NCBI GenBank assembly: GCA_021432655.1
Contig: MU271225.1
Location: 1 to 64,000 of the forward strand
Source of the DNA: Atractiella rhizophila
Taxonomy: Eukaryota
DNA: 64,000 nucleotides
Direction: 5' to 3'
The notes beneath the pieces were generated by a model. It worked only from the letters and a program-made list of their open reading frames with translations, was not told where the DNA came from and ran no database searches. The position numbers were made by a program, and so were the translations under genes. Below, piece after piece: positions 1 to 64,000 of the stretch (its first letter is position 1; the number at the start of each line of letters is the position of its first letter).

Positions 1-3000
1 TGAAGCATTTCCAACTTCCCCTCTTCGGACGCAACAGACATCCTCTCAACGTTGAAAAAGTTCCGGACAGCCTTTTCGGAGTGTTCAGCATTATCTGAAC
101 CATACAGCAGGCTGAGTAGTTGAAGAACCAGTGTGGTTGTGAGCGGGAACGATCCATTGAGGCTAGGTAAACGAGATGCCATTAATCGTCTGACTCGATC
201 AACGGGTATCCCATGGAAGATGACCTTCCCGATCTACACATCATCTTGTCATCAGAACGCCAGTGGCGTCCGCCGCATCACCACGTACGAGATCAAATCC
301 TCGCCTGAAAAACTGAGGCATGAGCACTGCCTTGGTCAACGATTGAGATTGAACACTCACCTCCCACTACGTCCACTGCACTGGCGATAATTCAGCGAGG
401 TCAGATACACCGAATCTCCTAGAAAGACCACGCTCTTGCATGGCATGTTGATTCCTAAACGGGATGATCAATAGATGATGATTGCATGACAAGCAAATGT
501 ACCCATTGCTAGGGTCCCTGTGCTAATAACCACTTGAAGGTACCCAGCACGAAAGAGGCTGCAAAAATCGCATAAGTAGACTTCATCATGACGAAGCAAA
601 CATACGTTTCCACAATAACCCGGTATCTGTACGCCATCCCGGCGTGATGAACACCTGTGCAGTCTCTCAGTGAGCTCTCAGGTTCAAGCAGGAGCGGTAA
701 CCCACCAATGCCACGTTTCAAAGCTTGCCCAAACCAAGGTTTCATTCCAATGTATTCAATCTCCTTTATCATTTCATCCACCTCATTCATCGAAAACTTT
801 CCCTTCAAATTTGCTAAATTGAATTGCGGAAGAGGTGCTGTAGGATCGAAGTTGGTATAAGGATCGCTCTCGGGCTCAATAAACTGCTCTTCATCCACCT
901 TACTGTTCTTTGCCTCTCGTTCTGCGCGTTTCTCCTTCTCTCTTCTCGTTTTCAGCCATATTTTGTACGTCTCCATTTTGAGCCTCCATTCCTCTGCACT
1001 GTCCTTCCATTCATCTTCCGCTTCTACCAACTCCTCGTAAATGATCTGTCCCGCTTGTTCACAGATGGACCGATCAAAATTGAAGATGATGGCGGGAAGC
1101 GATTGGTCTTTTTGAAGGTCGACGACAAGGGTAAAGAGAGATTCACCAAGATTCCCTTTCAGCTCTTCGTTCTGGTCGTTCCTGCATGCAGCATCGTCCA
1201 CTGATTTGTGAAGTCGGGCGATAATGGTGATGAACACTCCACGCTCCTTTGACATAAGTCGACCTAGTTCAGCCTTCAAGGACTTTTCGTATTCCAACAC
1301 GTCGACAATTCGGAGTTCTGTTCGTCCCTTGAAGAACTGTGCCGGTCGAAGGTTCTCATATCCGCCTGGACAGGTACGATCGAGTTCCTGGAAGAGAGTT
1401 AGGCAATCTGAGGGTTCCAGAGCTAGGTCTTCTGGAAGGCTCTGGGAGTTGGCGTTGAGGGCTGACAGCGGATGTATGCGTGTGAAGGAAGAGGAGCCAT
1501 GAGCTGATTTGCCTTGGAAGCCTTTGAAGGTCTCGACCAGTTGAGAAGGTGCGTAAAGAAACTTCCTTAGAGCCTGCCACGGAGATTAGCGGTGAAATCT
1601 ACATGTATAGTTTCTCACATTGTAACGTTGCTTATGCATAATCAAGGAATAGGGATGTCCGTGAGAACGCTGAACTTGTCCCAACCAGTTTGAAAAACCT
1701 GAGTCCATCATCAGCAATGGCAAAAGTTGTAATGAGAGCCTCACGTTCTGGAGAGCCAACAGTAGCACTGAGAGCGATGACTGGGCAGGTAACGAGAAGA
1801 AGTAACTGCTGCCAGACGGCACCATCCTGCTCGTTTCCAATGTTGTGGATTTCGTCAAAAATGACCCAACGAATACGAGGTGCCCAACGCTTAGCTAGGG
1901 CAGGGCTGAGGAGCATGATAAGGAGGATCTGTGGCACCGTTATTAGGATCTGACAATTTTGAGGAGAGTTGATTCTGTAATCTCGAGTGTGGATCGCCCA
2001 TAACGTCTTGCCTGCAAACATCGTCAGCAGCGATGACAATCACGACAAGAGTACACACCTGTGCCCGCGAAATCTTTTGAGAATCTAGCATACGTCTCGG
2101 CGGCAACTTGATTGACCTAATAGACTGCATCAGCGATTCTGATAGCCGGCCTGAGGGGTCAACCGACCAATGCTTTAGTGGGAGCTAGATAGACAATCAA
2201 GCCTTCGTCAGACTCTTGAAGTACTTGTTGCATTGCGCTATATCCTATGAATGTCTTCCCGGCACTTTAGGCTGCGTCAGATATGTCCCATATGCTACCA
2301 GCTTTACAAACCTGGTTGGAGCGCAGACCAACATGGACTCATGTCTATCTATCCGATCCAACACTTCCCTTTATTCAATCTTAAGCCGGTGCCTAAAAAA
2401 GTTAGACGAAAATTACCTTTGCCACTCATCGGGCTGGAAAGTGACCCTAGGATCAGGCTGCCCACCTACAGATCGATCCATGTATTCGCCAAAGATCTGC
2501 ACATAAACTCAGCATGACCAGGTATACAGTGGGCAATTGGAATAGCGAACTCTGAGTTGAAAGACCCAAGGATCTTCGTCAGTGATGTGTAAGAAAGGCT
2601 GAGGAAGTTTCAAGAACTTGAAAGACAATTGTCGATCCTCTGCCTCTGTTGAGATTGTCGCCTCGCGAGCCATTAGAAGTGACTCCAATCCCATCGCCTC
2701 GAGGACTTTTCGAATCGGTCGAAGATATGACGGGCACAAGGAAGATTTCTGCTTAAGGATATCGAGAACATGTCGCAATATTTGTACTCTATAGTCGTCT
2801 TCAGTCGTGTTGGAGATCCGTTTGTGCGTCGCATGCCATCGACTGATTAGGAGATGGATACGGTACAACCCCAACTCGATTCTGAGCCAGCTCGTCTCTT
2901 GTGTCCTCTTGTTTTTCGACAAGGCATCGACTCGCTGTAGCTGAAGCTCGATGTCAAGAGGAGTAAGAGCTTCCAGCTGGGATTTCCACCAAGTATGTGT

Positions 3001-5144
3001 CTCATCGTTCGATTTTTGCTGCCTATTCAATTGTGTAAGATTGAGGCTTTAGAAGGAAGGAGGACCAACTTCTTTTGCAGGTTCTCAGCCCGGATTTTAT
3101 CGGCATGGGAGAGGACAACACCTTTCGCCTTCTTGCCATGCTTCCCTTTATAGCCTCCTTGGCCAGCTTCACTATTCATTCCCACCTTCTTTTCCTTCGA
3201 GGTATCGTGCTTCCCGACCTTTTCTTTCCCTTTTTTATCTGGGACAATGACCGTCTTGATCATCCCTGCCTGTCCAGTCAAAGATTCAGCCTGCCTATGG
3301 AGAGCAGCTTTGAAGCGTTGGTCTCTCTGAAGACGCTTCTTTTCCAGCCATCTCTTCCTATCAGCAGATATAAAGCTGTCACGTTTCTCGGGAGGCCCTC
3401 TGTGGAGATGAGGCACCAACGGTTTAGAATTGTGCCAGTGCTTGTCTTCCTTCGTCACGGTCGAGAAGTTGAAAAATGGGGCTGGATCTGGCTCGTCCGC
3501 TGAAGGGAGAGAAAGGTGGACCGGGGTGAGAAGGGAGTCGATGATTGGATGAGAAAACGGGACGAGCTCGAGATTTGATGCATCCGCATCGTCGGGATGG
3601 AACCCATTTAGATGATGCGACGGAGGTCCGGGATTGAAGACTTTAGACAACTGAGCCTGACTAGTGAAAGAGACCATCAGCGTTTCCACCTCTTCCCAGC
3701 AGGACATTCTGACAACGTCATCCCCTCCCTCCAATATGCTATGAATAAGCTCCACGAAGACTCTTCCGTCCATGGCTAGGGCATCCTCAGATTTCAGTTC
3801 GCAAAATGTAACAACGGTGTGAATGGCACGATACAGACTGGGAAGGAACGAGGCGTGTAAAAATTGAACCAGCTTCTTTGGCAGCTTTCTGGTCCACGGC
3901 AGAACCCTGGCATCGAGAGGCAAGTCCTTGAGAAGCAGAGAATGCGCAATCCACACTCTCAAAAGAGGCAACGACTTCCTGCTCGAAGCCGGAGTTTCAA
4001 GTGAAAGGAAGGTAGCGGCGACTGTTTCCAAAAATCTCTCTTTCTGCACGACTTGTTCAAACATAGGAAAGGCATGAATTGAAGGACTCCGGACTGCAGT
4101 AGCATAGGCTTTCTTCGCTTGCTCGTAGGCCCTCAGGGAGCCGATCCTTGAATCGTGAACGAAAGCGAATATCTAATCTCAGCCTATTAGGTTTGATTTT
4201 CGGAGCGATTGAAGCGTACCTTAGCATCCTTGAACTCCAATCCTTCAAACAAACATACTCCCATGCCTTCCACCTCTTCACAAAAGCGGGCAAAGCAAGC
4301 ACGTCTCAGGAGAGAGGGTTGGGAGCCCCCGTCAGAAGTCAAGATGAAGAAAGGCTAAAAGATGTGCATTAACAGAACACAAGGAGAGAACCAAGATACT
4401 GACGGACCTTTTTGTGGTAGATATATTCTCTCCATTCCTCAGCCTCTAGTCCAGAAAATGTTTCAACAACAAGTGGAAAGGACGAAGTGTCGGGAGCAGC
4501 GGCGATAGAGCAACAATGCTTCCTCAGAAGGGCAGATGCCAATCTACGAGACCAAATCGCGCGTTCTTGCTGACCATCCGTCTTGCCTTTCAAGCCTTCC
4601 ACTGCGACGATGTCGTGAAGATCTAGCACGCAGAAGCAGTTAAGTTTTAGACTTGGAACGTAAAATAGAGGATAGACCTTCGAAAAAGACGATTTCGAAC
4701 ACACAGTCCCGTTTCAGAAACTTTAGTATCAGCTTTTCTAGCGTGTGGACGGCGTGCACAATTTGAAAGCTGAAATCTGCCAACCACATCCAGGCATTGA
4801 TGGATTGGCGTTGGATGGGATGATCCTTACCATCCCTTGCGTTCCCCAGATTGAGGAGTGGGTCGTTCAAGACCTGTTGTATGAGCGCATCACCTACAAA
4901 ATAATTACATAGGTCCATTTGGCACCAGAAACATTAGAATAACATTACCATCAATCAGAAACAGCTCCTGGCCACAATAATCGCCGACAAGATCCAAATA
5001 TCGAGGATTGAGAAAGCGAAACCAATTGACATCAAGCTCTTTCAAGAGATCGAGCTCTTCCTGTACTGCTTCCTCTTTTGAAGGAGACTCTTCTTTATGA
5101 GGTGAAGTTACTTCATTCTTTATTTCACCCAAGTCGATAGGCAT
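1..5144 (-). CDS. DDX60-like / Ski2-family DExH-box RNA helicase, multi-exon, 3' end runs off the window
   Basis: Spliced minus-strand ORFs give Walker A APTSAGKT (across an intron at ~2265-2310), [43 protein letters not shown] and QCSGRSGR. The N-terminus [16 protein letters not shown] is typical of fungal DDX60-like helicases. Confidence 0.88.
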
Positions 5145-5997
5145 AATGCTCAGGAGTTCAAAAATGCGCAGAAAATCAGGGAGATCAAGGGAGAAGCAGC
5201 TTCAAAGGCGACTTGTAAAACAGAGATAAAAGCGCCTCTTTCGCGTCGATCGAGATATGTAAAGTACCCTCGATTGACCTGCGTCTTTTGCGTCGGTGCA
5301 TCAACGACACGAGAGGCGCAAACGCCTCAACGACAGAAAAAAAAAACGGGCGAGAAAACACATTGCGACCTGTAGCGCAAGCAAAATCCTACTTTTGGGG
5401 GCTAGTCCTAACTTCAGGGACATTACTCCCTGTCTAGAGTTTGAAGACTTATTTTTTTCTCCAGATTGTTCTTAATGAAATTGGTTTGCATCAATGCGTC
5501 CTCTCCTCCAGTTCCAACCTAGTCTAGTAACGAGCACGTTGCTCATGTTACCTAGTCTCAGTCCCGCCCGTTCAGAAGAGCATGGAGAAGATCTCTGAAG
5601 CGCAGGTGGCGGTGGATGTAGTAATTGGTAAGAACTCGCGCGAGGCAGTGAGGGAGCTTACTGCTTCCCCACAGCCTGAAGAAGCTTGTTTGGTTAAGGT
5701 TATCTAATGAACTCGTCGTTTCTCTTGTTGTAACTGAATCAATTGCAGTTGTTGGCTGTTGTTTGACAACCTCAACTGGTTATCGTTGTTTACACCTGGA
5801 TGAAAGTAGAGCGACTAGTGAGACAAAATAGAAGAGACGAGAATGATCACATCACTGGGACTACACTGGCATGTTATGCTTCCAAGGAATGACTCCATTG
5901 ATTGAACTTCGTCGGTACTAGCATCATTAAGTGAATAGATTCTTCTTAACATGAAGCACGTATTATCCAAACTGCAAGCATGACTTGACTCGACACT

Positions 5998-7879
5998 TTA
6001 AGTCCTGACCTTCTCAATGCTCTCCGCGGGTGAAGGCAGCCCACCATTAGACAGTGGGTCGCTTTGAGCCATCAACTTCTCGTGTGCTTTCACCTCTTTA
6101 CTTCTCTGCCAAATTTGGATCAGCGGCAGCGTGACGCAGCTGACAGCTACCCAGGACAGCAGGATTCCATAGTTGAGCGACAAATCGTTCTTCGTTCCAA
6201 ACAGTATGGAACGGACGAGACGAGAAAGGTTATACGCTGGCCATGCTTTCCCTATACAGATCGGTTGGTTAGACATCAAAATTCGAAGTGACGAAGAAAC
6301 GGACCGTATTCGTAGACGGAAGGGAGGAGATCGAAGGGGAGCAGAGAGACGGAGACGTTTGTAAGCAGGATAAGAACGAAGAGAATGGATATGAACCTGA
6401 AAGAACGTCAAATGTGCCAGTAATGAATCTAGAATACGGACCGGACGGTGAGAAGGGTCACCAAAGCTTGTAAGGCCAACCCGACAGATGACATCCCCAA
6501 AAACAAGCCGAGCCAATATAGGAAGAATCCTGCGCCGCCGAAACTTTCACCATATATGAGCACACTGTCACTCTCCAATGAAGGAGGAGAGACTTACTGT
6601 CGGTTAAAGTCTCCTTGGAACATCAACCCCAAGAATGCAAATGCCTATGGAATGGATTAGCACTGTTTCCGCTAGGGAAGAAGCTAGCTTGCTTACCCAT
6701 GAGAGGAAAAAGTAGAAAATAAAGGAGATCGAGACGCGAAGAAGGATAAGTGAGCGGATATTGAGATAGTCCGCGACTGCCACTTGAAAAGCGGAGGTCA
6801 TCATTGTAGTTTGGAATGCGAATACCTGCACGTCAGTCAGAGAGAAAATTATCGCAAAACACAGAGGACCTACCATCACGTAAATAAGTCCGACAAAACT
6901 AGGCAGCTCAGTTAGAATATGCATTTTGGATATAAGGAGAAAACGAACGTGAGCACAGTAGCCAGTGGTTGGTCATAAGGGTGGAGATTATTGAGCGTAT
7001 ATCCAACTGGCTGCGTCAACAACGCTATTGGTAGCGATCTGACAACGTCAAGCCCACTTGCCGCTTGAAGGAACTGGGCACCAAAGCTCTGCGCGAGATG
7101 AGCATTAACTCGTTGGAGAATCGTAGTGGTGTAAGGAACGACGAAGTTTCCAGTGGCTAATTCGTTCCTGGCTTGAGAGTAGAACACCTGTACGACATCG
7201 CTCGAATTCCATAACGCGTCGGCTCCATTGAAAGCAGTTTGCAACCTCTCTGTCGCCGCCGTACGGATTACAACAACGACCCAAGCATGCTCGTGCTCGA
7301 TTTGCCTTCTTGCATCCTCCAAAGCTTCCTCGTCGCTTCCAAATCCTGACGGGGGCATAGAGCCAGATGTGTAAGGCTCCCATCCCAGCCAGGCTTTCAG
7401 GTTCGCCACTCCTGTGCCATGTGTGTGCGTACCGTGATTTGAGGAAAGAAGAGCAGATGAAATCGAGGTGCCAATAGCAGAGCCATCAAGATCAAGGACA
7501 AGAGCACGAAGGTTGGGAATGAGCGAATATTCCTTGTAGAGAGAGCCCCAGTAACTACATTCATTGAGAGTCATCGGCTGCATTGACAAAATGGTACGCA
7601 CAAGGGCATGATCGTGAACACCTGAAGGACCAAAATAACCAAACCGCCGATCAAGGCTGCTTTGAGATAGACGGTCCTCTGAGACTTAATTTCTCGGTCC
7701 CAGAAGTTGTATTTGTACTTCTGTGGAGCGGTAACCAAGGTCGCTTGCCTTTCTAACTCCTTGTCACCCATAACCACCTCCTCCGTCGCTACTCTGCGCC
7801 GTGTGAGTTCTTCTGCATCTGCCTCTTCCTCCTTCGCTCGAGCCGACAGTTCGCTGGCTCTCCTGGCGCTATTTTCCAT
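5998..7879 (-). CDS. DUF3533 / SNG1-like (nitrosoguanidine resistance-type) multi-pass membrane protein, multi-exon
   Basis: N-terminal TM then YWGSLY, VLDLDG..IG, a luminal domain ending LHPY, several hydrophobic helices and YGHAWPAYN..R.ILF near the C-terminus. ORFs 7571-7879, 6912-7601, 6604-6924 and 5998-6516 are joined by GT-AG introns. Confidence 0.75.
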
Positions 7880-9321
7880 TTCGAAAAGGCGCTCAAGGCT
7901 GAAGAGTGTGAAAGCATCTGGGGCTTAAAAGGCTTCTAGGTCCATCTGTGACTTTGCCATTGAGGATTCGGCCAATCTCCCCGCCACCGACCTTGCGCGG
8001 GGAGAGGCTTTGAACAAGGAATGTGTCCCGCAGCCTTCCTCGGAATGTAGTAGTCCTTTGAATCTTTCAGTGATGCCTATGTTTCGGTGCATTACCCGCC
8101 GAAACTTTGCATGTGGCCGAATACTGTTCGCTGATGGCCCGCGGATTGATTCGACACTGTGGTAAACCACCAGAAGTATTGGGTAAAGGCTTCAACCCCA
8201 ACCCTGAATTGACTTGATTGCGACCATGCGATCAGGAGAGCTCCATGGAAACAGGCTCAGATCCCAAATCTACCGAAAAAACACTGGATGTATAGAACAG
8301 AAGAGTCCAGGTATGTATATAAACATGGAAAGGTTGAACGCGGTGCCAAGGCGTTGCCTAGAATTTAGGCAGGAACTGAATTGAAAGAGATTCGCTCACC
8401 GGTCTTTCCAGTCTAGAAAGCTTACAATACGTCAAGTTTGTCACCTCAGACTGTCACCCTAGACCCACACACATTATATACAGCAAAGGCGGGATGTTCT
8501 TTGTGCAAGAATCCGCTGTCAGTCGGTAGACAGCGTATATCGACAGTCACGTGAGGACAACTATTTACATTGGTTTACATAAGCAACAGAGATTGTGGCT
8601 TTCGAACACAGGATCGAAGCCATCCAACGAACACAGGAGTCTGCTTGAGAGATTACTGAGACCATTTCCTCGTCTGGTGGAGATCACGGTGAGTATTTTG
8701 TGCGAACAAGCCTTGCGGACTGCGGAATATTTCGCTGCTTGTTCTTATGAGGGATGAGCGGTGACTAGACTCTCCGAATAGATATTGGTTCCTAAATAAG
8801 CCTGCTCAAGGCCTGCTATCGCTCATTTTCTCCCAGCTCGATAAACCCAAGTTCAACCAGAAGACTTTGAGCAACTTTCCTCTTTCCTCCAGTTTCACTG
8901 GAGAATAAACCTATTCAACACGACACTTTTGAGACGTCGCCCATGTGAAATGCCTTTGCCAAGTGACTCACATTCAAATTTTGCTAAAAACAATTAGTTT
9001 CAGAAGAATAATGACACACAGTTTAAGGATGTGAACAGATTATCAAAAAATCCTGCCCTAATCAGGTCAACTCTCGAAAATACAAAATCACATAGATAGC
9101 CACCAGTCTGAAGCGGGACAACCTTGAAAGTAACAATTGTAATCAAGCACCTGTTTATCTAGTGCACTCCGAGAGACAGTAGCTGAAATAGGAATTTAGT
9201 ATCTTAACTTCCAGTCACATGACTTTAGCAAACTTTACACAGGTCTGTTACGTGAATTTCAACTACTTTTCAGGAGAGGGGCGTGTCACCCCTCGTTGAA
9301 TCGATTTATCCTTCATTGGAA

Positions 9322-9971
9322 ATGGATCCTCAAGTTCCAACGACGCAGGCCACGTTTCAAACCCAAAGTGATATCATAACAGAAGCTGGTGATGCGGTAG
9401 ACGATGTGTGCTTTGTGCTTGCTCAAATGATCGGAAAGCTTTATCTGGAATACAGATGCTGTCTTTTATGTCGCTCACTATTCAAACTATCACCCAACGG
9501 CCTCGGTGGAGATCTTTGCACCCAAGTATGCCTACCACGCTGAAAGTATCGGGAAGCTCGACAGTGCAAGACCCCCATTGTGCGTTTCAACATCTTTCTT
9601 CCTCGCATTGCATTTTCATAAACTTCTGCTAGCGCGAAATGTGGAACTCGCTCTTGATCTGATACATAAAGCGAAAGAACTCGAAACCATGATCAGCAAC
9701 CTCCCGTGCCCTGATCCGGACGACACTGAAGCTCAGAAAGCTGAGAGATTGAAGCTCCTTGAGGAAGAAAAGCAAGAACTAGATGCCGAGTACGAAAGGG
9801 AGATGGAAGACATAGGTTCGTTAGATGCATCATTGCTGTCCATCTTCCGCAAAGAGCAATAAACTCTAATTCGGTTGCACAATAGATAAGCTCTTCGAAA
9901 ATCTAAAGGCAACGAAGAAGAGCATATTAGATAAAAAGTCTGCATTCGACGCTCGCGTCAACAGCACATAA
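9322..9971 (+). CDS. MED21: Mediator subunit Med21 (Srb7)-like, multi-exon
   Basis: SDIITEAGDAVDD ... ELALDLIHKAKELETMISNLP ... Q.ERLKLLEEE coiled coil matches the Med21 pattern. ATG at 9322; spliced stop TAA at 9969-9971. Confidence 0.72.
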
Positions 9972-10396
9972 CCAACGACAATGTGCGTCTCATTCTGACG
10001 AACAAATATGTGCGCTACAAACGTAAAGGTCGGCACGCTTCAACGAGACCTGCGATTCAAGTTAGTCTTAGAAGAATCAAAGATGGTGTGGTTGTTTAGT
10101 GAGACGACATGTCAGAGGGACTGCGATCCGTCATGCTCCTTTTGTCTGCGAATGTTTAGCATTAGGCAACGTTCTTTCAAAAGTTTTGTCACGAGAACAA
10201 AACATCGAACACTGTTCTGTTCACTCCAAGGCATAATTCAAGCGTGGGTCTACCTGCGTGTGAAATGATGATAATAAAAACAAAACTCCAGAACCCAATA
10301 CCGCAGTGAAAGGGAAACTTTGAGGCTGCAGCTTGAAGAAACCTAATTCATAAAATGTACTTTAAAAAAATGCTTAAGAAATTGACTCTCAAGCAG

Positions 10397-10468
10397 TCTT
10401 CGATAGTATAGTGGTTAGTATACCCGCTTGTCACGCGGGTGACCGGGGTTCAATTCCCCGTCGGAGAG
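10397..10468 (+). tRNA. tRNA-Asp(GTC), intronless
   Basis: 72 nt. Acceptor TCTTCGA/TCGGAGA, D-arm TAGTATAGTGGTTAGTATA, anticodon arm CCCGC-TTGTCAC-GCGGG, T-arm CGGGG-TTCAATT-CCCCG, discriminator G, then a T5 Pol III terminator. Confidence 0.97.
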
Positions 10469-11053
10469 AATTTTTGCTAATTACTCTGTAATTTTTCCAC
10501 TCTCGTACTCTCTTATGTGAACACCAACCCTCAGAAGGAACAATGCATCATACCTGTTCTCATTTCCATTTGTAATAGCTTGATATAGCTTCTTTCAACG
10601 TTGCTATTCTATTTATCAAGCCACCACGCTGCGTCCCCTCGTCCCCTCGTCCCCTCATCCCCTAAGCACCATCGCTCTTGCCCTACTGCTACCCCGTTGT
10701 ATTTGTCAAGTCAAGGAACTATCATGAAATTGAGGTGGAAAAGCCTAATGAGAGTGCACAGAGATGTTACAGGATTCACGATGCCGAATATAAATCAATA
10801 AATCATCCATCCCTTCAATCTGGGCTCAACCGATCCCAATCCATCATTATTGTAAGTAAAAAAGACAGTAGCAGTAGATAGGCAATAGGCGAAAGTACTA
10901 AGATCAAGACCGAACGTGAACTAATGAGTGACTGCATTGAAGTGAAAATGCAGGGAATCCTTGTGACATGCTATAAACAGGAAACATCCTTGGAGTAATC
11001 AGAACTGGTGCTCGTCCGTAAATGAGAAAGGAATGTCAATAATCGACTGCTCT

Positions 11054-14000
11054 CTAATTGAAATACATCGACGATCTATTTTTCCTTGATTGAGAAGATG
11101 GTTTGGTGGATGAAGGTCGGGGAGGATTGAAATCCTGCATCGGTGAAATTGGTTGAGGAACTCCATACACCATACCTGTGGGCACAGGGACGGGGTTGAA
11201 ATACATTTGCTGTCCTGGAGAAACCATTCCGTTGTACATTCCGTTATAGGGAACGTACGACATTGGGGGAGGAAAAGCTGGCATCGTGACAGGCATCGGT
11301 GGTGGGCTCGGCACTTGATAGTTCGAGACAATTGATTGACGTTTTGAAGAAGAAACCGAGCCTCTTCTTGAATTCGAAGCCGTGAAATCCATGTTCGAAA
11401 CTGGCGGCGGTGGCAGGGGGGAATGGCGTCCAGATTGGTGGCGATCCAAAGCTGGTGGTGAAGGAAGACTCGGGGCCGGTTGATGCTCCCATTCTCTTCT
11501 CAACGAAGATCGCGTTGGGAGCGAGTTGTAGCTCTTGCTTCGTTCTGTAGGTGTAGGCAACGGAGGTTGGCGAGGGCCAGGGGTGAGTCCGACGCCAGAA
11601 CCAGATCCCGACCCTGAGCCTGAACCTGAAGACGACCCACGTTCGATTTCCATCTGAAGGTCTAACTCTTGACGCTGCAATTCAGCAAGGGAGGGCATGG
11701 AACCGCGCGATTTTGAGTACGACGGATAAGGAGAGCGAGAAGGCCCTGGAGAAGAGGTTGCTGATCGCTGAGGTGGAGAAGGCTTAGCAAGGAGATCGTT
11801 GCGAGAGGACGGTCGTGGAGGAGGGGGAAACAAAGTTGAAGTAGGTCGCAGGGAGGGAGAGGTGGATGTTGGCGTTCCTTGCCCAGGGCTCGCACCAGCA
11901 GATTTACTGGATGCCGAACGGTCATGACCCTTCTTGGCCGCCGTATTCGAAAGTTCTTGCACGATCGATCTCCGCTTATTAAACGGGTTCCTCTCCTCTT
12001 CCAACCTCGCCCTTTCCTTCCTTTCCGCATCGACCTTCTTCTGCTCTCTCTTCATCATCTCCGCAAACTCCCTCTCTTGCCACGACATCGAGTTCGGACG
12101 CTCCGGCACGGGAGCAGCAGGGATGGGAACCTCGTCATGATGGCGGAGATCGATCATGCTCATCCTGTTCCTCGTTTGCAATTGAGCGGTCGCTGGATCA
12201 ACTGTCGAACGCCTCTTCAGCTTCTCCCTCAACTTCAGTTTCTCTCGCTCTAAGACGTCGCTTCCACTCCTACTCGCTCCACTCTCACTCCCACCATCGA
12301 CGGTAGTGGAACGTGCGCGAAGAATGGCAAGCGGGATCTCATCCTCTTCGTCCTTTCCTTCCTCTTCCACATATGTCCTCCGTCTGGAGGGAACAGAGAG
12401 TGCGCTTGACGATTGCAAAATAGGTTGTGATTTCGTGAAAGCCAGTAAATCGGCTGACCACTGTTTATATGAAAAAGCAAGGGTCAGTACTGCACTGGTT
12501 TTCATTTGACGAAAAGCGATACCTTCACCCTGGCAGAGTGTCCCAAATCCGATTCCTTCGCCACGACATCTACAATCGTAGCCTCCCCATCTAGGCTGAC
12601 GATACTCCTCGTGCGTTCTCTCCACCTCTTCCTCTCCGCCCACTTACCCAAACTCAACGGATCCGAATGGGGAGGCAAATCCTTCCCTCTCTCCATCTCC
12701 GCCTGAAGTTGAACCTCCCTCCCATTCCCCACCAGGCTCCTCCTCTCTGCGACGACAGGGTAATTCTCTAGTTCTCCCACATTTGTTCCTTCCTTTAACT
12801 TCACCAACAAAATACTTCGCATCAATCCCACCTCCAGGTTCCGGCACTGCTCCATCCCGGCGCTTGCTCTCGTATTGACTGATCGAGGGAACGCCTTCCT
12901 TCCCATCCGACTATCGAATACTATGCCCTCCGCATTCGTAATGGCCGGATTGGAAGCGTTCCGAATCTTATACATCGTCCTATCCAAGAATCTCTTCCCA
13001 CCAGGAGCAAGACGGACGCCAACCATGTTCCTCGAAGGGGAATTCGAGCGACTTCTACCGGGGAGAGAAGTGATGGGAGGAGGCGGAAGGAGTGGCGGGA
13101 GCGCTGGGAACTGGTGGAGTAGGGAGTGGCGGAGGTGGGTCAGACGCTTTGAGGACCGCTGCTACTGTTTCTGAGACCGACTTTGAGCGCCGTTCGTGCG
13201 TGCGGAAGAACGAGGGGCGTCTAGTAGCGGCTCGAGGCGTTGGGCGTTGGGTTTCGTCGATCTGCTCTGGTTCTGTGGTGGCGGTGGTGGGGAGTGAAGG
13301 AGACGGTGGAAGCTCTGGAGAATTTTGAGTGTTCTTTCCTGAGAGGGAGAAGAATCGGGAGGTCCTATTCGCGACCTTTTCCTGTGTCATCTGGTTCTGG
13401 CGAGGTTGCGGCTGAGATTGTAGTAATGTAGGATGTGACACAGATGATGGAAGTGCAGGGGTAGAATACGAAGGCAGATTCGTGATCCGCTTCTCCTTTG
13501 GTTTCTCTTTATCTTTCTCCTTCTCCTTCTCCTTGCTCCCACCGCCAAGCAAGGAATTCCAGAAGCCTTTGAACGAAGTCTTCCTCGCTCTCGGCTGTAC
13601 CCCGTTCCCATTCCCCGACACATTCTCTGGGCCTGGAAATTCGACACCGCCCACACCTGCCACCGTGACAGGTACGGCGAGGTGGACTGGGAGATGCATA
13701 TGTGATGAAGTAGGAGTGACTGGCAACGACTGGCTCTTCTTCTTCTTGAGACCTCGCACCGGTGAAGGAGGGAGAGGGAGGGACAAAGATTCGGTGATCT
13801 CTTCCTTTATGGAGCTTGTCGCAGCAGAAGGTGAAGGGAACGCTGGAGAGGTGGCCGAAGGAGGCGATTGCTGCATGGTTGGAAACTGGACGATTTCGAA
13901 CAGCTCTCCCTGGACTTTCGTGCTCTCCTTGTCCATCACTCCGTGTGACGGAAGACCATTGGCATTGATGGTCGTCACTTCCGCCACCGAAAGGGGAGGC

Positions 14001-14290
14001 GTCGACTTTGCTTTCCGTTTCAGTGTCAGATGGAGAGGGTTTCGACTCGAGATTTTCTCCTTCGTCGTGCTCTTCGTGTTGGAGGAGAGGGAGGGATCTG
14101 AGTTGGAGAAAAGGTTCATCATGCTCTTCTTCTTCCCTGTTGGTGGTTCGAGTTCAGAAGCTGCTGTATCCTCTTCCATTGCCGAGAAGACGGCGATGGT
14201 TGGTGTAGAGAGGGCAGAGTCGACGAGAGTGGAAGTCGACTCTGAATCTGGGGAGTAAGACGTCACGACGGTGAGGTGTTCTGTTGGCAT
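11054..14290 (-). CDS. Ser/Pro-rich low-complexity hypothetical protein (one intron ~12455-12518; apparent 1-nt frameshift at ~13097)
   Basis: ORFs 13055-14290, 12502-13026 and 11054-12643 have the same compositional bias. They join through a -1 shift in a C run and one GT-AG intron. Contains DEIPLA motifs and an Arg/Glu coiled coil. Confidence 0.65.
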
Positions 14291-16000
14291 GATTTGCTCT
14301 GTTGGACATCATCGAAGGGTATAAACAGCTCGTTCCAATTTCCCTCTGACAAAAAGAAAGAAAAGGCACACCTCTTTCCTCCTCGAATTGTCGTGGCCGT
14401 TCCTCCCCTCACAATTTTCAGCTGCCTAAAAAGGGAAGCGATTGATGCGATAAATAACAAGCTCCCCCAATTCCAATGTTCCAAAGTTCCAATGGTGCCC
14501 TATAAAATAAATACTCGGTCTGCGCTGCACTCCAAGCAAAAGACAGTTTCCTAAGCGCAAGCGGGGTCTGTGTTAGTCGTGCACTCCAGAACAGGGGACG
14601 GGTTCCTAACCAAGAAAACGTTCGATCGGACCAAGTCGACTCCAGAAAACAGGTCAAAACATCGTTTGGTCGTTTGTTGGTTGCCCTTGCCTTGCCACGG
14701 AGGCCACGCTGGATAGGACACGGCGCTGCTCCTGCCAACGCTCACGCTCGCTCAACGTGCCAGGATGCGCGTTTGGTTCCGCACACCAACGTCTTACACG
14801 TGCCTCAATCTCATGATATGTTTCGCCAAATGTGCAGCCGTGCAAAAGCAGGCCTATCAGGGTATATCAGGTTTGCTGGAGCTCGAAGGCACGCAGGATC
14901 GAGATACTGCAAACTATGCAGATGCAGATATGAAAGCTTGTTATTTTTACGTCGGGACGCGCAGACAGCACGTTCAGCCGAGGTTACCATTTCAAGTTTT
15001 TTCCAACAAGATTTTTGATTTTGAAGGTGCTGGGCGGACGCTTGTTTTGCAAGTCGCTATGACCATCTGCAAAGAAAAGAATTCTGGAGTCGAACTTCTG
15101 GAGCTGGCATCTTGTTTTATGCAACTCAGGGTCGATCCATTCATTTCAACCTTCTGACCCTGTTCGAGCTCGAACTTGTAACTTGAACTGCGTTGAGTCC
15201 ACCGCTGGGTTGGCAATCCATGCATTCTAGATCAATTAGGTCAGCCACAAATGTCCAATTGTATCGCCACTTCCTCCAGGCTCTGTTTGTCAAAACAAAG
15301 ACAATAATGAGGGCAACCAGCTTCTCTCTCGCTCATCCGAACTTTTCCTTCAGTTCTCTCAACCTGCTTGGACGATTGGAGCATCCTGCTCACAAATGCA
15401 GCGAGACGTCGAGGGAAAGTCACCTTACGGCCGTTTAAAATATCTTCGGTATCGGGGACGGTTTGGGGTGTTTGGTCAAGGAGAGTTCTCGGGAATCTGA
15501 GGGAAGAGGAAATAATCAAGTTTAAAGTATTTGGCAAGGCGTGCTATCTATTATTGATGCTGTTCAAGAGCTAGATTTCCCATCATCGCATTTTCAGATT
15601 AAAGGTTCGGGGGGGCCATTCTCCTCAGCATCCTGATGATGATGAAAGAGGAGCGGAACTTTTGCGAAGATCAGAATGAATCGATGGTGACGGTTTGCAC
15701 GTGAAGGTGTTGTCATTGGCAGTCGTTCAAAACTTTTCGGCACACATTTTGGTGATGAACTTTGCTCTTCCACCAAATATTGTGATGCACACCTGCATCC
15801 CACAGGCCAAATTAGAATGCGGAGGGGAAGATATTCTTCAGGTTGAAGGCAGACGCTCTACGACGTGGGAATGCCCACCATGTTGCAAATGTTTTCTCTT
15901 GTTAAACCGTCGATTATGAGGCATTTCAGCACTGGTCTTACTGTCATTAACAACATCTGATGAGAAACGATCTCTATTTGAATTGCAGTGGAATCGGTGT

Positions 16001-17642
16001 CTACAATTCCGCGTTCTCCCTCTTCTTCTCCACGACCCAACTCATAAACCGATCCCTGAATTTCATCATCTCCCTCTCCGAAAAGGGTACAAACTGAGCC
16101 GACACGACGGCGGCAACTCCTAATTCGAAGTCAACAAACCAATACGTGTTCATGAGTCTATACCACATCCGAGCGCGCCTCAGTCAGTCCTTGAAAGATT
16201 AATCAGAAGATGGAGAAATGACGAACCCTCCCCAACCGATTGTCCCTTTCTCTAGTCCATACTTCGTCTTATCATTAGCAACCATCCCGTTTAACAAACA
16301 CCAGCCGTTCGCCAGCCCCTCCTGCTCTCCCTCCGACTCTAAAAACTTGTCAAACCTACTCATTGCCGGAGAATCAGACATCTCCCAAGGTGGAGACGGT
16401 AGCATGATCCCAGCACCTTTCAGCCCGTCAGCTCGGGCTTCTTCAAAGAGCGAAGGTGAGAGGAGAGAGGACCCCGAAGGAGTTCGGCTGTGTAGGAGGA
16501 CGGAGTGCAGGATTTTAGAGAAAGCGAGGAGTGACTTGAATGGGTTATGAGATGAAACCCATCGGAGGACAGAGAGGTGAAACACCTACCCCGTGCAGTC
16601 CAGCGCCGGTTTCCCATTTCCAGCCTTCCGGTGGTGAACCATCAGGTGTATCGTATTGTGGCTGCATGACAGAAAAGATGAGGCTTTGTTGCGGTTTGAG
16701 AGGAGAAGAGAAATCTAACAGGGAAATGAGGCATCGGGCTGAATATTCTCCTACCTTCGTTAACCTGCATAGCCATACTAGGTACCAGTCTCTGCTTAAT
16801 CGATGGAGTGATGTGAAAGTTGAGATCGTCGCTGGAAATGCCCAAAGGATCAAATAGCAGTTCCTTATGAAGTTCCGAAATATTCTTGTGGATTCCTTTG
16901 GATGCTGATATCCGTTCGATGAACTCGGCTACCCAGTTAGAGCATTCTCCATACCTACGCCAATCCGTCAGTCCTTCACTCCAACAAATCTCTAACCATA
17001 AACTACAGGAATTGTGTGCCCGCTTCAAAAGCGCGAGGAACATCGAGCTTCTTCAAAGTAAGATACGGCTCGTTCGCGTCTTTCTGCTCTTCCATAAGCC
17101 TTCTAGTGGTTGCCATAAGCACAAGACGTCACCAAATCCGCTCCAACCTCCCAAGTGAACGGCACCCAGAATCCTCCTGTGTGTAATAACAACTGCCTGA
17201 GCGTAATTCCCTTTTCAGGCTTCTTCAAAATAGGTTGTCTCTTTCCCCCTTCATCCTTCTCCCAACATACGAAGACCGCTCCCGCCCCTTTTCCCCTGCC
17301 AGGATCGAATTCGGGAATTAATTTCGCCAATTCTTCCACACTGTCCATGTCGAACCCATACTTCTCCACGACAAGGAGCGCAACGAGTGCAAGAGGAAGC
17401 TTGGAACAAGAAGCGAGCCAGAATGTACTCTCATCCGTCAGTGGACGATGGTCGGTTGGAGAATAGACCCCTGCAGCAGAAGAGGCAAAGACACCGTTGT
17501 GACTGAGCGCTACAGCTCCCAAGCCTGCATGTTGGGTGGGTGACTAAAGTGCTTGAGAGGGGAAGCAGAGCATACCAGGTGCTAACCCCTCGTCAACTGC
17601 TGATTTGAGGAGAGCGCATAGTTCATCATTCAGGTTCCCCAT
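16001..17642 (-). CDS. Beta-lactamase/transpeptidase-fold serine hydrolase (class C / LovD-EstB-like), multi-exon
   Basis: SxxK (FWLASCSK), ITLRQLLLHTGG, P..FEAGTQF.YG, and C-terminal WGG-LMNTYWFVD. ATG at 17642, TAG at 16001. Confidence 0.85.
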
Positions 17643-18066
17643 TTTGAAGATCAACTGGGACACCTCTCAGGACACAGAACTCAGTTATATATCTCTCATA
17701 GCCAAAGAGTTCACACCGGTTGCTTGCATGTTGACATTACGACGTTACTCAGGCAGCCCGCAATATCCGACAGGATTGCCTAACAGAGAGTCACTTGAGA
17801 AACACCGCGCATGCCACAAATGAACAGCATACTGCTAGGGAGAGGAGCCAAACGCCGAAACGACAAGGCTATACAGGCACTAGAGATAGATGGGCAGGTT
17901 ACGAATTGCGGTCGAAATCGGTTGCTGACGCTGTCGGCGATTGCAGCTGCAACGTCAACGTCGACGTCGACGACGGCAAAAGAGTCAAAGAATCGCTTGG
18001 GCCCTGCCGTCTAAGCTCTGTTGAAAACATCTATGGTATAGCTTGTACCTACAGCGTCTCGAAATC

Positions 18067-18418
18067 GAGTTGCATCAGAGGGGTTTGGCGCAGGCGACCT
18101 CTGCGATGTGAACATAATGATATTCCGATCTGATCCAGTCAGGGTGATGCTAATGGATTTATAGGTGGGAAAGATTGGGAGGTGAAATATCTAATGAACC
18201 TGAATATTTGGCAACCAAAGGGGGCTGTGGGTGGAGCACTGATTAAGGCGGAGCACGACATGTCAATGTTGGATCAAATTTTGCAAAAGGTAACTTCATA
18301 CCAGGATCACATACAACAGAGCAGAAAGGAATCAAAGTAACTCTACCATGTACTATGTAATTATATTTTTCCTGCTGATAGGCGCTGAAATCAAAAGTGC
18401 CGCGGAGGACATGCGGAA
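18067..18418 (+). pseudogene. Isolated 3' fragment of the Crinkler-type kinase (inverted paralog of 22960-23311)
   Basis: Reads ELHQRGL..GDLCDVNIMI..DPVRVML.D..GK..EVKY..N..GALIKAEHDMSMLDQILQK with frameshifts. The nucleotide sequence is the reverse complement of 22960-23311, including the 3' non-coding flank. Confidence 0.8.
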
Positions 18419-20064
18419 TGAGGACATAAATACTGCTCTATTGATTTTGCTCGAACTCAGAGCCAGAAGTCAAACTCGAGTGTTGTAATCGTTTGATAAA
18501 GTCTTCAACTAACTTATAGGAAATTCGTTGATTGTTGTCAGCCGGCTGCGTCAATAGGCTCCACACTAACTCAATAATGTAGACGCAGGCAGTGACTTTG
18601 CAGGCTTTAGTAAAGTATGTTTTACATGAATTTACAGTACATGAGACCGAAAAATGCAAAAGAAAAGAGACTTCTGGCTTAGAATTTAGAACATTTATAC
18701 TGGAAACCCTAGGAAGATACTACTATGTCAGGATAGAGCTCGCACCATGATTTGCAAATTAACTCTATTTTCTATCAAGTTATGTGGCATCTCTCCCATT
18801 ACACTGTTGCTCTCATTGCTCCAAATGCCATCGATTTTTGCAAGAACGCCGCAGCTGAAGCGGTCGGCTCCGTCGTAAGCTTATGCACGTGGACCATGTC
18901 CAACATTGGAAAGCCCGTTCAACAAACAACGAAGTATAAGTACATGATTTGGTTGATGCCGCCATGCTTCAAGTTATCAGGCGCGTGAAGCAACAGAAGC
19001 ACAGAAAACGTGTGTCATCTAACTTTCCTGCACGTAAAGTTTGAAAGCCTTTAAAAGTTCTGCGTTGGGGCATGATCGCCGTATGATGGACATGGAGTTC
19101 TCATCCTATTCGGAGAGGGTGTTGGCACATCTCCCGCTCAGATATCATCCTTCCCCTTTTTAACTTCAAAATCAAGGGCAATGAGTAAGGATTGAATTGT
19201 ATCCACGGTTTTAGTGTTTCAAGGAGATTCTCACGCCGCTCATTGCCACGGAATAGCGTGGGCGTCGAATCCGCCCAAGTATTGCCGAAGCTGTACGTTT
19301 TGTCAAGCCCTTGGAGACCGGCTCGCGTACGTGATTGTACCTTTTCACACCTGCTCGAGGAGAAGGATGGGCTCTGGGTTCTGTGGGAACATGCCATGAA
19401 GGCCATAGCATGGCTTTTTGTCGACTGAACGTGACAGACTTCCTCTGCCAATCGAGCCTGTTCACCTTACCTGTTACTTTTCAAGTGACATCCACTTTCG
19501 TCGATCTCATCAGCACCGAAGACTGTATGAGGAGGTGAGCTAATGTTCGAAGAATGGCAACCTTGGCAAAACCGAAAGTACACATCTTGCGGTGCGAGGC
19601 AGGAACGAAGCTAATCGGTAAATAAGCCTGAAAGAATAAGTAGCTGTTCCGGTCTTCCAAGCCTTTCAGCCCAACCCATCGCCATAAAAAACTGCATCCC
19701 AGGACGATCGCCTAGACGGCGTGTCGTAAAACCTGTGGACTTTCTTTTCTACAGTCCTTTCAAATTCCCGACAAGGCAAAATATACCAGGAGATTCCCTT
19801 CGACTGCTTGGAACCCAAACCAATACCTCATTGCGGAAACTCCTCCCTCGGCCCAACGAAGGGAAATCAGCATTCTGTGCAACTCGAAATCGTAGCTTAG
19901 CTGGCACCGTTGCTAGTTGATCACTCCCTTGAGGCACTCATACACCCTCCACTGTCAGAAGAAGTCCTCGGTCCACCCTTTGTCATACGACGTCCTTCGC
20001 CATTCCTTAAACCCATAAACCCAAGACACCTCCCCAATCCCTTCCTCGACCTTAGTGCAACAAA

Positions 20065-22245
20065 ATGATAACCTCAAGAGGACTCGTCGGCCTCTTCCCA
20101 CTCTTCCTCCATCTCTCCTTCACTACGGTTATGGCTCAAAATCTCGTGCAAAACCCTTCTTTCGAGATTGTAAATGCAAGTGCGGGTTCCAATGGACTAC
20201 CTGAACATTGGAATGTGCGCTTTTTCGAGTTCCCAGCTTCATGGATACCAGCGAACGATAACTTCAGTTATGCAAGCGGTATAGGTGTGCTTTCCCTCCC
20301 ATCAGCTTTTAAGTTGTCTCAGTCAAGTCTGATTGGATAGAGCTACGAGACGATGCCACGGCCAATAATACTGATAGGTCACAGGATGGAACGAAACATA
20401 TCGCAATGTGGGATTGTGTAGAATTTTGGCAGGACGAAATTCTCGTGCAGCCAGGAGGCGAATAGTACGCTGTCTCCTCAGGTATCGTGCCCTTTCGAAC
20501 AAAGCTGATGGTTTGGCCAATAGTCAGCTCTCATATTGGGCATATCATAACCAGTCAGCGGTTGCGGACCCTTTCATCGACTACATCCATTCAGTGCGTA
20601 ATCCTCTGAGTTCCCCTCCCGAAAATTCCTCAAGCAAATTCTCAGGTGTCATGGGCGGGTGGAAACCCAAATCCTATCATCCATACCGGTGATTGTAGGT
20701 CCATGTCTTCCCTTCCCCTCATGAAGTTGATGGTACGGGACCAAAGCGGGATGGCAACAGATCACGATGAACGCAATACTCAATACCACACAAACGCGCA
20801 TATTCTTCTACTGGGTGCAGTACGCCGATTTTTATTTGTCCTTCCTCGATGATTTAGCTCACTATATGGTGTAGGAAAGCAGCTGAATTCCGGTCCGTTC
20901 GCCACCTCAATTTGCTTCCGTGAGAGTCAGAAGTGCTGATTGGAGGAGCAAAGATTGGACAATGTCTCTCTTACACTCGTGAATCCTCCATCGCCTAACA
21001 AAGAAGTGCCTGTGAATCTTGTTACGAACGGAGGATTCGAAGATTCAGCTATTGAACCCGGAGCGGCTTGGAACTGTGATGCTCTTTGCGGTATTTATTA
21101 ATCCTTCTTCCCACATATGGCCGACTGACTTTGTCACCACCATATAGGAATTTACGAACCATCTTCTGCCCATTATCCTCCTGAAGGCTTGAATCAACTT
21201 TATATGCAAAGTTTCAATAATCCTGCGACACTAAAGCAACACCTAACAATTGATTCAAACTCTACCTAGTACGTTTTTCACCGGCCAACTGAAACAGAGA
21301 CTTAGAATGCGACTCTGGTCTCACAGTGACATCAGTTTCCTAGCACACAACACTGGAGTTGATGGAGATGCAGATCTTGAGGTGTTCTTAGGAACAGAAT
21401 CGCAGATCTTTCGAATTCCTTCTGGAGCTGAATATACTGGTTTGTTTCTTTCTTTCCATTTATCTCGCGATAGACTGCGGTACAGGTCCGTGGACACGCT
21501 TTACTACTTCCTTACCAATCGCAGCGGATTCCAACAATACCGATCTTGCGTTCACATTTAGGACGTGTGTCTTGTCCTCCATCCATCGTGGACCTTTGTA
21601 ACATTAGAGCTACAGACCAAACGCGTTTCTCCGCCTCGATGATGTCCGAGTTTACAAAAGCGACAAACCTGTAACTCCCCCTCTCAATCCCATCGATAAC
21701 AATCTGTCCAAAAAGTCTTCAAACGCTGGCCCTATCGCTGGCGGTGTTATTGGAGGATTGACTGCTGTAGCTCTCATCGTCGCTGGGGCTTTCTTTTACC
21801 GGAAGTATCAAAGGAAGCAGGAGTTACAAAGGAGAAGGATGGAAGCGAGCATAATGGCACAGGAGTTCGAGAAGTTTGCTAGTATGTCTGTCCTGACACA
21901 ACTGCTGGGAAGAGCTCATATTTGGGCTCAGCAGGAAACGATGGTAGCACTGTTGCTGGTTCTCCATCACCGTTCCCTTCCGTAACGGAGCACGTCAGCA
22001 ACACTCCTTACGGTGCGACCCGGTCGGATACTTCGAGTGTCCCACGATTCAACATGGTTCCAGAGCTTCAAACCACAAGTCCTCGACCTCCGACTGGGAT
22101 GAGCGTCAGCAATCCGCATTTCCCGGATACATATAGCCAGTGGGATCACACCCCTCAGTCCTTTACGTCTGCAGCCATCTCGGGAACGAATTACGATCAA
22201 ACGCAACCAGACTCTTACAGTCATTGGGCACATGGAGCAAGATGA
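20065..22245 (+). CDS. Type I membrane protein: signal peptide, two galactose-binding/CBM4-9/DUF642-like jelly-roll repeats, one TM, Ser/Pro/Thr-rich cytoplasmic tail; many short exons
   Basis: Signal-like N-terminus then QNLVQNPSFE ... LDNVSL; second repeat NLVTNGGFE ... LDDVRV. TM is AGPIAGGVIGGLTAVALIVAGAFF followed by YRKYQRK. Confidence 0.65.
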
Positions 22246-23054
22246 GGAAGAGAGGATCGTTAGATAGAAGAATTCCTTCCTTGATGTTAAGCTCCATCTC
22301 GATTGATGAATGCGTTTGATAATTGCTTTTTGTGAACTCGTGTATACACTGTTTCTGCCCAAGTTCATCGAAGTGTCGATTCTTACCGATGCATGCACTA
22401 GTTGACTTGTTTCGGTACTGAGCAATCGCACTCAAATCCGTTGATTGTAACTGTCAATTCAGCGGAATCATAGTCTTGACTGTCTTTCGATCTTCTCTAG
22501 GTAATATATTCATATACTTTAGTCCAGGGCTGATTGGCTTGCTAATCCAATTGCATGCAAACGAAGTTGCTTCTTCAATTCTTTACAAACCAACGTAAGA
22601 CGTTGAGTCTGATGTCTGGGTATATTACTGCTCCAGCAAAGACTGTGTGTCCCAGTGAGTAACAAAATATTAGATCCTGCTTTACTAAAACCTGCAAAGT
22701 CGCTGCTACCTGTATTCACGCAGCCAGCGGACAACAATGAGGGGGGGTCAAGATAAGCGAATTTCTGCGAAGACTTTATCATAAGAATACCGTTCTGAGT
22801 TCGAGCAAAATCAGTGCAGTATTTATGCCTTCATATCAGTAAATGAAGGCCGTGCTTCCGACTCACTATAAGTCCGTTCCTTCTTCAACTGCTGATGAGT
22901 TGAATGATAACGGTTAACAGCAGTTTCTTTGAGGTTCATTCTGACGATCCAGTTGCAACTCCCCATGGCCTCTACGGCACTTTTGATTTCAGCGCCTATC
23001 AGCAGGAACAATATAATTACATGGTACATGTAGTTACTTTGATCCCTTTCTGTT

Positions 23055-25579
23055 CTATCGTATGTGACCCCGGTATGAAGTTACCTTTTGCAAGATTTGA
23101 TCCAACATTGACATGTCGTGCTCCGCCTGAATCAGCGCACCGTCCACAGCCCCTCTGGTCGCGACATAACTGTCCTATTCACGTTCATCGGATACTTCAC
23201 CTCCCCAATCTTTCCCGCCCAATCAAAAATCCACCAGCATCACCCTAACTGGATCAGATTGGGATACCAAGAGGTTCACTCGCCATGCACTAAGCCCCGC
23301 TGATGCAACTCGTCAAGAATTCCGTTGATTCCATCCAGATCCGTAGGGATGCCGTCCTGATGTCGAATCGATGGTTCCTCTTCCAATCCATCACCACCAT
23401 AAACCAACCCCGGCAATCTTTTCGAAACCACGAAGCGCTGGTGCGAACCCTTTCTCGGCGCATATTTCGTGAGCCTGCTTCGAATATCTTCGAACGGATT
23501 TCACACACAGTCGCATTCCTTCTTTTTCGCAGAAAAACAGAAGCTTTTCCCCGAAAGGTTGTCGTTCGTACTCGAAAGTTTGTAAAGTACCGTCCTTCAA
23601 ACTAGTGAAACTCCTCGGATAATGGAATATTTGCCGTTGCCATCCGGTGATCCTGATAAGTCTCTCTTGTGACTCTGGTTCAGGCTTCAGGTTCTGGTAG
23701 TATTCTTCGAGAGACGCCACCGCCTTCTTCAGTGCACCAAGATGACGAGCTACCTTTCGCCGGGTATCCTCGTCCGTCAAGTGGTAATGCAGAGGCAGAC
23801 AAACCGACAGTGTCTCCATTTGAGGACGTAAATCCCACGCAGCCCCAGCGAACGCGATGTATGGCCTACCCGCATCACAGCATTCCTAAGTCGCCTTGCA
23901 AGAGGAAAGTATTATACTTACCAATACAAATATCAGTATGCACGGTAATGGCGAGTGCTCGAACACGGTCGCCTGGTCCCTAGTTGAATCGAAGTAATAC
24001 AATCCTGCCTGAGCGTAAAGGGTCTGCCCCTTTACTACTGATTTCGTTTTTGAACTCCATAATGGCACATCGATGCTTCCCTACAAGCTTGTCTCCATCT
24101 GTCAGGAACTCGCCAGGTGTGTGGGATACCACCATTTTACACCCCATTCCGCAAACAACTCCATCACCGCGGCCGCTCGCGTAACTTCGAGAGGGTAGAA
24201 ATCTGACATCGTCGATGATAGCTCCATCACAAAGGCATTGTCAGCGGGCGTAATTTTCACAGTCGTCCAAGAAGCGGCCGAATACAGGATGGAGCAATGT
24301 TGTTGGATTCGTCGTCGTCGCCGAACGAGGTCGGTTGCCGAAGATTTGGTGCTTTGTGGCAGATTGTCGCTTTGCAAACGCACTTGGCTCGGCTCCTATC
24401 GATGGGGCAATTCTCACGTTATCTTCCAAGAAGCGGTGACGCCATGCCCTGATACGGTGTTGCTCAGCTGACTGAGGAAATGATGGAGGTTGAGATCGCA
24501 ATGGTGCTAACCGAACGATTCAGGGAGGGCCAAAGATAAGAACGAGTTCCGAGTCGCGACTTACCAGAGGCAGGGGCATCGACAACGACATGGACGTGGT
24601 GTGGATTTAGCGACTGCACGAAAAATTTCGGAGAGCAGATCGGTGGAAAACCGCAACGGCTTGTCATGACTGCACCCTTCAATTTCTCTTTCAGGTTTTC
24701 TTCATTGAGAAGATAGACTTGGTGAAGAGCTAGCAGTTCGGCGTGGATACCCGAGAAATAATGTGAAGTGTGTCTCTTAATAGCCTCTTTGAGCTGTCCA
24801 ACATTTCTGTTGGCAGAGATATGGATATTAAGCACATTGCCGACGTCGGTACCTCGAATCCAATAGTTGAGACCTGTGAGGAAGATGTCGATGAATAAAA
24901 TATAGAGAAGTGAGATCGCACGGATATTGAGTGATTTATTGATGACGATGGTTCCCTTCAGATCAGGCTCCAAAACACCTTCGATAATTCGACTTGCCGT
25001 TCTAGTTTGTCCTAGTTGCGCAAAGACATTGTATGAGATGTTTGTCGTCCGGCCGAGCGACTTTATAGAGATCGAACGTTGTTGCTGACATGTCGCGAAG
25101 ACACTCTGAGTTCTCGGTCTTGATAGCATGTTGGGGCTGTTCGACAGTTTTCCTGCTAGAGATATTGATGGTGAACACATTGCCGACGTAACCCAACATT
25201 TGAGTGCTGCAATGGTGGCGGTGAGAAAATGTTGGTGAATGAAGTAAAATCGTACAAATATTGGGTGACCTGACCACAACGAGCTCTTTTTCTGGGTCAT
25301 AATCAGAAAACAGCTTAGCCGATAATTTTAGTGGTCCCGTCAGTTTTTGCCCGTTGTTTAAAACTGATTCACTGACGTCCTCCTGGTCAGAGCAAGAAAC
25401 TCTGTAGAGATCAACATTCCAGCTTCAACGTCGTGGAAAGTTTGTGGCTTCTGGCTGTGGATAAGCCTTTTAAGTCCTGCTAACCGTTCCTTCTTCGAAA
25501 TCGTGACCAGAAAGATGTAGGAAGCGTCTTGGCCGTAAACCCAACATTCAAGCTCGAGATTGTCCGCGCTCGCGCTCAT
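23055..25579 (-). pseudogene. Crinkler (CRN)-type effector: three ubiquitin-like header domains + restriction-endonuclease-like domain + kinase; multiple frameshifts
   Basis: Headers LECWVYG..IFLVTISK..LKRLI..DLYRV, LKCWV..VFTINIS..AIK..DLYKV and LNYWIRG..V.QLKEAIK..LALHQV..HVHVVV. Middle region LLHPVFGRFLDD..EFKNE..YAQ..LYY. Kinase CVK.VRRYS..AH..GFAP.L, W.MVVMD, LVHG, VMLVDFDWAGK, HD..ML. Frames are broken at several points. Confidence 0.8.
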
Positions 25580-26594
25580 AGTTCGTTCTGTGGAATATGG
25601 TAAAAATATGAAAATTTCTGTCGTTAACGGATTGGCAGTAATGCTGCAACCCTCTGTCATGGATGTATCGGGTACCGTACGCACTTTGAAAAAATTATGA
25701 CAAGAGTGCACACGGATGGGGGGCAGCTGAGGGCGGGATTCAGCTGGAGTTCTCAGTCAAGGTGGAGCTCATAGAGCCGGTGGTTTTGCTGATGCTCCTC
25801 AACATTATTATGCTTTTGCTACTTTAACATTACAAGGGGAACTGATAGGGCCTATTCTTTAGTACTTCCCTTTTCACTCCCACCGACGGTATACTCTACA
25901 AGGCACACCATCCGCGTTTGATCATTTTCAGTTTCTCCAAGCATGTAGCGCTCATTTGATCTCAAATATGATCACATGATATGATCACGGCAACAACATC
26001 AAATTGTGACTGGCACTCTGAGTGGCATTGCAGCAATGAGAGGAACAGGGTAATGAGAGAGGTTCTACATAGTAACTTGATCGATAGCATCTTGCATGAA
26101 ATGGCGTTATTTCGTGAATCACGGTGCGAGCTCTATCCTTACATAGGCGTACCTTCGTGGGCTTTCCAGCATAAACGTTATTCCGAGTCAGAAGTCACTC
26201 TTGTTTTGCAGTTTCGGTGACATGATGTTACAGAGATTGTTTGAATGAAACATAAAATGGCGGATGTAGATTCAACCCCACAGTGCTTTTGAAGCTGAAG
26301 CTTGAACATCACGATATTACTAGAAGGACAATACTGCAGACATCACGATGAAACAGTAATAATTCAGTCTGCTGCGACTTCAAGTTCTCGCCGTTATTCG
26401 AAAATGTGTTCTACTCCCTTTAAGGGCCACCATTATCATGTCCAATTCGAAAACGTGGGCGATGACTTGATTAAGTATTTGCGCACAAACATGACTTGTG
26501 AGAATTATATGATATTTCGTGTTTCCTTGTTCCTACGCAAGTTGGGAACGGTTAATAAGTTCATGTATAACTTACCTGAAATCTTCGCTTAACA

Positions 26595-29029
26595 TCAAGT
26601 TAAAGATTGACGATACTTTTCTCCGTAATCTTCCAGATCCTCCATCTGTACCAACGTCTCTCTTCTGCTTTGGGACTCATACGGCCCATAACGCACCTGT
26701 ACACTCCGTTCCAAGTCTTCGCGATTACTTTGGTTACCAGTGGCAGGATTGAAATTGTTGACGAGTTGGTTAAACATCGCTGCCTCGCTAACATTCAAGT
26801 TGTCGATCTTCTTCGAAACCAGTTCTTCACGCGTACTCGGCTGGTTAGAGCCAGATCGAAGGTTGAGGACGATGCGTGAGGCCATCATAGTCGTGAAGGC
26901 GATGGTGAGCGGAGCATTGAGCGCTTTATTCGTAACGTTCGGCATGCTGTTCATGTCCACAAACACAAACAACCGTCATTGTTGGAGAGGAGGAACGGAA
27001 GGGAAAGGACAAACAGGAAGTAAATGACGTTAACTAGGTTACAAGTGGATGCCACCAAAAAGTATAGCATTCCGTCACGAAGAAAAATGGTAAGCAGGCG
27101 TGGACGAGGCCGAGGTGATATTCGCCAGTGCCTTATGAGCGGTCTACGGAACCGTTTAAAACGCTGCCTGTTAGATGATATCAGACGAACATGAGGGCAA
27201 ATATAGTTGCAGTGGTGTCGTAGAGGAGTGGTGGGAGCCTGCTTAAGCGTGAACGACAATTACTGCCAGGATGGGCCGATATACCAGTATGTCCAAAGGT
27301 AACTGTAGCAAAGCGTAAGCAGCGTTATCAAAGTGGAGGGAGGAAGAACTAATGTCTCACCTGTGGTGTCCCGTCCCAATACATCCCTTCAATCCTGGGG
27401 GTCTGTTGCATTTGTTTGTCAGAAATTTAGGTCGGCTGGCGGTGGGACGGAAAGAAAATGACGACGTACAACTCCAACCTTCGGTCGGGTAGGATAGCTA
27501 TAATCTCGACGACGCTGCCACAGATGGCAAAGATGCCGAAGAAATAGATGATCCACCTTTGACGGTCCCACATAGCCCACACTCTCGCCCCAAGTAGGAA
27601 TTCGCAATAACGCACCTGTACACTCCGTTCCAAGTCTTCGCGATTACTTTGGTTACCAGTGGCAGGATTGAAATTGTTGACGAGTTGGTTAAACATCGCT
27701 GCCTCGCTAACATTCAAGTTGTCGGTCTTCTTCGAAACCAGTTCTTCACGTGTACTCGGCTGGTTAGAGCCAGATCGAAGGTTGAGGACGATGCGTGAGG
27801 CCATCATAGTCGTGAAGGCGATGGTGAGTGGAGCATTGAGCGCTTTATTCGTAACTTTCGGCATGCTGTTCATGTCCACAAACGTCATTGTTGGAGAGGA
27901 GGGACGGAAGGGAAAGGACGAACAGGAAGTAAATGACGTTAACTAAGTTACAAGTGGATGCCACCAAAAAGTATAGCATTCCGTCACGAAGAAAAATGGT
28001 AAGCAGGCGTGGACGAGGCCGAGGTGATATTCGCCAATGCCTTATCAGCGGTCTACAGAACCGATTAAAACGCTGCCTGTTAGATGACATCAGACGAACA
28101 TGAGGGCAAATATGGTTGCAGTGGTGTCGTAGAGGAGTGGTGGGAGCCTGCTTAAGCGTGAACGACAATTACTGCCAGGATGGGCCGATATACCAGTATG
28201 TCCAAAGGTAACTGTAGCAAAGCGTAAGCAGTGTTATCAAAGTGGAGGGAGGAAGAACTAATGTCTCCCCTGTGGTGTCCCGTCCCAATACATCCCTTCA
28301 ATCCTGGGGGTCTGTTGCATTTGTTTGTCAGAAGTTTAGGTCGGCTGGCGGTGGGACGGAAAGGAAATGACGACGTACAACTCCAACCTTCGGTCGGGTA
28401 GGATAGCTATAATCTCGACGACGCTGCCACAGATGGCAAAGATGCCGAAGAAATAGATGATCCACCTTTGACGGTCCCACATAGCCCACACTCTCGCCCC
28501 AAGTAGGAATTCGCACGCTACTGCTCGCATCGACGTGTATCAGATTCATAGGGAAAAAGGACAGGAGGACATACAGAAGAGCACTGTGGTCGTCACAGGT
28601 TGGAAGAATTGAATCTTGTCGCAGACCTTGGGGTCAATTTCGATCCAGAGAAAAGTCATAAAGATGAGGAGGTCGATGAGACCACAGTAGCTTGTACGCA
28701 AGGTCATTGTTCTCCTCAATGAAAGTGCATTGACGCACCGATTGATGAAGAAAACAACCCGGATTGGAGTCCAGCGCTCAGCCTTCCACATAGTCCTATA
28801 TTCTTGTGGGAACGTGAGGATGAAGTCGTAGGCGAAAACCGAGAAGCAGGCTGTCCATTGAGGTTAAATCAAATCAGAGACGGCATCCTGAGATGAGAAA
28901 AATGTAAGATGAACCTGTTAGGTATGCGCGACTTGCGGAAAGGACCTCCTCAAACGCTTCACGCTTCAAGGCAAAAGCAAGCTGCTCTTCCAGCGTTGCC
29001 GTGCCTGGCGGAATAGCTGAGCTAGACAT
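26595..29029 (-). CDS. DUF6533-type basidiomycete GPCR-like 7TM protein carrying an internal ~0.9-kb duplication
   Basis: AYDFILTFPQEYRTMWKAERW.P.RVVFFINRY, ARVWAMW, LLYD, LLTIFLRDGMLYF and SRIVLNLR are hallmarks of this family. ATG at 29029. Confidence 0.75.
26688..28515. repeat. Direct tandem duplication: 26688-27606 (919 bp) and 27607-28515 (909 bp)
   Basis: Near-identical units with scattered substitutions and a 10-bp indel inside an intron. Confidence 0.95.
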
Positions 29030-30926
29030 AACGTTTTCTGGGTCGCACCAGACAGGAAGGTGGCGCGAGAATAGTGGAGCTAACACGGGGAAGGGAGGGG
29101 TTGTGGCACAGTATAAAACGATGCGACAAAAGTCTCCAATAGCCGTGCTGGTTCATTCCACATAAGACTCCAAATACCCCTGATCCTGAAAGTGGGGTAC
29201 TCTTCGACAGCGAGAGGAAGGCATTACGATCTCTCGCTGCTCTGCTGTTCAACTGATGTAGAGTTCTCAACGGAGAGACATGCGCACTATCCGCATTCTA
29301 TTCACAAGCGAGGGCAGACAAATCAGGGACAAGAAAGACGAGCATCAGTCTGATCAACTGGAGAATCATCGGCGTCGTCATGGGCTTCGAGAATTCAAGC
29401 GTAGTTTGGCCCTGCTTTGACTCAATTGAGTTCCTGTACGGCGCTCCTACTGCGGCCGTTAACCAGCTTGATCCAAGGGAAGGCCATTTGCTGCTAAGCT
29501 CTTCGATTCGAGCCTCGATTCCTGATCTACCTGAGGAACAAGGGTCTCTAATAATGAGGACCTTCGAGCCAGAATCCCATTAGGAACAAAAGATGCCCGA
29601 ACAACGCTTCTGTGCGTAATCGCGCAAATTGGAACATGCGTAGCCTGAGGTCAATCGGTGGCGACTCAACCTGGTACTAGTCTCCGATTTGTACAGCATT
29701 TGTCACGGCAGTTGCAACCTTGAAAGTTACGTGTTGGGAATCGGAAATGGTGGACACGAATGTGGCAAAAGTAAGGTGGCACGCATTGAAGACAGCGAGC
29801 TCACTGACAACTTCAAATTCATGCCCCAGCTAGCAATCAATAGGGGCCTGTGTCATTTATGCTTACTTAAAGACTACGACTTCGACGTAGCTCCATTATC
29901 CTCCTGACGTGAGTAGACTTTAACCACTCATTGCCAGCTTGCTACCACCATTTATTCCTGCAGCCACAACCAACTGTGGTACGAGAGCAGGACAGGGTGG
30001 GACGATCTAAAAATGATGTTGGCTGCCTTTGAGAGGAGTACCCACTGTTTCCACAATTAAATTTTCAGTGCCAAAGATAAATCAGTGCCTCCTCAGGCTG
30101 CCACTCGGATCTTCCATCACAAAACAAACACAGTTCATCCGACAGTCACGGTTCTTGCAAATTTCAACTCCCAATTCCGGCCTTGTCCTCCCATTGAACT
30201 TCAGGTTCGGTGCTTTAGTTTTCATATCCACACCGAAATTAGGAGAAAGCTCTGATGCTTGGAGCAAGTGTTTTGTTAGGAATGAACGTACAGATCGAGA
30301 CATCAGGCTTTCTTACTCTCCTATGAAGGCTTGCTGTAACACGATGAGAGGCTCACGATATGGTTTCCGCACCTGTGAAGTGTTACTGGCTTCCTTGCTG
30401 AGATCGACCTTGCAAAAGCGAAACTGTTACGACTCCGACTAACCCTCATCTCTCCACACGCCGCCATTAATTCCCATAAAGGTCACGAACACGCTGGGGG
30501 ATACGAAGAATTGTCAACAAACATTCTCTCGATCGATTCTTGCCTTTGTCAGTTGCGGTTCCGGTTTGCGCAGCTGTGAGAACGTCTTCTCGTCAACGAC
30601 CAACTTCGATCCTTGAACCGACAGATCATTCCTCCCACAGGCTTTCACCCTCCAAATCTCGTAAAAACAGCAATCACCTCCACAACACACTCCAACAAGC
30701 CTACGCAAAGGAACGACCGCACCTTTCCCGCAAAGGACCACGTCAATCTTCTCCAATCGATCCGCTCACAAAATCTTCAAAAACCTCAAAAAAAAAGAAC
30801 AGTTTGTTGTAAAAAAATATCAAATTGTGAAAGTAGCCAACAAATAGGTGTGTCGCTTCTTTCCCGGTGGAATGGAACATGGATTGAAGGAGTCGCGTTC
30901 GTCGCCGATCGGGGAACAGGAACAAA

Positions 30927-33900
30927 ATGTCGACTCCTCCCGTCACGAATCAGCAACCAGCTAACACCAACCCCAAACCGCAAAACAAGACCAGGAATTC
31001 CGGTGGAAACGGCGGTTCCCGTCCCTCGTCTGCAAACGAGCACAGGCGTACCGACTCCGCGTCCTCCTCTGGCCCGCACCAACGAAAAGGCTCCAGTTCG
31101 GGAGGGAAGAGCGGCGGCCGGGTTGATCAGAGCCCCTCGCCTACTCCCGGTGGTACTGGCAGCAGCGGGGGTGGAGGAAGGGGACACGGAAGGAAGCCCA
31201 GCTCGAGAGGAGGTGGAGGTGGTGGGAGAGGAGGTAAACAGTCACCTTCTCCTCATCCGCCGTCAGGAAATGGAGGTGGAGATATGGTTTCGAACCTCAA
31301 GAACCTTATTGCGTCCATGCCTCCAGGAACGAACGAAGGAGATCCCTCCGCTGCCGCTCAGTTTCAGCAACAACCTCAGACTCAGTCACACGCTAGGCGT
31401 CCGTCGAACCAGCAGCACCAACAAGGTGGCCATCGCAAGACCCCTTCCTCTTCTCAAGAAGTCGCAGCTGCTTCCAACTTGAATCCAGCAGCCAGTGGCT
31501 TTCAACCGGGAGCACTCTCCGTCATCGCCGACACCCACCTCGAGGACATGATCACCCCGACCGCTTCGTCTTTCGATCTCATGACAGGCGCTCGTCTCCC
31601 TCCTCAGCAGCAGCAGCAAGGTCCCTATCGGCAGATGCCTGCTGGAGGATTCAATCCGAACCTCATGGGCGGACGGATGATGGGAGAGCTTCCAGAGGAG
31701 ATTCCAGGTTTCGGCGGTGTCGCTGGGTTGAATGCCAGAGCCTTCAGCTTTGGAGGGCCGGGGAATATGGGGGATAGACCTCCTAGGTTTCAGCAAGGAG
31801 GTGGAGGTGGTGGTATGGACGAACAGGCGATGAACGAGCAGATCGTCATTCAACAGCAGTTGGCCGTGCTCCAGCGTCAACAAGAGGAGCTCATGATGCG
31901 CCTCGAGGGTCAATCTCAACAACAGCAGCAACAGCAAGGAGGACAGTCTGGAGGCGGGCAAGGTGGAGCGCAGCAGAGGGGTGGGGGACATAGGAGGATC
32001 CAGAGTCATGCGCCACAAGCATCTGGCTTCGCTGGGATGGGTGGAATGGGCAATTTCGGGATGGGAGGAGCGGGAGCGTTCGTTGGCGGCTTCCAGCCTC
32101 AAGGATCGCAGTCTCCTCAAAGTGGAACATTCCCTAAAGGTCATGGAAGGCGTCATTCCGTTAATGTGGCTGCGAGTTCGAAGAGAGACGAGTCGCCTGC
32201 CGAGTTTGTGGGTGGTTTTGGAGGCATGGGAATGGGAGGGATGGGGTTGGGTGGAATGAGTGGAATGGCCGAGATGGATACCGGCTTTAGGGGACATGGG
32301 AGGAATCCTTCCATGGGAGGTTTCATGCCTCAACCAATGCCACACAACATGATGAACGCCACCGACCTCGCAGCGGCTCAAAACCAACTCGCTCAGCTCT
32401 CTCATTTCCGTGCGTCCAGTGGTCATGCCAGAGTACCCAGCTTTGGCTTTTCCAATCCCATGAATATGCCTCCAAACACGAATCCGATGCAGTATAATGC
32501 GGCCGGTCAACCGATGAGGAAATCCCTCTTCGCTCCTTACCTACCTCAAGCATCAATTCCTCCTCTTCTCGCCGCGGGCAAACTCGTCGTTGGCACACTT
32601 AGGGTCAACAAAAGGAACAGGTGCGCCATTAGCTCTCCATTGCGCGCTTGTGTCTGGTTTAATGATTAATTATTGTCGCAGATCCGATGCATATGTCTCT
32701 ACTGACAGCTTGGATGCTGACATCTACATTTGCGGTTCGAAGGACCGCAACCGAGCGCTGGAAGGAGATATCGTTGCGGTGGAACTGTTGGATGTGGATG
32801 AGGTTTGGGGAACGAAAAAGGAGAAGGAAGAGAAGAAGAGGAAGAAGGAGGAGAACTCCTTTGATAACCGCGCGAATCAGGATATGAGGAAGGCGGATAA
32901 GAAGAAGGATGATGTTGAGGTCGAGGGACAGGGATTGACTCTCTTTGAGGATGAAGAGGTCAATGATGATCAGAGGCCACAGTTCGCGGGACACATTGTT
33001 GCCGTTGGTATGTCCTCTTCCTCCGAGAGTACGTGAAATTGTTGATGACAATTTGGGACGATGTAGTTGAACGCATGCCCGGACAGCTCTTCTCTGGCAC
33101 TCTCGGCGTTTTGAGGCCATCGAGCGCTGCTACTAAGGAGAAACAAGAGGCAGAGAGGAGAGAAAGAGAAGGCGTCGACCTTCAAGGTTCTGCCCCTCAG
33201 GTTGACAAGCCAAGGATCGTTTGGTTCAAGCCTACAGACAAGCGTGTTCCTTTGATCGCCATGTAAGCTCTTTCCTCTATTTGCGTCCCTTTGCGGCACT
33301 TTTTTACTATTGTGCGAATAGCCCAACGGAACAAGCCCCCGCCGATTTCGTTGAGAACTCATCCAACTACAAAGACCAACTCTTCGTCGCCTGCATCAAG
33401 CGATGGCCTATCACCTCTCTCCATCCTTTCGGTACTCTCGTCGAACAACTTGGCACAATTGGCGACATCGAAACAGAGACACAGGCGCTTCTCAAAGATT
33501 GCTCCTTCTCTGCTGACGACTTCACAGACAACGTTATGAAGTGCCTTCCGCCCTTGCCTTACGACATCCCCGCTCGCGAATTCGACATGCGTCGCGACTT
33601 TAGGCAGAATAGGGTTTTCACCATCGACCCAGCTACAGCGAAAGATCTTGATGACGCTCTTCACATCGTAAAGGGCGAGGACGGGCTGTGGGAAATCGGA
33701 ATCCACATTGCCGACGTCTCCTATTTTGTGAAACCCAACACCGCCCTCGATAGAGAGGCAAGGAAGAGAGCAACCACTGTCTACCTCGTTCAGAAAGCTG
33801 TTCCTATGCTTCCCGAGGCCCTCAGCAATGGCCTCTGCTCCCTCAACCCTGGACAGGATAAGCTTACATTCAGTGTCGTCGTCAAGATGACGGATGAGGC

Positions 33901-35868
33901 GAAAGTCGTCTCAACTTGGTTTGGAAAATCTGTCATCAGGTTTGTTTCTCTATTTTATGTGTTGGGGGAGAGCACTGAAGATATTGCTGTAGGTCCGCTG
34001 GCAAGCTTGCATACGAAAATGCTCAGGCTGTCATCGAAGGTCAACCACTCCCCGAAGTCGAACTCGATGGGGGACACAAAGGGAGTGAAATTGCTGAGGA
34101 TATCAAGGCTCTGAACGTCCGTTTGCCTTTCTCTTAACTTGTAGCGGAATATTAGCTCACATTTCTACGTATAAATAGACTCTCGCAAGACAAATGAGAA
34201 AGAGAAGGTTCGAAAATGGAGCGTTGAGGATCGATAAGGTCAAGCTTGGCTTCAAGCTTGACGCCGATGGATTGCCTGAGGATTGTATCGCAGAAGATAG
34301 GAAGGAGGCGAATATGATGATCGAGGAGGTCCGTTTCCCTTCTTCTTAGCGTTTCCTTGCTGAACTCTCTGGAATATCGTCTAGTTCATGTTGCTCGCCA
34401 ACACATCCGTCGCCGCCAAAATCGCTTCAGGCCTCCCGGAACAAGCTCTCCTCCGTCGTCACGAGGAGCCATTGGAGAGGCGTATTGATGCTTTTGTTGA
34501 ACGAGCTAAGAAGATGGGTTACGAATTCGACAATTCGTCAGCTGGATCACTCAATCAATCCTTTGAACGTATCTCGGATCCCAATCATAAGATCGTGCTG
34601 CAGACCTTGGCGACGAAGAGCATGCTCAGGGCGAAATATTTCTGCAGTGGAATGTTGGATATTGCGAAGTATTCCCATTATGCGCTCAATGTTCCGCTTT
34701 ACACACATTTTACCAGTCCCATCAGGTGAGTATCTTGTTCTTCTCTCTTACTTCTCGAGAGCTGATGTAATGTTTTTGTGCAGGCGATATGCTGGTATGT
34801 CGCTATGTCGTATTGGTTGAAGGATGAATGCAGATGAATGACGAACGGGTAGATGTCTTGGTGCATCGACAACTCGAAGCATCTGTCCTTGGCGCAGTCG
34901 ACGTGAAGTTTAACCTCGACACTGAAGGTCAATCCCGCCTTCCTCTTCTGTCATTCGCATCCTAACTCCTGGTGTATAGCTGTGTCAAAGATCGCCCAAG
35001 GTTGCAACAGCAAGAAAGAGGCCGCGAAGCAAGCGCAGGAGCAATCTATCCACCTTTTCCTTTGCCAGCTTGTCTCCGATCTCACCACTCGATATGGACC
35101 GGTAGTCAGACAGGCGATTGTTACTGGCGTTTTGGATGAGGCATTCGATGTCGTCGTGCCTGAGTTTGGCATCGAGAAGAGGGTTCATGTCGATCAGATG
35201 CCTATCGAGGTACGTATCTTTGCTCCTTCATTTTCTTCCATCTCCTCTCAGCGTGCGGCCAATTCAGAGTTTGGGAGCTGATCAGTGATGCCGTACAGAA
35301 CCACGTTTACGACGAGCACGAACGCCTGCTGACGATCTACTGGAAGCCCGGTGTAGACCCTCTGAAGTGGTTAGCGGAGACATCCAACGACTCCCACCTT
35401 CTCGCGATCCGTCGCCGAGCTGAACATCACGCTAAGTTGATGGAAGCACAAAGCGGCTCCGCCGCTGCAGAGGCAGGACTGTTCGATGACGACGATGAGG
35501 AGGAGGAGGAGGGAGAAATCGGAAGGAAGTTGAAACCAGCTCCGAAAGGGAGTGGTCAGCATGCTAAGTCCGCTGGACAGAGGAGGGAGCTCAAGTGGGA
35601 AGGTATTGAGAAGACCGCGGCAGGACATAGCGTGCAGAAGATTAAGGAGTATGTTCATTCACTTGTTTCTTTCGCTGAAAGGATGGGATGAGCGCTGACG
35701 CCATTGGGAACTAGGCTGCAAATTGTTCCTGTCATCGTCGCTGCTGATTTGTCGAAGAGTCGTACGTTGTTATTGCTCTTTCCGGCACTGTTCGGCCCTG
35801 ATCACTGTTTCTGCATTTTAATAGCCCCGGTCCTCAAGATCCTCGCGGTTAATCCTTTCCCTCAATAA
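30927..35868 (+). CDS. SSD1: Ssd1/Dis3L2-family RNB-domain RNA-binding protein, multi-exon
   Basis: Gly/Gln-rich N-terminus with HxRxxS repeats; SLFAPYLPQASIPPLL..GKLV.G.LRVNKRNRSDAYV; DRNRALEGD; WFKPTDKRVPLIAI; FTIDPATAKDLDDAL; HYALNVPLYTHFTSPIRRY; C-terminal VLKILAVNPF, with TAA at 35866-35868. Confidence 0.93.
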
Positions 35869-36346
35869 TCGGCTTTTCTTTCTCACCACAACTCAACGGT
35901 TCAAATGAATATCTCCCAACCTGACCCGCGTGCTTTCTGAACAACGAATCTCCATGGACAATGAGACACCTATGCCCCTCCCCTTCCTCTATCCAAATAA
36001 CGAACAAACGAAACAAACGAAAGAAGATGATGGACGATCAACGTCGACGATGGGTTAATGATGAGCAGTGGATTTGTTCGCAATCAGGTATCATGATGCA
36101 GCTTAGCTTGCAAGAATGAGCACTGGCATGAGCAATGCAAGGTAGCGGTCGACTTAGTGTAAAGTGTGTAGGTTAAGATGTTGCCAGTTGGTGAATGGAT
36201 GCGTGATTGTTTACACTTTGCTCGTCCCTGCCCTGATCTCTGGCAAGGACAGCCTTAAAAGACTTGCCACTCTGAAGTGAAACATGAATTTCTTGCATGT
36301 GTGAGATCACTCTCCGAATTCCCCAGCAAAACGACGATGCCATTCC

Positions 36347-38484
36347 ATGCCTGCCACTCCCGCTGTAACTATAGAGGCTCACAAGCGTCCCTCGCACTCC
36401 TATACGCCTTCTGATGCTTACATCCATCCTGTACAACGCAGTGGAGCTCCTGAACATGCAAAACATCGAGAAGTGGACCTCGAACCCGGAGTTGGAATTG
36501 GGGATAGGCTGAGAACAAGGGAAGTAAGTGCAAATGGGAAGAGGAAGGGGACCGAGTGGCGGTATAAATGGGATATTTCACCCAGAGAAGAAAAGTTTGA
36601 GTTGGAGGGGGGAAGCAAGCGCTTTGCGCTGTATGTAGTTTCGACCACTTTTATGCCGATTGGGGAATGAGTGTCATATCATTATAGCGCGCTCGCCATC
36701 AAGATCTTCAGTGCCTTTTTGTTTGCGATACTCCTGCTGAAGGGAGCATTGTCCCTTCTCCCGCAAGCGTCGTCCAGCCACAATCCGAATAAGGCACTCT
36801 TGCTTCTCGCATCTTCCTCTTCCCCTTCCAAAGACAGACCCTATAAAGCGCTGACGAGCGTCTCTAATCCATATGTGCGCCTCTTCTGCCCAAGGGTATC
36901 CATTCTTCTTAATGTTGGATGACAGGGATACATGTCCTTAATCGACCCGCATGCGTCCCATATCTTCAATCCTACCCTTCTCTCCCTTCCACCGTCTACT
37001 GGAGACGTAAAATTGTTGCTGGTGGCGAGAGGAGAGGAACGTTATGAAGCAGAAACGGTCGCTGGGGAAGGGGAGACGAGGTGGCAGAAGGTGGTTGGGT
37101 TCGTCATGTGCTCTTATCTTGTCTCAGGGAACGACATTGATGTTTTGGCGCGCAGATGTTCTCTTGAAGAGAGCAAGAGAAGGTATTTGAATATACCCTT
37201 TCTGGAGAGGATTGGAGAGTTGCACACCCTTCAATTGCCAGCCGAGAGGCACGTCCCCTACCTTCGTTGTCGCGTTAGTGTCTCCACTTCTACTGCTCCT
37301 TTCTGTTCTGATGGTAAACGGATGAAATAGGAGAAGGTATATGACCAGTTCATAGGCCCGGAAGATCCTCGTCTCTTCTTGCTTTCTAACGGCGCGCCAT
37401 TACTGTTTTACAGCCAGACAGGTAACGCGCCAGCCATCTGCAGAGCCATTTTTGTAATCGATGCTCGAGTCGTCATCCCTGGGTTACAACAGGCGATGGA
37501 ACGTGCTGGGTGGACGCCAGACATCGAATTTGGGGAACAGACGGGTGAGATCCGCTTGTTTGCGAACTAAAAGCTTATGGCTCATTGAGGTTGGGTATGG
37601 GAGAGTAGATTTGGTTAGGGAGGGACAGACTAACATAGAGAAGAACTGGGCGCCATTCCTCTCTTTCCCCTCCACAGCTGTCTCCTCTTCCTCGCAAACT
37701 TCACCGGCACCACCCCACGACCTCTACTTTCACGCATCCCTCGTCCCTCAGCAAATCTACGCATTCCGTCCCCACCTCACCCTCAGACCTTTGGTACGCA
37801 ACCCGCCGGCACATAATTGCCTCAGTGAGCTCGTAGGTGCAGATATGGGGAGAGTGAGGATGCATCATGCTACTCCTCTTTTGAGGGTTACGCTGTGCGA
37901 GAGGGGAGAGTGTATGCCTGATGTCCATAATACAGTGTTGATGGGTATAATTCAGTTCGTCCCCCTCTTCCTTCGTCCTATTGCACTCGTGCTATATTTG
38001 ACCGATATATTGCGACGGTATAGCGTGAAGTACCATCCCGAACCATACCTATTCTACGAACGCAGAGCTGTCACTTGGAACGCAACTGCAGAAAGCGAAT
38101 TCGAGTACTTGAGCGTGTCTAAGCCGCTCAGTTATTTAGGGACCAATCAAGGCGATCCCATTTTTACCGTGTCCATGGCCTGTGCGTCGGCCATCGTCCT
38201 TTCTACTTCAACAGTCAACACTCGGATAAAGTGGAGCTGACGTGTGCTCTGGTGGGTTAGGGGACCTGCGAAGCAGAAAGGGATGGAAGGCGAGGGAAAC
38301 GGGAGGGATGGGACTTGCTCATGGATTTTTGGACGATACTGTACTGATCGGATTTGGAGTGGGTGATTATGGCAGTGCATTCATCGAGTTCGTCCGCTCC
38401 TCCCAGCATCTCTTTGCTTACTTTTGGTGCAGTGTGGAAGCTAAGCAGCTGCTAGAGGAGCATACTCTCTGTAAAGAACTGTAG
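36347..38484 (+). CDS. Type II membrane glycan-active protein, five-bladed beta-propeller of the GT91 (BMT beta-mannosyltransferase)/GH130-like type, multi-exon
   Basis: Single N-proximal TM (ALAIKIFSAFLFAILLL), then FNPTLL, GPEDPRLF, EKNWAPF and GF.DD.VLIGFGV.D motifs. Confidence 0.55.
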
Positions 38485-41045
38485 ATTATGGTAATTTATG
38501 TAGATATCAGTCGGGTACCCAAAATGGACATTTTGTCTTCGTGCTGCTGAAGGATCATGGCAGAAATAAAGCAGAATGATGGAGTTGAATGCATCGGGTT
38601 GAGAAGTAACAACAACATGACATTCACCTGCAACAGGATGCTGACGAATCCAGAGATCTACGGAGGCATTGAGGCTTATTGACAGGAACACCAAAAAATT
38701 ATCGAACAAGATGTCTATGAAGTGAAGAAATGGAGCGAAGAAAAGAAACCGAATACAGTCTGACTGATTTGAATGGAGGATTAGGACTTTGTGTAAGAGA
38801 TCGTGACAAAAGTCGTCGAAACGTATGCGATTAGCACTGCTTTAAGTTATAAATTTACGTATGGGAGAGCCAAACAAATGGATAGCCGCGCCGAGAATTG
38901 AAGACGAGTGGTGAATGTTCAAGGCAACCAGGTACCGTCTTTTGCTTTGCGGGGTCGTTTCTACAAATGTGCATCGTCAGCTTCAGAGAGGTAAAGCAGA
39001 AAAGGAAGGACGAACTGATGCCTTTTTGCCTTGACTTGAAGTGGAATTGAAAGTCATCGCGCGCTTCGGGTGCTTGTGCTTCTTATTGGCAGCGTCACTA
39101 AACAAACGATATGATGACAATGAGCTGCAGATCAGGGTGACATTGACAGGAAGAAAGACGAACAAATCGCACATAGCCTTCAAGAATCCTCTCAATCCAA
39201 TACAGTCCGCCTTCGGGCAATCATGCCCAAAGTGCGTCCTGATCCTTACGGGTTTTGAAAAGGCGTCCTTCTTGGCTTTTGACGGGTCAGGTACGGTCGT
39301 AGAATCAGGATGGCATATGCAATCTTCGTGAAAGGCTGTGAACTGATGGGTGGTATCGTATCCACAGTTTCTAAGAACGATGGCTATGCCCTTGGTATAA
39401 CAATCCAGTTCTTCCTGCGATTCGGTCCAAGGAACGATCCACCTCTCATCCAGGAAGACAAAGGGCATTTCCACCTTCTTCACCCAGTGAAACGCGGTAG
39501 TGCATCCCTCTTCCTTCCTATCCTTCCTCTCCTCGTACCCTTCCCGACTGACGCGTTCCCTCTTCCCCGTTACTTCGTTGAAGGAAAAATACAAGTCTTC
39601 GTTTCCCCAGGCTAGGCGTATCTATTCAACAGTCAACACTCGGATAAAGTGGAGCTGACGTGTGCTCTGGTGGGTTAGGGGACCTGCGAAGCAGAAAGGG
39701 ATGGAAGGCGAGGGAAACGGGAGGGATGGGACTTGCTCATGGATTTTTGGACGATACTGTACTGATCGGATTTGGAGTGGGTGATTATGGCAGTGCATTC
39801 ATCGAGTTCGTCCGCTCCTCCCAGCATCTCTTTGCTTACTTTTGGTGCAGTGTGGAAGCTAAGCAGCTGCTAGAGGAGCATACTCTCTGTAAAGAACTGT
39901 AGATTATGGTAATTTATGTAGATATCAGTCGGGTACCCAAAATGGACATTTCGTCTTCGTGCTGCTGAAGGATCATGGCAGAAAATAAAGCAGAATGATG
40001 GAGTTGAATGCATCGGGTTGAGAAGTAACAACAACATGACATTCACCTGCAACAGGATGCTGACGAATCCTGAAGATCTACGGAGGCATTGGAGGCTTAT
40101 TGACAGGGACAAAAATTATCGAACAAGATGTCTATGAAGTGAAGAAATGGAGCGAAGAACCGAATACAGTCTGACTGAGTTGAATGATAGAATTAGGACT
40201 TTGTGTAAGAGATCATGTCAAGTCGTCGCAACTTATATGATTAGTACTGCTTTAAGTGATAAGTTTACGTATGGGAGAGCCAAACAAATGGATATATCCG
40301 TGCCGAGAATGATGAAGACGAGAGCGACGTGGTGAATGTTCAAGGCAACCAGGTACCGTCTTTTGCTTTACGTGGTCGTTTCTACAAATGTGCATCGTCA
40401 GCTTCAGAGAGGTAAAGAAGAAAAGAAAGGACTAACTGATGCCTTTTTGCCTTGACTTGAAGTGGAATTGAAAGTCATCGATCGTTTCGGGTGCTTGTGC
40501 TTCTTGTTGGCAGCGTCACTAAATAAACGATATGATGACGATGAGCTGCGGATCAGGGTGACATTTGACAGGAAGAAAGACGAACAAATCGCACATAGCC
40601 TTCAAGAATCCTCTCAATCCAATACTGTCCGCCTTCGGGCAATCATGCCCAAAGTGCGTCCTGATCCTTACAGGTTTTGAAAAGGCGTCCTTCTTGGCTT
40701 TTGACGGGTCAGGTACGGTCGTAGAATCAGGATGGCATATGCAATCTTCGTGAAAGGCTGTGAACTGATGGGTGGTATCGTATCCACAGTTTCTAAGAAC
40801 GATGGCTATGCCCTTGGTATAACAATCCAGTTCTTCCTGCGATTCGGTCCAAGGAACGATCCACCTCTCATCCAGGAAGACAAAGGGCATTTCCACCTTC
40901 TTCACCCAGTGAAACGAGGTAGTGCATCCCTCTTCCTTCCTATCCTTCCCCTCCTCGTACCCTTCCCGACTGACGCGTTCCCTCTTCCCCGTTACTTCGT
41001 TGAAGGCAAAATACAAGTCTTCGTTTCCCCAGGCTAGGCGTATCT
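38207..41045. repeat. Direct tandem duplication: 38207-39623 and 39625-41045 (~1.42 kb), covering the 3' ends of two convergent genes
   Basis: Identical ORFs at offset 1418 (38242 and 39660). Differences are concentrated in the intergenic part. Confidence 0.95.
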
Positions 41046-41874
41046 TTCCCTGTCTAGAACGGAAAGCAGGTAAATAAGATCCAGTGCGGGGCACAACTCT
41101 GGGTTCGTTGGTATCAGATCGAAGGGTGGACAGCCTGAATTTGCCTATGTGCAAAGGTTGGGAGACAGGACTAGCGCTTGTGCTCGCAAGGCTGAAGCTC
41201 CCAGGGTGCAGTTTGAATGGAGACATGAAAGGCGTAGATGGACTCTCCGTAGCTCGCGAAGCATCGCCATCGAAGATACTGGCAACTGTAGCTGAAATGG
41301 GGGAGGGATGCATGTCCTGTTGTTCAGGTGACAGCGTGTAGACCGGAAGGGTTGGATGAGCGGGAGGAATGTTGAATTGTGTCTGGATCTTAGGGAGGGT
41401 GAGTCGACGCGTTTGCGCTTTGGAGGGTAACGTGCTTCGTTTCTGATGGATGAAACGATTGCAGAGGCCTTCGAATTCGGGGAAGGACATGTTGAGGTTG
41501 CCCATCAGATTCTCGAGCGCGAGCATTCGCTGTTCCTCAATGGATTCGGACACGTCGTGACTCGAGGCGACTGGAATTGGCATGCTTTGAGACCCAAAGA
41601 TTAGAGGGTAAGCAGCTGGATGCTCACCCGCCTGCGTCTGACCATTGCTCCTCATTCGAACTTCAAGTTGGTCGCAGATAGCTTGCCGATCTTCTGGCTC
41701 GGTTTGGGAAAAGAACTGGTCGTAGTCGAACGCTGCTGAATCGGGATCGGGAGAGTACTGCTGAAATTGCTGCCAACCTAAGCTGGACGGCGAGCCAATG
41801 TGTACAGCATGATTCTGATCAAGGAAGTGGTGGTAGCCCCTGTCGTTGTAGGTGTGGGTGTGGTATTCAGCCAT
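40400..41874 (-). CDS. Hypothetical protein: low-complexity N-terminus, Cys/His-containing C-terminal domain; 3' end approximate
   Basis: 451-aa ORF followed by a GT-AG intron (~40548-40596) and a further exon. No family recognised. Confidence 0.55.
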
Positions 41875-43404
41875 GATGCTGAGTTGGGGGTTTCACATGG
41901 ATCGTGGGAAAGGGGAAGGATACAGGAAGAAGCACCAATGAGGATGCCCTTTTGTATTCCACCACAGGCAGGAAGTGGTCGTCGTTCCCCAGGTTCAACA
42001 GGTTCAGTCCGTTTTTCCGGAGACACAAACGTCGGAGCGATGCTCTGTCGTAAAAGCACATCTTTCCGAACCACAACCAACCTCAATTCAAGGTCAAATA
42101 AAGCTCAACTCAGAACTGGCAGGTGAACGTGGAATCCACCCGGCCTACTTTGATTGACCCGTCATAGTCGTGAACAGAGCGTCATCTCGCTCAGGTGAAG
42201 AGGTCCGTGACCACTTGTTATCTTGTGCGATGAACATCCGGCAGATCTCAGAATCGCGGTGGTTCGGTAAAGTGGGCTGACTATCAGCTCCAAGTTGGAG
42301 CAAGTTGGAGCAGGTGAATCATCACCGCGTCTTACCTCATACTCAACATCAAGTGGCCTGCACTCATGGCCTGTGATAACACCTTTCTTTCTTTCTTCCA
42401 TGCAAGCATACTGGTCGGCAATCACTGCTTCGCCACACGGTAAACTTTGCTTTGTTGGCCCACTGTCCACTGTTGCCATTGGTCTGCTGCGCAGGTATTT
42501 GGAACGGTGGTTGAGGAAAACTGAAATGTTAACTTGTCGCTACACCAACACAAAGTTGAGCTTTACCTTCGCATGAAAAGCCTTATCTCCTGTTTTGTTT
42601 TAGCAGGAGCGGACCTGCGAACAGGCTGAACGCACCAGCAACGCGAAGACGTATGGCGTCTTGCTCGAGAGTTCATTGTGAGAAAACCAACTCTGCTGGC
42701 AGCCCCCACAAACTTGTAGGCGAGCCATGAGCTGACCTTCAACTTCTCAATGTCTCGAGACTCGTTCGTTTGTTGCTCTGAAGGTTAATGCCAAGCAGTC
42801 CATAAAGAAGTATCCCTAACTCGGCGTCAGAAAGAAGAACATTGAAGGCTGACTTCCAATCAGCTCGACCGCCCCACTGGGTTGCTTCGAGTCAAGGTCC
42901 ACGTCGTGGCATCATCGTAAGATATGGCGCCGACGATGGCCAGAAAGAAAAATCGTGGAAACCGTAAACCCACAAAGGACACTGTCTCGGATGACTATAT
43001 GAGCCTTGCAATATTGCCTCGTCCGAGCAGAATCGATCTACGAACGAAGAAGTCCGGAAGGTATCACTCATTTGGGGTGGACCGCGTAAAGGCAGCGTTT
43101 TGCAGCAACATCGAAGAATAGAATCATGTTATTGGAACAATGGACCGCCGTGTCGTGAATGCATTGAGGCAACGAGTTCTGAACGCATAAATTGCTGAGA
43201 CCGGACGAGTGAAACGTAAGACTGTGAGAACGAGAATTCAGAACTCATGGCGCGTAAAGGCGAGTTTACATAATAACTGTGTTGATTGGAATCAGTAAGC
43301 AGAGGTGTAAGCAACAATCACGGCAACCTGAAAACCTATGGATTCGATTGCGTTGAGGTCTTTCCTCTGGGTCAAACTAGCCCGCCTTCCTCCAATTTTC
43401 TCGT

Positions 43405-43549
43405 ACATTCACTGCGAGCCGTTCAAAAAATGCATTTCTGTTTAAACTGTCACATTTCCCCAGGTACCATGGACTGTATTTTGATGCCACCATGCATCCT
43501 AGCGCACACATGAGTTTAAATTCCTTTGCGAATGTAGTCACTCTGTATC
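43405..43549. repeat. 145-bp direct repeat, copy 1 (left flank of NLR copy A)
   Basis: Matches 48538-48682 with 2 mismatches. Confidence 0.95.
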
Positions 43550-46500
43550 GTTTAACAGTTGTATTTCCAAGTACATTTCGAACCATATGAACAGCGGAGC
43601 TAACCGGAGTGAGACCCCTTGGGCAGACAATTGTCAGGACAATTGCACAAGCTCCGTGATCTGGAATGCAAGCCTGTCTGTATCAAGCGACGAACTCTCT
43701 CCGCGTCCCTCTTTCACACACTGTTGACACCGTGAGGGAAGGCAAGATATTTCAGTTGTTACCGGAGAATTTCAAGTTAGGTAGGGTTTTGCAGTTGGTT
43801 GTTATTCCATAGGAAACTATCAGAGGGTCCCATCGGGTCAGATGTGAGTGTTACTTCAAGTTTATCAAGCCTGGGAGTTGAGTCGCCTTGAACTGGGTTG
43901 AACTCTCTCGTAGCGAAGTGAGCGAAATGACTTGCTCTTTGTTTCTCCCTCAACGCTACAATATTTTGATGTCTCACACCTGCTTCACATCTCAGACTGA
44001 AGTACATATCCCCTAGTAATCACATCCAAAACACAATTCTTTGTCGCAAACTTTCACTTCCTTTGGCAGCAGAGATCTTCACGCTTAGATGGTCTATTGC
44101 TTTGACATGTGCCATCGTTGCTTTTGTCAAACATTCGTTTTCTGTGGTCGACGGATTCCTCAAGTTGCCCTGAGCTCCACGATTTCTTCCACGCATTTGT
44201 ACGTACCGATAGAAATGTATCATATTCCTACATTGTTCTCCTTTTGCCTCGCTGAATGCTCACATTTCGCTTCCTTTCTCCTTTGCAGCTTTCGTCCAGA
44301 TATCTGACCTGCGTTTATTTAGCGTGATCTAACGTTCAATAAATCAGTTATATTCCAATACCGTTGGCCACTAACATCTTTTGTCCTAAGCAATGGATAC
44401 CAAGGCGTGTGCGCCATGTTCATCAAATCCTAGCCACCATGACGACCCCGACAATTTGTCCGAAGCCGACGGCGCATTCAGCGCAAATCCGCAACGACTT
44501 CGTCCTTCCATTGAATCCGTCGTAGTTCAAAACCTTTCAGTATTGCAGCTCTATTGTCAACCCAGTCCTTTTCTGAGTGCCAACCCGACAATTTTTGCGC
44601 CTCAATTTCGCTTCCTATCGCGCAACATAACGCCAATTATCTCCAGAGATGTCACCGCAACTCCTTTCTCATCCCACGTCTCCTCCAGCGTTCAACCTGT
44701 CAAGATTTTCAAAGTTTCCGAAAATATCAAGAAAGCGAATCCGCTGGGATTACGGATTCTTTGTATCGACAATGGAGGCATCCGCACCTTCTCCTCTCCA
44801 TATATGCTTGAACCCATCATGCTTCAAGCCGCGCAGCTTCTCAACGCACAAGACGATGAAGAGCTTAGACCTTGCGATGTTTTTGATCTCATTTGTGGGG
44901 CTTCTACTGGCGGCTGGATCGCACTTATGCTGGGGAGGCTGGGAATGACTGTTCGTCAATGTATTGCGGCATATGAAGAGATCAGGCGAAGCGTATTTCT
45001 AGACGAGGTTTCACATCCTAACGGCGAGTACGTGTACTCGGCGGAGAGTCTCGAGAAGACTTTCATCTCCATCATCCAGCAGCACACACGCTCTTCTGAA
45101 GATTATGCCAAATCACTTCCAATGAAAGATAGTTCTCTTCAGGACAGATGCAGAACATTTGTCCTCTCTACCTACGGGTCTAACGTTGTCGTTTCTACGG
45201 AGATGCGCACCTACGATATTCGCCGTGCCGGTTCCTCTCCGTTTATACCTGCTTCCCCTCATGCGGTCTGGCAAGCTGCAAGGGCAACTGCCGCTGCTCC
45301 TCCGTTCTTCTCACCCATCGAGATGGGTTCAACCCGCTACGTTGCTCTGGGTAGGGACAACCCTACAGCAATAGCTATCGAAGAGGCGAGGCGGATTTGG
45401 GGACCCACTAGTGAGATTGCCTGTCTTGTATCTCTCGGTCCGGGGATTGCACAGGCTGTCAACTTGGGCCACACTCAAGATGATCTCGAGCGAGCGTTGA
45501 AGGCGATTGTCGCGGATTGCTCAAAAGTGGCGAACGACGTGAAGAGGAAGATGCACGATCTTGATCTGGACCATTGTTATCATCGGTTCTCGGTTGATAC
45601 GGTTGGAGACTTCGAGTGGGAGGCGTGGGAGCGAAAAAATGATGTGGTAGGCTGCACGAAGGCTTACATGGAAGCAATGAATCACGAAGTGCTCAAGGCA
45701 ACTAAGGCTCTCGTGCAAGGTATTCTCCCTGATTGATTGTGGTTGCATGCTAACCTTCTCCTGTTTAGCTTGTAAACAACGCATAGCAGTGATCAGAAAG
45801 ATTCCGCTAGATAAGCCTGGAGCCTGCTACGGAAGAAAAGAGGAAGTCCAAAATGCGATAGACGTCATCGTCACTAACAAGAAACACCTCGCGATCTTCG
45901 GTGGCGCAGGAAATGGGAAGTCGACTGTGGTTCTCCAAGTTTTACATGCGAAGGAAGTCAAAGATGCGTTCACGACTATTGTGGACGACAAAGAGGAAGA
46001 CTTTCGTTTCTTCGCACGGTGTGACACTGCTGATACTTTTTCTGCACTCTGCACACAACTTCGCCAACAGGTGTTTGGAATAGCTTGTCTACCTGAAGAA
46101 ACGGAGCTCGATGCTGTTGCACGATATTTCCGCGATCACAAATGTCTCCTTATCTTGGACAATTTTGAGACTCCCGCGGAATTGGACAAAAAGAACCTGC
46201 AGAAATTCTTTCAAAATCTTCTTTTTGCCACCTCGCAGTCCATTCTCGTCGTGGTGCATCGAGGCCATCAAATCTATCGAGTGGATGTCACAAAGGTGAA
46301 ATTTCAAAAGCTAGTGATTGGAGGACTTAGCAACGCCGCCGGAAAAGAACTATTCGAGTACACTTATGAGGGAAAAGAGGATTGTGCAGACCAGCTACTG
46401 GAAACCATTTTTGCCAAGCTGGATCACCATGCCTTGTCAATCAAACTCTTTGTTCTTCGTGCGAACGGAGAATCAATGAAAAAGATTTCAAGTCTGTTGG

Positions 46501-48538
46501 GCGAATGGGAGGCCAAGAAAACGGATATGCTCTGGAAAGAGGATAGTGAAGAGACCGCAACTCTCGCAACTTCAATATTTTTTTCACTTAATTCACCTCG
46601 TCTGAAAGCTCATGAGGACCTAAGTATGTTTATTCTCGCTATCCTATCTTGGACCCCCAACGGGCTTCACCGCAATGACATTGTGGCTGTAACGGAGAAG
46701 TATCTCCCAGGTTTCAAGGAAGCTGACAAAGTCATCACTTCAATTTTGTCAGTTGGACTCGCTGAAGAGATGAATGATGCCTTGACGGACTCGGCACGAT
46801 TGCGGATGCTTGCACCAATTCGCGAACACTTTAAGCACATGGTCCTGTGTTCCGATCCTCTCTTTAATTCGATAACTGTCGCTATGTCACTCCAGCCTCT
46901 TGCGAACCACCTCATGCAGAAAGCTGAGAGAAATATCGAACAGTTCGAGGCTGACAAGAATCATGACGCATTGCTTCTCTTCCGTGAACAATACCCAAAC
47001 CTTGAACATGTCCTGCTAGCAAGCATGTTGCACCTGCCAGACCCATTATCAATCATTCATCGTTTGGAGAACATGTCAGAGTTCCTACGCGTGAAACACT
47101 ACCTCTCAACCTCGCTCTTCGAGCAGGCAAAGCATGTCGTGAACACCGCGCTGGGAGTGACGCCTTTTGTGAAACAGAGTCACTCAAACTTGTTGCGACT
47201 GAAGTGCTCGTTGTCTAAGTTCCTTGGCTACTGTTTATGCAATGAGGGGGACCATGAGAATGCACTGAAGGCGTTCGACGAGGCAAAGCAGATCTATGAG
47301 GAAGTAGGAGATCGACAGGGTCAAGCTGCCTGCATCATGAGCATCGGGGAGATCGATTTCCGATGCGGCCGAAACAAGGCCGCATTGAAGGCGTTCAAGA
47401 CGGCGAAGGGGATCTATGAGGAAGTAGGACATCGATACGGTCAAGCTATGTGCATCTGCAATGTCGGGGAGATCAAGGTTCGATGCGGCTGTAACGAAGA
47501 CGCGCTGAGGGCGTTCGCAGAGGCAGAGGAAATCTGTGTTGAAGTGGGGCATCGACTCGGTCAAGCCAACTGCATCTTGAGTGCCGGTGAGATCCAGTCT
47601 CAATACGGCCGGAACGAGGATGCACGGAAGGCGTTTGAGGATGCGAGAGTGATGTATGCGGAAATTGGAAATCGACTCGGTGAAGCCAACTGCATCTTCA
47701 AGGTCGCAGAGATCGATTTTCGATGCGGCCGAAATGAGGACGCGTTGAAGGCGTTCAATGAGGCAAAACAGATCTATGGGCAAGTGGGAGTTCGACGGGG
47801 GCAGGCCCACTGCGTCCGCAACGTAGGCGAGATCGATTTTCGATGTGGCCGGAATGAAGACGCGCTGAAAGCGTTCAACAAGGCAAAGCAGATCTATGAG
47901 GAAGTAGGACATCAACAGGGTCAAGCTACCTGCATCATGAGCGTTGGGGAGATCGATTTCCGATGCGGTCGAAACGAGGACGCATTGAAGGCGTTCAAGA
48001 CGGCGAAGGGGATCTATGAAGAAGTAGAACATCGACTCGGTGAAGCCAGCTGCATCCGAAATGTCGGGAAGATCGATTTTCGATGCGGCCGGAACGAGGA
48101 TGCACGGAAGGCGTTTGAGGAGGCTAAGATGATGTATGAGAAAGCTGGAAATCGACTGAATCAAGCCAACTGCATCTTCAATGTCGCAGAGATCGATTTT
48201 CAATGCGGCCGAAACGAGGACGCGTTGAACGAGTTCAATAAGGCACAACAGATCTATGAGGAAGTAGGAGAACGTCAAGGTCAAGCCAACTGCATATTCA
48301 CCGTCGGGGAGATCGAGTCTCGATGTCTCCGGAACGAAAACGCGCTGACGGCATTCAACGAGGCAAAGCAGATCTATGTGGAAGTGGGTCATCGACTGGG
48401 TCAAGCCAACTGCATCTTGAGCATTGGGGAGATCCAGTCTCGATGCGGCCGGAATGAAATTGCGCTGAATGCGTTCGGGGAGGCAAAGGATATCTATGGC
48501 AAAATAGGGCATCGATTGGGTGAAGCCAACTGCATTCA
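43548..48538. repeat. ~5-kb segmental duplicate of 53797-58789
   Basis: Colinear match at offset 10249, then 10251 after a 2-nt indel. Includes ~850 bp of upstream region and the intron. Confidence 0.97.
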
Positions 48539-48578
48539 CATTCACTGCGAGCCGTTCAAAAAATGCATTTCTGTTTAA
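44393..48578 (+). CDS. Fungal NLR copy A: patatin-like phospholipase + STAND NTPase + TPR repeats, TPR region truncated
   Basis: Patatin LRILCIDNGGIR, PCDVFDLICGASTGG, WQAARAT.AAP.FF. A 49-nt phase-1 intron at 45720-45768 (GTATTC..GCTAAC..TTTAG) fuses the two ORFs in frame. Walker A GGAGNGKS, Walker B LLILDNFET, and 40-aa TPRs. Confidence 0.9.
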
Positions 48579-48682
48579 ACTGTCACATTTCCCCAGGTAC
48601 CATGGACTGTATTTTGATGCCACCATGCATCCTGGCGCACACATGAGTTTAAATTCCTCTGCGAATGTAGTCACTCTGTATC
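48538..48682. repeat. 145-bp direct repeat, copy 2 (right flank of NLR copy A; supplies its new C-terminus)
   Basis: Matches 43405-43549. Confidence 0.95.
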
Positions 48683-50899
48683 ACTCTCTGAATATTCAGC
48701 TACCTCATTCTTCTCAGGACACCCAGAAGTGGTAGATAATGGCCTCTATCCTGACAAACCATTATTCTTACGCAAAAACCTCCTTGTCAAAACTAAGAAT
48801 CGCTCTCAGCCAGCTGACTCACCGTCACGAGCATTTCGGAAGAAGGTTATTGAGGCTGGTACCTACCACATCTTTCTTGTGGATCGGAATCTTCGCCTGG
48901 AAGAAATCTTATACTCTTCAAGCTAGCCTAAACTGCTAGACGAGTTTGGATTGGTTAAGTGTGAAAAGCAGTGTGTTTTCTGTACAAGCTACTGGGAGTA
49001 GTACATGTATTGATATTCCATGAGTTTAGATTTACAGGAGTTGACCTAGATCACTATAAAGCAAAGCGAAGGGGGCTCCTCCAAACTCTCAAACCAGATG
49101 ATATCAAGCACCCCGAAGTGATTGTTATGGATGTCATGAATGGAACGGTTGTTATAAATGGCAAGCTTTCCTGTGGACTCTGACGTTGAAATGAGGTGTT
49201 TCCAAAAGCTGTAAGTCTTCTCTTGCCCAGTCTTCTCAACATGAGAATACATTTGTATTGAGCTGTTATAGAAACCTGAAAACACTCATTTACAGCGTTC
49301 TGCCATCTGTTCATCTTGCTTGCCAGAAAAGTGCATGGGGATCCAATTGGATAGTGAGGAGGATACCACTGCTATGCTCACCATCTCCTCCAACGCCCTC
49401 ATCTAAATCGAGAACTTTTGGAGCCAGATAACAAGCCACCTTCACTACCTTTTTTTTGGAATGTCACAAAATCGAACCAGTCTCCATCTTCCACAAGTAT
49501 CGATGTGGAAGCACAACTACTGCCAGTTTCTCTGCCTATGAATGCCTCCCAATCTCAAACGTCACAGACCTTTACTTCAGCAACAGGCACTTCATTTGCA
49601 GATTATCAGGAGAAGAGTACGATTCAAATATACTCTGATGCCTTCTGGAAACTTGCCGACTCCAGTTCAAAGCTACTTCTTCAATGACGGAGAAGCAGCT
49701 GAAGTTGTTTGCTGAGAACTATAATAACCCCCAGCTTATCTTGAACCCTGTGTATTACAACGCAGAGAAGCATGTTCCGAACGACAAAATCATTCACAAT
49801 GGTTTAGTGCTCAAAATCGGTTTATTTGCAATTGAGAAGGAGGTTGCTAGTCGTATTCAGAGAGTAGCCAGAGGAGACTGTGAGTTTGAACACTTTTATT
49901 GACAAGAAAAGGAAGTTACTAACATTGTTGAGCAGCGATCAAACCATTCTGGAAACTACAAACAACACTCCCTCCACCAGTGAAAGTAACATACACAGAG
50001 CCAACAAAGAAGGGCAGCCTTGGAGCTGTAAAGATTTGTGGCCGATGCAAGAAGCAAAAGGATGGGTATGGTGAGAAGAATACAAACAACCACAAGTGCA
50101 ACATGATGGGGCCATGGGAGCATAAACGCACCCTCCTTTCTCTTGCTGGTGCGAAGTCATCTTTTCTTGGTTCCTTTTTCTTATTACTCAGCTTTTATGC
50201 CATAAAATAACTTCCCCTGCAAGCGTGAGACCCAGAGTTTTGATTGGTCTCGCACCTTGCAGGTATGTATTTCATTCTCATATAGAACATACAATAAGAG
50301 AGTTTTGATTGGTCTTGCACCTTGCAGCACCTTGCAGTCCCGCTCGCCCCACCGCTCGTAATCTTTATCACAACATCTGTGACAACAACGTTATGCATTG
50401 GTCCAAGGTTCCGTACCCACTGCCCAATACCAACTTATGCAATGTCCCACTATGCAAGAATATGTTGGGGAAGTGGAGCATATATGACAATGCGGTAAAG
50501 AAGTTTTTCACAGATATCAAAGATGGGAAAGTGCCAGATGTTGATCAATTGGTGGAGATGGTCAACATGCGAGTTTTTATGGCAATGACATGGGTAGAGG
50601 AAAAGATGGACAGGGTTTGACAAAAGAAACGTTGCATATTGCGGCAGGGAAGAGAAAGTAGTAGTTCACTTAGTGAGTAGTCAGATGCGAATGGATATCT
50701 TTGGTGATTTGCAGTCTGGGACATATAATGCACCAGCCTCAAGTTTTGAAATTTTTTATAAAGATCATGTCAACTATTCTTAATCAAAGGCAAATCTTGA
50801 GCCCATATTTGATCAATTACAGCAGCAGTTGCAAGAGGACTGAATGCACTGTTGCAGAGTCGGACAATGTAAATATAATGTGAGTTGCTGCTCTGCTTT

Positions 50900-51794
50900 G
50901 TTAATATCCCCTCATGCTTATAATCCTTATACGTCATGATAGCTAGGTCTCAGGCCGCACATTCGATGTACTCACACTGAGATACGATGGATAATGGCAA
51001 AGTAATATGTAAGCATATTGTTAGGACTGACACTATGTGCGGTCACCGACGGACGATGCGTCTGGAGTGGAGATAAACCTAAGAGCATGATATGACATGA
51101 AGACTAACCTGTAGTGGAGATAAACCTAAGAGAATACTCTAAGGTCACCTCCACTACTCTCCAATCTATATATACAAGCGGAATAACACTGCCACAGAGT
51201 GTAGAGAAGAGCAGATGAAACATGTAAGAGAACTGAAAAGGGGAAGTGACAGTGGGATTACACGGAGTTAATAAGAGGAGAATAGACACAGAGTGGCAAC
51301 GGGAGACGTAGAGTGGCGACCGGGCGCCGACTCGCAGGGAATGCAAATGGGCGATAGGAGACGCAATCCGGCGAACGGGCGCCGATTTGCCTAAGATGAA
51401 ACCTGACACATAGCTTGACATATATGGGGTGTGTATTTTTCCTTCGCTTTTTATGATGTTTGCTCACTCTTATCACACATCAAATGTAGTAATATCTAAC
51501 CCTCAGGCCCATCACTCACCGCCCTCACATCTAAAATATGAGAGATATTGGCGAAGCAGTGGGGAATTGCAATTGTTGACATATCTGAGGTGCATATTTT
51601 GTCCTCCGCTGTTTTAATGTTTGCTTGTTCTCAATACACATTATGCGTTATTGAAGCTACATCTCAGGCCTCCCATTCGCGCTGCTCACCTCTAAAAATC
51701 GATGGATAATGGCGAAGCAATGGAGAATTGCATTTTTTGACGTATATGAGGTATGTGTTTTGTCCTCGCTTTTTTTAATGTTCACTCATCGTTA
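50900..51794. repeat. Degenerate 161-bp tandem repeat array (~3.5 units)
   Basis: TTGAC(A/G)TAT recurs at 51415, 51576 and 51737. CTCAGGCC..CTCAC..GATA(A/T)TGGC(A/G)AAG recurs three times, the first upstream of the solo LTR. Confidence 0.8.
51019..51408. mobile_element. Solo LTR (390 bp)
   Basis: TGTTAGG...CCTGACA inverted termini, flanked by CATAT/CATAG (5-bp TSD with 1 mismatch). Removing it restores the 161-bp repeat unit. Confidence 0.75.
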
Positions 51795-53107
51795 CACTGC
51801 CAATCGAAGTTGATCTGAATCCAGCCGTGCCCCGCAAATTCTGAATCCAGAACTCAGATATGGCTGGACGGGCCAATGCAGTTGGCTGGACAACTGGAGA
51901 AAGATGAGATCGCATCTGGATTCAGATGTAGACGACCGCTTGCGTCTGAACGCGCCCTTCATCCAGTCGTAGTGTCAGCTGGACTTAGCTGCTAACACCT
52001 GAAATCAGATGATTTGCACCTGCGCTCAGCCGTCCCTCCGTCCGAAAGCACCTGCCAACAGCCGTAAGCAGTCACCTGACAACCTGCCCTCAGCCGCTCC
52101 ACTCATCCGTATCCAGGCGCACCAAGCTGTAACCGTCCGGCCAGACAGCTGCATGCATTTGCATTGCACTTCTGCCTTGAGCTGAGAATGCATTGTATGT
52201 CCGCCCACATGCGTCTGCCCTTTACCTGTAGATACGAAAGTTTCTTCTTTTCCTTCTGTTCACCTCTTGGGATTGTAACCATTTTGGCTTCTTGTGAGCT
52301 AATTAACTTTTATTTGAAATATCATCAAAATGCAATTCTACACAACAGTATTGACAAAGATGGTCTGGAAAGTTCCACAATAATGAGCAGTTGGGAGGGA
52401 TCAGTAAGTATGGAGAGGATGTTGACAGAGAGAGCTGGGTCCCGGAACGAGCCACCCAGGACCTTGATGATCGGCGTGAGAGGAGTGGCTGACATGTGGA
52501 ACAAACCTAATATGGTCTTGTCAGCAGTGGAAGGACTTAGACGTTTTCGAAAAAGTGAAGTCCTGATGTGTGGAAACGCTTGCTTCAAAGGGAGGTTAGA
52601 AAATACGAAAACCAGTAAGCATCTCAATAGTTTAATGGTATGTACACTGACTCCTTTGCTAAACTTCTCGGTTCAATCCCCACTGACGACAAAGCTCTGA
52701 ATCACCCAAAAAATCAGAAATAATAGTGTGGGAAACATGGAGGCAACGGCAGAAAACCCCAAAGCAGCGGAAAGGGTGTTTCTTTTTTTAAACCTGTTGT
52801 CAAACTACTGGCTGCATACAGATGCTTACAGATGAACACAGATGTCATTGCAGGTGTGAGAGGATGGACGATGCAGGTACAAGCAGATTAACATCTTCTG
52901 GATTCAGACGCGCGTCATTTGCACGCGGACACGTGCTCAGATGCAACCAGTCGCAGACGGCTACAAGCAGCCGCAATTCACATGACTTCAGTTTGCAGAT
53001 ATGGCTGGACAGCTGAGTCCAGTTGATGATCAGAACAATACAGTTGTGATTGTCTGGTTACAGTTTTTAGATTCAACTGACCACCACCTGAAACTGAATT
53101 GGTAGTG
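51795..53107. mobile_element. Non-autonomous TIR DNA transposon, CACTA/CMC-like (1313 bp)
   Basis: Left end CACTGCCAAT; right end ATTGGTAGTG (reverse complement CACTACCAAT). TA on both sides. Both subterminal regions are rich in short repeated motifs (CAGATG, GGCTGGAC, CTGGATTCAGA). Confidence 0.65.
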
Positions 53108-54641
53108 TATTACATGTTATACAGGGCAATAACAGCATCATATACGTTATGTTCAAGCGACTTAACAGGAAAACACATTGGGTATTGATGTCAGAAGGCA
53201 CGATCACATTTCAAGTTTCCATATATCTATATCTTTATTTCGTTTTTTTTTTTTGCTTCAGAGGCAGACACATTCCTTTTCATAGACACTGGAGCAGTCT
53301 AAATTATGTCTATGATGAGTCATTAATCATTACTACATTTTTGCATTCAATAATATTCGAGGTCGACCACTTTTGTGTTTGCAGCCCGATGCGGCACAAA
53401 CCTCCCCGCAATTGAACACAGGTCTCGGCATTCCGCATTTATTTCCGACATTGCGGGACTAGGCGGAGTTGACATCACAAGCAGAGCAAGCCAGTTAAGG
53501 AGTGTTCATGATTCGTTGTGCGCGAAAACCTTCCCTCCTCTCCTGCCCGGGGGCTTCGTAAACGCACCGAATTGTGTACCTGATTTCCTACTCCTTAGCT
53601 TGATTTCGCTATCGGGTGTCGACTCCAATCGAACGTCTATTAACGAGTTTGAAACTGAATGTATGAAAGTATAGGAGACAGAGGATGGTGGTGGTTCTAC
53701 CTGAGACAGAATACCAGCAGAGAGGAGGAAAACGGGCAGACGGTAGGAAGGCCGGTTTAAACTCTAACGAAAACCAGATGTAGCGCGAACGAACAGTCGT
53801 TTAACAGTTGTATTTCCAAGTACATTTCGAACCATATGAATAGCGGAGCTAACCGGAGTGAGACCCCTTGGGCAGACAATTGTCAGGACAATTGCACAAG
53901 CTCCGTGATCTGGAATGCAAGCCTGTCTGTATCAAGCGACGAACCCTCTCTGCGTCCCTCTTTCACACACTGTTGACACCGTGAGGGAAGGCAAGATATT
54001 TCAGTTGTTACCGGAGAATTTCAAGTTAGGTAGGGTTTTGCAGTTGGTTGTTATTCCATAGGAAACTATCAGAGGGTCCCATCGGGTCAGATGTGAGTGT
54101 TGCTTCAAGTTTATCAAGCCTGGGAGTTGAGTCGCCTTGAACTGGGTTGAACTCTCTCGTAGCGAAGTGAGCGAAATGACTTGCTCTTTGTTTCTCCCTC
54201 AACGCTACAATATTTTGATGTCTCACACCTGCTTGACATCTCAGACTGAAGTATATATCCCCTAGTAATCACATCCAAAACACAATTCTTTGTTGCAAAC
54301 TTTCACTTCCTTTGGCAGCAGAGATCTTCACGCTTAGATGGTCTATTGCTTTGACATGTGCCATCGTTGCTTTTGTCAAACATTCGTTTTCTGTGGTCGA
54401 CGGATTCCTCAAGTTGCCCTGAGCTCCACGATTTCTTCCACGCATTTGTACGTACCGATAGAAATGTATCATATTCCTACATTGTTCTCCTTTTGCCTCG
54501 CTGAATGCTCACATTTCGCTTCCTTTCTCCTTTGCAGCTTTCGTTCAGATATCTGACCTGCGTTTATTTAGCGTGATCTAACGTTCAATAAATCAGTTAT
54601 ATTCCAATACCGTTGGCCACTAACATCTTTTGTCCTAAGCA

Positions 54642-57600
54642 ATGGATACCAAGGCGTGTGCGCCATGTTCATCAAATCCTAGCCACCATGACGACCCCGA
54701 CAATTTGTCCGAAGCCGACGGCGCATTCAGCGCAAATTCGCAACGACTTCGTCCTTCCATTGAATCCGTCGTAGTTCAAAACCTTTCAGTATTGCAGCTC
54801 TATTGTCAACCCAGTCCTTTTCTGAGTGCCAACCCGACAATTTTTGCGCCTCAATTTCGCTTCCTATCGCGCAACATAACGCCAATTATCTCCAGAGATG
54901 TCACCGCAACTCCTTTCTCATCCCACGTCTCCTCCAGCGTTCAACCTGTCAAGATTTTCAAAGTTTCCGAAAATATCAAGAAAGCGAATCCGCTGGGATT
55001 ACGGATTCTTTGTATCGACAATGGAGGCATCCGCACCTTCTCCTCTCCATATATGCTTGAACCCATTATGCTTCAAGCCGCGCAGCTTCTCAACGTACAA
55101 GACGATGAAGAGCTTAGACCTTGCGATGTTTTTGATCTCATTTGTGGGGCTTCTACTGGCGGCTGGATCGCACTTATGCTGGGGAGGCTGGGAATGACTG
55201 TTCGTCAATGTATTGCGGCATATGAAGAGATCAGGCGAAGCGTATTTCTAGACGAGGTTTCACATCCTAACGGCGAGTACGTGTACTCGGCGGAGAGTCT
55301 CGAGAAGACTTTCATCTCCATCATCCAGCAGCACACACGCTCTTCTGAAGATTATGCCAAATCACTTCCAATGAAAGATAGTTCTCTCTTCAGGACAGAT
55401 GCAGAACATTTGTCCTCTCTACCTACGGGTCTAACGTTGTCGTTTCTACGGAGATGCGCACCTACGATATTCGCCGTGCCGGTTCCTCTCCGTTTATACC
55501 TGCTTCCCCTCATGCGGTCTGGCAAGCTGCAAGGGCAACTGCCGCTGCTCCTCCGTTCTTCTCACCCATCGAGATGGGTTCAACCCGCTACGTTGCTCTG
55601 GGTAGGGACAACCCTACAGCAATAGCTATCGAAGAGGCGAGGCGGATTTGGGGACCCACTAGTGAGATTGCCTGTCTTGTATCTCTCGGTCCGGGGATTG
55701 CACAGGCTGTCAACTTGGGCCACACTCAAGATGATCTCGAGCGAGCGTTGAAGGCGATTGTCGCGGATTGCTCAAAAGTGGCGAACGACGTGAAGAGGAA
55801 GATGCACGATCTTGATCTGGACCATTGTTATCATCGGTTCTCGGTTGATACGGTTGGAGACTTCGAGTGGGAGGCGTGGGAGCGAAAAAATGATGTGGTA
55901 GGCTGCACGAAGGCTTACATGGAAGCAATGAATCACGAAGTGCTCAAGGCAACTAAGGCTCTCGTGCAAGGTATTCTCCCTGATTGATTGTGGTTGCATG
56001 CTAACCTTCTCCTGTTTAGCTTGTAAACAACGCATAGCAGTGATCAGAAAGATTCCGCTAGATAAGCCTGGAGCCTGCTACGGAAGAAAAGAGGAAGTCC
56101 AAAATGCGATAGACGTCATCGTCACTAACAAGAAACACCTCGCGATCTTCGGTGGCGCAGGAAATGGGAAGTCGACTGTGGTTCTCCAAGTTTTACATGC
56201 GAAGGAAGTCAAAGATGCGTTCACGACTATTGTGGACGACAAAGAGGAAGACTTTCGTTTCTTCGCACGGTGTGACACTGCTGATACTTTTTCTGCACTC
56301 TGCACACAACTTCGCCAACAGGTGTTTGGAATAGCTTGTCTACCTGAAGAAACGGAGCTCGATGCTGTTGCACGATATTTCCGCGATCACAAATGTCTCC
56401 TTATCTTGGACAATTTTGAGACTCCCGCGGAATTGGACAAAAAGAACCTGCAGAAATTCTTTCAAAATCTTCTTTTTGCCACCTCGCAGTCCATTCTCGT
56501 CGTGGTGCATCGAGGCCATCAAATCTATCGAGTGGATGTCACAAAGGTGAAATTTCAAAAGCTAGTGATTGGAGGACTTAGCAACGCCGCCGGAAAAGAA
56601 CTATTCGAGTACACTTATGAGGGAAAAGAGGATTGTGCAGACCAGCTACTGGAAACCATTTTTGCCAAGCTGGATCACCATGCCTTGTCAATCAAGCTCT
56701 TTGTTCTTCGTGCGAACGGAGAATCAATGAAAAAGATTTCAAGTCTGTTGGGCGAATGGGAGGCCAAGAAAACGGATATGCTCTGGAAAGAGGATAGTGA
56801 AGAGACCGCAACTCTCGCAACTTCAATATTTTTTTCACTTAATTCACCTCGTCTGAAAGCTCATGAGGACCTAAGTATGTTTATTCTCGCTATCCTATCT
56901 TGGACCCCCAACGGGCTTCACCGCAATGACATTGTGGCTGTAACGGAGAAGTATCTCCCAGGTTTCAAGGAAGCTGACAAAGTCATCACTTCAATTTTGT
57001 CAGTTGGACTCGCTGAGGAGATGAATGATGCCTTGACGGACTCGGCACGATTGCGGATGCTTGCACCAATTCGCGAACACTTTAAGCACATGGTCCTGTG
57101 TTCCGATCCTCTCTTTAATTCGATAACTGTCGCTATGTCACTCCAGCCTCTTGCGAACCACCTCATGCAGAAAGCTGAGAGAAATATCGAACAGTTCGAG
57201 GCTGACAAGAATCATGACGCATTGCTTCTCTTCCGTGAACAATACCCAAACCTTGAACATGTCCTGCTAGCAAGCATGTTGCACCTGCCAGACCCATTAT
57301 CAATCATTCATCGTTTGGAGAACATGTCAGAGTTCCTACGCGTGAAACACTACCTCTCAACCTCGCTCTTCGAGCAGGCAAAGCATGTCGTGAACACCGC
57401 GCTGGGAGTGACGCCTTTTGTGAAACAGAGTCACTCAAACTTGTTGCGACTGAAGTGTTCGTTGTCTAAGTTCCTTGGCTACTGTTTATGCAATGAGGGG
57501 GACCATGAGAATGCACTGATGGCGTTCGACGAGGCAAAGCAGATCTATGAGGAAGTAGGAGATCGACAGGGTCAAGCTGCCTGCATCATGAGCATCGGGG

Positions 57601-59186
57601 AGATCGATTTCCGATGCGGCCGAAACAAGGCCGCATTGAAGGCGTTCAAGACGGCGAAGGTGATCTATGAGGAAGTAGGACATCGATACGGTCAAGCTAT
57701 GTGCATCTGCAATGTCGGGGAGATCAAGGTTCGATGCGGCTGTAACGAAGACGCGCTGAGGGCGTTCGCAGAGGCAGAGGAAATCTGTGTTGAAGTGGGG
57801 CATCGACTCGGTCAAGCCAACTGCATCTTGAGTGCCGGTGAGATCCAGTCTCAATACGGCCGGAACGAGGATGCACGGAAGGCGTTTGAGGATGCGAGAG
57901 TGATGTATGCGGAAATTGGAAATCGACTCGGTGAAGCCAACTGCATCTTCAAGGTCGCAGAGATCGATTTTCGATGCGGCCGAAATGAGGACGCGTTGAA
58001 GGCGTTCAATGAGGCAAAACAGATCTATGGGCAAGTGGGAGTTCGACGGGGGCAGGCCCACTGCGTCCGCAACGTAGGCGAGATCGATTTTCGATGTGGC
58101 CGGAATGAGGACGCGCTGAAAGCGTTCAACAAGGCAAAGCAGATCTATGAGGAAGTAGGACATCGACAGGGTCAAGCTACCTGCATCATGAGTGTTGGGG
58201 AGATCGATTTCCGATGCGGTCGAAACGAGGACGCATTGAAGGCGTTCAAGACGGCGAAGGTGATCTATGAAGAAGTAGAACATCGACTCGGTGAAGCCAG
58301 CTGCATCCGCAATGTCGGGAAGATCGATTTTCGATGCGGCCGGAACGAGGATGCACGGAAGGCGTTTGAGGAGGCTAAGATGATGTATGAGAAAGCTGGA
58401 AATCGACTGAATCAAGCCAACTGCATCTTCAATGTCGCAGAGATCGATTTTCAATGTGGCCGAAACGAGGACGCGTTGAAGGAGTTCAATAAGGCACAAC
58501 AGATCTATGAGGAAGTAGGAGAACGTCAAGGTCAAGCCAACTGCATATTCACCGTCGGGGAGATCGAGTCTCGATGTCTCCGGAACGAAAACGCGCTGAC
58601 GGCATTCAACGAGGCAAAGCAGATCTATGTGGAAGTGGGTCATCGACTGGGTCAAGCCAACTGCATCTTGAGCATTGGGGAGATCCAGTCTCGATGCGGC
58701 CGGAATGAAATTGCGCTGAATGCGTTCGGGGAGGCAAAGGATATCTATGGCAAAATAGGGCATCGATTGGGTGAAGCCAACTGCATTCAGGGTATTGGGG
58801 AGATCAAGCTGTTGTATGAACAGAATGAAAAAGCCCTAGAATGTTTCCAGGAGGCAAAGGAGCTTTTTCTGGTGGCGAAAGACCTCGGAGGTCAACATCG
58901 CTGCCTTATGAACATGGGTCAAATTTATGCTCGAGACAGTCAGGGTATTTTCAAGACAATCGAAGTTTATGAGGAAGCAGTGAATATGAGTAGCGCAGCA
59001 GGTGGCCACAGCGAAGCCTATAGCAGGAAGCGTCTTGCCATGCTTCTCTTCCTCTCATCTCAGTACCAGCGCGCTAGAGAAGAATTTACTCTTGCCCGTC
59101 AGCTCTTTGCTGATTGTTTGGCCAACTCCGAGGTGCGCGATTGTGACAGTTGGCTTCAGAAGACAAATGGACAGGCAGATATATAG
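54642..59186 (+). CDS. Fungal NLR copy B: patatin + STAND + full TPR array; +2-nt (CT) frameshift in the patatin domain at ~55385
   Basis: Same motifs as copy A; intron at 55971-56019; 1062-aa STAND-TPR ORF. GATAGTTCTCTCTTCAGG here versus GATAGTTCTCTTCAGG in copy A. Confidence 0.88.
57496..58870 (+). repeat. Coding 120-nt tandem repeats (~11 TPR units with high internal conservation); also at 47245-48538
   Basis: Unit consensus GHRxGQANCIxxVGEIDFRCGRNEDALKAFxEAKQIYEEV. Confidence 0.95.
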
Positions 59187-59544
59187 GTTAGTATGACTCC
59201 TTTTACTACCTTGTGCTCGCTAACCTCCTTTGGAGCATGTATTTGACAAAGTAATGCTGTCATCTAAATGAATGCAGGTAATTGGATATCGAAATTTTTA
59301 TCTATGTGATCCAGATCTCGGTTGAGGCCAAGCTGGACTGCAAGTCAGGTGGCCACAGTAAGGATAAAAATTCCAGCGTTGACTGCTTCTCCTGTGGCTG
59401 TGAACACAAAGCTACTGCGAAACCAAATTAGCTGACAGGTTCTTGATCAAACGCAGACTGACCAAGCATTCATGGTTATAAGGGCTCTGATAGCATAGAG
59501 GGTTTCCTCGTCCCAAAAATTTCTACAGGTCAGAGCAATCAATC

Positions 59545-59868
59545 TGTGAGAGAGGGACATACCACATGACTCCGTTTTACTTCGTCGTTTTCCTTACCTT
59601 CACTTGCTTCTCTCGCTTTGTTCATGTTCCTTCCCTTCGCTCGCTTCTCTCGCTTTGTTCATGTTCCTTCCCTTCGCTCGTTCCTCTCGCTTCGTTTCCC
59701 TCTCTCTCTCTTGTTCTCCACTCGTCGGCACATGTACATAGGGTTAGGGCCATCACCAACTGATTCCCCAGCGTTTCCACCATCTCATTTCGCTGGGATC
59801 AGGTACGTAGCTTCATTGTATGTCAGAGAGCATTTCCACCATCTCATTTCGCTGGGGATCAGCTCACA
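59545..59868 (+). mobile_element. 5' LTR (324 bp) of the Copia element, followed by PBS TGGTAGCGAGAGCC (59869-59882)
   Basis: TGTGAG...CTCACA inverted termini. TGGTAGCG is complementary to an initiator-tRNA-Met-type 3' end. Two internal short duplications. Confidence 0.8.
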
Positions 59869-62800
59869 TGGTAGCGAGAGCCATCTAGTAGCTATAATAC
59901 CCACGCGTGTCCAGTTTTGGGTTTAACGCCACCCATTACGAATTTTAACAACAAATCTGACCTTGTCAACATCATATGTCTCGATACCTCACACCTTCTG
60001 ACAATAGAGACCCACCACCACATATCCCTTCTCAACCGCTGTCTCCAACACCATTGCATACTACCGAACCTTTAATTAAATCCTCTCCTCCGTTTCTTTC
60101 CGTATGGCCGACATGGCGTTTTCTTCCACCTCCTCGGGGTTGATCATCGATGGAGTACCATCTATCATACACATGGGATTCAAGAGCTGGTGGGAGGTGA
60201 TGAAATTGGGCTTGCAAGTGAGAATGGTTTACCGTTATGCTCTGGATGTCGCTTCTGAGGGGAGTTCCGTCGGTCTAAACCGGTTCGTAACGATTTTCAA
60301 AATCAGTCGCAATGGGAGGATGCTATGGAAAATGGGAAGCTGGAAATGCGAGAGCGGTGGCCATACTCCTTGCCAATCTCGATGTGATGGCGGTGAAGCA
60401 ACTTTCTGAACAGAACCGCCAGGTCGCCAGTGCGATCCTTGCGAAGATGCGTACCCTTTTTGGTACCATGCAGGCAGTCATGGGCCATACCATTTTTGCA
60501 CGATTAGTCAATTTTCATCAAGGGGGATCTGGATCTGGATCAATGGCGCAATTCATAACCGACTGGAATTCGATTTATGCCGAATTGGTTTCTGCTGATG
60601 CGTCTTATGCACTTTCTGATGCAGCCAAGTTCCTCATTTTCGTCAATCTCCTCGAATCGGAATGGAGAAATTTGCCTTGAACCCAAAGAATGTAACTCGA
60701 AACGATATCACCGGCCTCTTCGAAAAATTGAAGGCAGAAGACATGACAAACGCCGTCATCGAAAATGGGAACGCAGGGATGAACCGGCGTTATCAAAGGG
60801 AAACGAGTGTTTACGCCGTATCGACTCCATACTCCCGATCTGTGCCCCTGCCACCGTCGTCCCAGCCTCCGATGGGATCCTATACTCCTATGCCTCAATG
60901 GTCCCCTTCTCCTTCGCGAACGTTTCAAACATTTGACTCCTCGCCGCGATATCGTTTAACCCCCCTTTACCGTACGGCCTCGTCGAATTCCCCTGTGCCT
61001 CGTGCTACCACGCCTCATATTCAATCTTCTAGCCCTAAGACCACTCAAGGCCAATATCAGCTTTTGTCAGTCCGCCCCCTACACTACAGCAACTCGGAAA
61101 GGAGTACTGTTTTACACGCCGCGTTTATGGCAGGCCTGGCACAAGGGTTTTTGGCAGACGGGCATGGGATTATGACGGACTGGAATTATGGCCGGGTTCA
61201 ATAGCGCCTTCGGGACATTTCGTTGTACACCCGAACCAATGCGTCTACTATCTCGGGATGGGGCATATCTCTTCCGGTTGCCACGTCCCTGCTGGCCAAC
61301 AGGATACTGCCCGCGATGCTGCTTTCGTATCCATGGGTATCACTCTTCGTCCAAGTCCTCCAGGACGCCCGAATTATGTCCATCCATCTGTACTAATTGC
61401 CAGCCCTGTTTTCTCAACGAGCGATGAGCTCAATGATACCGGTATCCCACTCACCGGCAACGACGTATTTAGCCCTGGCCCGGACGGTCGATTCGATGGC
61501 AATTTGGATGGCAAGGTGATTTATTCCGGTGACTTAGCATACTGGCCTTCCTATGTTCAAGCAGCCTACGACCAACGCCGTTGGCCCATACCTCAACCTG
61601 CGTGAGATCCTGAGCTCAAGATCCACCCACTATTCATCCCTCGATACACGTACAACAACCCACTTCCTTCCTCCGAATCGCATTTTCATACCCACGTTCA
61701 ATATGCTCCTGATGGTGACATGGCTTTTAAAGACGCGCTACAGGAGATCTCAGACTCAGAATACCTAGCTTGTGTAGAGGAACACGAAGCGACCTCGAAG
61801 AAGCCCCCTCCCTCGCCAAATCAATCTCCCCTCCTTGTTTCACCTCATGCTTTTGTTTCATCAGTTCAAAATGAAAAACTTTTTCCTTCTGTTTCTAACG
61901 ATGCTCTGAATGCCTTGTCCTTTTCTTCTTGGATTCAAAATTGCTTGCCATTTGCTTTATCTCGTTATCTTAACTTTGAATTACCTTAGCCTTTGTTTCG
62001 TCTTCTGGAATCTCCTGCTTCTATTGCCGAACGGTTCTTACCCATCGACTATATGGCGAACGTTTCTGCTCTCCACTCCTCCACATTTTCCGACCTCGAT
62101 TCAAAAACTCGCTCATTCCCTTTACGAGCTACGATGCCGTTATACCTCCTACGGCTTTCCGCTTCCTCGCACGTGAACACCCAGATATCCCTTCCATATC
62201 TGTGGATTGCTACGTCGACTCGGCTGCAACAGTTCACATGTCCGGATCCACCGAACTGTTCGATGACCTCCAGCCGATATTACCTCCTGTCTTCGTTGGT
62301 GGCGAGTTTGGGAGTGGCGGATTCGCGACCCACATGGGCAGAGTTCGACCACTTCTTGAGGATCAAAGCGGGCTCTCGATTTCCCAAGCGGATTTTGGCA
62401 CCGGTCTCTACGTCCGTGGACTCGGTGTCACTCTGGTATCTCATTTCGACCTCATGTGCCGTGGGATCCGATTTACCAACGACCGCAAACACCTCTTCTT
62501 TCGTCGTGAAGATGGTAGACACTTTGGTATGGCAAAGTTCGGCCAGTCGCAGATAGGACTCCAGGCAAGATCCCCCTCCCTACCTATCCAAATAGCAAAC
62601 ATAGCTCACTCAAGCCCGTCTGCTTTTGCAGTTACGAATTCCAAAATGTGGCATTCATGTTTAGGTCACATTGGTGCCAAACACTGGCGGGAGCTATGTA
62701 CGGGAGATTGGGGTACAGGATTCGATTGTAATCAAACCACGTTTGAATCCTGTACTATCTGCGCGGCTGGGAAATCGAAAGCACGTCCGAATCGAAGGAC

Positions 62801-64000
62801 CACAACAACATCTTTGTTCACGAAAGGTGAACGGATTGATTGTGACTTGTGGGGTCCCGCACCAGTACCTGCATTGCAGAGTGGCTACCGTTATGGACTC
62901 GGAATCGTAGAAGAGTCCACTGCCATGATATGGTGGATTCCCCTACGACTCAAGTCACATGCCGCCACAGCTCTGAGAATGTGATCACAGAGACGGAACG
63001 TCGTCATGGCGTTAAGGTGAAGATCCTGTGAAGCGATAACGGCGGGGAGTTCAAGTCAGTCATTTTCAAATCTTTCATACAGAAATCAGGTATCACTCAC
63101 GAGACTTCAATTCCATACGTTCACAACCAAATGGGGTTTATGGAACGACGTTGGTATACAATATTCAATGTAGCTTGCACAATTCTCTTGGAATCTGGTT
63201 TGCCTTTATCTTTCTGGGAGAAAGCAGTTCAGTTTGCTGTTCACACTTTAAATCATCTATCCACATTTTGGCACAGATCTTGGAAATGTCCTTTGAAATT
63301 ATGGACAGGCATAGCCCCTGATGTTTCTTCTCTTCGTACTTTTGGCTGCTTAGCTATTGTTCACATTCCAAAGGAGAGGCAGATATCGAAACTCCATCCG
63401 AGAGGGGCACGAGGATACTTCGTAGGATATCTGCCTGGCGTGAAGGGTTGGCTCTTTTGGGTACCGTCGCAAAAGCGATTTGTGGAAGCGAAGGATGTCA
63501 GATGCTTCGAAGATCAGTTTTATCGGGATCGGAGTGTGGAGGATACAGAACGCCTAAGTGACTGGACTCTCGACAAGTTCATGCCCTCTGAGTTTCATAG
63601 CTTAGCTGACAAGGTTCCCGTTAACATTCCAGGCCCTGACGAAGTAGTACCGCCCACCACACCATCCAATAACCCTTCCGTACAACTTCCTCCTTCCAAA
63701 CCCACCACGACGTCTTCACCTACCCCAGATATTCATATTCGGACGGAGTTAGATAACGTTGAGGGAGGGTTGCTGAGTCCTACCGCAAGCGAAGAAGCTG
63801 TGCAGGCACAAATGGTCCCTGTTAGACAAGTACACAAGCGTATACCACAACACTCACCTGCCCCATATCCACCCCCAAACCAACGTCCACAATGTGATAT
63901 ATCGCGAGTCGATTATACTGCCCAGCTGAAGGGTAAGCCGTCAAACCAAAAGGGAGGAACCATACACATTCCAACTACTTTCTTGATGCACACTTCCGAT
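59545..64000 (+). mobile_element. Ty1/Copia LTR retrotransposon, degenerate, runs off the window
   Basis: Gag-like ORF, degenerate knuckle CVYYLGMGHISSGC, protease YVDSAATVHMS, WHSCLGH..CTICAAGK, integrase DLWGP / SDNGGEF / G..ERR, and LRTFGC..KL.PR..GYFVGY. Order is protease then integrase; frameshifts and a stop near 62980-63031. Confidence 0.93.

What the first reader, a model, noticed from the sequence alone, without database searches (positions are those of the whole stretch)
44393..59186. Duplicated patatin-STAND-TPR NLR (PLP-1-like architecture) in a basidiomycete-type genome
Seen: the two ORFs in each copy are one gene joined by a 49-nt phase-1 intron, giving effector (patatin), STAND NTPase and ~11 near-identical TPRs. 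Known: this architecture matches the ascomycete allorecognition NLR PLP-1 (Neurospora; Podospora het-z), which guards SEC-9 and triggers cell death. Inference: this is a candidate non-self recognition or immune locus. Its NTPase has atypical motifs (DHHALSI instead of GLPLA; MLAPIRE instead of MHD), suggesting an independently assembled version. No SNARE gene is visible in the window.
Basis: partly seen in the sequence, partly recalled or inferred. Interest (0 to 1): 0.7.

Follow-up and report, generated by a model that had tools for sequence, protein, structure and literature searches.

The report
Duplicated patatin NLR gene in Atractiella
This is a real, transcribed fungal immune-receptor-type gene (lipase-like domain, nucleotide switch, repeat sensor) that was recently duplicated, but it is an ordinary member of a catalogued fungal NLR class, and each copy is damaged in a different way.

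Summary
The gene is real. A 49-nt GT..AG phase-1 intron (45720-45768) is removed in a 1250-nt contig of run X3, while DNA contigs of X1/X2 are colinear there. Spliced copy 1 encodes 1378 aa: a patatin domain, a divergent NB-ARC-type STAND NTPase and 40-aa TPR units.

The duplication is a 5-kb segment (43548-48538 = 53797-58789, 99.5% identical). The copies are not equivalent. Copy 2 carries a 2-bp insertion that frameshifts the patatin exon. Copy 1 stops at the duplication edge and lacks the last TPRs and the C-terminal cap.

The TPR units are about 56% identical, not near-identical. The "atypical" NTPase motifs are the signature of a large STAND family (1204 relatives). That family is distinct from the NB-ARC of ascomycete patatin NLRs, so independent assembly is supported.

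The patatin domain keeps the nucleophile Ser but has no residue at the catalytic Asp position. No SNARE gene was found in what I scanned. A neighbouring gene is 100% identical to an Atractiella rhizophila protein. That places the window in Pucciniomycotina, a subphylum where a 2014 survey found no NLRs.

Verdict: a new member of a known kind. A PLP-1-like mechanism is plausible, PLP-1 membership is not supported, and function is untested.

The parts
43405..43549 (.). 145-nt repeat A, immediately left of copy 1
   Evidence: Direct-repeat family D14, 99% identical to 48538-48682; 2 mismatches.
43548..48538 (+). Duplicated segment, copy 1 (promoter-proximal region, 5'UTR, whole CDS up to repeat unit 11)
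   Evidence: blastn self-match 43548-48538 = 53797-58789: 99.5% identity, 23 mismatches, 1 gap. The left junction is bridged by DNA contigs X1 record 1 and X2 record 9.
43781..44322 (+). 5'UTR intron; an alternative donor gives 43844-44322
   Evidence: X3 joints 43776->44319 (cut +4) and 43843->44323, both GT..AG, sharing one acceptor. Sequence read.
44393..45719 (+). Copy 1 coding exon 1: S/P-rich N-terminus plus patatin domain
   Evidence: ORF. Pfam Patatin covers residues 124-318 of P0001, E 1.7e-15. X3 contigs are colinear over 44323-45717.
44897..44914 (+). GASTGG nucleophile elbow (GxSxG; Ser kept)
   Evidence: Alignment A2; coordinates.
45332..45364 (+). Site where the DG[GA] catalytic Asp should be; reads ..RYVALGRDNP, with no Asp at the dyad position
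   Evidence: MAFFT puts a gap at the Asp column. HMMER against iPLA2beta puts Tyr opposite the Asp of LDGG. D192 of AbCapV lies in that profile column.
45720..45768 (+). 49-nt phase-1 intron, spliced
45769..48578 (+). Copy 1 coding exon 2: NTPase, linker, 10 full TPR units, a cut 11th unit, 13 foreign codons, stop
45798..47180 (+). NOD (NBD-HD1-WHD plus helical linker). Walker A GGAGNGKST at 45900-45926, Walker B LLILDNFE at 46146-46169, DHHALSI within 46419-46442, MLAPIRE at 46806-46826
   Evidence: AF2 model of the identical copy 2 stretch: pLDDT 91.1, pTM 0.90. Foldseek: Apaf-1 3sfz E 5.8e-9. Coordinates.
47244..48537 (+). TPR array of copy 1 (40-aa / 120-nt units)
47034..47088 (-). Possible antisense-strand intron (55 nt; CT..AC on +, which is GT..AG on -)
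   Evidence: X3 joint 47031->47087 (cut +2), one contig, depth 62.1, side 44; sequence. Not followed up.
48538..48682 (.). Repeat A', immediately right of copy 1; it supplies copy 1's last codons and its stop
53797..58789 (+). Duplicated segment, copy 2 (the parental copy, since its reading frame continues beyond the segment)
55383..55384 (+). 2-bp insertion in a TC run; it frameshifts the patatin exon of copy 2 and gives a premature stop at 55623-55625
56020..59186 (+). Copy 2 exon 2: NTPase, 11 regular and 1 degenerate TPR units, ~80-aa cap, stop
   Evidence: The 132 aa unique to copy 2 still reach TPR_12 at 30.1 bits, equal to the cutoff.

Best explanation
The locus holds a recently duplicated, transcribed NLR-type gene of a fungus that is Atractiella rhizophila or a very close relative. 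The protein has three parts: an N-terminal patatin-like domain, a divergent NB-ARC-class STAND NTPase, and a C-terminal array of 40-aa TPR units.

Inferred mechanism, by analogy with characterised NLRs. The TPR array holds the NTPase in a closed ADP-type state until it binds a ligand. Nucleotide exchange then lets the NTPase oligomerise. That clusters the patatin domains, which act on membrane lipid and kill or wall off the cell.

Shown here: the gene structure, the splicing, the domain identities, the closed Apaf-1-like predicted fold, the duplication and the damage to each copy. Inferred only: ligand sensing, oligomerisation, lipase action and any role in non-self recognition.

The gene works like PLP-1 but is not of its lineage. 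Its NTPase belongs to another STAND subfamily, so the architecture was assembled separately or the N-terminal domain was swapped.

In this assembly copy 2 (the parent) is frameshifted. Copy 1 is an open 1378-aa derivative lacking the C-terminal end of the sensor. This fits the birth-and-death turnover typical of NLR families.
For: Splicing and transcription. X3 contigs remove 45720-45768 and a 5'UTR intron with two donors; all three joints are GT..AG. No such joint is listed for DNA runs X1/X2.

Open reading frame. The spliced frame is 1378 aa. Homologues are colinear across the junction.

Patatin domain. Pfam 58.2 bits against a cutoff of 27.7. PADLOC phospholipase effector model, E 1.8e-19. 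The family profile matches AbCapV 8zr9 at E 5.8e-31.

NTPase.
- The family profile matches an ascomycete patatin NB-ARC-TPR protein with hhalign probability 98.2%, E 3.7e-14.
- It matches plant ZAR1 (6j5t) at E 3e-12.
- The AF2 model has pLDDT 91.1.
- Best Foldseek matches are ADP-state Apaf-1 (E 5.8e-9, TMq 0.58), MalT and resting NRC1/NRC2.
- Walker A, Walker B and the sensor Arg are present.

TPR. TPR_12 E 1.8e-54.

Separate NOD lineage.
- Single-sequence phmmer finds none of five other patatin-NLR NODs.
- The NOD-family HMM scores the window at 322 bits and two Mycena proteins at 313-328 bits. The other patatin NLRs score 19-58 bits.
- In a 161-sequence tree the window family (6 tips, support 1.0) is nested among sequences with SIR2, TIR or kinase N-termini. 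The other patatin NODs lie beyond branches of 1.40 and 1.46 substitutions per site.

Duplication and damage.

Taxon. A neighbouring SSD1-type exon is 100% identical to an A. rhizophila protein.

Known class. Patatin is almost invariably associated with NB-ARC in fungal NLRs (PMC4986451, passages). PLP-1-driven death needs patatin activity and the P-loop (PMC12881547, passages).
Against: - The canonical catalytic Asp of the patatin Ser-Asp dyad has no counterpart in the window protein. The same holds for the two close homologues that cover the site, P0045 and P0006. Lipase activity is therefore doubtful.
- The oxyanion motif reads DNGGIRT rather than DGGGxRG.
- Within the full ORF the NTPase reaches no Pfam cutoff: nSTAND1 25.7 against 27.1, NACHT 23.0 against 26.7, NB-ARC 15.9 against 23.5. 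As an isolated domain it passes only nSTAND1, by 0.7 bit.
- Neither copy keeps the whole ancestral frame.
- X3 is not on record as RNA (kind '?').
- Contigs cannot tell which copy is transcribed.
- A 55-nt joint with antisense-strand GT..AG ends, at higher depth than the sense contigs, suggests an overlapping antisense RNA.
- The differences between the window and three runs are few. There is no sign of the deep allelic divergence of het loci, although only up to 3 samples were seen.
- No function was tested.
Confidence: 0.7

Rival explanations
1. It is a true PLP-1/HET-Z-type allorecognition locus: an NLR that guards a linked, polymorphic SEC-9 SNARE and kills on fusion of unlike strains.
For: It has the same three-part architecture as PLP-1 (PMC12881547 passages). 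The patatin domain's best long relatives are ascomycete patatin NLRs at E ~1e-30 and 31-32% identity. The PLP-1/SEC-9 system is said to have emerged repeatedly in separate lineages (PMC12881547 passages).
Against: - No SNARE or SNAP-25 family hit in 33 of 78 listed ORFs >=120 aa across the window, in 122 ORFs of 55-119 aa in 40.5-64 kb, or in 145 ORFs in 20-40.5 kb. Short ORFs in 1-20 kb were not scanned.
- The NOD is of another subfamily: 18% identity at profile level, and separate in the tree.
- The catalytic Asp is absent.
- There are few differences between the window and three runs.
Confidence: 0.07
2. Both copies are decaying remnants in a repeat-rich, duplication-prone region. The transcripts are noise and no functional receptor is made.
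For: - Copy 2 is frameshifted and copy 1 has lost its 3' end.
- The dyad Asp is lost.
- The segment lies next to a sequence that many high-depth contigs of X1/X2 match (48642-49500) and to a copia-type element at 62-64 kb.
- No protein >=50% identical is returned from the 1.84-billion representative library, so no public gene model seems to exist.
- There are two further tandem duplications in the window.
Against: - Copy 1 keeps an uninterrupted 1378-aa frame.
- The RNA-like contigs are correctly spliced at three GT..AG introns.
- Differences between the copies inside the CDS are 7 non-synonymous to 8 synonymous, fewer replacements than expected for free drift. With only 15 sites this is weak.
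- The Asp-less motif is shared by the two close homologues that cover it, so it is a family trait rather than recent decay.
Confidence: 0.15
3. The tandem pair is an assembly artefact or is strain-specific. The organism really has one copy, and the two versions are haplotypes or alleles.
For: - The letters of X1, X2 and X3 are a mosaic of copy 1 and copy 2 states. Four sites differ from both window copies.
- No run shows the 2-bp insertion.
- The odd A-X-A' layout, with a 145-nt flanking repeat.
Against: - The two copies have unrelated left flanks and different right continuations inside one contig.
- DNA contigs of X1 and X2 bridge copy 1's left junction: 548 nt on one side and 44 nt on the other.
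- Contigs of all three runs end exactly at 48537, the last base shared by the copies, as expected if both continuations exist. Breaks at 43592, 47410 and 48010 coincide with sites where the copies differ.
- The junctions show 2-nt and 1-nt microhomology, as end-joining or template switching would leave.
- X1 and X2 are one sample and may be the source of the assembly, so they are not independent.
Confidence: 0.08

Closest known systems
PLP-1 (Neurospora crassa), HET-Z1 (Podospora anserina) and Botrytis Bcvic1-type patatin/NB-ARC/TPR NLRs
   Same: N-terminal patatin-like domain, central P-loop STAND NTPase of the NB-ARC class, and C-terminal TPR sensor in one polypeptide (PMC12881547 passages). 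The expected logic is the same: sensor, then oligomerisation, then lipase effector.
   Different: - The NTPase belongs to another subfamily: 18% identity at profile level to an ascomycete patatin NB-ARC protein, and separate in the tree. I could not obtain PLP-1 itself, so Xylaria proteins of the same Pfam architecture (P0016, P0020) stood in for it.
- No SNARE neighbour was found.
- The dyad Asp is absent.
- The host is in Pucciniomycotina.
The catalogued fungal NLR class 'Patatin + NB-ARC + TPR' (Dyrka et al. 2014, PMC4986451)
   Same: The same domain assortment. That survey reports patatin almost invariably with NB-ARC, TPR units mostly longer than 34 aa, and combinatorial domain assortment.
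   Different: - The survey found no NLRs in Pucciniomycotina and itself named divergence of the NOD as a possible reason (passage read).
- Here the NOD indeed fails the NB-ARC and NACHT cutoffs.
- The repeats do not reach the survey's 85% 'highly conserved' criterion.
STAND NTPase-TPR proteins with SIR2, TIR, kinase, CHAT or MLKL_N N-termini (Pfam NB-ARC / nSTAND1 hits)
   Same: These are the nearest relatives of the NTPase outside its own small family: 25-33% identity with shared motifs LDNFE, LD..PLA and RLR.LAPIRE.
   Different: They have other effector domains.
CapV, the CBASS patatin-like phospholipase effector (AbCapV, PDB 8zr9)
   Same: It is the best solved relative of the patatin domain family: E 5.8e-31 for the family profile, and PADLOC phospholipase effector E 1.8e-19. 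It is also an immune effector switched on by assembly into a higher-order form (PMC12480259 passages).
   Different: CapV is switched on by cGAMP and uses an S58/D192 dyad. The window protein has the Ser but nothing at the D192 column.
Apaf-1 and plant NLR NB-ARC modules; MalT
   Same: The predicted fold of the NOD matches closed-state Apaf-1 (TMq 0.58), MalT (0.61) and resting NRC1/NRC2 (0.53).
   Different: Sequence identity is 13-16%. The His of the MHD motif is not kept; the family has LAPIRE there.

Membership tests
Patatin-like phospholipase (Pfam PF01734) | Profile score above the curated cutoff | tested here: met
   58.2 bits against 27.7, E 1.7e-15, profile positions 1-177 of 191.
Patatin-like phospholipase (active enzyme) | Nucleophile Ser in GxSxG | tested here: met
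   GASTGG at 44897-44914, aligned with GTSTGG of relatives.
Patatin-like phospholipase (active enzyme) | Catalytic Asp in DG[GA] (D192 of AbCapV) | tested here: not met
   There is a gap at that column in MAFFT and a Tyr opposite it in HMMER against iPLA2beta. D192 sits in that profile column. The same holds in P0045 and P0006. Whether another acidic residue substitutes could not be tested, because no coordinates are returned.
NB-ARC (Pfam PF00931) | Profile score above the curated cutoff | tested here: not met
   15.9 bits against 23.5. 18 of 50 aligned family members match NB-ARC at E <= 1e-5.
NB-ARC / AP-ATPase class of STAND NTPases | Homology at profile and fold level to NB-ARC proteins; NBD-HD1-WHD order | tested here: met
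   hhalign probability 98.2%, E 3.7e-14. ZAR1 at E 3e-12. Foldseek Apaf-1 at E 5.8e-9 over 440 columns.
nSTAND1 (Pfam PF20703) | Profile score above the curated cutoff | tested here: inconclusive
   27.8 against 27.1 for the isolated NOD but 25.7 in the full ORF. Only profile positions 17-157 of 379 are matched.
STAND NTPase | Walker A GxxxxGK[ST], Walker B acidic residue, sensor Arg | tested here: met
   GGAGNGKST, LLILDNFE and VVVHRG. K41 and R155 are nearly invariant and D121 is invariant in the family alignment.
TPR (Pfam TPR_12 and related) | Repeated TPR profile matches | tested here: met
   TPR_12 at E 8.8e-47 (copy 1) and 1.8e-54 (copy 2), with 7-8 stretches. Period 120 nt.
Fungal NLRs with 'highly conserved repeats' (Dyrka 2014 criterion) | Over 85% identity between repeats over at least 100 aa | tested here: not met
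   Mean 56%, maximum 80% between 40-aa units. The criterion was read in PMC4986451.
PLP-1 / SEC-9 allorecognition system | Linked SNARE (sec-9) partner gene | tested here: not met
   No SNARE family hit in 33 of 78 listed long ORFs across the window, or in 267 short ORFs covering 20-64 kb. Short ORFs in 1-20 kb and exons under 55 codons were not covered. [quoted passage not shown]
PLP-1 / SEC-9 allorecognition system | NTPase orthologous to the PLP-1 NB-ARC | tested here: not met
   The NOD lies in another clade than the NB-ARC of four other patatin NLRs. PLP-1 itself was not available, so proxies were used.
PLP-1 / SEC-9 allorecognition system | Divergent alleles kept in populations; death on co-expression of unlike partners | not testable with these tools
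   Only contigs of up to 3 samples were seen, with few differences.

The most novel reading that the evidence does not exclude
This gene family may be the hidden NLR repertoire of Pucciniomycotina, missed by surveys because its NTPase falls below the NB-ARC and NACHT thresholds. Its patatin domain has given up the Ser-Asp dyad, so it may kill or signal by something other than canonical phospholipase A chemistry, for example lipid binding, membrane insertion, or a Ser with a different base. The truncated but open copy 1, lacking the end of the sensor, could then act together with the full-length locus as a modifier or decoy, as in paired NLRs.
Probability: 0.12. Interest if true: 0.6.

Novelty: new member of a known kind. 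Interest (0 to 1): 0.33.

Why it matters
Fungal NLRs are counted in the tens to hundreds per genome, but only a handful have been studied. A 2014 survey reported none in Pucciniomycotina, the subphylum that also holds the rusts (PMC4986451).

This locus shows that at least one Pucciniomycotina genome carries expressed NLR-type genes. Their nucleotide-binding domain is too divergent for the usual Pfam cutoffs, so repertoires in this group may be under-counted.

It is also a compact example of NLR birth-and-death: a 5-kb duplication with microhomology junctions, one copy frameshifted and one truncated. And it is a natural test of whether a patatin effector needs its catalytic Asp.

Beyond that it is an ordinary member of a catalogued architecture. 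Nothing here shows a role in allorecognition or in the plant-root lifestyle of the fungus.

Tried and rejected
- Whole-genome search: no genome is held for this window.
- The look-up of sequencing runs: no RNA holder listed.
- X6 ('RNA?', a guess) gave only two 151-nt contigs at depth 3 on 44528-44678 and 44819-44969. That is too little to use.
- X3 has no or almost no cover on 43000-43650 and 48642-49500. Missing cover is not evidence, so I did not use it to call X3 an RNA run.
- I looked at contig depth to get the copy number in X1/X2: duplicated segment 227-279 against 207 for the left flank in X1, and 294-401 against 344 in X2. I dropped it, because the tool states that this depth is no copy number.
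- Which copy is transcribed, and whether the 2-bp insertion exists in reads, could not be settled.
I used stop-to-stop ORFs instead.
- Antisense ORFs 47238-48680 and 57489-58835 (481 and 449 aa): no Pfam family. I read them as a by-product of the 120-nt periodic repeat.
- RIP-like mutation between the copies: 17 of 23 differences are transitions but with no consistent sequence context, so I dropped it.
- PADLOC gave nothing for the NTPase. NCBIfam gave only sub-threshold ABC-transporter P-loop hits.
- Spacer 48683-53796: no Pfam hit in its ORFs of 55 codons or more and no inverted repeats of 40 nt or more. Its nature is unknown.
- Literature. Searches were run. No paper in the library's search listings pairs Atractiella with NLR terms. 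'Atractiella', 'Puccinia' and 'Cronartium' do not occur in 11 of 13 supplementary files of PMC9815663; files 9 and 10 were not searched.

Full report
**What is there**

The window holds a 5-kb segment twice: 43548-48538 and 53797-58789. The two are 99.5% identical over 4993 aligned bases, with 23 mismatches and one 2-bp gap.

In copy 1, two long ORFs (44390-45736 and 45681-48578) are separated by a canonical intron at 45720-45768. It has GT..AG ends and a CTAAC 12 nt before the AG. Coding exon 1 (44393-45719) is 1327 nt, so the intron is phase 1. The spliced CDS is 4137 nt, giving 1378 aa with one terminal stop.

**Direct evidence for the gene model**

One run search and one read-laying run were allowed. 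Run X3 is of unrecorded kind. Its 1250-nt contig (record 19, depth 35.3) lies on 44867-45717 and 45767-46165 and skips exactly 49 nt with GT..AG ends. DNA contigs of X1 (record 3) and X2 (records 11, 12) cross the same place without a gap.

X3 also shows two further GT..AG joints, 43781-44322 and 43844-44322, which share one acceptor. These are a 5'UTR intron with alternative donors; the ATG at 44393 lies 70 nt into the next exon. X3 contigs are colinear with the genome from 44323 to 45717, so the patatin exon has no further intron.

Three GT..AG joints that are not listed for the DNA runs are what one expects of RNA. I treat X3 as RNA on that basis only.

Four homologues (P0043, P0006, P0045, P0046) run without interruption across the position of the exon junction.

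**The copies are not equivalent**

Copy 2 has two extra bases in a TC run (55383-55384). They shift the patatin frame after residue 249 and lead to a stop at 55623-55625.

Copy 1 ends with the duplicated segment. After 48538 it reads 13 codons of unrelated sequence and stops. Copy 2 goes on with the rest of unit 11, a degenerate unit 12 and an ~80-aa cap. That copy 2-specific tail still reaches TPR_12 at its cutoff. Copy 2 is therefore the parent, and copy 1 is a 3'-truncated derivative.

Copy 1 is flanked by a 145-nt direct repeat: 43405-43549 = 48538-48682, with 2 mismatches. The junctions carry 2-nt and 1-nt microhomology. One replication template-switch event, or end-joining, would give this A-X-A' layout. 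That is inference.

No contig in any run shows the 2-bp insertion. Contigs drop variants, so the insertion may be real or an assembly error.

Inside the CDS the copies differ at 15 sites, 7 of them replacements.

**Is the duplication real?**

- DNA contigs of X1 and X2 (one sample, possibly the source of the assembly) bridge copy 1's left junction.
- Contigs of X1, X2 and X3 all end at 48537, the last shared base.
- Contig breaks at 43592, 47410 and 48010 fall on sites where the copies differ.

This fits two continuations being present, but it is not proof. Long reads are needed.

**Domains**

*Patatin.* Pfam gives 58.2 bits against a cutoff of 27.7. The PADLOC phospholipase effector model gives E 1.8e-19. 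The family profile matches AbCapV at E 5.8e-31.

The nucleophile elbow GASTGG is kept. The catalytic Asp of the DG[GA] motif is not:
- MAFFT leaves a gap at that column.
- HMMER against iPLA2beta puts a Tyr opposite the Asp.
- AbCapV's D192, shown by mutation to be essential (PMC12480259, passages), sits in that same column.

The two close homologues that cover the site, P0045 and P0006, lack the Asp too. Three other basidiomycete patatin proteins in the alignment have also lost the Ser. Two of them, P0034 and P0038, are NLRs; the third, the Cronartium protein P0021, is not. All seven ascomycete proteins in the alignment keep the Asp.

*NTPase.* Within the full ORF it reaches no Pfam cutoff. 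As an isolated domain it passes nSTAND1 by 0.7 bit. Even so, it is clearly a STAND module of the NB-ARC class:
- hhalign of its family profile against an ascomycete patatin NB-ARC-TPR protein gives probability 98.2%, E 3.7e-14. DHHALSI lies on that protein's HLPLAIT motif.
- The family profile finds plant ZAR1 at E 3e-12.
- The AlphaFold model is confident, with pLDDT 91.1 and pTM 0.90.
- Its best matches are ADP-state Apaf-1, MalT and resting NRC1/NRC2.

*Repeats.* They are 40-aa units with a 120-nt period. Copy 1 has 10 full units and a cut 11th. Copy 2 has 11 regular units and one degenerate one. Mean identity between units is 56%, with a maximum of 80%. This is well below the 85% criterion used for 'highly conserved repeats' (PMC4986451).

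**Relatives and independent assembly**

Only 6 of 1.84 billion representatives match the NTPase at E <= 1e-30, and the best is 44% identical. 1204 match at E <= 0.001. No protein 50% or more identical was returned, so this gene seems absent from public protein sets.

The named close relatives are two Atractiella rhizophila proteins, at 43% and 37% identity.

The family consensus carries LDNFE, LD..PLA and RLR.LAPIRE.

N-terminal domains among the relatives:
- Of 30 relatives scanned: 7 carry SIR2_2, 2 an FAD-oxidoreductase domain, and 1 each TIR_2, CHAT, Pkinase, DUF4062 and patatin.
- Of the 50 aligned members: 18 match NB-ARC, 17 nSTAND1, 7 NACHT, 5 SIR2_2, 4 TIR_2, 2 MLKL_N and 1 patatin.

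An HMM of the NOD core scores the window at 322 bits and two Mycena proteins at 313-328 bits. The NODs of five other patatin NLRs score only 19-58 bits. Single-sequence phmmer does not find those five at all.

I built a FastTree of 161 NODs. Of 165 hits, 4 were dropped: the identical copy 2, plus hits matching fewer than 250 of 360 profile positions. Four patatin NLRs were kept on purpose despite that rule. In this tree:
- The window family is a clade of 6 with support 1.0.
- It is nested among sequences with other N-termini.
- The other patatin NODs lie beyond branches of 1.40 and 1.46 substitutions per site.

The patatin domain, by contrast, finds ascomycete patatin NLRs at about E 1e-30 to 1e-34. 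The two domains thus have different affinities. That supports separate assembly or a domain swap, which is the known habit of fungal NLRs (PMC4986451, abstract).

Limits of this test: sampling is restricted to the best 150 hits, the root is arbitrary, and proxies were used instead of PLP-1 itself.

**Surroundings and organism**

An SSD1/DIS3L2-type exon at 33206-34114 is 100% identical to an A. rhizophila protein and 68-75% identical to those of other Pucciniomycotina.

No SNARE family was found in 33 of the 78 listed ORFs of 120 aa or more across the window, or in 267 ORFs of 55-119 aa covering 20-64 kb. Short ORFs in 1-20 kb were not scanned.

**Comparison with what is known**

PLP-1 is a patatin / NB-ARC / TPR NLR. 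Its killing depends on patatin activity and the P-loop, and it recognises SEC-9 (PMC12881547 and PMC10197012, passages). Patatin + NB-ARC is a catalogued fungal NLR assortment (PMC4986451, passages).

The locus works like these on paper, but it fails three membership features of the PLP-1 system: NOD lineage, a SNARE neighbour and the dyad Asp.

Its one point of wider interest comes from the 2014 survey, which found no NLRs in Pucciniomycotina and suspected divergence of the NOD. This gene fits that suspicion. I found no later statement on the matter in searches, or in 11 of 13 supplements of the 2022 update.

**Verdict**

This is a new member of a known kind and of modest interest.

Noticed in passing
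window 47034-47088 (- strand): An X3 contig (depth 62.1, higher than the sense contigs at 34-35) skips 55 nt with CT..AC ends, which is GT..AG on the opposite strand. In the sense frame this would break the ORF. It suggests a spliced antisense RNA over the linker and TPR region.
   Followed up: partly
window 43405-43549 and 48538-48682: A 145-nt direct repeat flanks copy 1, with 2-nt (TC) and 1-nt (A) microhomology at the two junctions. This layout is expected from a template-switch or end-joining insertion rather than from a transposon.
   Followed up: partly
window 26688-27606 / 27607-28515 and 38202-39627 / 39621-41048: Two further head-to-tail duplications, 97.1% and 95.6% identical. The second overlaps ORFs on the - strand with no Pfam family (38983-39621, 40519-41892). 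The region is prone to duplication.
   Followed up: no
window 24464-25327 (-): An ORF matching the Crinkler effector N-terminal domain (PF20147, E 2.1e-10, 41.7 bits against a cutoff of 24.6).
   Followed up: no
window 48642-49500: The summed contig depth in DNA runs X1/X2 is 1400-14000 here, against about 250-400 over the gene, and many short contigs are laid. This is probably a dispersed repeat. No Pfam hit was found in its ORFs of 55 codons or more.
   Followed up: partly
window 61980-64000 (+): A copia-type retrotransposon fragment: gag_pre-integrase E 1.5e-7 and retroviral polymerase SH3-like domain E 1e-23. It runs off the end of the window.
   Followed up: no
window 44142, 44192, 44248, 44517: All contigs of X1, X2 and X3 carry a letter that differs from both window copies at these four sites, while the two window copies agree with each other. 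This could reflect gene conversion between the copies, or a strain difference.
   Followed up: no
window 44736-44952, 46906-47122, 48208-48424: Many contigs at 90-95% identity pile up here in the DNA runs (116 of 192 contigs laid in X1). This hints at further paralogues of this gene family in the genome.
   Followed up: no
window 28549-28863 (-), 6912-7685 (-), 17103-17543 (-), 9431-9862 (+), 1632-2039 (-): Other genes recognised in the window: DUF6533, DUF3533, a beta-lactamase-family exon, Med21 (below cutoff) and a DEAD-box helicase exon. The SSD1/DIS3L2-type RNB gene lies at about 33.2-35.7 kb.
   Followed up: no
window 43666-43728 (+): A short upstream ORF starts at an ATG in the first (5'UTR) exon of the NLR transcript.
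   Followed up: no
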